Of a stretch of 64,000 bases of DNA, positions 1 through 64,000 are shown piece by piece (positions within the stretch are counted from its first letter, which is position 1; each line of letters opens with the position of its first letter). The notes below the pieces were generated by a model. That model worked only from the letters and a program-made list of their open reading frames with translations. It did not search any database and was not told the origin of the DNA. The position numbers and the translations under genes were made by a program. Origin of the DNA: Mobula hypostoma. Lineage: Eukaryota. Location of the stretch: assembly GCF_963921235.1 (NCBI RefSeq), contig NC_086108.1:75518001-75582000 (forward strand), written 5' to 3'.

Positions 1-1369
1 CAAAATGCGTCGCCCCAAGCTGTAATAGTGTTACACCACCATGGCACCCCGCTGTTTTAGATGTTTGCTGCTCATCTAAAGGTAAAACCAATGGTCATCA
101 GGCATTATATTCCTAACAGTGATGGGCAGCAGATGACAGTCTTCTATTCCTACTCTTTGGATACTTAGCATCTAGGCATAAATTTGTCCACAAAGGAGGC
201 ACGGAGATGGCAAGTCCAGGGTGAGGGTAAACACAGGGAAGCTACTTCAGGCGGGCGCTCTGGACCCATTTCCCAAACAGGCAGCGGACGCAGTTCCAGA
301 GGGAATAAACAGAAAGGACCAATCTCAGGAAATTAGTCACCCCACCACTACCTGCAGCATGAATTTAGCACAACAGGAGCTAATAGAAACTGGTTTCTCT
401 GTCAAAGTTCACCAATGTCCCAAAATGCTAAGTTTAACGTGAGTAAGGCAGACATGAAAAAGCGGGGGGGCGGGGGGGGATGCATGAGGCATGAAACTGC
501 AAATTAGGAGTCAAGCAAAATGGCTCGTTAAGGCTTTATACCTCCTTCCAGGAGACAGCAAGAGGTAAACGTGCAAGTGAACCTAGAAGTAAGCACTGTG
601 TTTATTCAAACTCATCATTCCATTCAGCCTCAAGAGATAACCAAAGCATGTATCAAAAAAATATGGTCTACATCTACAATGCAATGCCCTTATGGGATTG
701 TGTCAGAAGAATTGTCCGTTCAGTTAATATGAATATAATATTAAACTATTGTTGACCCATTATTGTTTTCATCATGAATCCTCACTAGAGAATACATGTA
801 AAAGAGTATGCAGATAAAATGGCTTAACATGCACATGTTTAGTTTTCTTGTGGATATATATCTCAGTGGAAGAACAACCACAAGAGGAAAGCACTGCCAT
901 TTCAGCGGAAGGCAGCAAGAGATGATTAGCCCATGCTGTTTTAATCATCTTTATGCTCAAAATCAAAATGGCTTATCAGAAATCTGTACAAAATGAGAAA
1001 GAAAATCATTATCTTATTGCTGTTTATGAGGGACATGCAAATACAGTAGCTTCAGCTGCAGACTCAAAGAGAAAAGCAAATACTTTGCTTGGTGTTAAGT
1101 CCAAAGTAACTAATTTAAAGATGTCAACACAGTGCTGATGACAAAATGCAGTGTCTTCTCTGTAGAGCTTTCCAAATTGTTGTTGAATAATTTCCCAAAG
1201 AAATTACCCAACCGCTAGATGAATTACTGAAATTTTAACAGTTTCAGTGTTTAAGTAGCTTGCTAAGAAGAATTAAGGAAGCATTTTTTTCAATTAAGTC
1301 ATAATTGGCTGCAATTATTCATTACTTCCAAACACATAGCATTCTCAGGAGGCAGATTTCAGACTTCTC

Positions 1370-4300
1370 AACCACATTCCCTTGCCTTCTCCCTGTAACC
1401 TTTGACGCCTTGACTAATCAAGAACATATCAACCTCCATGTTAAATACACCCAATGACATGGCAACAAAACCGTCTGTGGCATTGAATTCCACAGACTGA
1501 TTGCCCTCTGGCTAAAGAAATTCCTCCTCATCTCTGTTCTAAATGAATGTCCCACTATTCCGAGGCTGTGTCCTCTGGTCCTAGATTCACACATCTAGAC
1601 TGATGCTCTCCACATCCACTCTGTCTAAGACTTTCAATATTCAATAGGTTTAAATGAGAATCCCCCCCCACCCCACCCCCTCATTCTTCTAAATTCCAGC
1701 AAGTACAGGCCTAGAGCCATCAAACACTCCTAATACATTAAACTGTTCATTCCTGGAATCATTTTTGTGAACATCCTCTGGAAGCTATCCTATGCTAACA
1801 CATCTTTCCTTAGAGAAGGGGCCCAAAAATGCTCACAATACTCCAATTGTGGACTGAGAAATGCTATATTAAGTCTCAACATTACATCCTTGCTTTTATA
1901 TTCTGGTTCTCTTGAGACATCCAAACATTGAATTTGCCTTCCTTACAACCTGCAAGTAAACCTTTAAGAAGTCCTGTACGAGGACTCCCAAGTCCCTTTG
2001 CACCTCTGATTTTTGAATTTTCTCCCCATTTAGATAATAGTCTACATTTAATCCTTCTAGCAAAGTGCATGACTATATATTTCCCTACAATATATTCCAT
2101 TTGCTGCTTCTTTGCCAATTCTCCCTATGTGTCTAATTCCTTCTGCATACTCCCTGCTTCCTCAGCACTACCTGCCACTTAACCTATCTTCATATCATCC
2201 ACAAACTTGGCCAAAAAGCCATCAATTCCATCGTTCAAATCATTGACATATAATGTGAAAAGTAGCGATCCCATCAGGCAAACCTGTGGAACACCACTAG
2301 TAACCGGCAGCCAGTCAGAAAATGCCACTTTATTCCCATATTTGCCTCCTGCCAGAAAGCCAATTTTCTATCCATGCTGATATCTTTACTGAAATACCAT
2401 GGGCTCTTATCTTAGTAAACAGCCTCATGAGTGGCACCTTGTCAAAGGCCTTTTGAAATGCAAAAAACAACATCACTGAATCACCTTTGTTTATCCTGCC
2501 TGTTATTTATTCAAAGGATTCCAACAGATTTGTCAGGAAAGATATCCCTTAAGGAAACCATGCTGACTTTGGCCTATTTTATCATGTGCCTCCAAGGAAC
2601 CCACAACCTCATTCTTGTTAATGGACTCCAACAACTTCCTAACCAGTATGGTCAGACAATCTGGCCTATAATTTCCTCTCTTCTGTCACCTTCGCTTCTT
2701 AAAGAGTGGAGTGACATATACAATTTTCCATTCATCTGGAATCATTCCAGAATTGAGTAATTATTGAATGATCATTTCTAGTGCCTCCACAATCTCTTCA
2801 GCTACCTCTTCAGAATCCTGGGTATACACCATCTGGTCAAGGTGACTTATCTACCTTAATACCTTTCAGTTTCCCAAGTACCTTCTCCTTAGGAATAGGA
2901 ACTACATTGACTTCTGACCCCAAATTCGTGAATTTATGGCATACTTCTAGTGTCTTCCACAGTGAAGACTGGCACAAAATACTTACTAAGTTAGTCCGCC
3001 ATTTCTCTGCCCCCAGTACTACTTCTCCAGCTTCATTTTCCAGCAGCCCGATGTCCAATCTCACCTATCTTTTACTTTTTATACATCTTAAAAAAACTTA
3101 CAGTATCTTCACCTTTCACCTTTCCTCTCCTGTTGGCTTTTAAAAGCTTCCCAGTCCTCTAACTTCCCTCTAATTTTTTCTATAATATATGCCCTCTCTT
3201 TAGCTTTTATGTTGGCTAACTTCTCTGGACAGCCACAGTTTCGTCAGCCTCCTTTTAGAATACTCCTTTTTTTGGATGACTTGCCTTCCAAATTGCTCCC
3301 AGAAACTCCAGCCATTGCTGTTCTGCCGTCATCCCTGACAGTATCCCCTTCCAATCAATCTTGGCTAGCTCCTCTCTCAAGCCTTTGTAATTCTATTTAC
3401 TCCACTGTAATACTGATACACATTCTGATCACTGCATACTAAGCATTTCTTTATCTTAAACTCCCTAATCAAATCTGGTTCATTGCCCAATCTAAAGTAG
3501 TCTTTCCACTAGTGGACACAATGACAAACTGTTCTAAAAAGCCATCTCATAAACATTCTACAAATCCTCCCTCTTGGGACCCAGCACCAACCAGTTATTC
3601 CTGCATATTGAAATCTCCCACGACAATTGTAACATTGCCCTTTTTACATGTCGTTTCTATCTCCAGTTGTAATTTGTATCGTATATCCTGGCTACTGTTT
3701 GGAGGCCTGTATGTAACTCCCATCAGGAGCTTTTACCCTTACAGTTTCTTAACTCTATTCACAAGGATTGTACATCTTCTGATCCTATTCACCTCTTTCT
3801 GAGGACGTGATTTCATTTTTTGCCATCAGAGCCACCCAACACCTCTGCCTACCTGCCTGTCCTTTTGATACCATGTGTATCCTTGGATGTTAAACTTTCA
3901 ACTATGATATTCTTTCAGCCATGACTCAATGATGCCCATCATACCTGCCCATCCCTAACTGTGCTACAAGATCATTTACATTATTTTGTACACTGTGCGC
4001 ATTCAAACATAACACTTTCAGTCCAGTATTCATGACTCTTTTTGATTTTGTCCTCATGTAACACTTCAACTCATCCCACTAAAAGCAATCATCTGCCTGT
4101 CCTAGCCTGCAGTCTCACTACACACTGTATCCACTTGTATACCAGCTTCCTCAGCTCTATCACTCCGGTTCCCAACCCCCTGGCAAATGAGTTTAAATAC
4201 TTCCCAACAGCTCTTGCACACCTGCTCACAAGGATATCAGTTCCCCTTGGGGTCAGGTGTAACCCATCCTTTTTGTATAGATCATACCTTCCCCAGAAGA

Positions 4301-4670
4301 GATCCCAATGATCCTGAAATCTGAAACCCTGCTCCCTGCACCAATTTCTCAGCCATGCATTCATCTGCCAATTCATCCTATTCTTACCTCACTGGTGTGT
4401 GGCACAGGCAGCAGACCAGAGATTACTGCCCTGAAGATCCTGCTTTTCAGCTTTCCACCTAACTTCCTGTATTCTCTTTTCAGGACCTCCTTCCTTTTCC
4501 TACCTATGTCGTTGGTACCAATACGTACCACAACTTCTGGCTGCTCACCCTCCTCTTTTAGAATGCTGTGGACCTGATCTGGCCCATCTATCCCTGACCA
4601 TGGCACCTAGGAGGCAACGTACAATCTGGCTGTCTCTTTCATGTCAACGGAATTTCCTGTCTGCTCCGTT
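1370..4670 (-). mobile_element. Degenerate, largely complete CR1-clade LINE (ORF1 esterase remnant plus ORF2 remnants)
   Basis: Minus-strand fragments GTNDIGRKRKEVL and YKKDGLHL (SGNH esterase ORF1, 4089-4606) and KVLGKLKGIKVDKSP (ORF2, 2837-3064); CR1 3'-region sequence near 1370-1600; many stops and frameshifts. Confidence 0.85.
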
Positions 4671-5206
4671 ATGACTCCACAACTGTGATTTCACAGGACA
4701 CAACCTTGTATAAAATTATGTTTAAAATAAATCTACAAAGATATCATTAAAAATTGAAATTGCGTCTAATTTGTTGGAACAAAACATTTGACACCCCTAC
4801 ACAAAAGAAATGCACAAATTAGCCAAAACTTAGTCTGCAAACATATGAGGGTGGATTGCAGCCAGGAACAAGTACTAAAATAAGATGTAGAATGCCCAAC
4901 AGGATACCCAATTTAGCAAGAAGAGCATCAATAATCTTCTTTGATGTACAGCAATCAGAGAAAAACATCAGTCCTTGAAAATGTACGCTCCATAAAATTA
5001 TGTCGTCATTGAGGAGAAGGGCTACAGGAGAGATGGAGACAGCTCTCACATACCCTTAAAGGGACATCAAGTCTCATTGATCAAAGAAAGGTTCTGTGTG
5101 CCAGAAGAGAAAAAAAAACCCTTCCAGGACCTGGCGGGGCACATTTCCATAGTCTTATGCAGGAATGAGAATCCCTACATGATGCTGAAAGTACTATGAT
5201 ATCCTT

Positions 5207-5622
5207 ATAGAAACATAGACACTTAGAAAACCTACAGCACAATACAGGCCCTTCGGCCCACAAAGCTGTGCCCAACATGTACTTACCTTAGAAATTACCT
5301 AGGGTTACCATAGCCCTCTATTTTTCTGAGCTCCATATACCTATCCAGGAGTCTCTTAAAAGACCCTGTCGTACCCACCTCCACCACCGTCGCTGACAGC
5401 CCATTCCACGCACTCACCACTCTCTGAGTAAAAAACTTACCCCTGACATCCCTTCTGTACCTACTGCCAAGCACCTTAAAACTGTGCCCTCTCGTGCTAG
5501 CCATTTCAGCCCTAGGAAAAAGCCTCTGACTATCCACATGATCAATGCCTCTCATCATCTTATATACCTCTATCAGGTCATCTCTCATCCTCTGTATGCA
5601 CCTCTATCAGGTCACCTCTCAT
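5207..5622 (-). mobile_element. CR1 LINE 3' fragment
   Basis: ORF2 C-terminus RDDLIEVYK...TRGH...FFTQRVV..WN.L; 3' UTR GGGCCGAAGGGCC hairpin and TTTCTATG-like tail on the minus strand. Confidence 0.9.
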
Positions 5623-5637
5623 AATGTTCTAAATAAC

Positions 5638-8600
5638 ATTAGAAAATTAGAAAATTTTTGATTAGAACAGGCCATTTGGCCCAACAAAGCTTGCAAAAGT
5701 TCCTATTCACATAGTTTGTTGAAATAGCTATCAAGTTTGAATTTGAAAGTCTCTAAGGTACTACTCTCAACTACACAGCTAGTTAGTTTGTTCCATATGT
5801 CCACAATTCACTGTGTAAAGAAAAATGCTTCCTGATGTTAGACAGAAATTTCCCTTTAACCAGTCTCCACCTATGGTCCCGTGTCCTCATTGATGGATTA
5901 ATTTTGAAGTAGCAGCTGGCATCCACCTTACTTATATCCTTATGATTTTGAACACTTCTATCATGTCTCCTCTCATTCTACATCCACTTAGGCTAAAAAT
6001 ATTTAATTCTTTCAATCTTTCTTCATAGCCCATACCCTGCAGCCCTGGAATGAGTCTCGTCAACCTTCTCTGAACTCTCTCCAGTGCTTCCACGTCCCTC
6101 ACACAATATGGAGATCAAAATTATACGCAGTACTCAAGGTGAGGCCTCAGAAGCGCATTATAGAGCTTAAGGAGAACGTCTAAACTTGAACTCCACGGAG
6201 TGCATTATATAGCCCAACATTCTATTAGCCTTCCTAACTGCTTCTGTGCATTGTCTAGTTGTTGATAGTGATGAGTCTACAAGGACACCCAAATCCCTCT
6301 CACACAGTGCATCTTCTAACTCAAGACACCTCCCATTGTATAATTATATCTAATATTTCTACTTCCTATATGAAATCTTTTACATTTACTTACATTAAAT
6401 TTCATCTGTCATTTATCTGCCCGCATCTGGATTTTGTCTAGATCTAACCGCATTGATTCTGCTGCCTGAATTTTATCAGCCCATCCCCCTAATTTTGTCA
6501 TCTGCAAACTTCACTAGTTTATTTGTTATGTGCTTATCCAAATCATTAATGTAAACTAAAAACAGCAGCAGCCCCAAACCTGAGCCCTGCAGAACACCAC
6601 TTCTAACATCTTCTAGGTGTGAAAATGACTCTCTCACCATAACCCATTGTTCCTGTTTTTTTTAGATTATGAAGACACGTAGTCCTCTTTTATTGTCATT
6701 TAGTAATGCATGCATTAAGAAATGATACAATACTTCCTCCAGTGTGATATCACCAAACACAGGACAAACCAAGACTGAAAAAACTGACAAAACCACATAA
6801 TTATAACATATAGTTACAACAGTGTAACAATACCATCACTTGATGAAGAAGTCCATGAGCACAGTAAAAGTTCAAAGTCTCTCAAATGTCCCACATCTCA
6901 CGCAGACGGGAGAAGGAAGAAAAACTCTCCCTGCCATGCCGACCACAGTCCGACTCTGAGTCATCCGAAAACTTCAAGCTCTGATCAGCTCTCCGACACC
7001 GAGTACTGAGCGCCATCTCTGTCCGAATGATTCGACCTCAACCTCGGTCGCCAACAGCAGGCAAAGCCGGGGATTTTGAGGCCTTCCCTCCGAAAGATTC
7101 CCAACCATGCAGTAACGACAGCAGCGAACGGGCCTCTCAGAAATTTCTCCAGATGTTCCTCTGTGCTTTCACATTCCTCTCCATCAAATCAGAATTGTCC
7201 ACGGCCCCTATTTAACAGATACAATATCATTTTTCACCGGAGGGCTGCGCATGCACAGGTGCGCTGCTCTCTCTCCTCCGGCCATATTTTTGAGCCAATT
7301 CTGCACCCATTCGCACACATTACCCTGAATGCCTACTTCCTGTAATATGATTATTAACCCCTTGTGGGGTACCTTGTTAAAAGCCTCTGAAAGCCCAGGT
7401 AAATGATATCAACCGCTCTATTGTTATCACAAATTTTAGTTGCTTCTTCATAGCACTCCAGCATATCAGTAAAACATGACTTCCTCTTTCTGAACCCGCG
7501 CTGGCTTTCTGCTAACATGACTGTCTTTATCAACTGCTTTTCCATCTCATTCTTTAGTAATGTTTCCATTATCTGACCCATGATACACTTTAAGTTTACA
7601 GGTCTATAGTTGCTAGGGTCAGTGTGGTCACCCTTTGTATCTACCAGGACAACATTAGCTCGTTTCCAATCCTTAGGGATTTCACCAGTCTTCACTAACT
7701 TTTGAAAAATACATGTTAGGAGTTTGTATATATAATCACAGACCTCTCTAAGTACCCTTGGATATATGTTGTCTGGCCCTGGAGACTTACTTAGTTTCTG
7801 CCTTTTTAGCTGAAGAAGGACCTCGCATTCTAAGATCTCTAGGTCACTTCAAACAACGTTATTTTTCTCTACACTTACTGGCATATTGCTAACATCTTCA
7901 CAGGTGAATACTATAACAAAATATGAGTTAAGAGTACCTGCTATGCCCTTCTCTGTTTAAGTTATCACCTCAAAATTATTCCTAATACACTTAACATCCT
8001 CCTTGACTTTCTTTTATGCCTAAAGTATTGAAAAAAATCTCTGCACAAATTTTGTCTTTCTGAAATTCAATTTAATGACTTTGGTTTTTACTGATACAGT
8101 CTCCCAAAAAAACTGGAAGCAAAAAATATTATGATCTCATGTTCCTAAAGGCTCAACAATTTCCGTACTCAGAATTCTATCCTGATTGTTACAGAATATC
8201 AAATCTTGCCAGGCCTCCCCTCTTGTTGGTGCACTTACTTACTGGGTCAAAAACAACCTTTCAATAACTCATTGAATTCACTTTCCTGCTTTCCTGTAAT
8301 CCACTATTCACTGAGTTCTCCCACTCAGTATTTGGGAAATTAGCGTCTCCCGTAACTATAACATCACCCTCAGAAGTTGCTTTTCTAATATTCTGATGGG
8401 GTTGTTTATTAAAATTACTATCAGCATTGGGGGGTCTATAACATACACCCAATGTTATTCCTTTATCCTTATAGCTTTCAATTCTCACCCAGATGTCATC
8501 ACTAAGTCTCGATTCATCTCCTATCATAAGCAGCCTTGTGTTTAAATTCTCTCTTATGTATATGTCCACTCCTCCACTTTACAATCTTGCCTATCTATCC

Positions 8601-10480
8601 TAAGCAAAATATATCCTTTAATATTATATTCATCACCATCATTTGAGGTCAGCCAGGTTTTAGTTACAGTATTGCTATTATATCATACTTCTACGCACTT
8701 GCATAAAATTCCATTGTTTACTTTATTCTTAATACTTCTTGCATTTATATTGGCCATGCATAGTCTATTACTGATGATTTTCATCCTATTCCATTCTATT
8801 TTTACATTCTTGAAGTCTATAATTAGTTTATGTCCCAATATGTTATCCTTCACTATGGTGTTTGAACAGTACCTGGCCTGTTTTAAGTTCCCTGCCCCAC
8901 CCCAACTCCCACCCCCCATTCCCTAGTTTAAATAGTCCTCAAGTAACTGAAGCACACACCTGCCCAATACATTAGTGCCCCTCAGGTTCAAATGCAACCC
9001 ATCCCAGCAGTACAGGTTCCATCAGCCCCGAAAAGCAGCCCGATATCCCATAAACCTATGCTACTCTAACCTACACCATGATTTGATCCATGCTCTAAAT
9101 CTTCTAATCTCCTCCATCTTACCTGGACTAGCATGTGGCACAGGCAGAACTTTGTCAGTTCTGTCCCTAAGACCACCTTGTCAGTTCTGTCCCTAAGCTT
9201 CCCACCCAACTCTTTAAATTTGCCCTGCAGAGCTGACAGCCTGCCTTACCCATGTTATTTGCTCTGATCCACCCACCCCTGCCCCCCCCCCTCAGCTCTG
9301 GCTAGGAGCTTATCTACTCATCCAGGAATATCTCCTACTTGTGCTCCTGGTAGGTAACACACCGTACGAGACTCCTTGTCAGTACTCAGCTGATTCTCAA
9401 TCCCCCTGATAATTGAGTCCCCTACTATCACTACTTCCTTTTTATGGGGTTTAGGCTTAGGATTAGAAAGGGTCCTGTGGGGCTTGTCTGTACTGTTTAC
9501 CACCTCAGAGGTTTCATAGTTGTGGTCGAGCATCACTAGATGTTCAATATGGTTGGACAATTTCATCTCTGGGGTTGATGCCCCTGGACAGTGTGCGCCT
9601 CTTACCCTGTGCTTCCTTTCCACAGTCACCCACACGTCTCTTTCTTTCTGGTCTGGAGTCGCAACCCGTGGCTCTTTTGGTATGCACACTATCTCCATAA
9701 AGTACATCTGCAGCACATCTGCCAATTCTCTACAACATCACAGGTCAGCTACCTTCCCCTCAAGTCCAGCCACTTTGTTCCTGAGGTGTTGGATTAGCTG
9801 ACATTTCTCACGTATGACTCTCCGGGAAGCAATTTTCTGTGAATCTGGACATAAAGCAAGACTGACATTGCAGAGGCTGCATTATTATACTTTTAGGGGG
9901 AAAGAACCAGTGAAGGTTAAGTGATTATACTTATTTAAATTCTTAAAAGTAAACTACTATTTATACCACTTTGCTACAAAGTACTCCTACTTTGCTCCCG
10001 ATGTACTAGATAGTGCCTAACGTGTGCTTGAACGTTCTCTGGACTTTCTAGATTTACATTCTCTGATCAATTCGCTTTCTCCACCAGTGAACTACACTGC
10101 GAAGTGACTCTTGCTCCTGCTTTGTAGGCCTACAACAATTTAACCACTATATAATTATCAGCTCGCTTTTTCGTCGAAAACATGCTAAGCATTAGCAAAC
10201 TGCTTATGCAAAGATGAAAAAGAACAGCCACCCAAAGCAAGGGATAGGCTGGGAAAAATCACCTTGTGGCCCCTGTAAGGCAACCAAAGACAAGTTATAA
10301 AAGCAGCCGCTTCCAAAATTTAGAGCAGGACAATTGAAACAGAACAAAAGAATGCTGCAGACCAGACCACACTCTCCCATTCACTCTTTCCGTCACACAC
10401 TCACACTCTCCCAAACAGCCAGCACAGCTGGGCCAGAGTCCACTGCACCAGCACCCGCACAACCCGCAAGTGCGTCACAA
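5638..10480 (-). mobile_element. Near full-length degenerate CR1 LINE of a second, AT-rich family (interrupted at 6662-7282)
   Basis: ORF1 starts at ATG 9882 (CQSC...C.KC zinc finger, coiled coil, VIVGDSIIRG, WDGLHLN); APE endonuclease (NINARSI, GVCYRPP, GDAN; 8261-8770); RT (DWKRANV, NYRPV, QRGFR; 7354-7695); tail of TTTTCTAA repeats at 5638-5655. Confidence 0.85.
6662..7282 (-). mobile_element. Non-autonomous ORF-less retroposon (copy 1), inserted into CR1 RT
   Basis: Reverse-complement similarity to 50922-51613; interrupts the CR1 WVQNWLKNRKQWV codons at a T5 run that appears on both sides; AATAAA plus AATCT tail. Confidence 0.8.
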
Positions 10481-10597
10481 TCCTTCAAGTATGGTTCATT
10501 GAGTAATGTTCAAGATAGTTAAAAGCGACCCAGCAGAGACAGTGTATTTAACTTGTTGCCATATCTAATGTTATTTATGTTGTATGAAAGGACATCA

Positions 10598-11137
10598 TTT
10601 TGGTCCCCTAATCTGAGGAAAGACATCTTTGCCATAGAGGGAGTACAAAGAAGGTTCACCAGATTGATTCCTGGGATGGCAGGACTTTCATATGAAGAAA
10701 GACTGGATGAACTGGGCTTGTACTCGTTGGAATTTAGAAGATTGAGGGGGAATCTGATTGAAACATATAAGATCCTAAAGGGATTGGACAGGCTAGATGC
10801 AGGAAGATTGTTCCCAATGTTGGGGAAGTGCAGAACGAGGGGCCACAGTTTGAGGATAGAGGGGAAGCATTTTAGGACCGAGATTAGGAAAAACTTCTTC
10901 ACACAGAGAGTGGTGAATCTGTGGAATTCTCTGCCACAGGAAACAGTTGAGGCCAGTTCATTGGCTATATTTAAGAGGGAGTTAGATATGGCCCTTGTGG
11001 CTACGGGGGTCAGGGGGTATGGAGGGAAGGCTGGGGTGGGGTTCTGAGTTGGATGATCAGCCATGATCATAATAAATGGCGGTGCAGGCTCGAAGGGCCG
11101 AATGGCCTACTCCTGCACCTATTTTCTATGTTTCTAT
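10598..11137 (+). mobile_element. Young CR1 3' fragment (same subfamily as 41053 and 53577)
   Basis: FWSPNLRKDIFAIEGVQRRFTRLIPG... nearly identical to 43410-43950; 3' UTR hairpin and TTTCTATG tail. Confidence 0.95.
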
Positions 11138-11701
11138 CACTGAACAACAATAGTTCCCAATTTGTCATCACTTAAAAAGTTTTGTTTTGTGCAACAAAGT
11201 GGATGACGTCTTATTTCCACATCATATTCCATCTGCTCTGTCTCAACCATTCACAGTGAACATGATCTCCCTTGAAGCCTCTTTACACTCTTCCGGACAA
11301 ACAGTCCCACTCCATCCTGTATTATCAGCAAACAAGGAAATATTGTATCTGGTTCTCTCAGCCAGATTGGTGACCTAAATCATAAATAGTTGGGGCCCAA
11401 GCAATAATCCTTCAGGGATCAAGGATCAACCTTGCCATAAATATTTACATGTGTTAGGAAATTACTGTGGTGTGTTGGTCAGGGTGTGGCAGGCAACAAC
11501 ATTCAACAATTATAAAGTATAAAGAACTAAATAAAAATAAAGTTAGAGATTAAAGCACAGATATGGAATAAAATATGCATAAGTACATACATGCCACCAT
11601 GTATTTACCATACAAACAGCAATATAAAATGTGGTCTAAAGTACTTACAGTGTAGTGCTGTGATCGAGGTAACAGATGGGGGTGGGAGGTAACTAGAATG
11701 G

Positions 11702-11842
11702 TCGACATTTTGGGTCGAGAACCTTCATCAGGAAACATCGACTGTTTATTCTTTTCTATAGATGCTGCCTGGCCTGATGAGTTCCTCCATGATTTTGTGT
11801 GCATTGCTTGGATTTCCAGCACCTGCAGATTTTCTCTTGTTT
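11702..11842 (+). mobile_element. Short PLE terminal-repeat insertion with a small inverted 5' piece
   Basis: PLE end motif GATGCTGCCTGG...CCAGCACCTGCAG; TSD GTAACTAGAATGG (11689-11701) / GTAACTACAATGG (11843-11855). Confidence 0.8.
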
Positions 11843-12231
11843 GTAACTACAATGGCTGAACAGATTAACTGCCTGGGGAATAAACGTTTAAAATGGCTTG
11901 AAGTTTTTGCTTTTATACCCCTGTAGTGCTTTCTAAAAGGGAGCTTTTGGAAAAGGCTGTTTGCAGGCTGAGTGGTGTCTGTAATTTTTCCTGCCCATTT
12001 GCTGTCACAAGCCCTGCAGTGATGGTAGACTGCAGCCAAAGACCTTTTCAGCTGATCTGACAGTTCACTGTAGTTTTTGTATCTTGTGAGAGGATGCTGC
12101 ATGAACCAGACAGTAAGGGCTTATGTGAGGATGCTCCCAGTTATGGAACTCCAGTATGTTCTGAGAAGGCGGAATTTTACCACCATCCACAAGAAGTACA
12201 AATGTATATCCTCTGCCCAACCTTTTTGTAA

Positions 12232-12521
12232 TTGCTCAATACAAGAGGACATGGCTTTAAGGTAAGGGGTGGGAAGTTCAAGGGGGATATTAGAGGAAGG
12301 TTTTTTACTCAGAGAGTGGTTGGTGCGTGGAATGCACTGCCTGAGTCAGTGGTGGAGGCAGATACACTAGTGAAGTTTAAGAGACTACTAGACAGGTATA
12401 TGGAGGAATTTAAGGTGGGGGCTTATATGGGAGGCAGGGTTTGAGGGTCGGCACAACATTGTGAGCCGAAGGGCCTGTACTGTGCTGTACTATTCTATGT
12501 TCTATGTTCTATGTTCTATGT
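12232..12521 (+). mobile_element. CR1 3' fragment with (TCTATGT)n tail
   Basis: NTRGHGFKVRGGKFKGDIRGRFFTQRVVGAWNAL; hairpin and tandem 7-mer tail. Confidence 0.9.
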
Positions 12522-12817
12522 AAATGAGGGAAATACTGTTCTCCCACATGAGGTCCTGTGAAGTAATGATGCCTAGGAATGTGAATGTTGAAATGGTGCT
12601 AACTACAGAGTTGTTGATGTTGAATGGGTGGAGAGGAAATCAATACGTGTCTGCATGATTTTCAGCTCCAAGTTGTAATTGCACCAGGACACTAACTTGT
12701 GGCGGCATTTGAATTCATCACCTCTGGTGATTAGTCCAACGGCAGTGGTGTCATCGACAAATGTTAGCGTTTAACTGATAATGTGCCCCATTCAACCTGA
12801 GAAAGACCCATATCCCA

Positions 12818-13831
12818 AGAGTTCGAGAAAATCTGCAGATGCTGGAAGTCCAAGCAACACTCACAAAATGCTGGAGGAACTCAGAAGGCTAGGCAGCATC
12901 TCTGGAAAAGAGTCCTGTCGATGTTTTGGAATGAGACCCTTCATCGGGACTGGAAAAAAAGATGAGAAGTTAGAGCAGGAAGGCGGGGAATGGGAGGAAG
13001 AAGTACAATGTGGTAAGTGATAGACGAAACCAGGAGAGAGGGAAGGGTGAAGTAAAGAGCTGGGATTCTGATTGGTGAAAGGGCTGGAGAAGGGGGAATC
13101 TGATCGGAGAGTGTAGAAGACCATGGAAGAAAGGGAAGGGAGAGGAACACCAGAAGGGGATGATGAGCAGGTAGAGAGATAAGGTGAGAGATAGATTTGG
13201 GAATGGAGGCATTCTGAAGGGAGGAATTTTGAGAAATCAATGTTTATGCCATCAGGTTGGAGGCTACCCAGATGGAATATAAGCTGTTGCTCCTCCAACA
13301 TGAGTGTTGCCTGATCGTGGCAGGAGAGAAAGCCATGCACTGACATGTTAGAATGGGAATAGGAAGTAGAATAGAAATGAGTGGCCACCAGGAGATCTCA
13401 CTTTTTCTGGTGGAAAGAGCGTAGGTGCTCGGCAAAGCAGTCTCCCAATCTACGTTGGGTCTCGCCAATATACAAGAGGCCACACCAGGAGCACCAGATA
13501 AAGCAGATGACCTCAACAGACTCACATGTAAAGTGACACCTCACCTGAAAGGACTGTTTTGGGCCCTGAATGGTAGTGAGAGAGGAGGTGTAGGGGAAGG
13601 TATGGTATGTGACTTCCTTGTCCACTCATCCCTCCCCACTGATCTCCTTTATCCTTGCAAATGGAATAAGTGCCACACCAGGCCCCTGGACTTCCTTCCT
13701 CCTCATTCTTGCTTTAACTTCTGTCACCTTTTATTCCAGTCTTGATGAAGGGCCTTGTCCCAAACTATTTACTCTCTTCCATAGATGCTGCCTGGCTTGC
13801 TGAGTTTCTCCAGCATTTTGTGTGTATTGCT
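12818..13831 (-). mobile_element. Penelope-like element 3' part (GIY-YIG remnant) with inverted terminal repeat
   Basis: Minus-strand VICFIWCSWCGLLYIGETQRRL and LQPDGINIDFS; plus-strand PLE end at 13610-13831; flanks CCCATATCCCA / CCCATTATCCCA resemble a TSD. Confidence 0.85.
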
Positions 13832-15265
13832 CCCATTATCCCACTCTTTGTTTTCTGTCTATTGTTCAATTCTCAATCCACACTAGCATGCTACCAGACT
13901 GTGAGTGCAGCCAGTCTAGTATCTTGTGTTACCTAGCTGAAAATAGTACTTTCTCTTTAATTTATTTATTGCTTGGAGATACGGGCATCACTGATCAGGT
14001 CAGCATTTATGGACCAGCCCTAGTTGCCCTTGTGAAGATGGAGGTGAATCACCTTTATGAACTGTTGCATTCTTTCTGGTAAAGGGGCATCCACAGTTAG
14101 ATGAGGAGTTCCAGGATTAAGTATCAGTGACAATAAAGAAACAGTGATGTCATTCCAGACCCTGGTTGACAGTTCATGAAGTTTCTCTGCTCCTGCTGCC
14201 CTTGCCCTGCAAGATGAGTTTGGAAGAAGCAGTCAATATTGCAGAGGCAAATATACAAATAAACTAAGTTAACAGGATGGAGCAGATTCTGAAAAGCAGC
14301 AAGCTTTTGATGGCTGAAACATCATGACCCAACGTCCTCCGGCACTGCCCCAACCTCCATCCTCCTAACCACACGCACCGTACCCCATCTCACAGAGCCA
14401 TGAAATCTCCAGGGAGAGGAAAAATAAACAGAGAAACATAGGAATTATCTAGCAGACAAAATGCTTTATAGAATTCTCTCCTTTCCCCTGTGGTAGTCAA
14501 AATGAATCCAAGGGATGAAATCATGTCAAAGAAAGAACAATCCCCACTCCTTGCAAAAGGAGCAGAAATAGATAGGGAGAATAGATCTTCAGAGATCTTG
14601 TCCCAAGAAAGCTAAACCCAGCTGCATATTACTGTCCTTCATTTAAAAAACAGCCTGACCAGCCTGTAAGAACTAAAACAGTAAAATGGTCTTACTCAAT
14701 CTCCACTACAGTATCTCCTAATTTGCTTCACCATTAACACCACTCTCCATTGAAACATATCTGAAGCACTTTATTACTACTGCAGCAATTCAACACAGTG
14801 TTTGAAGTGAGCAGCAAATTCTCAAACTGTAACTTTTCTGAGTCGCTGGCTAAGTTCTAAATATCCTTTTACAGGCAATAATCCTTTGACAATTGCCTCC
14901 ATTAAAAGTCATTACAATAATTACTTGTCTGATTATTAATGGAGAATCAGGGAGGTTGCTGAGGGAAGCAAAAATATGCAAGGAAATCCCTGTAATACTG
15001 GAAATTTTTTAGACCTGTCATTTTTAACAGTAGGGTCTCTTTTGAATAACTTGCTGTAATCTGCCACCCAGGAGCCAGAAAGACTGAGAACCTGGCCAAT
15101 GAACACACCAACATACAGCATTGACTAACAGAACCTACCCGGTCGCCACTTGCAATCTCCACCAGTGGTCTATTGTATACAGTCTTCAAGCACTCAGTAG
15201 CAACACACTCCCAAACCCATGGGCTGCTTCTTCAGCAAGCATTCTCAAATTTATGGCAGCCACTA

Positions 15266-16898
15266 ATGAACACAAGAGATTCTGCAGATGCTGGAAATCC
15301 AGAGCAACACACACAAATGTCTCTGGCAATCCAGAGCAAATGTCACGCCACTTTTTAAGAAGGGATGTAGGCAAAAGATAGGCAACTATAGGCCAGTTAG
15401 CTTCACATCTGAAGTCAGGAAAATGCTTGAAGCTGTCATTAAGGAAGAAATAGCTAAACATTTAGAAAGGAGTGGTTCCATTAGACAGACGCAGCATGGA
15501 TTCAAAAAGGGCAGGTCCTGTTTGACAAACTGACTGGAGTTCTTTGAGGACATAATGAACAGAGTGGATAGAGGGGAACAGGTGGATGTAGTATACTTGG
15601 ATTTCCAGAAGGCGTTCGATAAGGTGCTGCACAAGAGACTTATAAATTAGATACGGTTGCATTGCGTCAGAGGAAGTGTATTGGCATGGATAGTGGATTG
15701 GTTAACCAATAGAAGGCAGAGAGTTGGTATAAATGGGTGTTTCTCCGGTTGGCAGTCGGTGGTGAGTGGGGTGCCGCAGGGGTCGGTGCTGGACCCGCAG
15801 TTGTTTACCGTTTACATTGATGATTTGGAAGAGGGGACTCAGTGTAGCATAGCAAAATTTGCTGATGACACTAAACTGAGTGGAAAAGCAAATTGTACAG
15901 AGGATATGGAGAGTCTGCAGAGGGATATAGATAGGTTAAGTGAGTGGGCCAAGGTCTGGCAGATGGACTACAATGTTGGTAAATGCGAGATCATCCACTT
16001 TGGAAGGAATAATAGAAAAGCAGATTATTATTTAAATGGTGAAAGATTGCAGCATGCTGTTGTGCAGAGGGACTTGGGAGTGTTTGTTCATAAATCGTAA
16101 AAAGTTGGCTTGCAGGTACAACAGGTTATTAAGAAGGCAAACAGAATGTTGGCCTTCATTGCTAGAGGGATTGAATTCAAGAGCAAGGAGGTCATACTGT
16201 AACTATACAGGGTACTGGTGAGGCCACACCTGGAGTACTGTGTGCTGTTCTGGTCTCCATACTTGAGGAAGGATATACTGGCTTTGGAGGCAGTGCAGAG
16301 GAGGTTCACCAAGTTGATTCCAGGGATGAAGGGGTTAACCTATGAGGAGAGATTGAGTCGCCTGGGACTATACGCTCTGGAATTCAAAAGAATGAGAGGG
16401 GATCTTATAGAAACATACAAAATTTTGAAAGGGATAGGTAAGATAAGAGTAGGAAAATTGTTTCCATTGGTAGGTGAGACTAGAACTAGGGGACATTGCC
16501 TCAAGATTCAGGGGAGAAGATTTAGGATGGAGATGAGGAGAAACTGTTTTTCCCAGAGAGTGGTGAATCTGTGGAATTCTCTGCCCAGGGAAGAATTTGA
16601 GGCTTCTTCACTAACTATGTTTAAGAAACAGTTAAATAGGTTTTTACATAGTAAGAGAATTAAGGGTTATGGGGGAAAGGCAGGTACATGAAGCTGAGTT
16701 TACGGACAGATCAGCCATGATCTTATTGAATGGCAGGGCAGGCTCGATGGGCTGGATGGCCTACTCCTGCTCCTATTTCTTATGTTCTTATGTTCTTATA
16801 CAAAATGCTGGAGGAGCTCAGTAGGTCGGGCAGCATCTATGGAGAGTATTAGAGAATCAACATTTCCACATTTCCAGTCAGACCCATTGTCAGGAGCC
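15266..16898 (-). mobile_element. Short PLE terminal-repeat element split by a CR1 insertion
   Basis: PLE end at 15266-15320 resumes at 16800 (ACAAAATGCTGGAGGAGCTCAG); perfect 13-bp TSD ATGGCAGCCACTA at 15253-15265 and 16899-16911. Confidence 0.85.
15333..16799 (+). mobile_element. 5'-truncated CR1 LINE (RT pseudogene with in-frame stops)
   Basis: ANVTPLFKKG, NYRPVS, QHGF, GVPQGS, FADDTK, RPHLEYC; TTCTTATG tail. Confidence 0.95.
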
Positions 16899-17907
16899 AT
16901 GGCAGCCACTACCTTGCAGAACGTTATAAAATATCTCCATCAAGTTCTCCTCCTGGTATTGAGAGATATCATTTTCAAAATTCAGTGAATCGTTACTTAA
17001 TAGGATTGTGGGAATACTCTCATAATATTAACTGCAGCAGTTCAAAGAAAAAAAACCTTCACAACAAGGGTCTCCAGGGCTGGACAGTGAATCCCAATAA
17101 CTGTCAGTAAAACAAATATTCCATAAATCTTTTTAAAACAGAATATTTATTGCTACCTGATGGCCACGGCCATGTTCTCTTCTGATTATTATCCCCTTTG
17201 CCTGGTATTCATGTGTTCATGTAGAAAGTGTTAAAATATTCAGAACGTTGCTTTAACCTACTCTAGTTGTGAGGAGAAAATATTTTAGGGAAAGTGTATT
17301 GCCAAGTAGCTTTTTCGTGCATGTATTGAAACAATAAAATTATTATGTTATTAATTGTCCAACATGGGAAAAGAACAAATGCTTCCATTCCATTTAAAAC
17401 AAATATGATTGCACTTTCCAAAAGAGGGGAAAAGTTCTCTAAAAAATAGCAAGCTATTGTACCATTTTTTTTCAGTCATCTTGAGATTGACTCTAAGCAC
17501 AGCCTCTCCTAATGAGAAGTACAGAAACCTCTTTATTTCAGAGTTAGTCCGCAAGGTCATATTTTGCTTTGCCTAAGGTTTACCTAGCTGGTGCCAGCAT
17601 ATTTATAGCATTTACAGTACAAGGTATATATCCAAGAAAAAAAGAAACACTGCAGAACTTTTATGTTAGTACTGTATCTCTTTTATTTATAGGCTCTGTG
17701 GGGCTCAATCTCAACTTCAGTCAGAAAACCAGAATTTCTCCCGAGTCTATGTGCTTCAGTTCTGCCTGCTATTACTCTCCACTGGCTAGAAAAATCAGGA
17801 GTGGTGTGAATGCAGTTGATCCCAACATTGCCAATTTCCTGACAAGCAGAGAGCTTTTATCTGAGCAAAGAATTGTTCAACAACCAAAATAATTGAAGAA
17901 ATCAGAA

Positions 17908-18030
17908 AAAAATGCAGATGCTGGAAATCTGAAACAAACACAGAAAATGCTGTATGCATTCAGAAGGTCAAAAAGCATCTGTGCAAAGAGAAACAGTTAA
18001 CATTTCAGATCCAGGATCCTTTGTCAAAAC
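17908..18030 (-). mobile_element. Old PLE terminal-repeat fragment
   Basis: TGCAGATGCTGGAAATCTG...AAAATGCTG...GCATCTGT, similar to other PLE ends in the window. Confidence 0.6.
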
Positions 18031-21000
18031 ATTTCTTTCAGAAAAAAATTCTGGAACTGGATCAGGTAATGAAAATAATTTTTATTCTATTGATGAATCC
18101 AATAATCTCAATTTTATTAAACTAAACTTCCGTTACTATTAGCAGCATGCTATTCTTTACATCAAACTAGTCTCTCAATCATTGTATTTAGCAATTTATT
18201 AATCTGACCAGCCAAACTCTGTTCCAGTTTTACAGTCAATAACTATTACACAATGATGGCTCAAATTCTGGAATCCTTTTTTGACTTCCAAAAGGAAACC
18301 ACAATTTACATATCAACTCTGGGAATTATATATTAAAGAAATGTCCTAGCGCCTACTCTGAAAATCATTCGTTCCTTCCGTGTGAGTTCTTTACGAATTT
18401 CAATCCAACCTCATGGGAGTTTGGTGTCTGTCTCTCTGCCAGCTCACTGTAAGCAAAATTATTCTGCCAGCTGTCAGAAGACAGTTTAATCCCAAAATTC
18501 CTCTATTGGCACCAAGATCGGAACGCTGTCTTCAGTAAAATAAAAATTTAAGTATAAATAAGACTGATTTTAAAATTAAAACCTTTAGAATATTGTATAT
18601 AACCTAAGATTTTGCAATCATTCCAAAGCAAAGGCAATTGGAATGGTATATGCCAATTTAAAGGTGTTTGGTGTTGACATTGAAGGAAACTGCCCAAGAT
18701 ATCTGCTGATCTCTCCTTTGATCTACTTGGCATTCAGCATCTCTGATGTTATTACAGTGGCTGAGTGCTTAATCACTTAAAAAATACAGACACCAAACTA
18801 AGAAGGGAAAGGCACAATTTGGGCAAAATGAAAGGCTTTTATTTGTTCAGTACGTGTACTGTTTACCAGAGTTTGATCAGTGTATAATTGCACCCAAAAT
18901 AGATAATAGAGAAGATAAACATGGTTTAACTTGTTAATTATGAATAAATTGAGCAATAATTTAATAGTTAATTATTTTCTGTAATTGCATTTCTCTCTCT
19001 GTGAGGCTTTAGCATATCGATTCAACAATCAATATGCTTTATAGAGTGTAAGTGAAAGGGTGAATGAAGCAATGCCAAAAAGTTGCATTATATTTTCAAA
19101 AACTATTAGTTTTTTTTGTAAAGGCCAGGCTGACTGTATAAATATCTTGCCAGCTGTAATTTTAAGGTCCTCACTTTAAATTGTTTCTTTGAACCCGTGG
19201 AAAGTAAATCATTGGTTATCTTGTTAAAACAAATGCTTCTTAAGATTAATTTCAAAATGAATTATAGGACCTTTCTCACAGATATTTTTGGGCAATTTTG
19301 AGTCACTTTCTCAGCTCATCATCAAACTTCAATGCAGTCAAACTGACATTGGAATAGTTCCGCTGTGTTTCGATATTAAATGGAATAATTTCTCATGTTA
19401 AAATGGAATCATTCCACAAAACAGAAACAGTTTCATTGGGTTCTGATTGGCCTGAGAAAAACGGATATTTTAGGTATTGTGAATTAAATTGGGATATCTT
19501 CACTCAGTTATTGTTAGAGACAAAACCCTGAACTCCAGAATCAAGCCAAGTACCTCAACCATGTTGATAACAATGCAGCAGCATGGAGTCTAATGTTATT
19601 AGAAGTATTAATTATTTAGAAGGATTTTAAAAGGTCCCATTCTAAGTCATGCCAACAGAACAATTCCTTGGCTCACTAATAATATACATATGCTGCAGAT
19701 TGCTAAGTTTTTGACCACTTAATTGCCTCATAGGATAAGAAATAAAATAGACTCTTATGAATGACTTTCCTCCGTTCTCTAAACACATAGCTCTTGAGCA
19801 GATGAGGACAGATAGCAGAATTCATTTTGGGGTATAATACTAGGAGACAAGCAACAACATTAGATTTTAAAAACTAGTTTCATCTTTTAAAATATGTTAC
19901 CACTGCAGGAGGTAATCTTTGTGACTAAAAATTAATTATTCCATAGAAACATTTCAAAAGGATCAGAGAATGATGTCATCAGATTTAGAAGAACAAGAAA
20001 ATGCATGCGCTCTCAACTAAGTTGAAGAATACCTCAGGAAGAAACTGATTGAATTAACCAGGAAGGTAAGAAGAGTATTCTCTGGGTTTTATTTCCAGGC
20101 TCATTTCCTATTAAGTAACTAAAAGGTGTCCATCTCCATAAATGTTGGTTAAACAATGGGTTGAGATACTTCATTCAGAATCCATCTCCTCAGTCTCACC
20201 ATCAGCACATCAGGGTTACTGATTGTGATGAATGATTTTTTTAAACATTTCTGCAGTTATTTATTGTTCTTGTTTGAAAGATTAAAATGCTATGCAGAAA
20301 TTACCTCCATTTTAAAATATTTATTATGTTAATCAACTACTATCCTCCAACCAGCACTGATTTTACCCCTTCCACTGAGGTCTACTCTCAACTCTAGTGG
20401 CTCACACCTGAACTCCAGTTTGGAACCACTGGCTTTCTATTAATCCCAGCAGTATCAGCTTGGAGACATCTGTCCACATCCAGTAGTTTGATTCGTCTAG
20501 TCGTCTCCGCAATCAGGTCATTTTATTCATTCAATGGATGAGACAATACTACAAAGATGAGCATTTATCGCCCATCGCTGGTCACCATAGAAATGAATAT
20601 CTTGTCTAAAAACAACTAAGATTCAAACATACTCATGAGTCTGGAAGTCAGACCAAACAGGTGTGGTAGATACAGTGCCTTTCTCTAAAGAATATAAGTG
20701 TTCCAGCTCCAGTAATTTCATAGTCAGTGTTGTTCCTTCTAACATTGATCCACTACAGACTTTTCCATATTCTTGGCCTTTAGATCTTACAAGGAACACA
20801 ATGCTAGTCAATTTGAACAGCTGGAAACCAAAACTAATATTTCTCTCTCTGTCCTCCTAACAGCTAGCGAGAGTGAGGTCTGCTTGCTCGCTCAGAAACT
20901 TTGTCATTCTGTGCAACTCCACAGGAAGCACACACACACACAGAAAATATATATATTTCCATACACATACCACAACCAAGCAAAAACTCTGGCCACCAAT

Positions 21001-21639
21001 TTAGCATGGATCAATTACGTTATTCAGGTGGCATTCTGATTACTTTAATTGTTGGCAACACGTCTGATCCTTCTTTTACCGTACGCATGACTAAAATTGC
21101 TACATCACAAATTAAGAGAACTTCATTTATCCATCTTTCTGTAGACCGGAACCTTGCCAACATATGCCCTAACATTCAGTTCTGATGCATGACAGGCTGC
21201 AAGTATGCTTTTTTTTCTTACAATGCCTTTTCGCCTGGAAGAATTAACCCAGGAAACATTTTGTATAAAACCCAAAGCCCACTCTGAACTGCCAAAAATT
21301 AATTAAACGCTGATAAACATAAAGGAAGAAATGTTTACACTTGGCATTAGGGGTGGAGTTCTAAAGTAAATGTTTGGGTTTAAAGGAATTTAGTTTCCAA
21401 AGAAGATCATAATAACCATGTGCATCTTTAGATGTCTTTATTTCAAGAACAGCTGTTTTACATTTCATGATTTCAACATATTTAATAATGCAGTGCTTTA
21501 TCATATTTTATATATTTTTCCCTGAAATTGTATGCCAACCATACATTGGGTTTTATGGTGCATTTTACAGCAAAAACTCTGTGTTCCAATGAGTCTTCTC
21601 CTTTCTTTCCTCATGTATTTTTTTTCAGTGTATCCTTCC

Positions 21640-22200
21640 ATTCATTTCTCCATCTAATATTTGCCCAGCCTCTTTAAATGCATCTGTAGTCTTTATAACA
21701 ACCACACACCTGCCCCCCCCTTCCCTACTCCAACCCTAATAACAAGTTCAACTTCTCAATACTTTTGCAAGTGAAGAAATTTCTTCCAAGTGTCATTTTG
21801 GATTTCACGTTTATCATTTATCATGTTGTAGTTATATTCTTTCACACTCCAGCAAGTCTGTGCATAATCTTAAAGATCTCTAGTGGCTCACCCATCTGTT
21901 CTCAAGAACAAAGAGATCCAATCTGTTCATTCTTTCATGATATGCAACTCCTTGCATTTCTAGCAACATCCTCTTTTCTGAGTGATCTCCTTTGCTCTGT
22001 ATTCTCACTACAATATGAGGGCCAGAGCAATGTGAGGTCTCCTAAATCTCATCTGAGTTTTGCATTTTGCATAACTTTCCACTCTATCATTTAGAAATAA
22101 ATCCTAACCTTAAGCTTGGTATTCTTTCCTAATGACTTTTGTAACTGGCCTTACTAACTTTTGTTTGATTTTTTAGTCCAAGATCCTTTAGCCTGCCTAG
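21640..22200 (-). mobile_element. Highly degenerate CR1 3' remnant
   Basis: Residual GTGAAGAAATTTCTTC and ATAATCTTAAAGATCTCTA motifs in CR1 antisense order. Confidence 0.45.
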
Positions 22201-23469
22201 ACGCTGAGAAATTTGTGCTTGAAAAAAGCCCAATTTGAATAAGATATGGTTTGTGACTTACATCGACAACCAAGAGTTCATGGTTCTGTGCACTTGATGG
22301 AGCAGTTTACACAAACATATACTTCCAAGGAAGGGATATTAGAAGTTGTGATGGTATTGGCTTTACTGGCCACAAAGTTCTAAGCTCAAACCAAGATCTT
22401 AAGCCTATCCAATATAGATAGCTATAGGTGCCTTCACTAAAAGGTGGTTATACTGTTTGGACTTACCCGTCAAAGACAAGTTCACTTCCCCATTTATCCT
22501 CCATGATGAGTTCAGCTGCAAATACCCACTGTTTGAATTAGTCCCCCCCCAAAGAGGAGATACTACCCAGCCAACAAAGTTTTAACACAGTTCATTGAAT
22601 TTTTGTGATACACATTTAAATTTAGATAAAATTCTTAAAACACATTTAAAAGTCACATAGGTTTTCTATCTTATAAAAGATTTCCAAATTACAAACAAGT
22701 TCTAAAACACAATGGATTTCCAAAACACAGGTACAATTTCTATAAGCCAAAAAGACTTACAACCTGCTGCAGATGAACAAAGCAAACGCAGAGGAATGAA
22801 TTCTAGTTCAACCTCCCCCCCCCCCCACCATCTTGCTGGAATTCTTCTCAATGTTCCTTGACCATCCCTTACAAGCCTGCCTGCTCTCTTACATTTATTC
22901 TGTTCTATACCACTTGGGTGACTTCCCACACATGATATTTTTCCAAATACATTTTTATAAAGATGGTCTAAAAGCTTCGGGGACAGATTCCCAAATACCC
23001 TCAATTAATGCTGTGAAGGTTGACTCTCTGAGTACACAAATCTTCCAGCTATTGATAGAGCAGCTTTTTGGTGTGCCAAGTGATAGTATTAATCTGCAAG
23101 CTTCCTTGAACTAAATAATTCAGCCAGTGTTATCTGGTTTGATACAGGCCAATTGACATAACCTCATTGTCTTACACTACATCTCTCGAACAATCAACAC
23201 CATATTGAGCGCCAGCAACCTGTGTTTTATAAACAGCGCAATTTGTTTGCAAAGCTGTCCTTTTAACATCGGATAGTTTATTGCTTGCAATTTGCATTAA
23301 GAATTGGGAAATGGCTCCCGTTTACGAGAAGAAGCTGAACAAAGAATATTGGTTGGAAGTCTAACTTGCTCAAAAACAACTCTGATCTATAGATGTATCA
23401 ATTACACTGTTAGAAAGCTGAGCTTGGAAAAAGCTACCCTCAACTCCCAACCCCCAGCCCTGGAAAGTG

Positions 23470-24490
23470 AATAGTCATCATGAAAATAGGTAGAGGGGCA
23501 GGTAGTTTTGAGGAATTGGAGAGGCTACAGAAGGACTTAGACAGATTGGAAGAAGGGGCAAAGAGGTGGCAGATGGAATAGAATGTTGGCAAGTGTATGG
23601 TTATGGATTTTGGTAGAGGAAATGAAAGAAAATACAAAAACCTGAGGTGCAAAGGGACTTAGAGGACCTTGTGTCTTTTCCCAGAAAAGGAAAGGGGAGA
23701 GACCACACCTCAATGACATACCAGTGCTGAGTGTGTGGGATGTATAAATGTGCTTGTCTGGTCTCACATACTGCCTCATGTCAGAGGAGAAGTTTGTGAT
23801 CTAGCTGTCGTACCTGGTATGTTAAGTCTGAAGAGTTTCTCTTGCAGAAGCTCAGGGGATGAAAGCATTGAAGGCTGAATTGAAATCAACAATGTGAATC
23901 CTGGCATATGTACCGGGGGATTGATGTGCTGTAGTTTGTTAACTGATGTTAACTGCATCATCAGCAGATCTGTCACCTCTGAGGGCAAACTTCAGCCAAT
24001 ATAGAAAATCTTGAGTTATGTATTTGAGAAATGTCATGATCAGCCTTTGAAAAGCCTTCATTATGACTGATGTGAGTGCAACTAGCCTGTAGTCAGTGAG
24101 TCCAGTGATCTTGCATGTGAGTGTACAAGGTGTGATAAGTCCATAGGTCCCTGAAAGTGGCAGTATGGGGGCTAAGGTGGTGATTAAGTGATATAGAGTT
24201 CTTGTTTTTATTAGCTGGGGCGTAGAATATAGAGAGAAGGGCTGTCCTATTGCAGCTTTATAAAATATTGGTTTGAGCAAACTCTGAGTACCGTGAGTAA
24301 TTCTTTACCCATTTTGCATCAGGAGGTTATGATTACACTGGAAAGACTGCACAGGAGATCCACCAGGATGTTCATTGGATTAGAGAACTTCAGTCATGGG
24401 GACAAATCAGATAAGCCAGGCTTGTTTTCCCTGAAGAAAAGGTCAAAAGGTTATCTGATAGAGGTATATAAAACAATGAGGGGGTAAATA
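23470..24490 (+). mobile_element. Degenerate CR1 RT remnant with a nested minus-strand Rex1-like fragment (about 23690-24130)
   Basis: CR1: RLQKDLDRL..WQME and LERLHRRSTRMF...LIEVYKTMRG; Rex1: DYRLVALTSVIMKAFQRL. Confidence 0.7.
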
Positions 24491-24569
24491 GAGTAATAGT
24501 CAGACTTCCATAATTCCAAGATACTCTATGTATTTTATTGCCAATTAACATAAATACATCAGGGGTGGG

Positions 24570-25620
24570 GGGAAGTACAAGCAGACTCCTCAAGCCTGCC
24601 GCACCATTCAATGGAATCATTGCTTGTCTAATTTCGGTCTCAATTCCAATTTCGGACATAGTCCCATAAGCCTTGACTCCACTAATTTGCAAAAATCTCT
24701 CTATCTTGGTCCTGAATATACACATGACTCAGGATCTACAGGCTGGTGGAGTTAAAAATTCCAAAGACATATGGTTCTCTGAGAGATGAAACTCCCTCTC
24801 CAATTATTCGGAAAACCTGCCTCCTGATTCTAGATATCTTCATCAGTGGAAACACCCTCACACCATCTAGTCTGATAGAATCACATGTTTCAATAAGATC
24901 ATCTCTCATACTTATAAATTCTGATCTGCTTAATTGTACCTCTGAAAATAATCCCTATACCCAAGGATGCAAGTAATGAACCTCCTCAGAACTGCCTTCA
25001 ATGCAAGTATATCCCTTCTTAAACCAAGTTTATGCACTGCTCTGAGTGTGGGCTCACAAATACTCAACGTAGTGTGCAAGATTCCAAGGGTACATTCCAT
25101 TGCCTTTGCAATAAATGTCAGCAATCTAGTTATGTTCCCAGTTGTTTGCAGTGTGCATGTTAATTATCAGTATTTCATAATGGTGACAATCAGATGCCTC
25201 TATGCAACAGCATATTAGAGTCTCTTTCCATTTAAAAACTATTGCTTTTGTTTTTCTCGTCTTCCTACTGAAGTGAATACCCTCATATTTCTCAATATTA
25301 TACACCACAGTTTTTTCCCCACTTACTTATCATATATCATTTCTGTGTCTTCCTCACAACTACATTTCCCATCTAGCTTTGAGCTTCAGCAAAATGTGGA
25401 ACAATACACCTTGCCCTTTAACTGAAGATGTTAATACAAATTGTAGAGTTAAAGCACCTGGTCCAATCACTCTGGCAACTTGCCAGCCTGAAAATTAATT
25501 ATTTGTCCCAAATCTCTGATTTCTGTTCGTTACTGATTTCTCTGTCCTTATTAGTATATGGCTCTAACCATACCCAGAGGCTTTTCTAGTAATTGCATTC
25601 ATCAAATGCCTTTTGGATAT
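24570..25620 (-). mobile_element. Degenerate CR1 3' half
   Basis: Minus-strand LRRDILALKAVLRRF and YNIEKYEGIHF; CR1 3' UTR remnant near 24575-24630. Confidence 0.7.
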
Positions 25621-25809
25621 AAAGTGCTTTTGAAATGTGGTCATATGATACGGGTTTGGAACCATGTGATAGCATGATATTGATCATTTGCTCTAGTGAT
25701 GTTGACTGTGGGTTAAGTATATGCCAGCCCTACAGGCTAATTCTCCTATTTTTGAAACCATGCAATTGGAATTTATGAGAAAAAGGATCTAGTGCTTTCC
25801 TGGCATTTC

Positions 25810-25950
25810 TGACAAATAAACTCCTTTTGGGCTTCCAACCAGGTATAGGTATGGGTTTTAACGGGTGTTTTGATGACAAACTCCACCACCTTCATCAGGG
25901 ATGATGCTTAGGCACATCTAGTTCAGTGGTATAAATACCTCCATTGTTCA
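25810..25950 (-). mobile_element. Probable terminal fragment of a second PLE family
   Basis: Minus strand reads CCCTGATGAAGGTGGTGGAGTTTGTCATCAAAACA, a decayed hammerhead-like core with a longer stem II than the main family. Confidence 0.4.
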
Positions 25951-28865
25951 CTTTGTTTACAATCAACAGCGGAAACCTGATTGGTTGGGGAAATTGGAAA
26001 AGTCTTCAGAAATGCACCAGCATCACAAACCAAAATTATTCTTCTTTATAAATCTCCACACAATGAGTTTCAAATTCCAGTTATAATATAGGCAAACTGA
26101 TGTTGTTAAGAAGTAATAAATGAAATTAAGCAATGCGTATACTTCCCAAAGATTGCAAATGGAAAATAAGGCCACAAAAGTCATAGCTATATGAAATAAG
26201 CACACTTTAAGGAGATAAAAGAATGTACAATTCTATTCACAAATTATCTTTTCCAGTAAGTTTCTAATTTTTCCTCTAATTGTTAAATACTCTTGTAACA
26301 AACTTAAGTTAAAGAAAAATCAGTATTACTAATTGCAAATTGCACTCTGCACTCTTTTGTTTAATTAGCGTGAGTATCCTGATGCTCGTGGTATTGACCT
26401 TTTCAATGACCCTCATTTATTTGAACTGAATTGCCCCTGTGGACTCACTGAACCCTTATTTTTAAAACCATGTTAAGCCAGGCGTTCAATAAACACTGCA
26501 TGAAGCTGTCCGATTTGAGCAGCGAAAATGTAAGTCATAACAAAAAAAATTCCCTTTATGAAAGAATAGCCATGCCCATTATTATTGGAGTCTGTTGGTA
26601 ATTTGGGATTGCAGGAAGTGAAGTGGAGATAATGATGCAGAAACTGACATCTTAATTCTCAGATCAAGCTCTATGTTGTTCAAACAAAACTTCCTCAGTG
26701 CTTGCTTCAGTAGGGAACTGCAATATGTTCTATTCTATCACTTTCTTATTTCCCATACTATTCATTCTGTGTCTTCCCTAACTGAGATTGACAAGTAGGT
26801 TCAGACCAGATACAGTTTGTGCCATTTGTAGATAATTACCAAAGAATCATGGAAAGACAGAACAATACAAGACTGAATAGAATAAACGCAGTATACATTA
26901 ATCACTTCAACCCCCAGCCCCACTCCGACCCCACCTTTACCTACAGGCATTTTCCCAAGGTCTTTTTTCCCTTCAAGTATTTAGCTTGGTCTGCCGTATG
27001 AACAGCACCCTGTGAAGACAAGAACTTATTTAGTATCTTAGTTTACCCTCTCCTCTCCCCCCACCCAACTTCCTTTGGCAGTCATTATTATTATTTATGT
27101 TTCTAAAAGATTTTTTTCTCTTCTCTGTTACTTACTACTCATTACACTTACAGGCACCTTAGGCAGTGACAAACTGAAAGACATGGATTTCTTCAATAAT
27201 TATATTTTAATTTCCATCATTACTATTTCAAAAGTACTTCCTTCAGTGAAGTGTTGGGACTTTGCTGTTCAGGTATTCATGATGTTATCTGCCAAACGAA
27301 GTGGTAGAATTCTTTATGCACTCAGGACACAGTGGGACTGACTGAATCTCGAGTTCTGCAGCTATTTGAGAAATCACAACGGAATAGTTATTTTAAGTAG
27401 GCCAATTCCAATCTCCACATTGTACAAAGAAGATGTATTAATGAATTAATATGTTCATTATATTAACTCCAATTTAATTTTCCAAAGGATACTGCAAACA
27501 TGGTATCAATTTGCTACTGAGGCCATTTCATCGTGATTGATTTTGGGATTTTTTTTTTGCAATTCCATTTCAAACGTGAAGGCAATCATTGAGCAATTAC
27601 ATCAAGGTGGTAAGCTAGCTCCACATTGGCTTCACACCATCTGCACAAAACCTGCAGTTAATTCAAGTTATTGGCTCTGTTTTATTTCTATCCTTTGTAT
27701 TGCTCACAGAGTCAACTCTTTCATCTACTCCTGATTCCTTTCAAGGTTTCACCTGCATTTAAATTTAGTTGGTGGCCAAAGAATGAGCTAGTAGTAGAAC
27801 TTAAGTCTGTAAGTTACTCAATTCAAAGTAGGTCTCAGCATCCAACAGGTACTTGTAGTATAATGGCACCCTGGAGAACAGCTTCCTTCTTATTCCCAAA
27901 TGAATGTTTGGTTTAGATTGCATCTTTTTGGTTTCTCAGGGAGTTTACACAATTAATTATTTTGCTGACAGGTTTGTTCATTACTACCCTGTGGGTGAGA
28001 TTTATTTTCTGTGCACACACTATAACAAGCAACAAAATAAATCATTAAAAGCTCAAATTTTCTTTTAAAAAGATACAAATGAACATAGACAATTGCACGC
28101 CATAAATTGTATTTCTGGCGCCACTGATGTCATCCCTCTATACACTGTCTGGAGACTGTCTGTCATCACTTTCAGACATGATTTGCAGCACCTGACATTG
28201 CTTGCCAAAAATTCCCAATCACCATATTCTATATATAGGAAGTCATAATGTGATAGCATGCATCATAATACAGAGAAGAAAGGGCAGAGGCTTGCTGAGG
28301 TATCAAAGGAGATAAATTTTACCTGACAAATGAGGGACAAGTTTAATCACCCATCATTTTTGAAGATGATTTTGAAGGGAATCAGCAGATGTAACTTTAT
28401 TCCAAAATGCTGTTTCCATTTGTTTGTTAGCTGTGCAGAGCCATTTACCCTATCAAATAGGTCATTCCTGGCTGCATTGTAATGTAGCAGAATAAATAGT
28501 TAGCGTACTTTAAGCATTTTTCCAGTTATTGGTTAAGAGGAAACAATGCATCACCTTGTTTGTAACCTGTTCTCTGTTGAAAGTAAATAAATTTGAAACA
28601 TGTTGAGGCAAGGTTTTGACATGGAATAGCAGAAGTCTGCACTTCATACAGTCATTTCTATTGAAATCACCCATGAAGCTGAGGAAAACATTCAATTTAC
28701 TCCATGGAAGTGCAACTCAACAAACACAAGACAAAATGTTGGACAACTTTTGTTGGATCACTTCTTATACATTGGTTGAAGGTGAACTTCATGATCTGTC
28801 TCAGTTTCCTGCAAATTCCAATGGGCCAATTTAAATTAAACTTAGTAGGAACATTCCTAATTTTC

Positions 28866-28910
28866 CACTGTTGCTCTGGATTTCCAGCATCTGCAGGATC
28901 TCTTGTGTTT
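28866..28910 (+). mobile_element. Very short PLE 3' tail fragment
   Basis: TGTTGCTCTGGATTTCCAGCATCTGCAGGATCTCTTGTGTTT matches PLE termini elsewhere in the window. Confidence 0.65.
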
Positions 28911-30604
28911 GTGGTGTTTGTCATGCCAGGTATCAGGTACATTTACTTTAGCTGCTTCATAGATACTTATTTGACATTTATTTCCATTTGATACATTTAC
29001 TGTTAAAGAAAAGTTGACAGACAGACCATTCAAAGTGATTTTTGCTCCTGTTGTACAGTGTTACCAGTTTATATGTTCCACATGTTTTGATGATGTTCTT
29101 TCTAATTTTTCCCATTTTCGTTGTGTATCTAACCTGCTGTCAAAAATGGTAGATGAAATAGGAAATGCAAAAGTCTGAAACTCATGTTTAGCCCTAATGT
29201 AACTGAAGCTGGACAAAATTAAAATATAACATGGCTGTTCAGTTACCAAAATAAAACATCAGACATGATGTACAACAAAGGCATCTATTGTTGTGAGAGC
29301 CAGTACCAAATATGTGTAACCATGTCACCAGAACTTCCTATATCATGAAATAGACAGCTTTACTCAGGTGGAAACTAATCTCTGAATTCATGTTAGTTTT
29401 TAAATGTGTTTTTTTTTAATATTTAACCATCAGATGTTAAATGTCTGATCATATTTGTTATTGAATTTACAATGATTGGCTTTAAGAAAGAAAAAAATCT
29501 ATTAAAATAAACTGGGTTTACTTGTCATCTACATATAAAGTAGTGTTCATAATTTTGTGAATAGTTTTATTTTTGCTGATTTGTAACTGCTGTTCACTGT
29601 TGGCACTATCTCTTTTCAACTATAATTGTAGGCATTGTCTATTAGGAATTGAAGAATTAAATCCAGGACAGTCATAATACTCACAGCTGGTTATGGTTAA
29701 TACTGCATGTGACTACTGATGGACAAACTTACATAATTTTTAAAGCTCCTGACCCCAGCTTGCTAAACTGTGTGCCTTGGAGTTAAATAAAGTGTAATAC
29801 ATAATGGATCAATTGGTAAAGTAAATTTAAAAAAGTTTATCTCAAGACAGCATGAAGGTCAACTTCATTGCAAACCCGCACTCCAAGTCCTGTTCAACAG
29901 TTATTTCCATCAACCTGCATTTCATTTCTAAAAACTAATCGTGAAGATTAAACCCACCACTTTGATCAGTAATTCCTAACCACTTAAAATACCCCAGGAG
30001 AGAAATTTGTCTTTTATTGCAACTGTGAAACTCTGCTAGTTGTACTTGCCCCAGCACCTTCAGTTCCTTGGGGGTAAGAGCTAACTCTGTGATGGTAATG
30101 ACAACCAGCGGTCAGTACACATGTTTATGTCACAATGGCGGGGGCCTTGGGAGCAAGGGTGGACCCAAATGCAAGACACATCTTGTGAGGTTACTTAAAT
30201 TTAGTTTATTGTTCGAAACCAGGAGAGCAAGGCAGGAGTAGGAATAGCGAACTAGGACTACGACTAGGATGGAACCAAGGGTCAGGGCTAGGACTCGGAA
30301 TTGGCTCCCAGAACTAGAGGAGACATGAAGAGGCTAGGGTATGGACTCCGAGCCCGAGACTGGGCCAGGACCCAGTACCTGGGACTTGCCTCGGGCTCGG
30401 ACCCCAGAACCAGGCATGGACATGACATGGGCTAGGGAGAGGAGGAACATGGGAACACAGAGCCTCGGTCTCGGGAGAGCAGGTACATGGAACCATGGAC
30501 ACATACATGAACACAGAGTCGGGACCTCTCCTTGGGTACAGGAAATAGGGCCGGGACTCGCACACAGAACAGAGAGCCGGGACCCCTCCTTGGGTACAGG
30601 ACAT

Positions 30605-30840
30605 AGGACCAGGACTCATGACCCTCCGCGGGGCAACGGCAAGACAGCCTGACTTACCTCACGGAGGTGAGGACAAGACAGGACAAGACATGACCCCCAC
30701 CCCCCCCGCGGGGCAATGGCAAGATGGCCTGAGTTATCCCACAGAGGCGAGGACAAGACAAGACATGACTCCCCGCGGAGCAACGGCAAGACGGCCTGAC
30801 TTACCCCACAGAGGTGAGGACAAGATAAGACAAGACCAAC
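30605..30840. repeat. Three ~75-bp tandem repeats inside the LTR
   Basis: Unit CATGACCC..CCGCGGGGCAACGGCAAGACGGCCTGACTTACC..ACAGAGGTGAGGACAAGACA. Confidence 0.9.
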
Positions 30841-30984
30841 ACGAATGAACACCAGACAGTTACCTATCTAGCTCCGGCGATGGAACTAGACCGAAGTGCA
30901 GGCGGGGGCTGCAGACGAGGGCTAGAGGCGAGAGGGGCAGAGAAAGGATTCAGACAAGGGGGTAGGACAGGAATCACAGACCAC

Positions 30985-31190
30985 CAGGACCAGGACTTGA
31001 CATGGTACTTGAATGCCAGCAGGGCCAGGACTTGACATGGTACTTGAACGCCGCCAGGGCCAGGACGTGGACGTGGTACTTGAACGCTGCCGGAGCCAGG
31101 ATGTGGACGTGGTACTTGAATGCCGCCAGGGCCAGGACGTGGACGTGGTGCTTGGATGCCACTGGAGCCAGGATGTGGTGCTTGGAACCT
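30985..31190. repeat. Minisatellite of ~35-36 bp, about 6 copies, inside the LTR
   Basis: Unit GGCCAGGACGTGGACGTGGTACTTGAACGCCGCCA with variants. Confidence 0.9.
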
Positions 31191-32490
31191 CCGGGTAGTG
31201 GCGAGCTCTCGACTCGGCCCGGGAACAGTAGACAGCGGCTCTTGATTCTCTCCAGCGGGTTAATTGACGGACCCACCTTGTTGAGGAAACTTTGCAGGCT
31301 CGCTTCGGCGAGGTAACTGGACAGGGTTGCTCCAGTAAGGAAAGGCGAATTACCGGCACTCACTTCAGGCGGAACAAGGCTTTCTCCGGCCAGATGTCAT
31401 TGGCACGCCGTGACTTTACAGACTTTGCAGACGCTCCCACATTGAACAGCTGAAAGCCGGAGATTATAAACTACGGTTCAGCCGAGTGTTAATTGCTTCT
31501 AATCACCAAAGTCAAGGAACATGGGAAAACAGGGAATCAATGGTCCGGATCGTAGCGTAAACAAGGTAAATTTAAAGGGACCGCAATCGGGACCATGACA
31601 GTTTAGTGTTAGTAACTAAAGACAAATTTCTCACTTTCCATCAACCTCTCCTCAAGGATGTGAGAAGTTCTATCTCTTTAATCATATATCCTTTCTTTTC
31701 TTCTTTGGACTACAACATAAAAATAAACTTACCTTCCTATCCACAACACTCACCTCCAATCATTTATCTCCCTCCCATATCATTCATCATCTCTCTCAGC
31801 CTCCTCTACTTTTCACATCCTTTTTAGCTCTCTCCTCCACTCACAACCTCTTTCTTTACAGCCTACTCTCAGTTCCACTTCCTTTATTCAGCCATTCCTA
31901 TTTGGTTCCTTTCCATCTCCACCACCTCTATGTGCTCTCCCCTCAGGGGAAGGAGCAGGAGCAGGAATGGGAGGCAGTAGCTATGGTTATAGGTTGGACA
32001 GCTAGCTGAGGTAGGGTGAAGAAGAGAGAGGTAAGAAGGAGTGAAAAGGCAGTGTTTCAGCAGTGTATTTTATGTAAAGGGCGACGTACTTGGGAAGGGA
32101 GAGGAGAGAGCTGAGTGAAGGAGAAAATGAATGAAGTGAGAGATGCCGAGAAGGAGAATAAGTGAAGGAAGGGAGGAGAATGAAGCAGATACTGAGTGGG
32201 AGGTCATGGGAAGGAAGCGGGAGCTGAATAAAGGGGGAGCAGAGGGGATTCAGAGAAAGTGAGACTCGGGATGCATAGTGACTAAGGAAGATAGTTAAGG
32301 GATCTGAATGAAGGATGTGCAAGGGAGGGTAGCTAAGGAAGAAGATTTGTGCATTTATAACCATGTATATTCATATTTGCCTATGAACATGAACATGTGA
32401 ATGTGCTTGCGCATGTGTCCCTGCATGCATATCTACCCCCATATCTGTCTGCCCCCATATGTGTGTGTAGATGTTTGTACACATATTCCA

Positions 32491-34202
32491 ACTGCACTGT
32501 CATGATGCAAAAGCTGACTGTACTCTTCCAGTCCATGTGGAAAAAGGGACTGGTCCCGCAACAGCTGAAAGATGCCAGCATAGTCCACATCTACAAGAGG
32601 AAAGGCAACCGCCAGTCTTGTGACAACCACCGAGGCATCTCCCTCTTGCCCATTGCGGGGAAGATTCTGGCCCGTGTCCTGCTCAACCGCCTTCTCCAAC
32701 ATCTTGAGCAAGGTCTGCTCCCAGAAAGTCAGTGCGGCTTCCGTGCTGAATTTGGGACCGCGGACATGATTTTTGCTGCGCGCCAACTCCAGGAAAAATG
32801 CCAGGAGCAACACAGCGACCTCTTCGTGACCTTTGTCGATCTAACCAAGGCTTTCGATACGGTCAGCAGAGAAGGCTTGTGGAAGATCATGGAGAAGTTT
32901 GGCTGCCCCAGCAAGTTCATCACAATCATCCAGCAGTTCCATGACGGTATGATGGTGAAAGTTCTGGATGACGGCGACGAGTCGGAGGCCTTCCCAGTGA
33001 CAAATGGCGTCAAACAAGGCTGCGTTCTTGCCCCGACTCTGTTCAGTATGGTATTCTCTGCCATGCTGACAGATGCCTTCCGTAACTACGAAGAAGGAAT
33101 CCACGTCAGGTACAGGACTGACGGCAGGTTGTTCAACCTTAGGCGCCTGCAGGCAGTTACAAAGGTGCGAGAAACTGTCATCAGAGACTTCTTGTTTGCT
33201 GATGACTGCGCACTCAACGCCAGCACAGAGCAGGAGATGCAGCGTGAAATGGACTGCTTCTCACAACCCTGCGACAACTTCGGTCTCACTATCAGCACCA
33301 AAAAGACCGAAGTTATGTACCAGCCTGCCCCAGGAAAGCCATACCAGGAGTCGCACATCACGGTGAAGGGCCAGAACCTCCAGGCAGCCGACAACTTCAC
33401 CTACCTGGGCAGCATACTCTCTCGCGCAGTGAACATAGACACTGAGGTCAACAACAGGATTGCCAAAGCCAGCGCCGCCTTTGGGAGAATCCATGAGAAC
33501 GTCTGGGAGCGGAGAGGACTCAGCCTTACCACCAAGCTGAAGGTCTACTGTGCAGTGGTCCTTACCACCCTCCTTTACGCCAGCGAGACCTGGACTGTCT
33601 ACAGCAGACACGCCAAACAGCTCAACCATTTTCACCCGAGCTGTCTCCGCAGACTCCTCCACATCAGGTGGCAGGACAAGGTCCCCAACACGGAAATCCT
33701 GGAACGAGCTGGGCTCTGCAGCGTCTACACCCTCCTGCTGAAAGCCCAAGCCAGGTGGGCTGGACATGTGGTCAGAATGCCAGACAGCCGATTGCCTAAG
33801 CAGCTGCTGTACGGAGAACTGTGTCAGGGCAAGCGCTCAGTCAGGGGGCAGAAGAAACGTTACAAAGACTGCCTCAAAGCGTCCCTCAAAGGCCTGAGTG
33901 TTGACATCAACACGTGGGAGACGCTTGCCCTCGATCGTCCAGCTTGGCGCAGCAAGATCACCACAGGAGCTCGTGCAGCTGAAGTCAGGCGCATCACTGA
34001 GGCGCAACGAAAGCGTGCTGTGCGCAAGGCCCGAGCAGCATCCACTGCCACGACAGCACCCACCCACTTGTGTCCCACATGTGGGCGAGCCTTCAGGGCC
34101 CGGATTGGCCTCATCAGTCAGCTCCGGACCCACAGCCACCAATCTCCCATTTGACTTTGAAGCCATGGTCATCTTCGATTGTGAAAGACGAATAACAACA
34201 AC
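32491..34202 (+). mobile_element. 5'-truncated RTE-clade LINE
   Basis: Uninterrupted RT ORF, short 3' UTR, (ACA)n tail; candidate TSD ACACATATTCCA (32479-32490) / ACACATAGTCCA (34203-34214). Confidence 0.9.
32503..34154 (+). CDS. RTE LINE reverse transcriptase with C-terminal C2H2-like finger (5'-truncated, no endonuclease)
   Basis: NHRGISLL, QCGFR, FVDLTKAFD, GVKQGC, LFADD, YLGS, LLYASETW, CPTCGRAF..RIGLISQLRTH; the N-terminal 35 aa in the ORF track come from flanking DNA. Confidence 0.9.
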
Positions 34203-35501
34203 ACACATAGTCCACTACATACATATTTGCAGGTCCTCACATTTATACACGTACACTCCAGCTGTCTTGGACCTCCTTGTCATTGGACCAAGATCGTGCT
34301 CTGTTCAGTCCATGATGTAACTGCTGTACAACAAAGAATTCATCCACAGGCAACTTCATCTTCTTATAGCTGGAGTGGGAGCAATTCATCATCAATCCTG
34401 AAGGACTATCAAATGAACGAAAATTAAAACATCTATTAGAAACCTAGTTCACCTCTCGCCTTATTTTATTTGCAATTTTAGACCCTAGTCCTAAGAATAC
34501 ACTCACTTATTGACAGATCTAGGAGGCCTTTCCTTACCATTGAAAATGCCATGCAAGAATCTCCTTCTGACTTTTCCTCCTGTTAAATATGAGGTGAAGA
34601 AGTGGTTCCTCCAAATCTGGTCAAAAGCAGAATTATGCCTTGAGGTACAGAATAGATGCTGTATATTTGGCAATAATGGAAACAGTCACGTTAAAGTGCT
34701 TAAAACAGGAAGATTACAAGAAGAAAACATGTTGTGTTTTATATCAAACTGAATTTCAATGTTTTTTCAGTATAGAGTTAAGATTAAAATAATAAGGCTA
34801 CTTTTGACATTCGAGGTGCTTTATTACAAGAATTTTAGAGCTGGTTTCAGATTTACAGTGGGAAAAACATGAAAGAAGGTCTGCCCTGGGAGGCAGGATG
34901 TTCCTGAAACTGCCAATAATTTAAAGGTTCAAGGAGAGTGCAAGTCAACTCAGGTTGCTTTCCCAAACATTTAGTCAGGAGATGTCAAGTAACAAGGAAG
35001 GAGCTGTAAGTTGCAAAAACAGACTGAAAATACAAATTTTTAAAATTAGATCGTAGGAGGAAGTTCCATTTGCAATCCAGTTTTGAAATTTGAGGGATAT
35101 TTCTAAACCAGCCGCAAACTGATTTTGAACTGATTTAGCTCTTTGAAACATAAGTTTCTAACTCTCACATATTTAGCCTTTCTGTTCTTTAGCATATCTG
35201 GCAAAGCCCAGAAATCAACCCAACTACAATATTACAGTAAGTTTATGGATGCCACAAAAGTTGGTGGTGTTATGGACAGCAATGGAGGTTGCCCAAAACT
35301 ACTGCAGGAGATAGACCAGCTGGAGAGTTGGACAGATTACTGTCAGATTAAATTTAATCTCAAAAGTAAAAGGGAGTGCATTTTTGAAAGTCAAATAGTG
35401 ACAGACACAAATTGCAAATAGTACGGCATTAGGGATTTTGGTAAAGACTTTGGTAAACCTGTGCCCCTCAGCTATGTGGAGTACTTTGCCACGTATTCAA
35501 C

Positions 35502-36779
35502 ATGAGCCTGAGGCTCCGGAGGGTTCCTGTACTGTGGAAGACGTCCTGCCTCGTCCCTGTGCCGAAGACGCCGCGCCCCAGCGGCCTCAATGTCTACAGA
35601 CCGGTGGCATTGACTTCCCACATCGTGAAGACCCTGGAGAGACTTGTTCTGGAGCTGCTCCGGCCTATGGTCAGGCCACACAGAGATCCCCTCCAGTTTG
35701 CCTACCAGCGCCGACTAGGAGTTGAGGATGCCATCATCTACCTGCTGAACCGTGTCTACGCCCACCTGGACAAGCCAGCAAGCACTGTGCGGGTCATGTT
35801 TTTTGAATTCTCCAGTGCGTTCAACACCATCTGCCCTGCTCTGCTGGGGGAGAAGCTGACAGCGATGCAGGTGGATGCTTCCCTAGTATCATGGATTCTT
35901 AATTACCTGACCGGCAGACCACAGTACGTGTGCTTGCAACACTGTGTGTCCGACAGAGTGATCAGCAGCACTGGGGCTCCACAGGGGACTGTCTTGTCTC
36001 CCTTTCTCTTCACCATTTACACCTCGGACTTCAACTACCGCACAGAGTCTTGTCATCTTCAGAAGTTTTCGGATGACTCTGCCATAGTTGGATGCATCAG
36101 TAAGGGAGATGAGGTTGAGTACAGGGCTACGGAAGGAAACTTTGTCACATGGTGTGAGCAGAATTATCTGCAGCTTAATGTGAAAAAGACTAAGCAGCTG
36201 GTGGTAGACCTGAGGAGAGCTAAGGTACTGGTGACCCCTGTTTCCATCCAGGGGGTCAGTGTGGACATGGTGGAGGATTACAAATACCTGGGGATACGAA
36301 TTGACAATAAACTGGACTGGTCAAAGAACACCGAGGCTGTCTACAAGAAGGGTCAGAGCCATCTCTATTTCTTGAGGAGATTGAGGTCACTTAACATCTG
36401 CCGAACGATGCTGAGGATGTTCTACGAGTCTGTGGTGGCCAGTGCTATCATGTTTGCTGTTGTGTGCTGGGGCAGCAGGCTGACGGTAGCAGACCCCAAC
36501 AGAATCAACAAACTCATTCGTAAGGCCAGTGATGTTGTGGGGATGGAACTGGACTCTCTCACGGTGGTGTCTGAAAAGAGGATGCTGTCCAAGTTGCATG
36601 CCATCTTGGTCAATGTCTCCCATCCACTACATAATGTACTGGTTGGGCACAGGAGTACATTCAGCCAGAGACTCATCCCACCAAGATGCAGCACAGAGCG
36701 TCATAGGAAGTCATTCCTGCCTGTGGCCATCAAACTTTACAACTCCTCCCTTGGAGGGTCAGACACCCTGAGCCAATAG
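35502..36779 (+). CDS. Rex1/Babar reverse transcriptase (5'-truncated)
   Basis: WKTSCLVPVPK, YRPVALTS, DPLQFAY, FSSAFNTI, GAPQGTVLSP, KFSDDS, YKYLG, LYFLRRLRS. Confidence 0.9.
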   Translation: MSLRLRRVPVLWKTSCLVPVPKTPRPSGLNVYRPVALTSHIVKTLERLVLELLRPMVRPHRDPLQFAYQRRLGVEDAIIYLLNRVYAHLDKPASTVRVMFFEFSSAFNTICPALLGEKLTAMQVDASLVSWILNYLTGRPQYVCLQHCVSDRVISSTGAPQGTVLSPFLFTIYTSDFNYRTESCHLQKFSDDSAIVGCISKGDEVEYRATEGNFVTWCEQNYLQLNVKKTKQLVVDLRRAKVLVTPVSIQGVSVDMVEDYKYLGIRIDNKLDWSKNTEAVYKKGQSHLYFLRRLRSLNICRTMLRMFYESVVASAIMFAVVCWGSRLTVADPNRINKLIRKASDVVGMELDSLTVVSEKRMLSKLHAILVNVSHPLHNVLVGHRSTFSQRLIPPRCSTERHRKSFLPVAIKLYNSSLGGSDTLSQ

Positions 36780-36821
36780 GCTGGTCCTGGACTTATTTCA
36801 TAATTTACTGGCATAATTTAC

Positions 36822-36955
36822 ATATTACTATTTAACTATTTATTACTATTTTTCTATTACTATTCTATTACTAGTTATTATTTCTATGACTATTATTATT
36901 TACTATTTACTAATAGTAATATTACTATTACTATTTCTATTACTATTTATTACTT
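36822..36955. repeat. Degenerate (TAT/TAC)n AT-rich microsatellite in the Rex1 3' UTR
   Basis: TATTACTATTTAACTATT... low-complexity run. Confidence 0.85.
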
Positions 36956-37001
36956 ATGGTGCAACTGTAATGAAAAGCAATCTCCCCCGGGATCAATAAA
37001 G

Positions 37002-37036
37002 TATGACTATGACTATGACTATGACTATGACTATGA
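37002..37036 (+). repeat. (GACTAT)n LINE tail
   Basis: About 5-6 tandem hexamers directly after AATAAA. Confidence 0.9.
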
Positions 37037-39433
37037 CCAAACAAAGGGACCTTGGGGGTCCAAGTACATTTCTCTCTGAAAGTGACACACTCAGTCAAAA
37101 AGGGTGGTGAAAGAAGCATATACTTCATAGGTTGAGGCATAAAATATTAACGTTAGACACTGGAGCATGGAGTCCAGTTCTGCTTACCACACTATTGGAA
37201 GGGTGTGGTTGCACTGCAGATTGCAGAGGAAGTTTGCCATGCTGTTGTCTGGATTGTTCAGTTTAGTTATGTAGAGAGTTTGGATAGGCTGGGATTGTTT
37301 TCCATGAAGTGAAGGAGGCAGAGGAATTTGATCAGTTACAAGAAGCATATACCGCATAGGGCAGAAAGTCAGAATCTTATCCTATGGTAGGTGTATCAAA
37401 AACAAATTGATTATATTTGCGGCTCTTCAGCACTCTAAAGCAGGTAATTAGTTCTTTGATGAATTCTCCACTAGTCCTGTCCGGCAGTAGGAGTGGGTAG
37501 ACAGTGACAAGTGCAACTCCATCCCTTTCTATTTCAAACTGCAACAAACTTCTTATTTAGATCTGTACATGAGAATTGACCTCATATCTGAAACATATGT
37601 GGAATTCAGCTGCTTCCACAGGGAGCTTGTAGTTCAAGCCTCATGTAGTTAAAACCCAAGGCCCCATTCAGGACTACCTCAGCCCCAAGAAACAAACTAT
37701 TTTTTTACCCTTGAAACCTTCTCTTTGATCCTTCTCTTTAAAATTGCTTTGGGACTTATCTCAAGCCAGATCTTTAATATAAAATTGTTTTGAACACCCA
37801 AAAGACATGATCCTTCAAATATTTTTTTTCTTTTTGCCCGACTGATTTCAAAACAATTAAGCCAAAACGATACTGAATTATCAAGACTGATATATTGACA
37901 ATGTCATAATGTTAGTATATCTTGTAGAAAGTATTTCCAATTTATGGAGAATGAAAGTGAAATGCTTCTTTCCTCTTACCAACATTTAACATTTATTTAG
38001 TATGTCTTTCTGCACAGGGACATCATATCCAAGCAAGAAAGAGCAGCAGTGGGCCAAACTGTCCATTGTACATAAAAATCACATCAATGTAATGGTGGCC
38101 ACTTTACATCAAATCTATATTTTCATCCCAATCTCAAACGTTCTTGATCACTGACTTTCTTGATTCAAAAACATTTCAGCCTTGGGTACACTCAGTGACT
38201 GACTATCAACACCCTTGAGATGAAAATTCATAAGATTTCCAACAGTCTGAGAAAGAAATTTCTCATTTCAGACTAAAATGGAAAACCTCTTTCCTTTGGA
38301 TTAGGGCATCCACTTGGAAGGAGCATCCTTACAACATCTACCTTGACATTTGCACATTGATGAAAAGTAGATATTGTAAGAACATTCAGAACCTTCAGAA
38401 ACTTCAGAATCCTGTGCACACACGCAAGTGAATTAAATCTATAAACAGCACTACATTTTAAGTAGTAAGCTCTACAACTTAAGTAATTCAGGCAATATAG
38501 AGTTTCTTTATTATAGAGAAATTCACACATCTACCCATGCACAAACATAAATATAAGCTTAGAAGTCTGAATGTTTTATGAGTTCTTGACAGAAAGCAAT
38601 TGGCCCAAGTTCTAAATATGAAGCTGCCTGTACCATCACCACTTCACAGAGGAGAACAGTTGAACATAAGAGTATAAAATGTACATTATTGGGCCCCTTC
38701 ACTTGGCCCCTGTCAATTTGTTAGGAAGAAAACAGTAAGCAGAGCAGTTATCCTCCTGCAGACATCTATCAGCCATCCTACTCCTTTATAAAGGGCAGCC
38801 AGTGGTTTCATGGACAATCCAGACTCTTCAACAGTCCTGTCAAACACAGATAACAGATCCATTTGTTACTTGGAACCATTTCCAAATTTATTTGTAATTA
38901 CAAAAGTGGTAACATCTGTTTCTCAGCAAATAGCAACATTTGTCTCATGGATCAACTTGAAATGGAATACTTATTACTTCTAACTTCCCACTGTCTCCAG
39001 TAAAACTGAATGAGAGTTCAATAAAAATTAAGACAAGAGACTATCACTCTCCAAGGTAGGTCAATACAATGTGTCCTTTTGGCAAACTAGAGGGAGAAGC
39101 CTCTGTGAATGCAAACCATGAGGCAGAAGTGTGCATATTTAAATGTGACTGGTTTTGCATGTGCACTGTAACCTATTAAACATTTACACTTTATTGCTTG
39201 CATTTAATATTTGGACAGTGGGAGGAGCGAGTCATTGGTGGCCCTTAGCAAACAATATGCTTTAACTGACAATCACAAGAACAGGTGTACAATTCCGTAT
39301 TTAGCAGTGTTCCTATGTATTTAAAGTTCTGTGTAAATAATTAGAATCTTACCTCTTCTCTAAACTCAAGTCAGTCACCAGTCAAAGTTGCTGGTGAACG
39401 CAGCAGGCCAAGCAGCATCTGTAGGAAGAGGTG

Positions 39434-39471
39434 CAGTCGACGTTTCAGGCTGAGACCCTTCGTCAGGACTA
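39434..39471 (-). ncRNA. Minimal type I hammerhead ribozyme motif
   Basis: Minus strand UAGUC CUGACGA AGGGUCUCAGCCU GAAA CG UC GACUG; core and stems I and II intact; activity is inferred. Confidence 0.75.
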
Positions 39472-39765
39472 ACTGAAGGAAGAGTGAGTAAGGGATTTGA
39501 AAGTTGGAGGGGGAGGGGGAGATCCAAAATGATAGGAGGAGGGGGAGGGATAGAGTCAAGAGCTGGACAGGTGATAGGCAAAAGGGGATACGAGAGGATC
39601 ATGGGACAGGAGGTCCGGGAAGAAAGACGGGGTGGGGGGGACCCAGAGGATGGGCAAGAGGTATATTCAGAGGGTCAGAGGGACAGAGGGAGAAAAAGGA
39701 GAGTGAGAGAAAGAATGTGTGCATAAAAATGAGTAACAGATGGGGTACGAGGGGGAGGTGGGGCC

Positions 39766-41010
39766 TTAGCGGAAGTTAGAGAAGTCGATGTTCATGCCAT
39801 CAGGTCGGAGGCTACCCAGACGGAATATAAGGTGTTGTTCCTCCAACCTGAGTGTGGCTTCATCTTTACAATAGAGGAGGCCGTGGATAGACATGTCAGA
39901 ATGGGAATGGGATGTGGAATTAAAATGTGTGGCCACTGGGAGATCCTGATTTCTCTGGTGGACAGAGTGTAGATGTTCAGCAAAGCGGTCTTCCAGTCTG
40001 TGTCGGGTCTCGCCAATATATAAAAGGCCACATCGGGAGCACCGGACGCAGTATATCACCCCAGTCGACTCACAGGTGAAGTGTTGCCTCACCTGGAAGG
40101 ACTGTTTGGGGCCCTGAATGGTGGTAAGGGAGGAAGTGTAAGGGCATGTGTAGCACTTGTTCCGCTTACGCGGATAAGTGCCAGGAGGGAGATCAGTGGG
40201 GAGGGATGGGGGGGACGAATGGACAAGGGAGTTGTGTAGGGAGTGATCCCTGCGGAATGCAGAGAGATACGGGGAGGGAAAGATGTGCTTAGTGGTGGGA
40301 TCCTGTTGGAGGTGGCGGAAGTTACGGAGAATAATATGTTGGACCCGGACGCTGGTGGGGTGGTAGGTGAGGACCAGGGGAACCCTATTCCTAGTGGGGT
40401 GGCGGGAGGATGGAGTGAGAGCAGATGTACGTGAAATGGGGGAGATGCGTTTAAGAGCAGAGTTGATAGTGGAGGAAGGGAAGCCCCTTTCTTTAAAAAA
40501 GGAAGACATCTCCCTCGTCCTAGAATGAAAAACCTCATCCTGAGAGCAGATGCAGTGGAGACGGAGGAATTGCAAGAAGGGGATGGCGTTTTTGCAAGAG
40601 ACAGGGTGAGAAGAGGAATAGTCCAGATAACTGTGAGAGTCAGTAGGCTTATAGTAGACATCAGTGGATAAGCTGTCTCCAGAGACAGAGACAGAAAGAT
40701 CTAGAAAGGGGAGGGAGGTGTCGGAAATGGACCAGATAAACTTGAGGGCAGGGTGAAAGTTGGAGGCAAAGTTAATAAAGTCAACGAGTTCTGCATGCGT
40801 GCAGGAAGCATCGCCAATGCAGTCGTCGATGTAGCGAAGGAAAAGTGGGGGACAGATACCAGAATAGGCACGGAACATAGATTGTTCCACAAACCCAACA
40901 AAAAGGCAGGCATAGCTAGGACCCATACGGGTGCCCATAGCTACACCTTTAGTTTGGAGGAAGTGGGAGGAGCCAAAGGAGAAATTATTAAGAGTAAGGA
41001 CTAATTCCGC
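39766..41010 (-). CDS. PLE RT C-terminal half plus Cys linker plus GIY-YIG endonuclease (5'-truncated, open frame)
   Basis: QTKGVAMGTRMGPSYA, FLRYIDD, LPFLDL, VYYKPT, KCYTCP, VIYCVRCSRCGLLYIGET, PDGMN. Confidence 0.9.
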   Translation of the reverse strand, partial: AELVLTLNNFSFGSSHFLQTKGVAMGTRMGPSYACLFVGFVEQSMFRAYSGICPPLFLRYIDDCIGDASCTHAELVDFINFASNFHPALKFIWSISDTSLPFLDLSVSVSGDSLSTDVYYKPTDSHSYLDYSSSHPVSCKNAIPFLQFLRLHCICSQDEVFHSRTREMSSFFKERGFPSSTINSALKRISPISRTSALTPSSRHPTRNRVPLVLTYHPTSVRVQHIILRNFRHLQQDPTTKHIFPSPYLSAFRRDHSLHNSLVHSSPPSLPTDLPPGTYPRKRNKCYTCPYTSSLTTIQGPKQSFQVRQHFTCESTGVIYCVRCSRCGLLYIGETRHRLEDRFAEHLHSVHQRNQDLPVATHFNSTSHSHSDMSIHGLLYCKDEATLRLEEQHLIFRLGSLRPDGMNIDFSNFR

Positions 41011-41052
41011 TAATTAAGAGTAAGGACTAATTCCATTGTCCATTGACAACTC

Positions 41053-43962
41053 GCCTGAAGGCTTTATGTGTCAATGCAAGGAGCATTCATAATAAGGTGG
41101 ATGAACTGAAAGTGCAGATTGTTATTAATGATTATGATATAGTTGGGATCACAGAGACATGGCTCCAGGGTGACCAGGGATGGGAGCTCAACGTTCAGGG
41201 ATATTCAATATTCAGGAGGGATAGACATGAAGGAAGGGGAGGTGGGGTGGCGTTGCTGGTTAAAGAAGAGATTAACGCAATAGAAAGGAAGGACATAAGC
41301 CGGGAAGATGTGGAATCGATATGGGTAGAGCTGCGTAACACTAAGGGGCAGAAGACGCTGGTGGGAGTTGTGTACAGGCCACCTAACAGTAGTAGTGAGG
41401 TCGGAGATGGTATTAAACAGGAAATTAGAAATGTGTGCAATAAAGGAACAGCAGTTATAATGGGTGACTTCAATCTACATGTAGACTGGGTGAACCAAAT
41501 TGGTAATGGTGCTGAGGAAGAGGATTTCTTGGAATGTATGCGGGATGGTTTTTTGAACCAACATGTCGAGGAACCAACTAGAAAGCAGGCTATTCTGGAC
41601 TGGGTTTTGAGCAATGAGGAAGGGTTAATTAGCGATCTTGTCGTGAGAGGCCCCTTGGGTAAGAGTGACCATAATATGGTGGAATTCTTCATTAATATGG
41701 AGAGTGAGATAGTTAATTCAGAAACAAAGGTTCTGAACTTAAAGAGGGGTAACTTTGAAGGTATGAGACGTGAATTAACTAAGATAGACTGGCAAATGAC
41801 ACTTAAAGGATTGACGGTGGATATGCAATGGCAAGCATTTAAAGGTTGCATGGATGAACTACAACAATTGTTCATCCCAGTTTGGCAAAAGAATAAATCA
41901 AGGAAGGTAGTGCACCCGTGGCTGACAAGAGAAATTAGGGATAGTATCAATTCCAAAGAAGTAGCATACAAATTAGCCAGAGAAAGTGGCTCACCTGAGG
42001 ACTGGGAGAAATTCAGAGTTCAGCAGAGGAGGACAAAGGGCTTAATTAGGAAGGGGAAAAAAGATTATGAGAGAAAACTGGCAGAGAACATAAAAACGGA
42101 CTGTAAAAGCTTTTATAGATATGTAAAAAGGAAAAGACTGGTAAAGACAAATGTAGGTCCCCTGCAGACAGAAACAGGTGAATTGATTATGGGGAGCAAG
42201 GACATGGCAGACCAATTGAATAATTACTTTGGTTCTGTCTTCACTAAGGAGGACATAAATAATCTTCCAGAAATAGTAAGGGACAGAGGGTCCAGTGAGA
42301 TGGAGGAACTGAGTGAAATACATGTTAGTAGCGAAGTGGTGTTAGGTAAATTGAAGGGATTGAAGGCAGATAAATCCCCAGGGCCAGATGGTCTGCATCC
42401 CAGAGTGCTTAAGGAAGTAGCCCAAGAAATAGTGGATGCATTAGTGATAATTTTTCAAAACTCGTTAGATTCTGGACTAGTTCCTGAGGATTGGAGGGTG
42501 GCTAATGTAACCCCACTTTTTAAAAAAGGAGGGAGAGAGAAACCGGGGAATTATAGGCCGGTTAGCCTAACGTCGGTGGTGGGGAAACTGCTGGAGTCAG
42601 TTATCAAAGATGTGATAACAGCACATTTGGAAAGCGGTGAAATCATCGGACAAAGTCAGCATGGATTTGTGAAAGGAAAATCATGTCTGACGAATCTCAT
42701 AGAATTTTTTGAGGATGTAACTAGTAGAGTGGATAGGGGAGAACCAGTGGATGTGGTATATTTGGATTTTCAAAAGGCTTTTGACAAGGTCCCACACAGG
42801 AGATTAGTGTGCAAACTTAAAGCACACGGTATTGGGGGTAAGGTATTGGTGTGGGTGGAGAATTGGTTAGCAGACAGGAAGCAAAGAGTGGGAATAACCG
42901 GGACCTTTTCAGAATGGCAGGCAGTGACTAGTAGGGTACTGCAAGGCTCAGTGCTGGGACCCCAGTTGTTTACAATATATATTAATGACTTGGATGAGGG
43001 AATTAAATGCAGCATCTCCAAGTTTGCGGATGACACGAAGCTGGGTGGCAGTGTTAGCAGTGAGGAGGATGCTAAGAGGATGCAGGGTGACTTGGATAGG
43101 TTGGGTGAGTGGGCAAACTCATGGCAGATGCAATTTAATGTGGATAAATGTGAAGTTATCCACTTTGGTGGCAAAAATAGGAAAACAGATTATTATCTGA
43201 ATGGTGGCCGATTAGGAAAAGGGGAGGTGCAATGAGACCTGTGTGTCATTATACACCAGTCATTGAAAGTGGGCATGCAGGTACAGCAGCCGGTGAAAAA
43301 GGCGAATGGTATGCTGGCATTTATAGCGAGAGGATTCGAGTACAGGAGCAGGGAGGTACTACTGCAGTTGTACAAGGCCTTGGTGAGACCACACCTGGAG
43401 TATTGTGTGCAGTTTTGGTCCCCTAATCTGAGGAAAGACATCTTTGCCATAGAGGGAGTACAAAGAAGGTTCACCAGATTGATTCCTGGGATGGCAGGTC
43501 TTTCATATGAAGAAAGACTGGATGAACTGGGCTTGTACTCGTTGGAATTTAGAAGATTGAGGGGGGATCTGATTGAAACGTATAAGATCCTAAAGGGATT
43601 GGACAGGCTAGATGCGGGAAGATTGTTCCCGATGTTGGGGAGGTTCAGAACAAGGGGGCACAGTTTGAGGATAGAGGGGAAGCCTTTTAGGACCGAGATT
43701 AGGAAAAACTTCTTCACACAGAGAGTGGTGAATCTGTGGAATTCTCTGCCACAGCAAACTGTTGAGGCCAGTTCATTGGCTATGTTTAAGAGGGAGTTAG
43801 ATATGGCCCTTGTGGCTACAGGGGTCAGGGGGTATGGAGGGAAGGCTGGGGCGGGGTTCTGAGTTGGATGATCAGCCATGATCATAATAAATGGCGGTGC
43901 AGGCTCGAAGGGCCGAATGGCCTACTCCTGCACCTATTTTCTATGTTTCTATGTTTCTATGT
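41053..43962 (+). mobile_element. Young CR1 LINE, almost complete ORF2 (APE endonuclease plus RT) with one in-frame TGA at 43233
   Basis: NARSI, GITETW, VYRPP, GDFN, SDH (endonuclease); KSPGPDG, NYRPVSL, YLDFQKAFD, FADDTK (RT); (TTTCTATG)n tail; candidate TSD AACTC at 41048-41052 and 43963-43967. Confidence 0.95.
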
Positions 43963-44429
43963 AACTCCCTTGTCCATTCGTCCCCCCATCCCTCCCCACT
44001 GATCTCCCTCCTGGCACTTATCCGTGTAAGCGGAACAAGTGTTACACATGCCCTTACACTTCCTCCCTTACCACCATTCAGGGCCCCAAACAGTCCTTCC
44101 AGGTGGGGCAACACTTCACCTGTGAGTCGACTGGGGTGATATACTGCGTCCGGTGCTCCCGATGTGGCCTTTTATATATTGGCGAGACCCGACACAGACT
44201 GGGAGACCCCTTTGTTGAACATCTACACTCTGTCCGCCAGAGAAAGCAGGATCTCCCAGTGGCCACACATTTTAATTCCACATCCCATTCCCATTCTGAT
44301 ATGTCTATCCACGGCCTCCTCTACTGTAAAGATGAAGCCACACTCAGGTTGGAGGAACAACACCTTATATTCCGTCTGGGTAGCCTCCAACCTGATGGCA
44401 TGAACATCGACTTCTCTAACTTCCGCTAA
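43963..44429 (+). pseudogene. PLE GIY-YIG domain fragment (inverted duplicate arm)
   Basis: HFTCESTGVIYCVRCSRCGLLYIGETRHRL...QPDGMNIDFSNFR. Confidence 0.9.
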
Positions 44430-44723
44430 GGCCCCACCTCCCCCTCGTACCCCATCTGTTACTCATTTTTATGCACACATTCTTTCTCTCACTCTCCTTT
44501 TTCTCCCTCTGTCCCTCTGAATATACCTCTTGCCCATCCTCTGGGTCCCACCCCCCCTTGTCTTTCTTCCCGGACCTCCTGTCCCATGATCCTCTCGTAT
44601 CCCCTTTTGCCTATCACCTGTCCAGCTCTTGGCTCTATCCTTTCCCCTCCTGTCTTCTCCTATCAATTTGGATCTCCCCCTCCCCCTCCAACTTTCAAAT
44701 CCCTTACTCACTCTTCCTTCAGT

Positions 44724-44761
44724 TAGTCCTGACGAAGGGTCTCGGCCTGAAACGTCGACTG
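44724..44761 (+). ncRNA. Minimal type I hammerhead ribozyme motif
   Basis: UAGUC CUGACGA AGGGUCUCGGCCU GAAA CG UC GACUG; predicted cleavage after 44756. Confidence 0.75.
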
Positions 44762-44947
44762 CACCTTTTCCTACAGATGCTGCTTGGCCTGCTGCATTCA
44801 CCAGCAACTTTGATGTGTGTTGCTTGAATTTCCAGCATCTGCAGAATTCCCGTTGTTTTCAGTCACCAGTGTCTAGTTTGCCCAAAAGCTGCCAGCAAGG
44901 TTTAAAGTACAAGTGTTAAAATGATTAATAATGCTTATATCCAAAGA

Positions 44948-45092
44948 TATCTTACATCTTATGCTCTGAAGAAGGGTCCCAGCTCAAAATGTTGGCTGTT
45001 TGTTCATTTCCACAGATGTTGCCTGACCTGCTGAGTTCCTCCCGCAGTTTATGTATGTGGCTTTGGTTTTCCAGCATCTGCAGAATCTCTCG
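44948..45092 (+). mobile_element. Short PLE terminal-repeat insertion starting at a decayed hammerhead
   Basis: CTGAAGAAGGGTCCCAGCTCAAAATGTT...CCAGCATCTGCAG; direct repeat TGCTTATATCCAAAGA at 44932-44947 and 45093-45108. Confidence 0.8.
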
Positions 45093-45181
45093 TGCTTATA
45101 TCCAAAGACAGTTTTAATGAAAGATGTTATGATATCAGCTCATTACCATCTTGATTGCCATCTTAACACTAATTTGAGCCA

Positions 45182-45790
45182 CACACATCAAAGTTGCTGG
45201 TGAACGCAGCAGGCCAGGCAGCATCTCTAGGAAGAGGTACAGTCAACATTTTGGGCTGAGACCCTTCGTCAGGACTAACTGAAGGAAGAGTTAGTAAGAG
45301 ATTTGAAAGTGGGAGGGGGAGGGGGAGATCCGAAATGATAGGAGAAGACAGGAGGGGGAGGGATGGAGCCGAGAGCTGGACAGGTGATTGGCAAAAGGGG
45401 ATACAAGAGGATCATGGGACAGGAGGCCTAGGGAGAAGGAAAAAGGGGGAGGGGGGGAAAACCCAGAGGATGGGCAAGGGGTATAGTCAGAGGGACAGAG
45501 AGAGAGAGAGAGAGGGAGAGAAAGAATGTGTGTATATAAATAAATAACAGATGGAGTACGAGGGGAAGGTGGGGCATTAGCAGAAGTTAGAGAAGTCAAT
45601 GTTCATGCCATCAGGTTGGAGGCTACCCAGACGGAATATAAGCTCTTCCTTCAGTTAGTCCTGACGAAGGGTCTCAGCCCGAAACGTTGACTGTACCTCT
45701 TCCTAGAGATGCTGCCTGGCCTGCTGCGTTCACCAGCAACTTTAATGTGTGTTGCTTGAACTTCCAGCATCTGCAGAATTCCTCGTGTTT
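45182..45790. mobile_element. Small inverted PLE (minus arm 45182-45641, plus arm 45642-45790)
   Basis: Terminal inverted repeats of about 110 bp; perfect 14-bp TSD ACTAATTTGAGCCA at 45168-45181 and 45791-45804. Confidence 0.9.
45656..45693 (+). ncRNA. Minimal type I hammerhead ribozyme motif
   Basis: UAGUC CUGACGA AGGGUCUCAGCCC GAAA CG UU GACUG. Confidence 0.7.
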
Positions 45791-46049
45791 ACTAATTTGA
45801 GCCAAGTGCTTGGCGGTAGGTCTGTATATGCTGAGATCAGACAGAAATCCCACCTGTTTAGCTCCCTTAAAGTAATTTAGTTTTATTCATGTTAAACTTA
45901 GGTAATAGCATAAAAACCTCAACAAAACTTGCAATCAAATTGCTTATCATATCTCATGATTTTAAATAGAGACTATTGCAGTATAGGAAAGTTTTTGCAA
46001 CTTTTATTTTAAACCTTTATAATTTCAAGATCACTGGTTTATTAAATAG

Positions 46050-46670
46050 ATCAAAAATTGCATTAGGACCACAGAAGAGGAATAGTTCATGGAATGTTCA
46101 GAATCCTGATAGCAGAGGGAAGAAAGCTGATCCTAAAACATTGAGTGTGCATCTTTAGGCTCTTGTACTTCCTCCCTGATGAGAATAATGAGAAGGAGGT
46201 ATGTCCTGGATGATTATGGTGCTTAATGATGGATGCTGCCTTTTGAAGATGTCCTCGGTGGTAGGGGCAGAGGGGAGGGACTTTGCCCATGATAGAGCTG
46301 TTTGAGTCTACAACCCACTGTGGCCTGTAACAATCATTGGCATTGGAACCTCCATGCCGTGGTGCAGCCAGTCAGAATCCTCTCCATAGTACACCAGTAG
46401 AAACTTACTAGAATCTTTCATTACATATCAAATCTCCTCAAACCCTTGATCAAGTAGAGCTGCTGGTGTGCCTTCTTCATGGTTGTAACAATATGTTGGG
46501 CCCAGGACAGATCTTCTGAGACGTTGAAGCCCAGGAACTTGAAGCTGATCACCCTTTCCACTCCAGCGCCCTCAGTGAGGACTGGTGTGTGCTCTTCAGA
46601 GCTCCTCTTCCTGAACTTCACAATCTATTTCTTGGTCTTGCAGTTGTTTAATCAACCAGTCAATTTCCTA
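46050..46670 (-). mobile_element. Degenerate Rex1/Babar 3' fragment
   Basis: VERVISFKFLG.N.SEDLSW, KKAHQQLY, HPGHTSFSLFSSGRKYKSL. Confidence 0.8.
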
Positions 46671-46671
46671 A

Positions 46672-48230
46672 CCAACACACACAAAATGCTAGAGGAACTG
46701 AACAGGTCAGGCACTATCTATGGAAATGAATAAGCAGTTGACATTTCAGGCCGAAGCCCTTCTTCAGGATTGAAATGGAAGGAGAAGACACCAGAATAAA
46801 AAGGTGGGGGAGAGGAAGGACACTAGCTAGAAGGTGATAGGTGACGCCAAGTGGGTGGAAAGGTCAAGGGCTGGAGAAGAAGGAATCTGATAGGAGAGGA
46901 GAGGGCACTATAGGAGAAAGGGAAGGAGGAGGGAACCCAGGGGGAAGTGATAGGCAGCTGAGGAGAGGTAAAAGGCCAGAGTGGGAAATAGAAGAAGACG
47001 GGAAAGGGAGGGAATTTTTTTTTATTGGAAGAAAAAGTCAATATTCATGCCATCAGGTTGGAGTCTACCCAGATGGAATATAAGGTTTTGTTCCTCAACC
47101 CTGAATGTGGCCTCAGCTTGGCACAAGAGGAGGCCATGGACAACATGTCAGAACAGGAATGGGAATCAGAAAGTGTTTGACTGCTGGGAAATCCCACTTT
47201 TGGCTTTCGGTAGGTGCAGCGGAGGTGCTCAATGATTCCCCCAATTTCCGAAGGGTCTCACCAATGTGGAGGAGGCCACATCGGGAGCGCTGGACACAAC
47301 AAGATGACCCCGGCAGATTCACAAGTGAAGTGTTCCCTCACCTGGAAGGGCTGCTTGGGACCATGAATAGAGGTTAGAGAGTAGGTGACTGGGCATGTGT
47401 AGTATTTCTGCTGCTTGCAGGATTAAGTGTCAGGAGGCAGAGTAGTTGGAAAAGACGAATGGACAGTGAAATCACAGTGGGAGTGATCCCTGCAGAAAGT
47501 GGCGGGGGGGGCGCGATGGGAGAGGTAAAGATATATTTGGTGGGAGGATCCCTTTGGAGATGGCAGAAGTTGCAAAGGATGATGTGTTGTATGCGGAGGC
47601 TTAACGGGTGGTAGGTAAGGAAAAAGGGAATTCTCACTGTTTCGGTGGCGAGAAGATGGGGGAAGGATGTTTGGGAAATGGAGGAGATGCAGCTAAGGGC
47701 AGTATCAATAGTGGTGGAAGGGAAATCCTGTTCTTTGAAGAAGAAGGACACCTCGGATGTCCTGGAAAGGAAGCCCACGTCCTGGGAACAGATACAGCAG
47801 AGGCAAAGAAACTGAGAAAAGGGAATAACATTTTTACAGGAGACAAGGTGGGAAGAACTATAGTCAAAGTAACCATGGGAATCGGTAGTTTTATAAAAGA
47901 TGTGGGTTAACAGTTTGTCTCCAGAGATGGAGAGAGAGAGATTGAGAAAAGGGAGGGAGATGTCAGAAGTAGACCAAGTGAACTTAAGGACAGAGTGGAA
48001 GATAGAGGCAAAGTTGATGAAATTGACGTGCTAAGCATGGGTGCATGAAGCAGTACCAATGCAGTCATCCATGTAATGGAGGAAGAGTTGAGAAGTATTA
48101 CCGGCAAAGGCTTCAAACATAGACTGTTCTATTTAGCCAACAAAGAGGCAGGCATAACTAGGGCTCATGTGGATGCCCATGACTACTCTTCAAGTCTGGA
48201 GAATGTGGGAGGAGCAGCAGAAAAAATTGT
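46672..48230 (-). mobile_element. Older degenerate PLE (RT and GIY-YIG remnants)
   Basis: CGLLHIGETLRKLG and LTYHPLSLRIQHIIL, colinear with 39400-40990; hammerhead remnant at 46734-46771. Confidence 0.85.
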
Positions 48231-50091
48231 TTCCTACAATTCAATGAGCCGACACCCTCTATTAGGAATTTTATAAATGCTTTATTGAATCCTATACAAA
48301 TAACCATGGTGGTTAATAACAATTCTCGTGTAATAATATTATATAAACCATATTAACCATATATGAGTCAGTGAATTTTATGACTCCATGATATTGAATC
48401 AGCTTCGTAACTGATCAACTACCTTTCATAAATCTATCATGACTCATTCTGATTAGGTGGAAGCATTCAGTCACTCTATCCTTAATTACAGGGTCTAATA
48501 ATTTCCCCATGACAGATGTTAACTATTAGGACTAGAAGTCAGTGATTGACTCCTCAGTTTTCTTAAATGGCATCATGTATATAATTTCTCAATCGAAGGG
48601 AACTGGTTTCTTAACTGAGAAAACTTCAATAGTTGAAAGGAATGGCCTTTGCTTCATTCAAATCCTTGAATGGAAGGCTTCAAAGCCTGAGGATTTGTCA
48701 CACTTTAATATCATTTTTTTTCATTAATTTAAGTTTATCTACAGTAATTTCAGTGGTTTTCACCTCCTGATCCAACATTAAATAAACCTTGGGTTGTATT
48801 GACATTCAGTCCTTTATATAATCTCTAGTGCAACATAACCATTCAATATATCCACAAGGTCATTATTTTCATTTACAATACTACCATTGTTGGCTTTCAA
48901 TTGGCCTTGATATATCTTTCAATTATATAATTGTGGAAAAATGTGTTTATTGAAATGTCATTTACAAGTTTTCTTTCATATTCTCTGTAACTCGTTGTTA
49001 TACATTTTGTAATCTTGTGTTCTTTTTGTTTCTAAGTTGGCAAGATCTAGTTTTACATCTTTATATGCATTTCTTTTCAGTTTTATGTTGTCCTTTATTC
49101 TATAGCCATCACTGGTTCTGATTATTTTTCACCAACTGAGTTCTTGCTCCAAGGGGATATAACTGGTTCTGTATCAAATTAAGGTCTCTTTTTTTTAAAC
49201 ACCTTCCATTGTTCAGTTTTTGTCAATAAACAGATTTACCCTGTTTATTCTGGATGTTGAAGTCAGCTTTTGCTGGAACCTTCAGGAGATTCATTTCAAA
49301 TGGCATAAAGTTGATAACACTCAAGAGGAAAAATGGCATTTTGAGTAAATTAAGACAGAATGGAAAAGTTTGCAAACATTCCTCCCAAATTTCCCAAATT
49401 AAGTGCAGGGAGAATTGTGACAGAAGAAAGTTGAAACACCCAATTACATCATTGTACTAATAGTCACACTAATTTATCTCTATTAGGCAGAAATTATATC
49501 ATTCTTGATTCCTTGACACCTGTAAAACAAACTGCATAATCCAGAATAACTGCTGATCAGAAAGATGACTGATGACAATCGCGTTCAGAATAAGGTTTGG
49601 AACTTTTGGGGAGATGATATTTACCCCAAAACATTGGAACTTCTAACTGTAGAACCATTCAAAAGCAAAGGCAAAATGGAAAGAATCATGTGAATTGATG
49701 GCCAAATGCAATAGTTGCAGCAAATAAATAACCCAACTGAATAAGTAAATAATTTAAAAATGAAGGAAATATTAAAACAAAGTCACATTTATTTTCTCTG
49801 TTTCAAGAAACCAGAAAAGAAGCAGAAAATTAGAGTAGTAATTACTACCAAGCATGTAGTTTGAGAATTGTAACTGTCATTCTAAAGGGTTTAGTCAAAG
49901 GATAAAATAGGAAGGTATTTGCCTTGAATGTTTCTTACTTAATTTTTTCATCTTCTTTACTAATGCAGAATTATAACATTTTAATTTACCAAGTGTTTGC
50001 TTATTTATTTTGAACTGTTATGAATCATTGGCTAGTCCTCTTCTAATTTTATTAATGTCTTAATGCCTTGAACTGATTGACTCATTCACAA

Positions 50092-50300
50092 GAAACGTAA
50101 GAAATAGGAGCAGGAGTAGGCCATCTGGCCTGTCGAGCCTGCTCTGCCATTTAATAAGCTCATGGCTGATCTGGCCATGGACTCATCTCCACCTGCCTGT
50201 CTTCTCCCCATAACCCTTAATTCGCCTACTCTGCAAAAATCTATCCTACCTTGTCTTAAATAAATTTACTGAGGTAGCCTCTACTGCTTCATTGGGCAGA
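50092..50300 (-). mobile_element. CR1 3' end fragment
   Basis: AAGAAATAGGAGCAGGAGTAGGCCATC is the reverse complement of the 3' UTR at 16690-16799. Confidence 0.85.
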
Positions 50301-50921
50301 CAAGATACATGATCTGTACAACCTGCTCAACGTAAAGCACCAGAATCACCTGTAATATCAGTCCAATTTGCAACGAGAACTTTATCTACTATTTAATCAC
50401 AGTGCCAGAAAGTATAAAGTGACCAACATAAAAATGTCGCCTGAAAAGGATGAAGAGAAGATGGTGCTCATGGTTAAAAAGTGAAAATGTCTTGTATTGT
50501 AATGTCTTGTAGCAGCGTTGGTCAAGCAATTAAGCTTTTAGTATCATTGATCTAGAGTGATAGGAATTGGAAACGAGGTAAAACAGCCTTCCAGTTGCAC
50601 CTTTGGATGGCTTAGAATACAGTATAAGAATATATGAACACAGGTGTGGGAATAGACCTCTCAGTCCCTTAAGCTTGTCCCACCAACCCATATGATCACA
50701 GCTGTTCTGCCCCAGGTGTCATCTTCTCTTCTACACCAGTTCCCCATTGCTCTCAATTCCCAAACCTTAAGAAAGATATCTACTTCCTCCTGAAATACCC
50801 CCAATACTCTCCTCCACAACCCTCTAAGGGAGAGGCGTCCATCAATTCACCATTCTCTTCCAAAAGGAATGGAATTTTTTGGCTTCTATTTCTTTGAACA
50901 ATCCTTCTTCAGTTCTTTAGA

Positions 50922-51613
50922 GTGGAGGGAGGAGAAGATGGCGGCACGACGCAGCGCGTGCAGCCTCTCCAGTGAATGATATCTGTATTTGTCAAGTAGG
51001 GTGCCGTGCACAATCCTGATTTGATGGAGACAGACGTGAGAGCACAGAGGAACATCTGGAGAAACTTCTGAAATGCCCGCTTCGCTGCCACTGCTACTGT
51101 GCGATCGAGAATCTCCGGAGCCGAAGGCCCCGAATCCTCGGCTTTGCTTGTAACTTGGCGGCTGAGGCCGGGGTCGAAGCGTTCAGCAGAGATGGTGCTC
51201 GGTGCTCGATGTCGGAGGGCTGGTCAGAGGCTCAAAGTTTTCGGAGGGACTCAAGAGTCAGCTGTGGTCAGGTGCTTCCAGGATGCTGTGTTGGCAAGTT
51301 TGCGGCACTGGAGGTTCATGGCAGGGAGAGTTTTCTTCCTTCTACTATCTGCATGAGATGATGGGACTTTCGAGACTTTGAGACTTTTTTTTACCATGCC
51401 CATGGTCTGTTCTTTATCAAATTATGGTACTGCCTGGCACTGTTGTAACTATATGTTATAATTATGTGGTTTTTGTCAGTTTTTTACTCTTGGTCTGTCT
51501 TGTGTTTCTGTGATATCATACTGGAGGAACATTGTATCATTTCTTAATGCATGCATTACTAAATGACAATAAATGAAGACTGCGTATCCTCATAATCTAA
51601 TCTAATAATCTAA
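50922..51613 (+). mobile_element. Non-autonomous ORF-less retroposon (copy 2)
   Basis: Starts near GGAGGAGAAGATGGCG, CpG-rich 5' half, ends GACAATAAA...(AATCT)n; homologous to 6662-7282. Confidence 0.8.
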
Positions 51614-53243
51614 TTAGTATAAAATTGTGCAGTTCCAACATAACACATGTACCTCTCAGAGACAGAAACATAAAATATGGCATATTTTTCTGCAATTATT
51701 AAACATTTAAGTTTAATAGTGAAACATTTAATAGCTTATAGCCAGGAGCAGAGCACCCATGACCATATGGAACGTTGGGACAGACCTGAGGGGTTGAGTT
51801 GCCTATTCATGCTCTTATGTCACCCAAAATTGAAATTAGTGCAACGATTCATATTTTGACTGAGGATACGGAGTCACATTTGGGTGATGGATCTTGTCAA
51901 GATTTACTATTGCCCAGAATCCATATTTCTAACCAGTTAGCTCAAGAAAGCCACTATGATTTTGTGGCATTCAGACATAAGATTCTATACTTACCCACAT
52001 TTGAGTCAGAGAAGCCTGTCATTCTTTTTCAATAGTGCTTTCCAGAGCTGACTTTCATCTTCAGGTAATGCCTAACTAGTCAACGTCATGTAACCTTTGT
52101 GCGTATATATATTGATATATAAGCTATGGTGTGAACTTAATTGACATAAACATGAATGAGAAAAACAGTGTTTCCTTTTTGTTTGTTTGTCTCCCAGCTT
52201 TCTGCTGAAGACTAAAACTGATCTGTCTTTTTCAAAACTTCCATGTAACTCAATAGTTCACATGGTGAAGGAGAGTGATATTTAAAAGGCTGCAACAACG
52301 GGCATGAATATCTCAGCAAGTAATTCCTTCTAAAGGTCACAGCAGGAAAAGAATAAAAGAGCAACAACAGTATTCAAACCCATTCTCCTTTGTCGATGTT
52401 ATTTGTCTACATGGTTCCAGCCCACGGACATTGTAAATAATTGTTCAAAATTTACAGCTGATAGAGGGCCCCCAAGCTTAATGCGGACCTCAAAAGCAAG
52501 TTTTTATTCCCAGAATAATTTTACACCCTGTACCCTCCTTCTTCCATCTTAGAGTAATTCTGTATATTGTAATAGCCACTGTGTTGTAATAATCTTGAGT
52601 TTGAGCCTGAATAGAGGCTCACCAACAAAGCAATGATAAAAACATTAACTATTGACTTAACCACAGTTCCTGGTTGTGCCACCTGCCAAAGCTAAAGAAA
52701 GCTGTGAATGTTCTTGACTTCCAATGTATTCAAAAACCATCCAAGCAATTAAATTTTAACTTTTTAAATTAAATAACCATGAAGGCTAAAACATTCAAAT
52801 AATTTCAAAATAACTGACTGTAAGCTTAGTTTCACAAAGCCATTCCTCTCCACTGAAATAAAAGGAGAACCTGTCCCTGCAGATTGTTTGAATGAAATTC
52901 CTGCTGTAAGTGGTGGACATTTGGGTTCTTTTGCAGAACTCCACGAGGCTTTCAGCAATGGAGTACACTTGGAAAATAAACATGCGCAGCTGCCCACAAC
53001 TTCTGGACTTCAGCATTCACAGAGAAATCCCAAAGATGCTGACAGTTATGTAGAGGAAATGTTGGCAGTTACCCAGGGAAGTGCAGACATTTCCCTGCAC
53101 AATCACGGCCATTAACTTTCTACATTAATGAAAATCATGCAGGCTATAGAACCCACAGTCAATCCTCCCACCCCCAGTTCTGACTGCCGAGGGAAGTTAA
53201 AATCTATTTCAATAAGTCTACACAGACTATGAGGTAAATGCTT

Positions 53244-53338
53244 CCTGACGAAGGGTTCCGGCCCGAAACGTCGACAGATTTTTTCCACGGATGCTGCCCG
53301 ACCTGCTGAGCTCCTCCAGCGTGTTGTGAGTATTGCTT
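53244..53338 (+). mobile_element. Short PLE fragment beginning at a hammerhead core
   Basis: CTGACGAAGGGTTCCGGCCCGAAACGTCGAC...GATGCTGCCCGACCTGCTGAG. Confidence 0.8.
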
Positions 53339-53576
53339 ATCTTTGTTTCTTAGGCAGAGTATCACCCGAGCATGGCACAAAAAAATGGAACATCAGGTAA
53401 GAAGCATTGCACATTGCTGACACTTAAATGAATTGACCATAATAACATAATACAGGAGCAGAGTTAGGCCATTTGGCCCATCGAGTCAGCTCTGTCACTC
53501 CATCATGGATGATTTATTATCCCTCTCAATCCCATTCTTCTGCCTTCTCCCTATAACTTCCGGAAATAACTTCTCC

Positions 53577-55274
53577 CTTCCAGAAATAGTAGGGGACAGA
53601 GGGTCCAGTGAGATGGAGGAACTGAGCGAAATACATGTTAGTAGGGAAGTGGTGTTAGGTAAATTGAAGGGATTAAAGGCAAATAAATTCCCAGGGCCAG
53701 ATGGTCTGCATCCCAGAGTGCTTAAGGAAGTAGCCCAAGTAATAGTAGATGCATTAGTGATAATTTTTCAAAACTCGTTAGATTCTGGACTAGTTCCTGA
53801 GGATTGGAGGGTGGCTAATGTAACCCCACTTTTTAAAAAAGGAGGGAGAGAGAAACCGGGGAATTATAGACCAGTTAGCCTAACGTCGGTGGTGGGGAAA
53901 CTGCTGGAGTCAGTTATCAAAGATGTGATAACAGCACATTTGGAAAGCGGTGAAATCATCGGACAAAGTCAGCATGGATTTGTGAAAGGAAAATCATGTC
54001 TGACGAATCTCATAGAATTTTTTGAGGATGTAACTAGTAGAGTGGATAGGGGAGAACCAGTGGATGTGGTATATTTGGATTTTCAAAAGGCTTTTGACAA
54101 GGTCCCACACAGGAGATTAGCGTGCAAACTTAAAGCACACGGTATTGGGGGTAAGGTATTGATGTGGATAGAGAATTGGTTAGCAGACAGGAAGCAAAGA
54201 GTGGGAATAAACGGGACCTTTTCAGAATGGCAGGCAGTGACTAGTGGGGTACTGCAAGGCTCAGTGCTGGGACCCCAGTTGTTTACAATATATATTAATG
54301 ACTTGGATGAGGGAATTAAACGCAGCATCTCCAAGTTTGCGGATGACACGAAGCTGGGTGGCAGTGTTAGTTGTGAGGAGGATGCTAAGAGGATGCAGGG
54401 TGACTTGGATAGGTTGGGTGAGTGGGCAAATTCATGGCAGATGCAATTTAATGTGGATAAATGTGAAGTTATCCACTTTGGTGGCAAAAATAGGAAAACA
54501 GATTATTATCTGAATGGTGGCCAATTAGGAAAAGGGGAGGTGCAATGAGACCTGGGTGTCATTATACACCAGTCATTAAAAGTGGGCATGCAGGTACAGC
54601 AGGCGGTGAAAAAGGCGAATGGTATGCTGGCATTTATAGCGAGAGGATTCGAGTACAGAAGCAGGGAGGTACTCCTGCAGTTGTACAAGGCCTTGGTGAG
54701 ACCACACCTGGAGTATTGTGTGCAGTTTTGGTCCCCTAATCTGAGGAAGGACATCCTTGCCATAGAGGGAGTACAAAGAAGGTTCACCGGATTGATTCCT
54801 GGGATGGCAGGACTTTCATATGAAGAAAGACTGGATGAACTGGGCTTGTACTCGTTGGAATTTAGAAGATTGCGGGGGGGATCTGATTGAAACGTATAAA
54901 ATCCTAAAGGGATTGGACAGGCTAGATGCAGGAAGATTGTTCCCGATGTTGGGGAGGTTCAGAACGAGGGGTCACAGTTTGAGGATAAAGGGGAAGCCTT
55001 TTAGGACCGAGATTAGGAAAAACTTCTTCACACAGAGAGTGGTGAATCTGTGGAATTCTCTGCCACAGGAATCAGTTGAGGCCAGTTCATTGGCTATATT
55101 TAAGAGGGAGTTAGATATGGCCCTTGTGGCTGCGGGGATCAGGGGGTATGGAGGGAAGGCTGGTGCAGGGTTCTGAGTTGGATAATCAGCCACGATCATA
55201 ATAAATGGCGGTGCAGGCTCGAAGGGCCGAATGGCCTACTCCTGCACCTATTTTCTATGTTTCTATGTTTCTAT
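53577..55274 (+). mobile_element. Young 5'-truncated CR1 nested in an older minus-strand CR1 3' end (about 53440-55445)
   Basis: Near-identical to 42265-43960; TGA at 54546 and a frameshift near 54875; CTATAAC repeated at 53551-53557 and 55271-55277. Confidence 0.95.
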
Positions 55275-55694
55275 AACCTTTGACACCCTTACTAACCTAG
55301 AAGCTATTAACCCCTGTTTTAAATATACCCAATGACATGGTCTCCACAGCCATCTGTGGCAATGAATTCCACAAATTCACCACCCTTTGACTAAAGAAAT
55401 TCCTCCTCATCACTGTTCTAAAGGAACATCCTTGTTTTCTGAAGCTGTGAATTGAAGGAACTAATGTGCTGTGCCTAAGCAATAATCAGCAACCAATTCA
55501 TCAAAATTGCAATTTTCACATGCTTCCACATCTTCTATTGTCAAATCCATTTTCTCCTCACAACTAATTCAGACCTTAACTTCTCAGAAAGAGCTGAGAA
55601 TATTCACTTAATGAACCACAAACGTATTTCTTAAGCCTTGCCTACTGCTGTTGAAATACACTATAGTCACAAGTTTATGACAGTGCCATGTTAG

Positions 55695-56320
55695 AGTCAT
55701 AAAGGCATACGGTTCAGAGACAAAACATTCAGCCTAATTACTTCTTACCAACCAAGTGCCCATCCATGCCAGTCCTGTTGGTCCACCATTGGCCCACATC
55801 CTAAACATATCCTATCCACATGTACGATCCAACTGTCTTTTAAAAGTTGTTATTATAACCTTCTCAACCACTCCCTCGGGCAGCTCATTCCATAACATCC
55901 TCTGAGAAAAATGTTTGCCGCTCACGCTCCAATTAGAATTGTCCCCACTCATCTGAAACCTATGCCCTCTAATTCTTGATTCACCAACTTGTTTAAAACA
56001 CTGAGTGTGTTCACCCCATCTATGCCCCTGATGATTTTATATACCTCTATAAGATCACCTCAGTCTCATTCACTCCAAGGTAAAAAGTGCAATAAGGATG
56101 AATTTCTGATCTCAGACCAGCTCATCGTGGTCCTTACACTTTATTTATCTACCTGCATGGCATTTTACGTGTAACTAATTGTAACATAACATTCTATATC
56201 CTGTTTTTATTTTTTTCTTTGTATTACTTATGGTTGGAATTTCTGTATAGATAGCTTGCAAAACAAAGTTTTTCACTGTATGTCCATCCATGTGACAATA
56301 CTGAACCAATTATCAATTAG
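55695..56320. mobile_element. Degenerate CR1 3' remnant (minus strand) followed by a Rex1-like 3' UTR (plus strand)
   Basis: ATGATTTTATATACCTCTATAAGATCACC (CR1 antisense); CAAAGTTTTTCACTGTA...TGTGACAATA. Confidence 0.55.
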
Positions 56321-56829
56321 CAGTCAGTCTATCTTTTGCAAGTATGTTTATTCAGTTACATATGAATATCTTTGCTCCCTGTCTTCTACATCATTTCTAC
56401 TGGTGCTCAAATTTCTGTATTTTTTTTACAATAGTCTTATTACAAACAATAACTTTGACCTGATTCTTTTTAGTGTTATCAAAGTGTCTCCCTTTTTCTT
56501 AGTATCAAAACATTAAATAGACCAGCATAATCAGTACCTTGTAACTTGAATGAGGCAACTTTGGTGAGATAATAGGTAAAAGTGAACCTAGATTTGATAA
56601 GATTTGAAGAGAAACTGATGCATGGTCATGATCACCATTTCATGCCATGTTAGTAACAGCATTTTCTGGTATAACTTTGCAGCGATCTTCCTTAGCACCA
56701 CCACTAAAGCCAAGAAATTTGAGCGATAAGAAAGCTGGTAAAGCCAAATTCTTTGTCTAATTTCCAATTTGTTACATTCTGGAAGTTAATAATACTGAAA
56801 CATGTGGGATATGCACTGTGGACATGAGT

Positions 56830-57830
56830 TCATTTGTTAAAGGGCAGATCATATCTCAACAAATTGGACTGAAATTTTTACCTTTTTGATGAAGGCAAAG
56901 CAGTGAATGTTTTATACAGGGTATTTGATATGGTCCCTCAAAGTAGACTAATACAGAAGATTAAGACAAATGTGAATTAGTAAATTGGTTACAAAATTGG
57001 CTTGGTCATCGAAGATAGAGGATGGTCGTAGAGGAACAATTTTGTAACTGGAGATCTGTAACCAGTATTGTTCCACAAAGATCAATGCCATTATAATATA
57101 TGTTAAGGATTTGGATGAAAACGTAAGTGAACTGATTGGTAAGTTTGCAATGACACAAAAATTATTGGAATTGTGAATAATGAGGAAGATTGTGAAAGAA
57201 TACAGCAGAATACAAATCATTTGGGAATTTGGGTAGACAAATGGCATGGGGAGTTTAATCTGGACAGGTGAGAACTGTTGCATCTTGTGAGGTCAATGCA
57301 CGAAGAAGGAATACAATAAATTGCAGGACATAGGACCATTGATACTTGATGTGCATGTCCATCACTCCCTGAATGTGGTAACAGAAGTGGAATTGAAAGT
57401 AAAGGATGTATATGCCATGCCTGTTTTCATCAGTTTAAGTTGTTGAGTACAAAAGTTGGATAGTCTGAAAGGGAGTTGTTTACTCTGGAGCGTCAGAGGC
57501 TGAGGGGTGACCTGATTGAAGGCATGGACAGAGTTGAGTCTTTTTTTTCCCTACAGAGTGGAAATGTCAAAAATAAGAGGGCACAAGTTTAAGGTAAGAG
57601 AGTTAATGCTTAAAGGAAATTTGCAAGGCATTTTTTTTTCGCTACAGAGTGATAGAGGCCAGGAACACACTGCAGACATGATATCAACATTTAGAGACAG
57701 ATGCATGAACAAGCAGGAAAAGAGGAATACAGACCATGTGCCGACAGATGGATTTTGTTTAACTTGGCATAAGGATTGCTGCAGTCAAAGTGGGCCAAAG
57801 GGCCTGTACTTTACTGTGCTCTGTGTTCAG
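56830..57830 (+). mobile_element. Degenerate CR1 RT and 3' remnant
   Basis: AAGTTTGCAATGACACAAAA (FADDTK-like), KIRGHKFKVR, GGGCCAAAGGGCCTGTAC 3' hairpin. Confidence 0.7.
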
Positions 57831-58501
57831 AGTAATTATTTCATTTTTGTTTGTATTTCAGTCTTATTCAATAAAGTCAAAAATGTAATTTTAAATGAGA
57901 AGCATCATGTGGATTCCATCTGGCTTCACGAGTTACCCTGATATGAGTTATGCAAGATACATTGAATGCTCCCAAATGAATGGAACATTGATATATCAGT
58001 ACTGGTACTTACAGTGATAGATTATCTCAATGTATTTGTTCAATGAACTCAAGGAGGAGTTGATAGCTGACTAATGCCTTGCATCATATTTTGACAAGAG
58101 ACATCTCAGTTTATATAGCTTTGATAAATTATAAAACAACATGGCACTAATATAGACTCATATCTGCAGTGTCTTAGTTCACATTTCAATAGATATCACC
58201 AGCAGCAGACAAGACTTGAGAAATATATATGTGCTTTATTAAATGAAAATGTTCTTTGAAATATTATTTGTAGAACCTGAACCAAACTATTTCCCAAAAT
58301 AAAACATAGAAAAGAGCAAGCTTCGAAGAAAAAGAAGAATATTTATGCATGAAGGCTATTCTTTTCTAATATATTGGTAAATGGGTTTATTATTGTCACA
58401 TGTACTGAGGTACAGCGAAAAACTTGTCTTGCATAGTTAAATTCATTATAACAGTGGATTGAAGTAGTACAAGATAAAACAATATTAGAGTGCAGAATAA
58501 A

Positions 58502-58740
58502 TTAACACACACAAAATGCAGGAAGAACTTGGCAGGGCAAGCAGCATCATTGAAAAAAGTAAATAGTCGTCGTTTCAGGCCAAGACCCTTCATCAAGGCT
58601 AACCAGTCCTGATGAAAGGTCTCGCCCAGAAACTTTGACTGTTTATTCATTTCCATAGATGGTGCCTGACCTGCTGAGTTCCTCCAACATTTTGTGTGCG
58701 TTGCTTTGGATTCCCAACAGCTACAGATTTTCTCGTGCTT
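58502..58740. mobile_element. Palindromic mini-PLE (two inverted terminal repeats only) inside a Rex1-like 3' UTR remnant
   Basis: Arms meet at about 58600 between two opposed hammerhead remnants; 12-bp TSD GTGCAGAATAAA at 58490-58501 and 58741-58752. Confidence 0.85.
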
Positions 58741-59489
58741 GTGCAGAATAAAGTGTTGGTTACAGTGAAAGTGGAGTGCAATTAGACATTTATTTATTGA
58801 TATCATAGCACCAAAAAAAAACAGCAACAAACAATTGCTCAAATAAATGAATAATAAGCAACCAGCAGAAAAAAGGAAAATAATAAGTAAATTATGATTT
58901 GAAAAGATTTTGAAATTATTTATTAAGCTGTAAAAAATACATTGAAAAACCAGACAATGGAAGAAAATAGGACTGTGAATGATCACAATACCTTTACTGT
59001 GCAGCAATCTTGTATTGTCATGCAGGGGTTATTGGAACCCAAGTTACAGGAGTTTCACGTTACAGTCTTGAAACTAGAAGTGACTGTATCGGCAGTGCAC
59101 TGGTAAAAAGATATTGGTGTTCCATTATGGAATTGTAATAAATTATTACAGCCACTTAAACTAATCTGTAAAATTATTATTGAGACACAGGACCGCTAAG
59201 ATTAACAAGTTTTAAAAACTATCAGCTTGGAAAGCTGATTAAGACTCATACAAAGTCAATACTTTTGATCCAGGAAATTGCTGCATGTTCTGCACTGTTC
59301 ATTCATTTTGTGATGATCGCTGTGCTAGTTAGTAGTTGGTTTGTGGTGTAAGTAATATTGCTTCCAACTGATTGGATTGTGTGGGTGTTGGTAATATAGA
59401 ACTGCATTCCTGAGACCATACTCTGATTGTGCAAGGTCATCATTGTTTTCTTCCTTTAATTCAGTAACCACTTCCATTCTATGTACAAA

Positions 59490-60615
59490 TTTACCCATCT
59501 GGAGAAGAAGGGTGCTTATGTGAGAATGCTGTTCTTGGACTACAGTTGAGCATTCAACACCTTAGCTCCATCCAGGCTCGACAAGAAGCTCAGGGACCTC
59601 GGCCTTGACCCTACCTTGTGCACCTGGATCCTGGACTTCCTGCCAGATCGCCAGCAGGTTGTAAGAGTGGGCTTCCTCACCTCCACCCCTCTGACTCTCA
59701 ACACAGGAGACTCTCAGGGCTGCATACTGAGTCCCTTCCTTTACTCCCTGTATGCCCATGACTGTATTACCACCCACAGCTCCAATCTGCTAGTTAAATT
59801 TGATGACAACACCACATTGATTGGCCTTCTCTCAAGCAATATCTAGGTGGCCTACTGGGAAGAAGTCATCTCTTTGACACAGTAGTGTCAAGAACACAAC
59901 CTCTCCCTCAATGTTACAAAAACAAAGGAGCTGGTTGTAGAATGGAAACGGGCTAACCCCTATTAACATCAATGGATCTGGGGTTGAGAGGGTAAACAGC
60001 TTTAAGTTCCTTGGCATCCACATCACTGAGGACCTCATGTGGTCTGTACACACCAGCTGTGTGGTGAAAAAGGCAGAACAGTGCCTCTTTCACCTCAGAT
60101 GGTTGAGGAAGTTTGGTATGGGCCCCCAGATCCTAAGAACTTTCTACAGGGGCACAATTGAGAGCATCCTGACTGGCTGCATCACTGCCTGGTATGGGAA
60201 CTGTACCTCCCTTAATCATAGGAGTCTGCAGAGAGTGGTGCAGACAGCCCAGAGCATCTGTAGTTGTGAACTTCCCATGATTCAGGACATTTACAAGGAC
60301 AGGCGTGTAAAAAGGACCCGTAGGATCACTGGGGACCCGAGTCACCCCAACCACAATCTATTCCAGCTGCAACCATCCAGGAAACCGTACCGCAGCATAA
60401 AAGTCAGGACCAACAGGCTCTGGGACAACTTCTTCCACCAGGCCACCAGATTGATTAACTCACACTGATTTGAGTGTACTCTATATTACATTGACTGTTC
60501 TATTTATTATAAATTACTATGATTGCATATTACACATTTAGACAAAGACACGACGTAAAGATTTTTACTCCTCATGATGTGAAGGATGTAAGAAATAAAG
60601 TCAATTCAATTCAAA
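59490..60615 (+). mobile_element. Degenerate Rex1/Babar LINE
   Basis: CTWILDFL, QGCILSP, KFDDNTT, LRTFYRGTIESILT, DPSHPNHNLFQ; AATAAA plus (CAATT)n tail. Confidence 0.9.
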
Positions 60616-60889
60616 TCAATGAAAAACAATGAGCATTTCCTGATGAGTCTGATGACGAGTACAGAGGCACTATATATTCTGTTGTTTAATTACTATTATT
60701 TATAATCTATATAAATTACCTGCATGCTAAAGCCAACAGGAAACTTGCTGAGTTTATTGATGACAGTAGATGACAGTAGCCAGTACAGCTAATTATTTAC
60801 AGATGTGTTTAGATCCACTGTGAGATTGAACAGTCAAATGAGAAGTTCAAATTAACATTTGAATGCAAAGCTGAAATCATGACATATAC

Positions 60890-62640
60890 AAAAAAAAGGA
60901 ATTGCATTTGCTATTTTCCAAACTAATGGAATCTTCCCCAAATAAAGGAAATATTGGGGAATTAAACACAACAGCAACTATCACATTAATCTCTTCTTTT
61001 ACGAACTGAGAATTACGTACAGTACTCACGGATTTATAAACCCACAGCTCCAATAAGTTGCTCAGTACCACTACCCTGATGATTATAAATTTTTTGCATT
61101 CCTCCTGCTCTTCCAATTCATGATTTACAGCTTTGCTGGGATGTTATATTTTCTGTAGTGAACAACCTGACCGCTATCTACGACCGTCGCTTTCTCTTGC
61201 CCACACTACAAGAGAGTATGTGGATCCTGGATCAACCTCTACAGCCATCTGAGGACCCACCAATAGCCAATCCCTGAGGAGAACATCCTACTCAACTCGT
61301 GTGATCACACTACCAGCAGATCTTCTGTGGTGAAGCCTGACACAAAATACTTGTTTAATTCATTTGTCAACACACAGAAAATACTGGAGGGACTCAACAG
61401 GTCAGACAGTATCTATGGAGGGGAATGAATAGTCAATGTTTCGGACTAAGACCCTTCATCAGGATTGGAAAGGAAAAGCGCAGAAGCCAGAAGTGGGGGG
61501 GAAGAGCTCAAGTTGGCAGGTGATAGGTGAATCCAGGTGAGAGGTTGGAGGAGGGGTAAAAGAGAATGATATGAGAAGCTGGGAGCTATTGGGTGGAAGG
61601 GTCAAAGGGCTGGAGGAGACAAAGAAGGAATTTGATAGGAGAGCACAGTGGATATTGGAATATAGGGAAAGAGGCAGGGAATCAGAGAGAGGAAGGTGAA
61701 AGTGTTGGGCAGGTTGTTAGGATGAGGGAGAGGAAAGAGAAGGGGTAAAGGGGCCAGAGGAATAAGAGAAAACAAGGGGTGGGAAACAGAAATTAGGAAA
61801 ATCCTAATTCCTCCAGTCTGTGTGTGGCCACAATGTGGCAGTAGAGGAAACCATGGACAGACATGCCAGTGTGGAAATAAGAAGTGGAATTAATATGGCT
61901 GGCCATGGGTAGATCCTGGCTGTTGTGGGGAACAGAGCAGAAATGCTTGGCAACGCGACCTTGTAGCTGTGTCAGGCCTCTCTGACGTAGAGGAGGTGCA
62001 CCAAGAGCACCGGATGTAATAAGTTACACCCATGGAGGCGCATGTGAAATGCCGCCTGACATGGAAGGACTGCTTAGGGGCCTGAATGGCGGGAGGGAGG
62101 AGGTGTAAGGGCAGGTGTAACACTTAGCACAGTTGCAGAGATAAATGCCTCTTCTCTTTCCTCTATCCTGCCCTCATGTTACCTGCCATCACCTTTTCCT
62201 TCATCTGGTTCCACACTTTCTTCCCTTTATCCCATGGTCTATTATCCTCAATCAGATTTCTTCTTCTTCCACCCTTTGCCTCTTCCAACTCCCAACTTCT
62301 CAAGTCACTTTCTGTTAGCTTCCTTCCCTACCTCCTGCTCCTCCTTCTCACCTGAATTTACCTACCACGTGTCAGCTAGTGATCCTCCCTCTCTTCCCCC
62401 CCACTCTCTCTTTTATTCTAGCTTCTATGTTTCCAGTCCTGATGAAGGGTTTTGGCCTGGAACATCGACTGTTCATTTCCCTCAATTGATGCTGCTTGAC
62501 TTGCTGAGATCCTCCAGCATTTTGTGTGACTTGCCCCAATTTCCAGCATCTGCAGCACCTCTTGTGTCTCTGTAGTTCATCCGCCAGCTCCTTGCTATCC
62601 GTTGTTAATTCCCCAAAGTCACTTCCTGCATTCACAGAAG
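60890..62640 (-). mobile_element. Old CR1 remnant interrupted by a PLE
   Basis: VLSNLLEL...EDSISLENSKC aligns by eye to the CR1 pre-RT region; it continues at 61310-61368 and 62571-62640. Confidence 0.55.
61369..62570. mobile_element. Older inverted PLE (minus arm to about 62140, plus arm to 62570)
   Basis: QAPKQSFHVRRHFTC...YYIRCS remnant; hammerhead remnants at 61430-61467 (-) and 62434-62471 (+); decayed TSD-like flanks. Confidence 0.8.
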
Positions 62641-64000
62641 TTCCTATTTTTTATATTTATTTCTGGATAGCATTATCTTATACCTAAAATTTTCATTCAT
62701 TATTAATCTTCTAGCCATTCATTGTTTTCAATTATATTCTGTCCAATCAGTTCTGGCACGCTGATGACATTTTCTGTCACCTTCATCAATGACAGCATCA
62801 GATGGCACCTACAGTAGCCAGTGAATCTGGTTGGGTTGTGCTAGTGTTGAGAATGTAGAATTATAGGAGGAAAGACCATCTAGGCTTTTTACCGTGAAAC
62901 ACAGGAGTGTGAGGAGAAAGTTAAAAAAGCTAAAATTATGAGGAGAAAAGGATGAGCTGAATAGAAGGGATGTAGTTCCCTAAGTAGAAAAATCCACATA
63001 GAAACATAGATTTTAAATTATTATTGTGATGTTAATTATAGAATCTGAGGGGATTTGTTGAGAATATGGAAAGAACTTTAAAAATGCCATCCTTGCAAGA
63101 TGAGAATAAACGTGTTGGTTCAGGTTTGTTGGACCAAAAGGCTCATTTCTATGCTCTACAACTCTGTGGTTCCATGACTTCAAGAAATGATCGCTCAAAG
63201 ACCCAAAAAGTAGTGAGGTCTGGAACTGTCTAAAGTGATGATGGAGGCAGAAAAACTCATTATATTTTTAAAGTCCCTCAATTATCATTTCAAGAGTCAT
63301 CACTTCCAGAGCAAGGCCTGGAAAGTAGGATTACCAATACCTATTCAGTCAATGTGGGCCCAGCGAGGTGAATACACCTCTTCTGTGCCATATATTTCTA
63401 TGATTCTATGGACTTTTACAATATCTGTTACAATTTTCACAAATCTGTTTACAAATTATGAAAGGAAAAATGAATTTAACGATGTTAGCTATGCTTGGCC
63501 TAGTTCCTAGATGGTGAAAGTCCTTACCTACAAAAATGCCAGAAGTTCTGTTCAATCTGACATATTCTCCCAGAAATTATACAATTTAGGTCGAAACTGA
63601 TGTGAAGCATTAGCTTTTCTGGGGCTGGAAACGTGATAGTGTGGGGCATGTGGAAGAAATTTTACTGTTTCATTAACCCATACCGACTCAAAATACAAAA
63701 ATAAATGCAATCTAATGTCTCTACGGCCAATGAGGTTGCTTGTTAGTTCAGAGCAAAGTCGCAATATTAACAGGTAATCTTTCCAATCTTTTGAGCACTG
63801 ATTTTTATGAAGTCCAGATTTTTCACCCTCATGCGTACCAAACCTTACTTTTTCCAGAGATTTACTTTCAGGTTTCAACTCTGTATTTTGCAGTGGATTT
63901 AGCAAAGCCTACCTTCAGAGGACTTTTTGATCTCTTGCTGAAGAGTTTGGCAGTGAATGTGGGATTAAAAGGCATAGAAACCACAATTTTGAGAAACTAT

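Follow-up and report, generated by a model that had tools for sequence, protein, structure and literature searches.

Minimal hammerhead motifs in the terminal repeats of an abundant Penelope-like element, and where its genomic copies begin

We think it probable that the motif recurring through a 64,000-nucleotide stretch of Mobula hypostoma DNA (hereafter the window) is a minimal type I hammerhead ribozyme (HHR) in the terminal repeat (pLTR) of an abundant Penelope-like element (PLE), that its copies in the window are relics which likely do not cleave, and that the element would be copied by the scheme set out in the Discussion. Copies start preferentially at the 5' edge of helix I and almost never at the scissile bond, and then undergo CpG decay.

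Results

The motif and its copies in the window

A profile built from eight copies identified 18 family matches in the window, and the hammerhead region is present in 16 of them; the other two are 11725-11831(+), which starts at about G12, and 15279-15322(-), which is tail only. An earlier note had listed about 15 motifs from the letters alone. All of these sites exist, and one further decayed copy lies at 17995-18031(-). Three of the 16 copies pass a minimal-hammerhead descriptor, at 39435-39470(-), 44725-44760(+) and 45657-45692(+), the last with GUU as its cleavage triplet, and these are exactly the three that had been called intact. The same descriptor gave 241 matches in 1.53 Mb of fetched, motif-enriched DNA and 0 in a reversed-sequence control, and an Rfam scan gave no match at E<=1. 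At 53241-53276(+) the core is whole and helix I is cut to 2 bp, which bears out the description of a copy near 53245 with an intact core and a missing stem I 5' strand. Core letters are kept, with helix I, II or III broken, at 46736(-), 58605(+) and 61431(-), and core lesions (for example G12>A, G8>A or C3>U) are found in the other nine copies. The statement that loop II varies while its pairing is kept fails in several decayed copies (12916, 13738, 17995, 58605 and 61431). Most window copies are decayed and likely inactive. The copies are as follows.

44725..44760, forward strand: intact minimal hammerhead with helix I AGUC/GACU (5 bp including the flanking U.G), core CUGACGA, the extra A, helix II GGGU/GCCU with a G10.1.U11.1 wobble, GAAA, C15.2-G16.2 and GUC; predicted scissile bond 44756/44757
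43963..44858, forward strand: 5'-truncated PLE copy of family A, 96% to the full unit, containing the ORF end with GIY-YIG (43965-44429), the 3' UTR/pLTR, the hammerhead and a tail ending at +101
39382..41012, reverse strand: 5'-truncated PLE copy with an intact hammerhead at 39435-39470 and a 415-aa open part of the ORF (39766-41013, GIY-YIG)
45168..45804: separate insertion in head-to-head form, its 14-bp target duplication at 45168 and 45791
45171-45642, reverse strand: inverted copy of that insertion, with a G12>A hammerhead at 45241-45276
45643-45790, forward strand: forward copy of that insertion, with the hammerhead 45657-45692 (C11.1, GUU)
53241..53360, forward strand: family B stub with an intact core, which starts at U2.2 (-30) and illustrates the edge pile-up described below
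11698..11842: old fold-back pair, with a decayed hammerhead at 11700-11735(-) and tail at 11725-11842(+)
12829..13835: old head-to-head unit with decayed hammerheads at 12916-12951(-) and 13738-13773(+)
16800..18031, reverse strand: two very decayed copies, 16863-16897 and 17995-18031
44962..45086, forward strand: old decayed copy, G12>A
46667..48030, reverse strand: old-lineage PLE fragment; hammerhead 46736-46771 keeps its core letters, and its helices I and III are broken
58490..58752: old fold-back unit that has a 12-bp target duplication; hammerheads 58565-58600(-) and 58605-58640(+), both broken
61367..62565: old copies with hammerheads at 61431-61466(-) and 62435-62470(+, A13>G)

We considered the copies at 44724 and 45656 as a tandem dimer pair and rejected this, because 45656 has its own target duplication and a fused inverted partner; the two are separate insertions.

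The window also holds long open parts of LINE ORFs at 32361-34154(+), 35457-36779(+), 41031-43862(+) and 53451-55176(+), which we take to be RTE-like, Rex/L2-like and CR1-like. RVT_1 was found on the three LINE ORFs scanned, with an APE endonuclease at 41031 and an ALKBH8_N match at 35457. The LINE at 41031 adjoins the 5' end of a PLE copy (41012), beside a 19-bp tandem duplication.

Comparison with published minimal hammerheads

Minimal hammerheads are defined by one nucleotide that lies between position 9 and position 10.1, a G10.1-C11.1 pair, a palindromic 15.2-16.2 and the lack of loop III, with the consensus CUGANGAH-G...C-GAAAN-palindrome-NUH (Cervera 2014, PMC4209133, Fig. S3); they are found in fish Xena, Poseidon and Neptune elements (PMC4209133). 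The motif here has the core C3 U4 G5 A6 N7 G8 A9 ... G12 A13 A14 A15.1, U16.1 H17, and the extra A between 9 and 10.1 is present in 241 of 245 copies. Position 11.1 is C in older lineages, and a U11.1 wobble is found in 184 of the 245 family A copies; helix III is the palindrome ACGU in the lineage consensuses, without loop III. The earlier note was right that PLE terminal repeats here carry a minimal type I hammerhead. The extra A and the ACGU helix III, which the earlier note had inferred, are present as described but already known, because both belong to the published consensus (PMC4209133). We likewise rejected U11.1 as a novel core variant: G.U at 10.1/11.1 occurs in the alignment of that paper, whose near-identical examples include an Acropora Neptune hammerhead and natural G10.1.U11.1 pairs.

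In its available text, the 2014 survey shares with our copies the type I topology, CUGANGA core, G10.1 pair and short helix I, as well as hammerheads in both flanking repeats and mostly solo copies with some close opposite-strand pairs (PMC4209133). It covers many variable families, whereas the motif here takes one very uniform form; its 56-row alignment is without cartilaginous fish, and the sections available describe no counterpart to the amplified A6C lineage treated below. Our literature search found no paper on this PLE family or on the pile-up of copy ends; the variants of Lunse et al. 2017 may include the motif.

The carrier is a Penelope-like retrotransposon

A Neptune-like Penelope element carries the motif in its terminal repeat (pLTR). 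Two of 12 long loci (L061 and L063) contain the full unit of ~3.51 kb in the order HHR-tail-ORF-3' UTR-HHR-tail, so that a hammerhead lies in both repeats flanking the ORF and the same-strand hammerheads are 3.5 kb apart. In these loci the ORF is 1016 aa counted from the first Met, and the 3' UTR is ~295 nt and pyrimidine-rich. The 1016-aa protein matches RVT_1 (E 2.8e-5) and GIY-YIG (E 0.0011), both below the curated cut-off, and a PDB sequence search with the ORF gave no match. The window ORF 39766-41013 matches GIY-YIG at E 2e-4, with many relatives at 94-96% (101 scored). The element has the single ORF with RT plus C-terminal GIY-YIG of EN+ PLEs, along with their partial tandems, inverted 5'-truncated copies and optional 30-40-nt tail. 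Its RT-EN linker, CKRNKCYTC, is of the form CX4CXXC, within the CX2-5CXXC linker that ties to Neptune and Nematis (PMC8557442) and unlike Poseidon (PMC11167929); judged by this linker, the clade would be Neptune (or Nematis).

A strict 34-letter pattern has 66,422 matches in the 3.48-Gb genome and 0 in the control, and the core with a 13-nt spacer has 101,427 against 124 in the control, which upholds the earlier expectation of a very large genome-wide family. The core with a 14-nt spacer has 469 matches against 122 in the control; a second hammerhead family with this spacer was considered and dropped, with only eight matches. The 66,000-101,000 copies here compare with ~4,000 for coelacanth and ~9,000 for Xenopus, or about 10 times the highest count of the 2014 survey as given in its available text, the counting methods being different (PMC4209133).

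Non-LTR retrozymes likewise carry a type I hammerhead from PLE pLTRs and are reported in one chondrichthyan (bioRxiv 10.64898/2026.07.22.740005, available text). They form tandem non-coding units each with a hammerhead, whereas the window copies are PLE fragments, dispersed as truncated or inverted pieces of a coding element. The ORF-start motif occurs at 921 places genome-wide, including short same-strand repeats 262-435 bp apart that are possibly retrozyme-like tandem units:

C1:46047717/46048152: same-strand ORF-start repeats, fetched as L203 and L204
C2:122542742/122543004: same-strand ORF-start repeats
C2:157816703-157817350: same-strand ORF-start repeats

Decay and conservation of the motif

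Changes among 245 family A copies, a sample that favours intact motifs, comprise C7>U (16), G8>A (15), C15.2>U (15), G16.2>A (22), C17>U (20) and G1.1>A (17). Variation at N7 and in loop II is mostly CpG decay. It had been read as the kind of variation expected of a hammerhead; however, the harmless C7>U and the core-breaking G8>A are equally common, and N7 variation is therefore no evidence of function. No double-sided compensatory change was found among the 241 descriptor matches: helix I and II changes between lineages are one-sided only, and variation is dominated by CpG decay.

Compared with one another, the consensuses of lineages A (n=53, of which 40 aligned), C6 (n=9) and B (n=2) are 86-89% identical in the hammerhead, 54-66% in the UTR, 50-62% in the spacer, 75-87% in the tail and 78-88% in the ORF end. 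Master elements retain the motif, and the tail too. Because the tail is nearly as conserved as the hammerhead, this conservation need not be for catalysis. Two further stretches belong to the locus of the intact copy at 44725-44760:

44757..44858, forward strand: conserved tail, downstream of the scissile bond
44700..44726, forward strand: branch-like motif and polypyrimidine tract, with CAG at 44720-22 and TAG at 44724-26, at the helix I 5' strand

At 44757-44845 the tail, conserved across lineages, is modelled as a long stem (CAGAUGCUG/CAGCAUCUG) enclosing inner hairpins, a candidate protein-binding or RT-start structure. The stretch at 44700..44726(+) is a predicted 3' splice acceptor or initiator-like site. 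Its branch-like motif, polypyrimidine tract and YAG ending at helix I are found in all lineages despite UTR identity of only 54-66% (e.g. L011, L022, L024), and some family A copies have an exact TACTAAC branch motif (e.g. L024). In the Drosophila virilis Penelope pLTR, the 3' end of an intron lies at the 5' end of helix I, the place taken here by the polypyrimidine-YAG; the start site of that element precedes a proven 75-bp intron by 46 bp, and its hammerhead has a 2-nt loop III (available text of PMC2377424 and PMC4209133). In contrast, we found neither a donor for the YAG acceptor nor a spliced product, and no GT..AG joint at the acceptor occurs among the joints listed, from contigs that cannot show ends, strand or level.

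Copies begin preferentially at the helix I edge

Three tests of genomic copy ends gave no enrichment at GUC/GACUG, where the earlier note had proposed RNA ends. A 23-letter tail pattern matched 75,672 copies, whose starts were scored under a three-mismatch rule: the scissile bond has 232 starts, position +4 has 211 and position -4 has 206. By our estimate ~0.28 (bond), 0.39 (+4) and 0.34 (-4) of random flanks pass this rule, and the bond may therefore hold a slight excess. Fold-back joints account for 24 of 30 cut-site starts, 21 of 30 at +4 and 19 of 30 at -4, and ORF read-through from cut-site starts was seen at 0 of 30 loci. Among 70 ORF-start copies sampled from the 921, one begins at the cut site and 17 begin ~18-55 nt upstream, a rate of 11 per kb at risk vs 1-4.5 elsewhere (negative offsets in this set are one too low, from one duplicated base in the reference). 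Finally, 34 of 258 family A copies begin at -33..-30, the helix I 5' strand, and three at -3..+4; the rate is 44 per kb at risk for the edge and 10 per kb for the flanks (P about 3e-12). Some of the 258 copies were sampled through intact motifs, which lowers the number of ends inside -30..+3, but an incidental subset of 85 copies has the same pattern (10 starts at -33..-30, 0 at -3..+4).

As copies start at the front edge of the motif and not at its cut site, the RNA that gets copied is likely uncut. The edge peak may be the 5' end of this RNA, at an initiator-like YYAGTC, or a stop where a cDNA hairpin forms. The 34 edge starts comprise 18 inverted and 16 genomic joints; splicing into the acceptor is an unlikely cause of the peak because the 18 are inversions.

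Fold-back joints use helix I microhomology. In a recurrent form, the inverted copy breaks off at helix I and resumes at the other strand of this helix (L075, L080, L084-L086, L089 and others), and from the sequence of these joints the helix I stem seems to have formed in the cDNA. By an ungapped estimate, 3' ends lie at +56..75 from the scissile bond in 85 of 171 copies and at +96..112 in 66 of 171. Many ORF-start copies (L193-L262) end at ~+165..+320 and four at +989, which suggests further 3' end (priming) sites.

The Poseidon element of Anolis carolinensis is the one vertebrate PLE tested for cleavage: its hammerhead cuts only with the element's protein, hammerhead mutants still insert in vitro, and no RNA ends lie at the cut site, as far as the available text goes (Frangieh et al. 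2024, PMC11167929). Its two-site tail was traced to internal RT starts, which our two 3' end clusters resemble: both elements have two 3' end positions ~35-40 nt apart downstream of the hammerhead, an uncut hammerhead within inserted copies and no ends at the cut site. The anole ORF starts inside the hammerhead, whereas the first Met here is ~135 nt downstream; the 5'-end pile-up at helix I seen here is not reported in the parts of PMC11167929 available.

Predicted folding and the A6C lineage

For the monomer, the predicted fold is a rod that pairs G5-G8 with C15.2-C17 (P(G5-C17) 0.98); the rod scores -11.0 kcal/mol and the open core -7.0 kcal/mol, in energies that leave out tertiary contacts.

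Of 345 copies sampled, 21 have C6, most of them together with linked letters in the UTR and tail, and at least 3,689 exact A6C copies occur genome-wide vs 1,156 for A6G and A6U together. In a tree built without position 6, the C6 label clusters (six changes vs a shuffled mean of 24; 88 rows, only 145 columns). A 1,036-column tree of 39 long copies out of 83 (every one of the 25 with ORF identity of <=90%, and 14 of the 58 above) places the origin of family A (100/100, stem 0.16) in a 97/96 node whose other 11 members are all C6. A young A6 family branching from a C6 node is a possible reversion. However, most C6 rows were chosen for C6, C6 also turns up sporadically at three other points and the node forms a polytomy; a template switch or a sister lineage with A6 therefore accounts for the tree as well as reversion does. 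Phage Bcep176 has a natural A6C hammerhead with the same core change as this older lineage, though as a single ribozyme with full helices, whereas here there are thousands of minimal retrotransposon copies (PMC3088659 and PMC7151607, available text).

This lineage bears on the reading that the motif is catalytically vestigial and kept as a structural or promoter/splice signal, its helix I overlapping the YAG acceptor/initiator-like site and forming a hairpin in cDNA. We consider this rather unlikely. The abundance of exact A6C copies agrees with it, and A6C strongly lowers Mg2+ cleavage in other hammerheads (PMC7151607, PMC3088659): in one tested ribozyme at 0.3 mM Mg2+, the change takes the rate of 0.30 per min down to 3.6e-6. 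The same ribozyme with A6C nevertheless cleaves at 1-10 mM Mg2+, with 0.067 per min at 1 mM and 0.33 at 10 mM (PMC7151607, available text), and A6C is predicted here to open the inhibitory rod (P 0.01-0.07 vs 0.95). The helix I microhomology at fold-back joints and the success of PLE clades without hammerheads (PMC8557442, available text) also speak for a vestigial motif; against it, the other core positions are the same in all lineage consensuses and A6 is present again in the young family. The A6C lineage weakens the case for a need of full activity, without showing that cleavage is dispensable.

Partners and the dimer model

The earlier note favoured an active dimer ribozyme, which following the Cervera model would cut tandem transcripts of the PLE into RNA of unit length, possibly circular, as the template for insertion. 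We judge this unlikely. Tandem units with two same-strand hammerheads 3.5 kb apart do exist, the core is kept between lineages, and ligation would rebuild the hammerhead and hide the cut. A schistosome minimal hammerhead cleaves weakly in vitro as dimer and trimer, and PMC4209133, in the text available, gives no cleavage for monomers and low cleavage for dimers; a need for dimers in cleavage would fit this literature. On the other hand, the pile-up of ends at the scissile bond is absent in short and ORF-start copies alike, the hammerhead dimer is predicted at -11.5 kcal/mol vs -22.0 kcal/mol for two rods, and anole hammerhead mutants insert normally in vitro (PMC11167929, available text). Among the first 100 listed cores, six have a same-strand partner within 4 kb, and most copies are therefore without a partner in cis; neighbour pairs closer than 4 kb in this set are 16 head-to-head, three tail-to-tail and three same-strand.

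It is very improbable that solo copies form a genome-wide ribozyme set cutting host transcripts in cis or trans: ~100,000 cores are intact and the palindromic helix III would let any two copies pair, but CpG changes that break the core build up as often as harmless ones, a rod is the predicted monomer fold, and the 16 of 22 close neighbour pairs that lie head-to-head would form long hairpins.

Discussion

Our preferred reading is that of an uncut template copied past a largely resting hammerhead. Reverse transcription would start internally in the tail and copy through the uncut hammerhead, and the RT would run off or stall at the helix I edge, which would most likely be the 5' end of the RNA. 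There it would often fold back, giving short solo or head-to-head copies. The master lineage, as literature and folding suggest, would keep the motif as a slow, conditional ribozyme resting in the inactive rod, and it would cut only when helped by a second hammerhead and/or the protein of the element, in a step not reflected in the copy ends.

We offer a fuller version only tentatively, and find it doubtful as a whole. In it, the hammerhead would mark the front of the template while uncut: the RNA would start at helix I, and priming 60-105 nt past the cut site would give strong-stop-like cDNAs, inserted as tens of thousands of stubs. The master lineage would have passed from A6 to C6 and back to A6, amplified with a weakened, uninhibited core before regaining the canonical one. 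If this version is true, selection on catalysis would act at a step other than template processing.

The in vivo role of PLE hammerheads is still open, according to the available text of PMC8557442. The ~100,000 intact cores and hundreds of ORF-start copies of this element are a large natural record. In that record, the copy ends argue that uncut RNA is copied, and they point to an RNA end or to a stop of the RT at helix I. In turn, the lineages with C6 and A6 are natural variants for testing whether catalysis matters in transposition.

Follow-up and report, generated by a model that had tools for sequence, protein, structure and literature searches.

Several insertions in a 64,000-nucleotide stretch of Mobula hypostoma DNA (contig NC_086108.1; hereafter the window) consist of a hammerhead ribozyme and about 100 nt of downstream sequence, and begin just ahead of the ribozyme. 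How do such non-coding copies acquire this edge: through the ribozyme itself, as members of a separate retrozyme-like family, or in the course of reverse transcription by the element that carries the hammerhead? The insertion at 44948–45092 (locus G; 145 bp, forward strand) poses the question directly. It lies between two exactly matching 16-bp target-site duplications (44932–44947 and 45093–45108). Its leading 18 bases (44948–44965) differ from what the element normally has upstream of the core. They are followed by a minimal type I hammerhead core (44966–44998), which has decayed (GAAAC to AAAAT) and has its predicted cut after 44993, and by about 95 nt of downstream sequence (44999–45092) that includes a tail of about 35 nt and ends at the outer reverse transcriptase (RT) start site (+126). 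Throughout, offsets are counted from the first C of CUGANGA, and the predicted cut falls between +27 and +28. On our best reading, such stubs come from the RT/GIY-YIG protein of the element itself and are nothing out of the ordinary.

The element and its hammerhead

Judged by sequence, the short inserts are the 3′ ends of a Neptune-type Penelope-like element (PLE), reduced to a minimal hammerhead and about 100 nt. Repeats abound in the 64-kb window of animal DNA: it contains LINE frames of the CR1, RTE and other types and one GIY-YIG frame (39766–41013, reverse strand). This frame matches PF01541 (GIY-YIG) with an E value of 0.0002 and 22.0 bits, narrowly missing the cut-off of 22.6. It has 120 relatives of 728 or more residues, the best of them 53% identical, most carrying PF00078 and several PF01541, and tblastn searches with the relatives' proteins gave matches on arms at loci B, F, I and L. 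Between RT and endonuclease lies a cysteine linker of the form CX2-5CxxC (CKRNKCYTC, within 43965–44429), a motif found in 107 of the 120 relatives. Craig et al. (2021, PMC8557442) describe such a linker for the clades Neptune and Nematis, and our Neptune/Nematis assignment rests on it, the relatives carrying no clade names. The copies also have the 30–40-bp tail and the inverted, 5′-truncated partner arms of an EN+ PLE, with inverted pairs at loci A, B, F, H, K and L; no full-length copy with direct terminal repeats was found among the element copies of the window. With Neptune/Nematis elements as described by Craig et al. (PMC8557442) they share RT followed by a C-terminal GIY-YIG domain, the cysteine linker, heavy 5′ truncation, the inverted 5′-truncated partner, the one-ended 30–40-bp tail and the terminal-repeat hammerhead, whereas the available text of that source speaks of truncation in general and of no clustering of 5′ ends where the hammerhead begins. 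The element type, the minimal hammerhead, the tail and the inverted arms have all been described before, and the elements themselves are ordinary.

The hammerhead was called from its motif together with helix pairing. A strict pattern of the minimal type I form (CUGANGA, helix II, GAAA, palindromic pair, NUH, helix I) is present in 7 of 16 cores, and the other nine fail it mostly through CpG decay; an Rfam search gave no match at the gathering score. Helices I and II are paired in 85% of 130 cells, as against 7–44% when slid, and three pairs are changed on both sides, with covariation not above that of shuffles (90/500). Folding energies of the stubs were no better than those of shuffled sequences (z −1.4 to +1.1). 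The cores share with the PLE minimal hammerheads of Cervera and De la Pena (2014, PMC4209133) the lack of loop III, the palindromic 15.2–16.2 pair and an unpaired base ahead of helix II. Most PLE hammerhead motifs are solo and "probably related to truncated PLEs", and some are paired on opposite strands 100–700 bp apart (PMC4209133); unlike the present analysis, the accessible text of that study gives no mapped boundaries of solo copies. The stretch from hammerhead to tail had no protein match among the 120 relatives (best E 0.27), and the idea that the stubs represent an ORF start was rejected on this ground; in Poseidon of Anolis, by contrast, the ORF begins at the hammerhead (PMC11167929). 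In the predicted folds of F and G, the inner RT start site sits between the strands of a stem of about 9 bp downstream of the hammerhead (44777–44841).

Other repeats share the window. A 597-codon open RT frame (32361–34154), RTE-like by look, belongs to a LINE family other than the PLE; GC-rich tandem arrays with periods of 67–80 and 36 (30622–31178) lie upstream of it. A 440-codon open RT frame of another LINE family, with an ALKBH8_N match, occupies 35457–36779. A young CR1-type family is present in three copies (42264–43960, 53577–55274 and 10598–11137) that are 96–97% identical and end in an 8-bp tandem tail.

Loci, boundaries and relationships of the copies

A profile built from eight hammerhead-plus-tail pieces identified 18 arms at 12 loci (A to L) in the window at E < 0.001, whereas shuffled and reversed controls gave none under E 0.7; two profile matches at locus C were counted as one arm. 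Neither the long arms nor the relatives' proteins, used as queries on the window, turned up element sequence anywhere else; together the loci make up 12% of it.

Four loci other than G hold single short pieces: a stub of about 170 bp split by a CR1-type LINE (locus C, 15266–16898, reverse strand; LINE at about 15336–16800), a 124-bp stub (D, 17914–18037, reverse), a tail-less stub with an intact core that lacks the last ~35 nt (J, 53244–53338, forward) and a 41-bp tail-only piece (E, 28869–28911, forward). Locus I is a long tail-less arm (46670–48231, reverse). Six loci are two-armed. At locus A, an inverted arm consisting of the hammerhead core only (11702–11732, reverse) abuts a forward arm that runs from GAAAC to the tail end (11733–11842). 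At locus B, a long arm with ORF end, UTR, hammerhead and tail (12821–13600, reverse) is joined by an inverted part (13600–13831, forward). Locus F combines a long, tail-less inverted arm with a 415-codon RT-end/GIY-YIG frame (39383–41013, reverse) and a forward arm with an intact hammerhead at 44729 (43963–44858). Locus H pairs a tail-less inverted arm (45182–45642, reverse) with a short forward arm (45643–45790) that is element sequence right to the junction. Locus K pairs a tail-less inverted arm (58502–58602, reverse) with a forward arm (58603–58740), and locus L a long, tail-less inverted arm (61367–62148, reverse) with a forward arm (62148–62567).

The original prediction had taken five short inserts for a hammerhead with about 100 nt. 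All five are real, and the description holds for 44948–45092, but locus C measures 1,633 bp, about 1,465 bp of it CR1-type LINE, 11702–11842 and 58502–58740 are two-armed inverted structures rather than single units, and the list lacked the duplication-flanked 17914–18037 as well as 28869–28911. It was right that four of the five carry target-site duplications of 12–16 bp (G 16, K 12 and C 13 bp, exact; A 13 bp with one mismatch), and the breakpoints it placed at 45642/45643 (−18) and 11732 lie where it had put them.

Several features stand out at individual loci. Three PLE insertions (the end of F, G and H) lie no more than 330 bp apart (43961–45804). Two of the PLE insertions contain a CR1-type LINE: at locus F it fills the arm junction (41014–43962), and in locus C (15336–16800) it lies in a TG-rich stretch at the inner RT start site. 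Locus C also has, between helix II and GAAA, a local duplication of 7 nt that breaks the core (16860–16893). In the inverted part of locus B (13600–13831), the main arm is extended upstream by about 85 nt of ORF, after which the sequence jumps to −46 of a tail-less arm, and we read this as a twin-priming-like event and a PLE-type inversion in a single insertion. The two arms of locus K (58502–58740) are only 75% identical though its 12-bp duplication is exact, while the F and H arms are 96% alike; two different RNAs may have been copied at one site in K.

Target-site duplications are exact at C (13 bp), D (12 bp, T-rich), F (12 bp; 39371–39382/44859–44870), G (16 bp), H (14 bp; 45168–45181/45791–45804) and K (12 bp; 58490–58501/58741–58752), and that of A has one mismatch in 13 bp (11689–11701/11843–11855). 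Loci B and L have degenerate duplications only, and none was found in the flanks of E, I and J. Twelve or more shared letters arise by chance in 0.06% of cases (5,000 random draws of two 30-nt windows 120–260 apart). The 3′ ends fall at two positions, +126 to +131 (six arms; D at +113) and +83 to +97 (seven arms), and the tail is absent from inverted arms. The same tail signature arises in the anole element from RT initiation at two internal sites (Frangieh et al. 2024, PMC11167929). The duplications of A, C, D, G and K carry one mismatch in 66 bp, whereas the copies differ by 6–24% (non-CpG) from the majority of older copies; many source subfamilies, decayed templates or selection for clean duplications could account for this, and the search by exact matching itself favours clean ones.

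A separate family of short arms finds no support in the comparison. Over 86 shared columns, identity is 70% between short arms, 70% between long arms and 71% between short and long. On a tree of 16 rows and 86 columns, which is weak and omits E and the inverted arm of A as too short, the short/long label changes six times compared with 5.3 in shuffles, so that the two classes are interspersed. The sole firm branch joins the short forward arm of H with the long F and H arms, and this forward arm is 96% identical to its own long inverted partner. The original prediction had offered a retrozyme-like non-autonomous family and proposed a clade test; run on the window's arms, this test rejected a single clade of the eight short arms (AU p 0.0002). 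Non-LTR retrozymes are head-to-tail tandems of 150–450 bp that occur in families (Cervera and De la Pena 2020, PMC7229834; Li et al. 2026, bioRxiv 10.64898/2026.07.22.740005). The stubs resemble them in being non-coding, in the type I hammerhead, in kinship to PLE terminal repeats and in long duplications, but are single or inverted, form no family and are bounded by PLE RT start sites. Among 27 tandem-repeat rows in the window (longest period 80), none lies on the hammerhead unit. Because retrozymes are tandem units in families, these stubs do not belong to them, and a separate retrozyme family is not supported. Li et al. also count solo "monomers" (preprint, 10.64898/2026.07.22.740005). It had further been argued that the stubs, in spanning the predicted cleavage site, derive from uncleaved or re-ligated RNA. 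They do span it, but so do all long copies in the window, and re-ligation was rejected in view of the lack of any permuted or tandem unit.

Position of the 5′ edges

Eight of the 18 arms, at 7 of the 12 loci, have their 5′ boundary at −20 to 0: the inverted arm of A and J at −1, C at −5, both arms of K at −6 (approximately so for the inverted one), D at −10, and G and the forward arm of H at −18. This agrees with the earlier claim of breakpoints within 20 nt upstream of CUGANGA. The remaining edges are scattered, at +21 (A forward), about +89 (E), about −46 (B inverted), about −291 (L forward), about −370 (H inverted), about −653 (B), about −686 (L inverted), −766 (F forward), −1464 (I) and −1547 (F inverted). 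None of the 18 arms has its edge at +25 to +31, around the predicted cut, at +31 to +70 or at −61 to −290. Ribozyme cleavage was accordingly rejected as the origin of the edge. Edge density at −20 to 0 is 38 per 100 nt, compared with at most 5 per 100 nt in all other bins.

We assessed this pile-up with a scan statistic that allows for the bin having been picked afterwards (20,000 simulations for the fitted exponential). With all arms, P was 0/20,000 for the fitted exponential, 0.0004 for a log-uniform and 0.002 for a two-exponential mix, and the plot of 5′ breakpoints against the cleavage site that had been proposed thus shows, for the window's copies, a peak at the ribozyme edge (P ≤ 0.002 for these smooth models). 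An exponential of mean 100 gave P = 0.05 for all arms and 0.12 for one arm per locus, but the seven long arms cannot come from it. With one arm per locus (the tail-bearing arm only, I and J dropped), five of ten edges fall in the bin, with P 0.004–0.006 under models that also make long copies.

Detection does not account for the empty bin downstream. Planted 3′ fragments of at least 60 nt were recovered in 34–40 of 40 cases at up to 10% added divergence and in 22–39 of 40 at 15%, in a test that is partly dependent, as three of the four donors were in the profile. Short 3′ fragments are therefore recoverable, and the empty +31 to +70 bin is no detection gap. Nor does loss of homology in the UTR explain the edges, since duplications delimit A, C, D, G and K, and an inversion junction delimits H. 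Stubs C, D and G open, ahead of the core, with 3–18 bases unlike the element, which places the edge of element-derived sequence mostly at −1 to −6, in the 5′ strand of helix I. The leading 18 bases of G bear a loose likeness to the inverted right flank; a local match this good was reached in 5.6% of control windows, and a flank copy was rejected as their source, as was an upstream exon, the extra bases of G and D matching no long arm well.

The edge at +21 in the forward arm of A is best read as what we take to be a twin-priming collision, its partner starting 3 nt past the predicted cut and stopping at −1. As in L1 twin priming, the inverted pieces of A and B pick up where the forward arm breaks off upstream, the two overlapping by one base at A; unlike it, most inverted arms begin anew from the inner 3′ start site, as is typical of PLEs.

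Outside the window, we considered contigs of a run (X1) lying on the forward arm of F (257,514 contigs). Their depth rises 2.5-fold at the hammerhead bin and equally at the ORF end (44351–44410), so depth follows conservation between subfamilies. The top loose-end site among those listed is 44725 (−4), with 469 contigs and an agreement of 0.39, and lies exactly where the subfamily departs from older ones; both the depth step and this site are confounded by subfamily divergence, in a run only guessed to be RNA. Less confounded are the joints with letters between their sides, whose kind is not given: among those listed, 10 are distinct, and 4 of their 20 ends fall at −15, −4, −3 and 0 (P 0.001–0.013). 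Two runs of raw reads (X21 and X22) yielded no matching read. Pattern scans for further copies found none in viral contigs or prokaryote genomes, 10 pattern loci in metagenome contigs were dropped as chance matches (best profile E 0.012), and protein-based locus scans of prokaryotic and viral collections found nothing. A literature search whose coverage largely left out subscription papers found no report of a 5′-end peak at a PLE hammerhead, and the peak is probably an unreported, modest mechanistic detail.

How the short copies may arise

We give about an even chance to an internal RT start in the 5′ terminal repeat, with run-off at the RNA 5′ end just before the ribozyme. The element RNA would begin a few bases ahead of the hammerhead in the 5′ terminal repeat, and would hold the RT start region twice, once per terminal repeat. 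Priming in the 3′ repeat would yield long, smoothly truncated arms, whereas priming in the 5′ repeat would run off after about 130–150 nt and leave a stub with a fixed 5′ edge, comparable to an integrated strong-stop cDNA and at times with a few added bases. At inverted loci, the second target strand may prime a second cDNA of either the short or the long class. Two priming repeats would give about equal numbers of stubs and long arms, as is seen. This mechanism draws on one 64-kb window and weak contig support, and the in vitro data with which we compare it come from another clade (Poseidon).

In the anole Poseidon element, RT initiates internally and product length tracks the RNA 5′ end from −126, RT reads through the hammerhead, ribozyme mutants leave product size unchanged and it is chiefly uncleaved RNA that serves as substrate in vitro (Frangieh et al. 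2024, PMC11167929). The copies studied here share with it two internal, tail-defining RT starts about 90–130 nt past the hammerhead and an uncleaved template, and differ in their clustered 5′ ends, which the available text on the anole element does not contain (PMC11167929). Given read-through and neutral ribozyme mutants in vitro, the RNA 5′ end, which the original prediction had not weighed, is at least as likely a cause of the edge as the stall or template switch that it had proposed. PLE transcription starts in the terminal repeat (Schostak 2008; Craig 2021, PMC8557442). The Drosophila Penelope transcript starts 46 nt upstream of an intron of 75 nt whose end falls at helix I (Schostak 2008; Cervera 2014, PMC4209133), a position far upstream of the spot proposed here. 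The edges here spread from −18 to −1, and the forward arm of H keeps element sequence to −18, which counts against run-off. An initiator-like word (YYANWYY) has its A at −4 in seven of seven long arms, in keeping with the proposed start; such words are common in the UTR (5–8 per UTR), and helix I, with which this one overlaps, would account for its conservation just as well.

The main rival, which we regard as possible but on the doubtful side, holds that RT primes in the 3′ repeat and often stops or is released on leaving a structured, protein-bound domain from hammerhead to tail, the stall lying at helix I of a double hammerhead, whose 5′ strand would remain paired to a second copy, or at entry into a UTR of 78–80% pyrimidine (pyrimidine share 0.77–0.80). 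Most element-derived edges at −1 to −6 fall in the 5′ strand of helix I, and the inversion junctions of H and K are at the same spot. Two cores cofold at −32.7 kcal/mol, compared with −12.2 for one, the predicted dimer not being the catalytic fold, and the anole hammerhead cleaves only with protein present (PMC11167929). Yet the anole RT passes through the hammerhead in vitro (PMC11167929), helix I of a monomer would already be unwound when RT reaches its 5′ strand, and shuffled sequences fold as well as the stubs do. The nascent cDNA folds back only weakly (−2.8 to −4.6 kcal/mol), and such fold-back was rejected as a cause. The window alone cannot separate run-off from stall. That the edge is a small-sample accident or bias over smooth 5′ truncation is very unlikely. 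There are only 12 loci, the bin was named after the data were seen, arms of one locus are not independent and the exponential of mean 100 gives P 0.05–0.12; against this, the scan statistic corrects for the chosen bin, boundaries are set by duplications or a junction and not by homology loss, and bins on both sides are empty although short fragments are detectable.

Some stubs may have been re-mobilised in trans, a stub or decayed copy being transcribed from an internal promoter or by host read-through, SINE-like, repeatedly and independently; the near-perfect duplications of A, C, D, G and K beside diverged copies, the 3–18 non-element bases that open three stubs and the widespread PLE-repeat-related solo retrozyme "monomers" of vertebrates (Li 2026, 10.64898/2026.07.22.740005) all fit. 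We nevertheless consider this unlikely, as the exact-match search favours clean duplications, many source subfamilies fit the distances equally (run X1 contigs occur in all identity bands), the stubs share neither 5′ sequence nor a clade and are no more alike (70%) than short and long arms are (71%), and a fixed edge would need a second cause. Least probable of all is that the edge is a 3′ splice site and the stubs were copied from spliced RNA with a second exon starting at helix I. A pyrimidine tract with YAG at −4 is present in five of seven long arms, and the Drosophila Penelope intron ends at helix I (PMC4209133), but the stubs have no common upstream exon, the forward arms of H and K keep the acceptor side, a pattern search found no donor-like word in seven of seven UTRs, the additional bases of G and D find no good match in any long arm, and among the 15 joints listed for the run X1 contigs no GT..AG skip leads to the hammerhead edge.

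Returning to run-off at the RNA 5′ end, a wider extension seems rather unlikely to us: strong-stop-like cDNA from the 5′ terminal repeat might be routinely integrated and the stubs re-copied in trans, as the birth step of SINE-like monomers and vertebrate non-LTR retrozymes. If stubs begin at the transcription start, they would carry the RT-binding region and any internal promoter. A fixed 5′ edge before the hammerhead, with none at the cut, indicates that the template owes its end to something other than the cut, and it offers a cheap genomic readout for separating RNA start from RT stall. The finding touches the definition of PLE RNA 5′ ends, the role of the hammerhead and the origin of vertebrate solo hammerheads and retrozymes; if the strong-stop reading is true, stub edges would locate the 5′ ends of PLE RNAs in any genome, with no need of RNA data.
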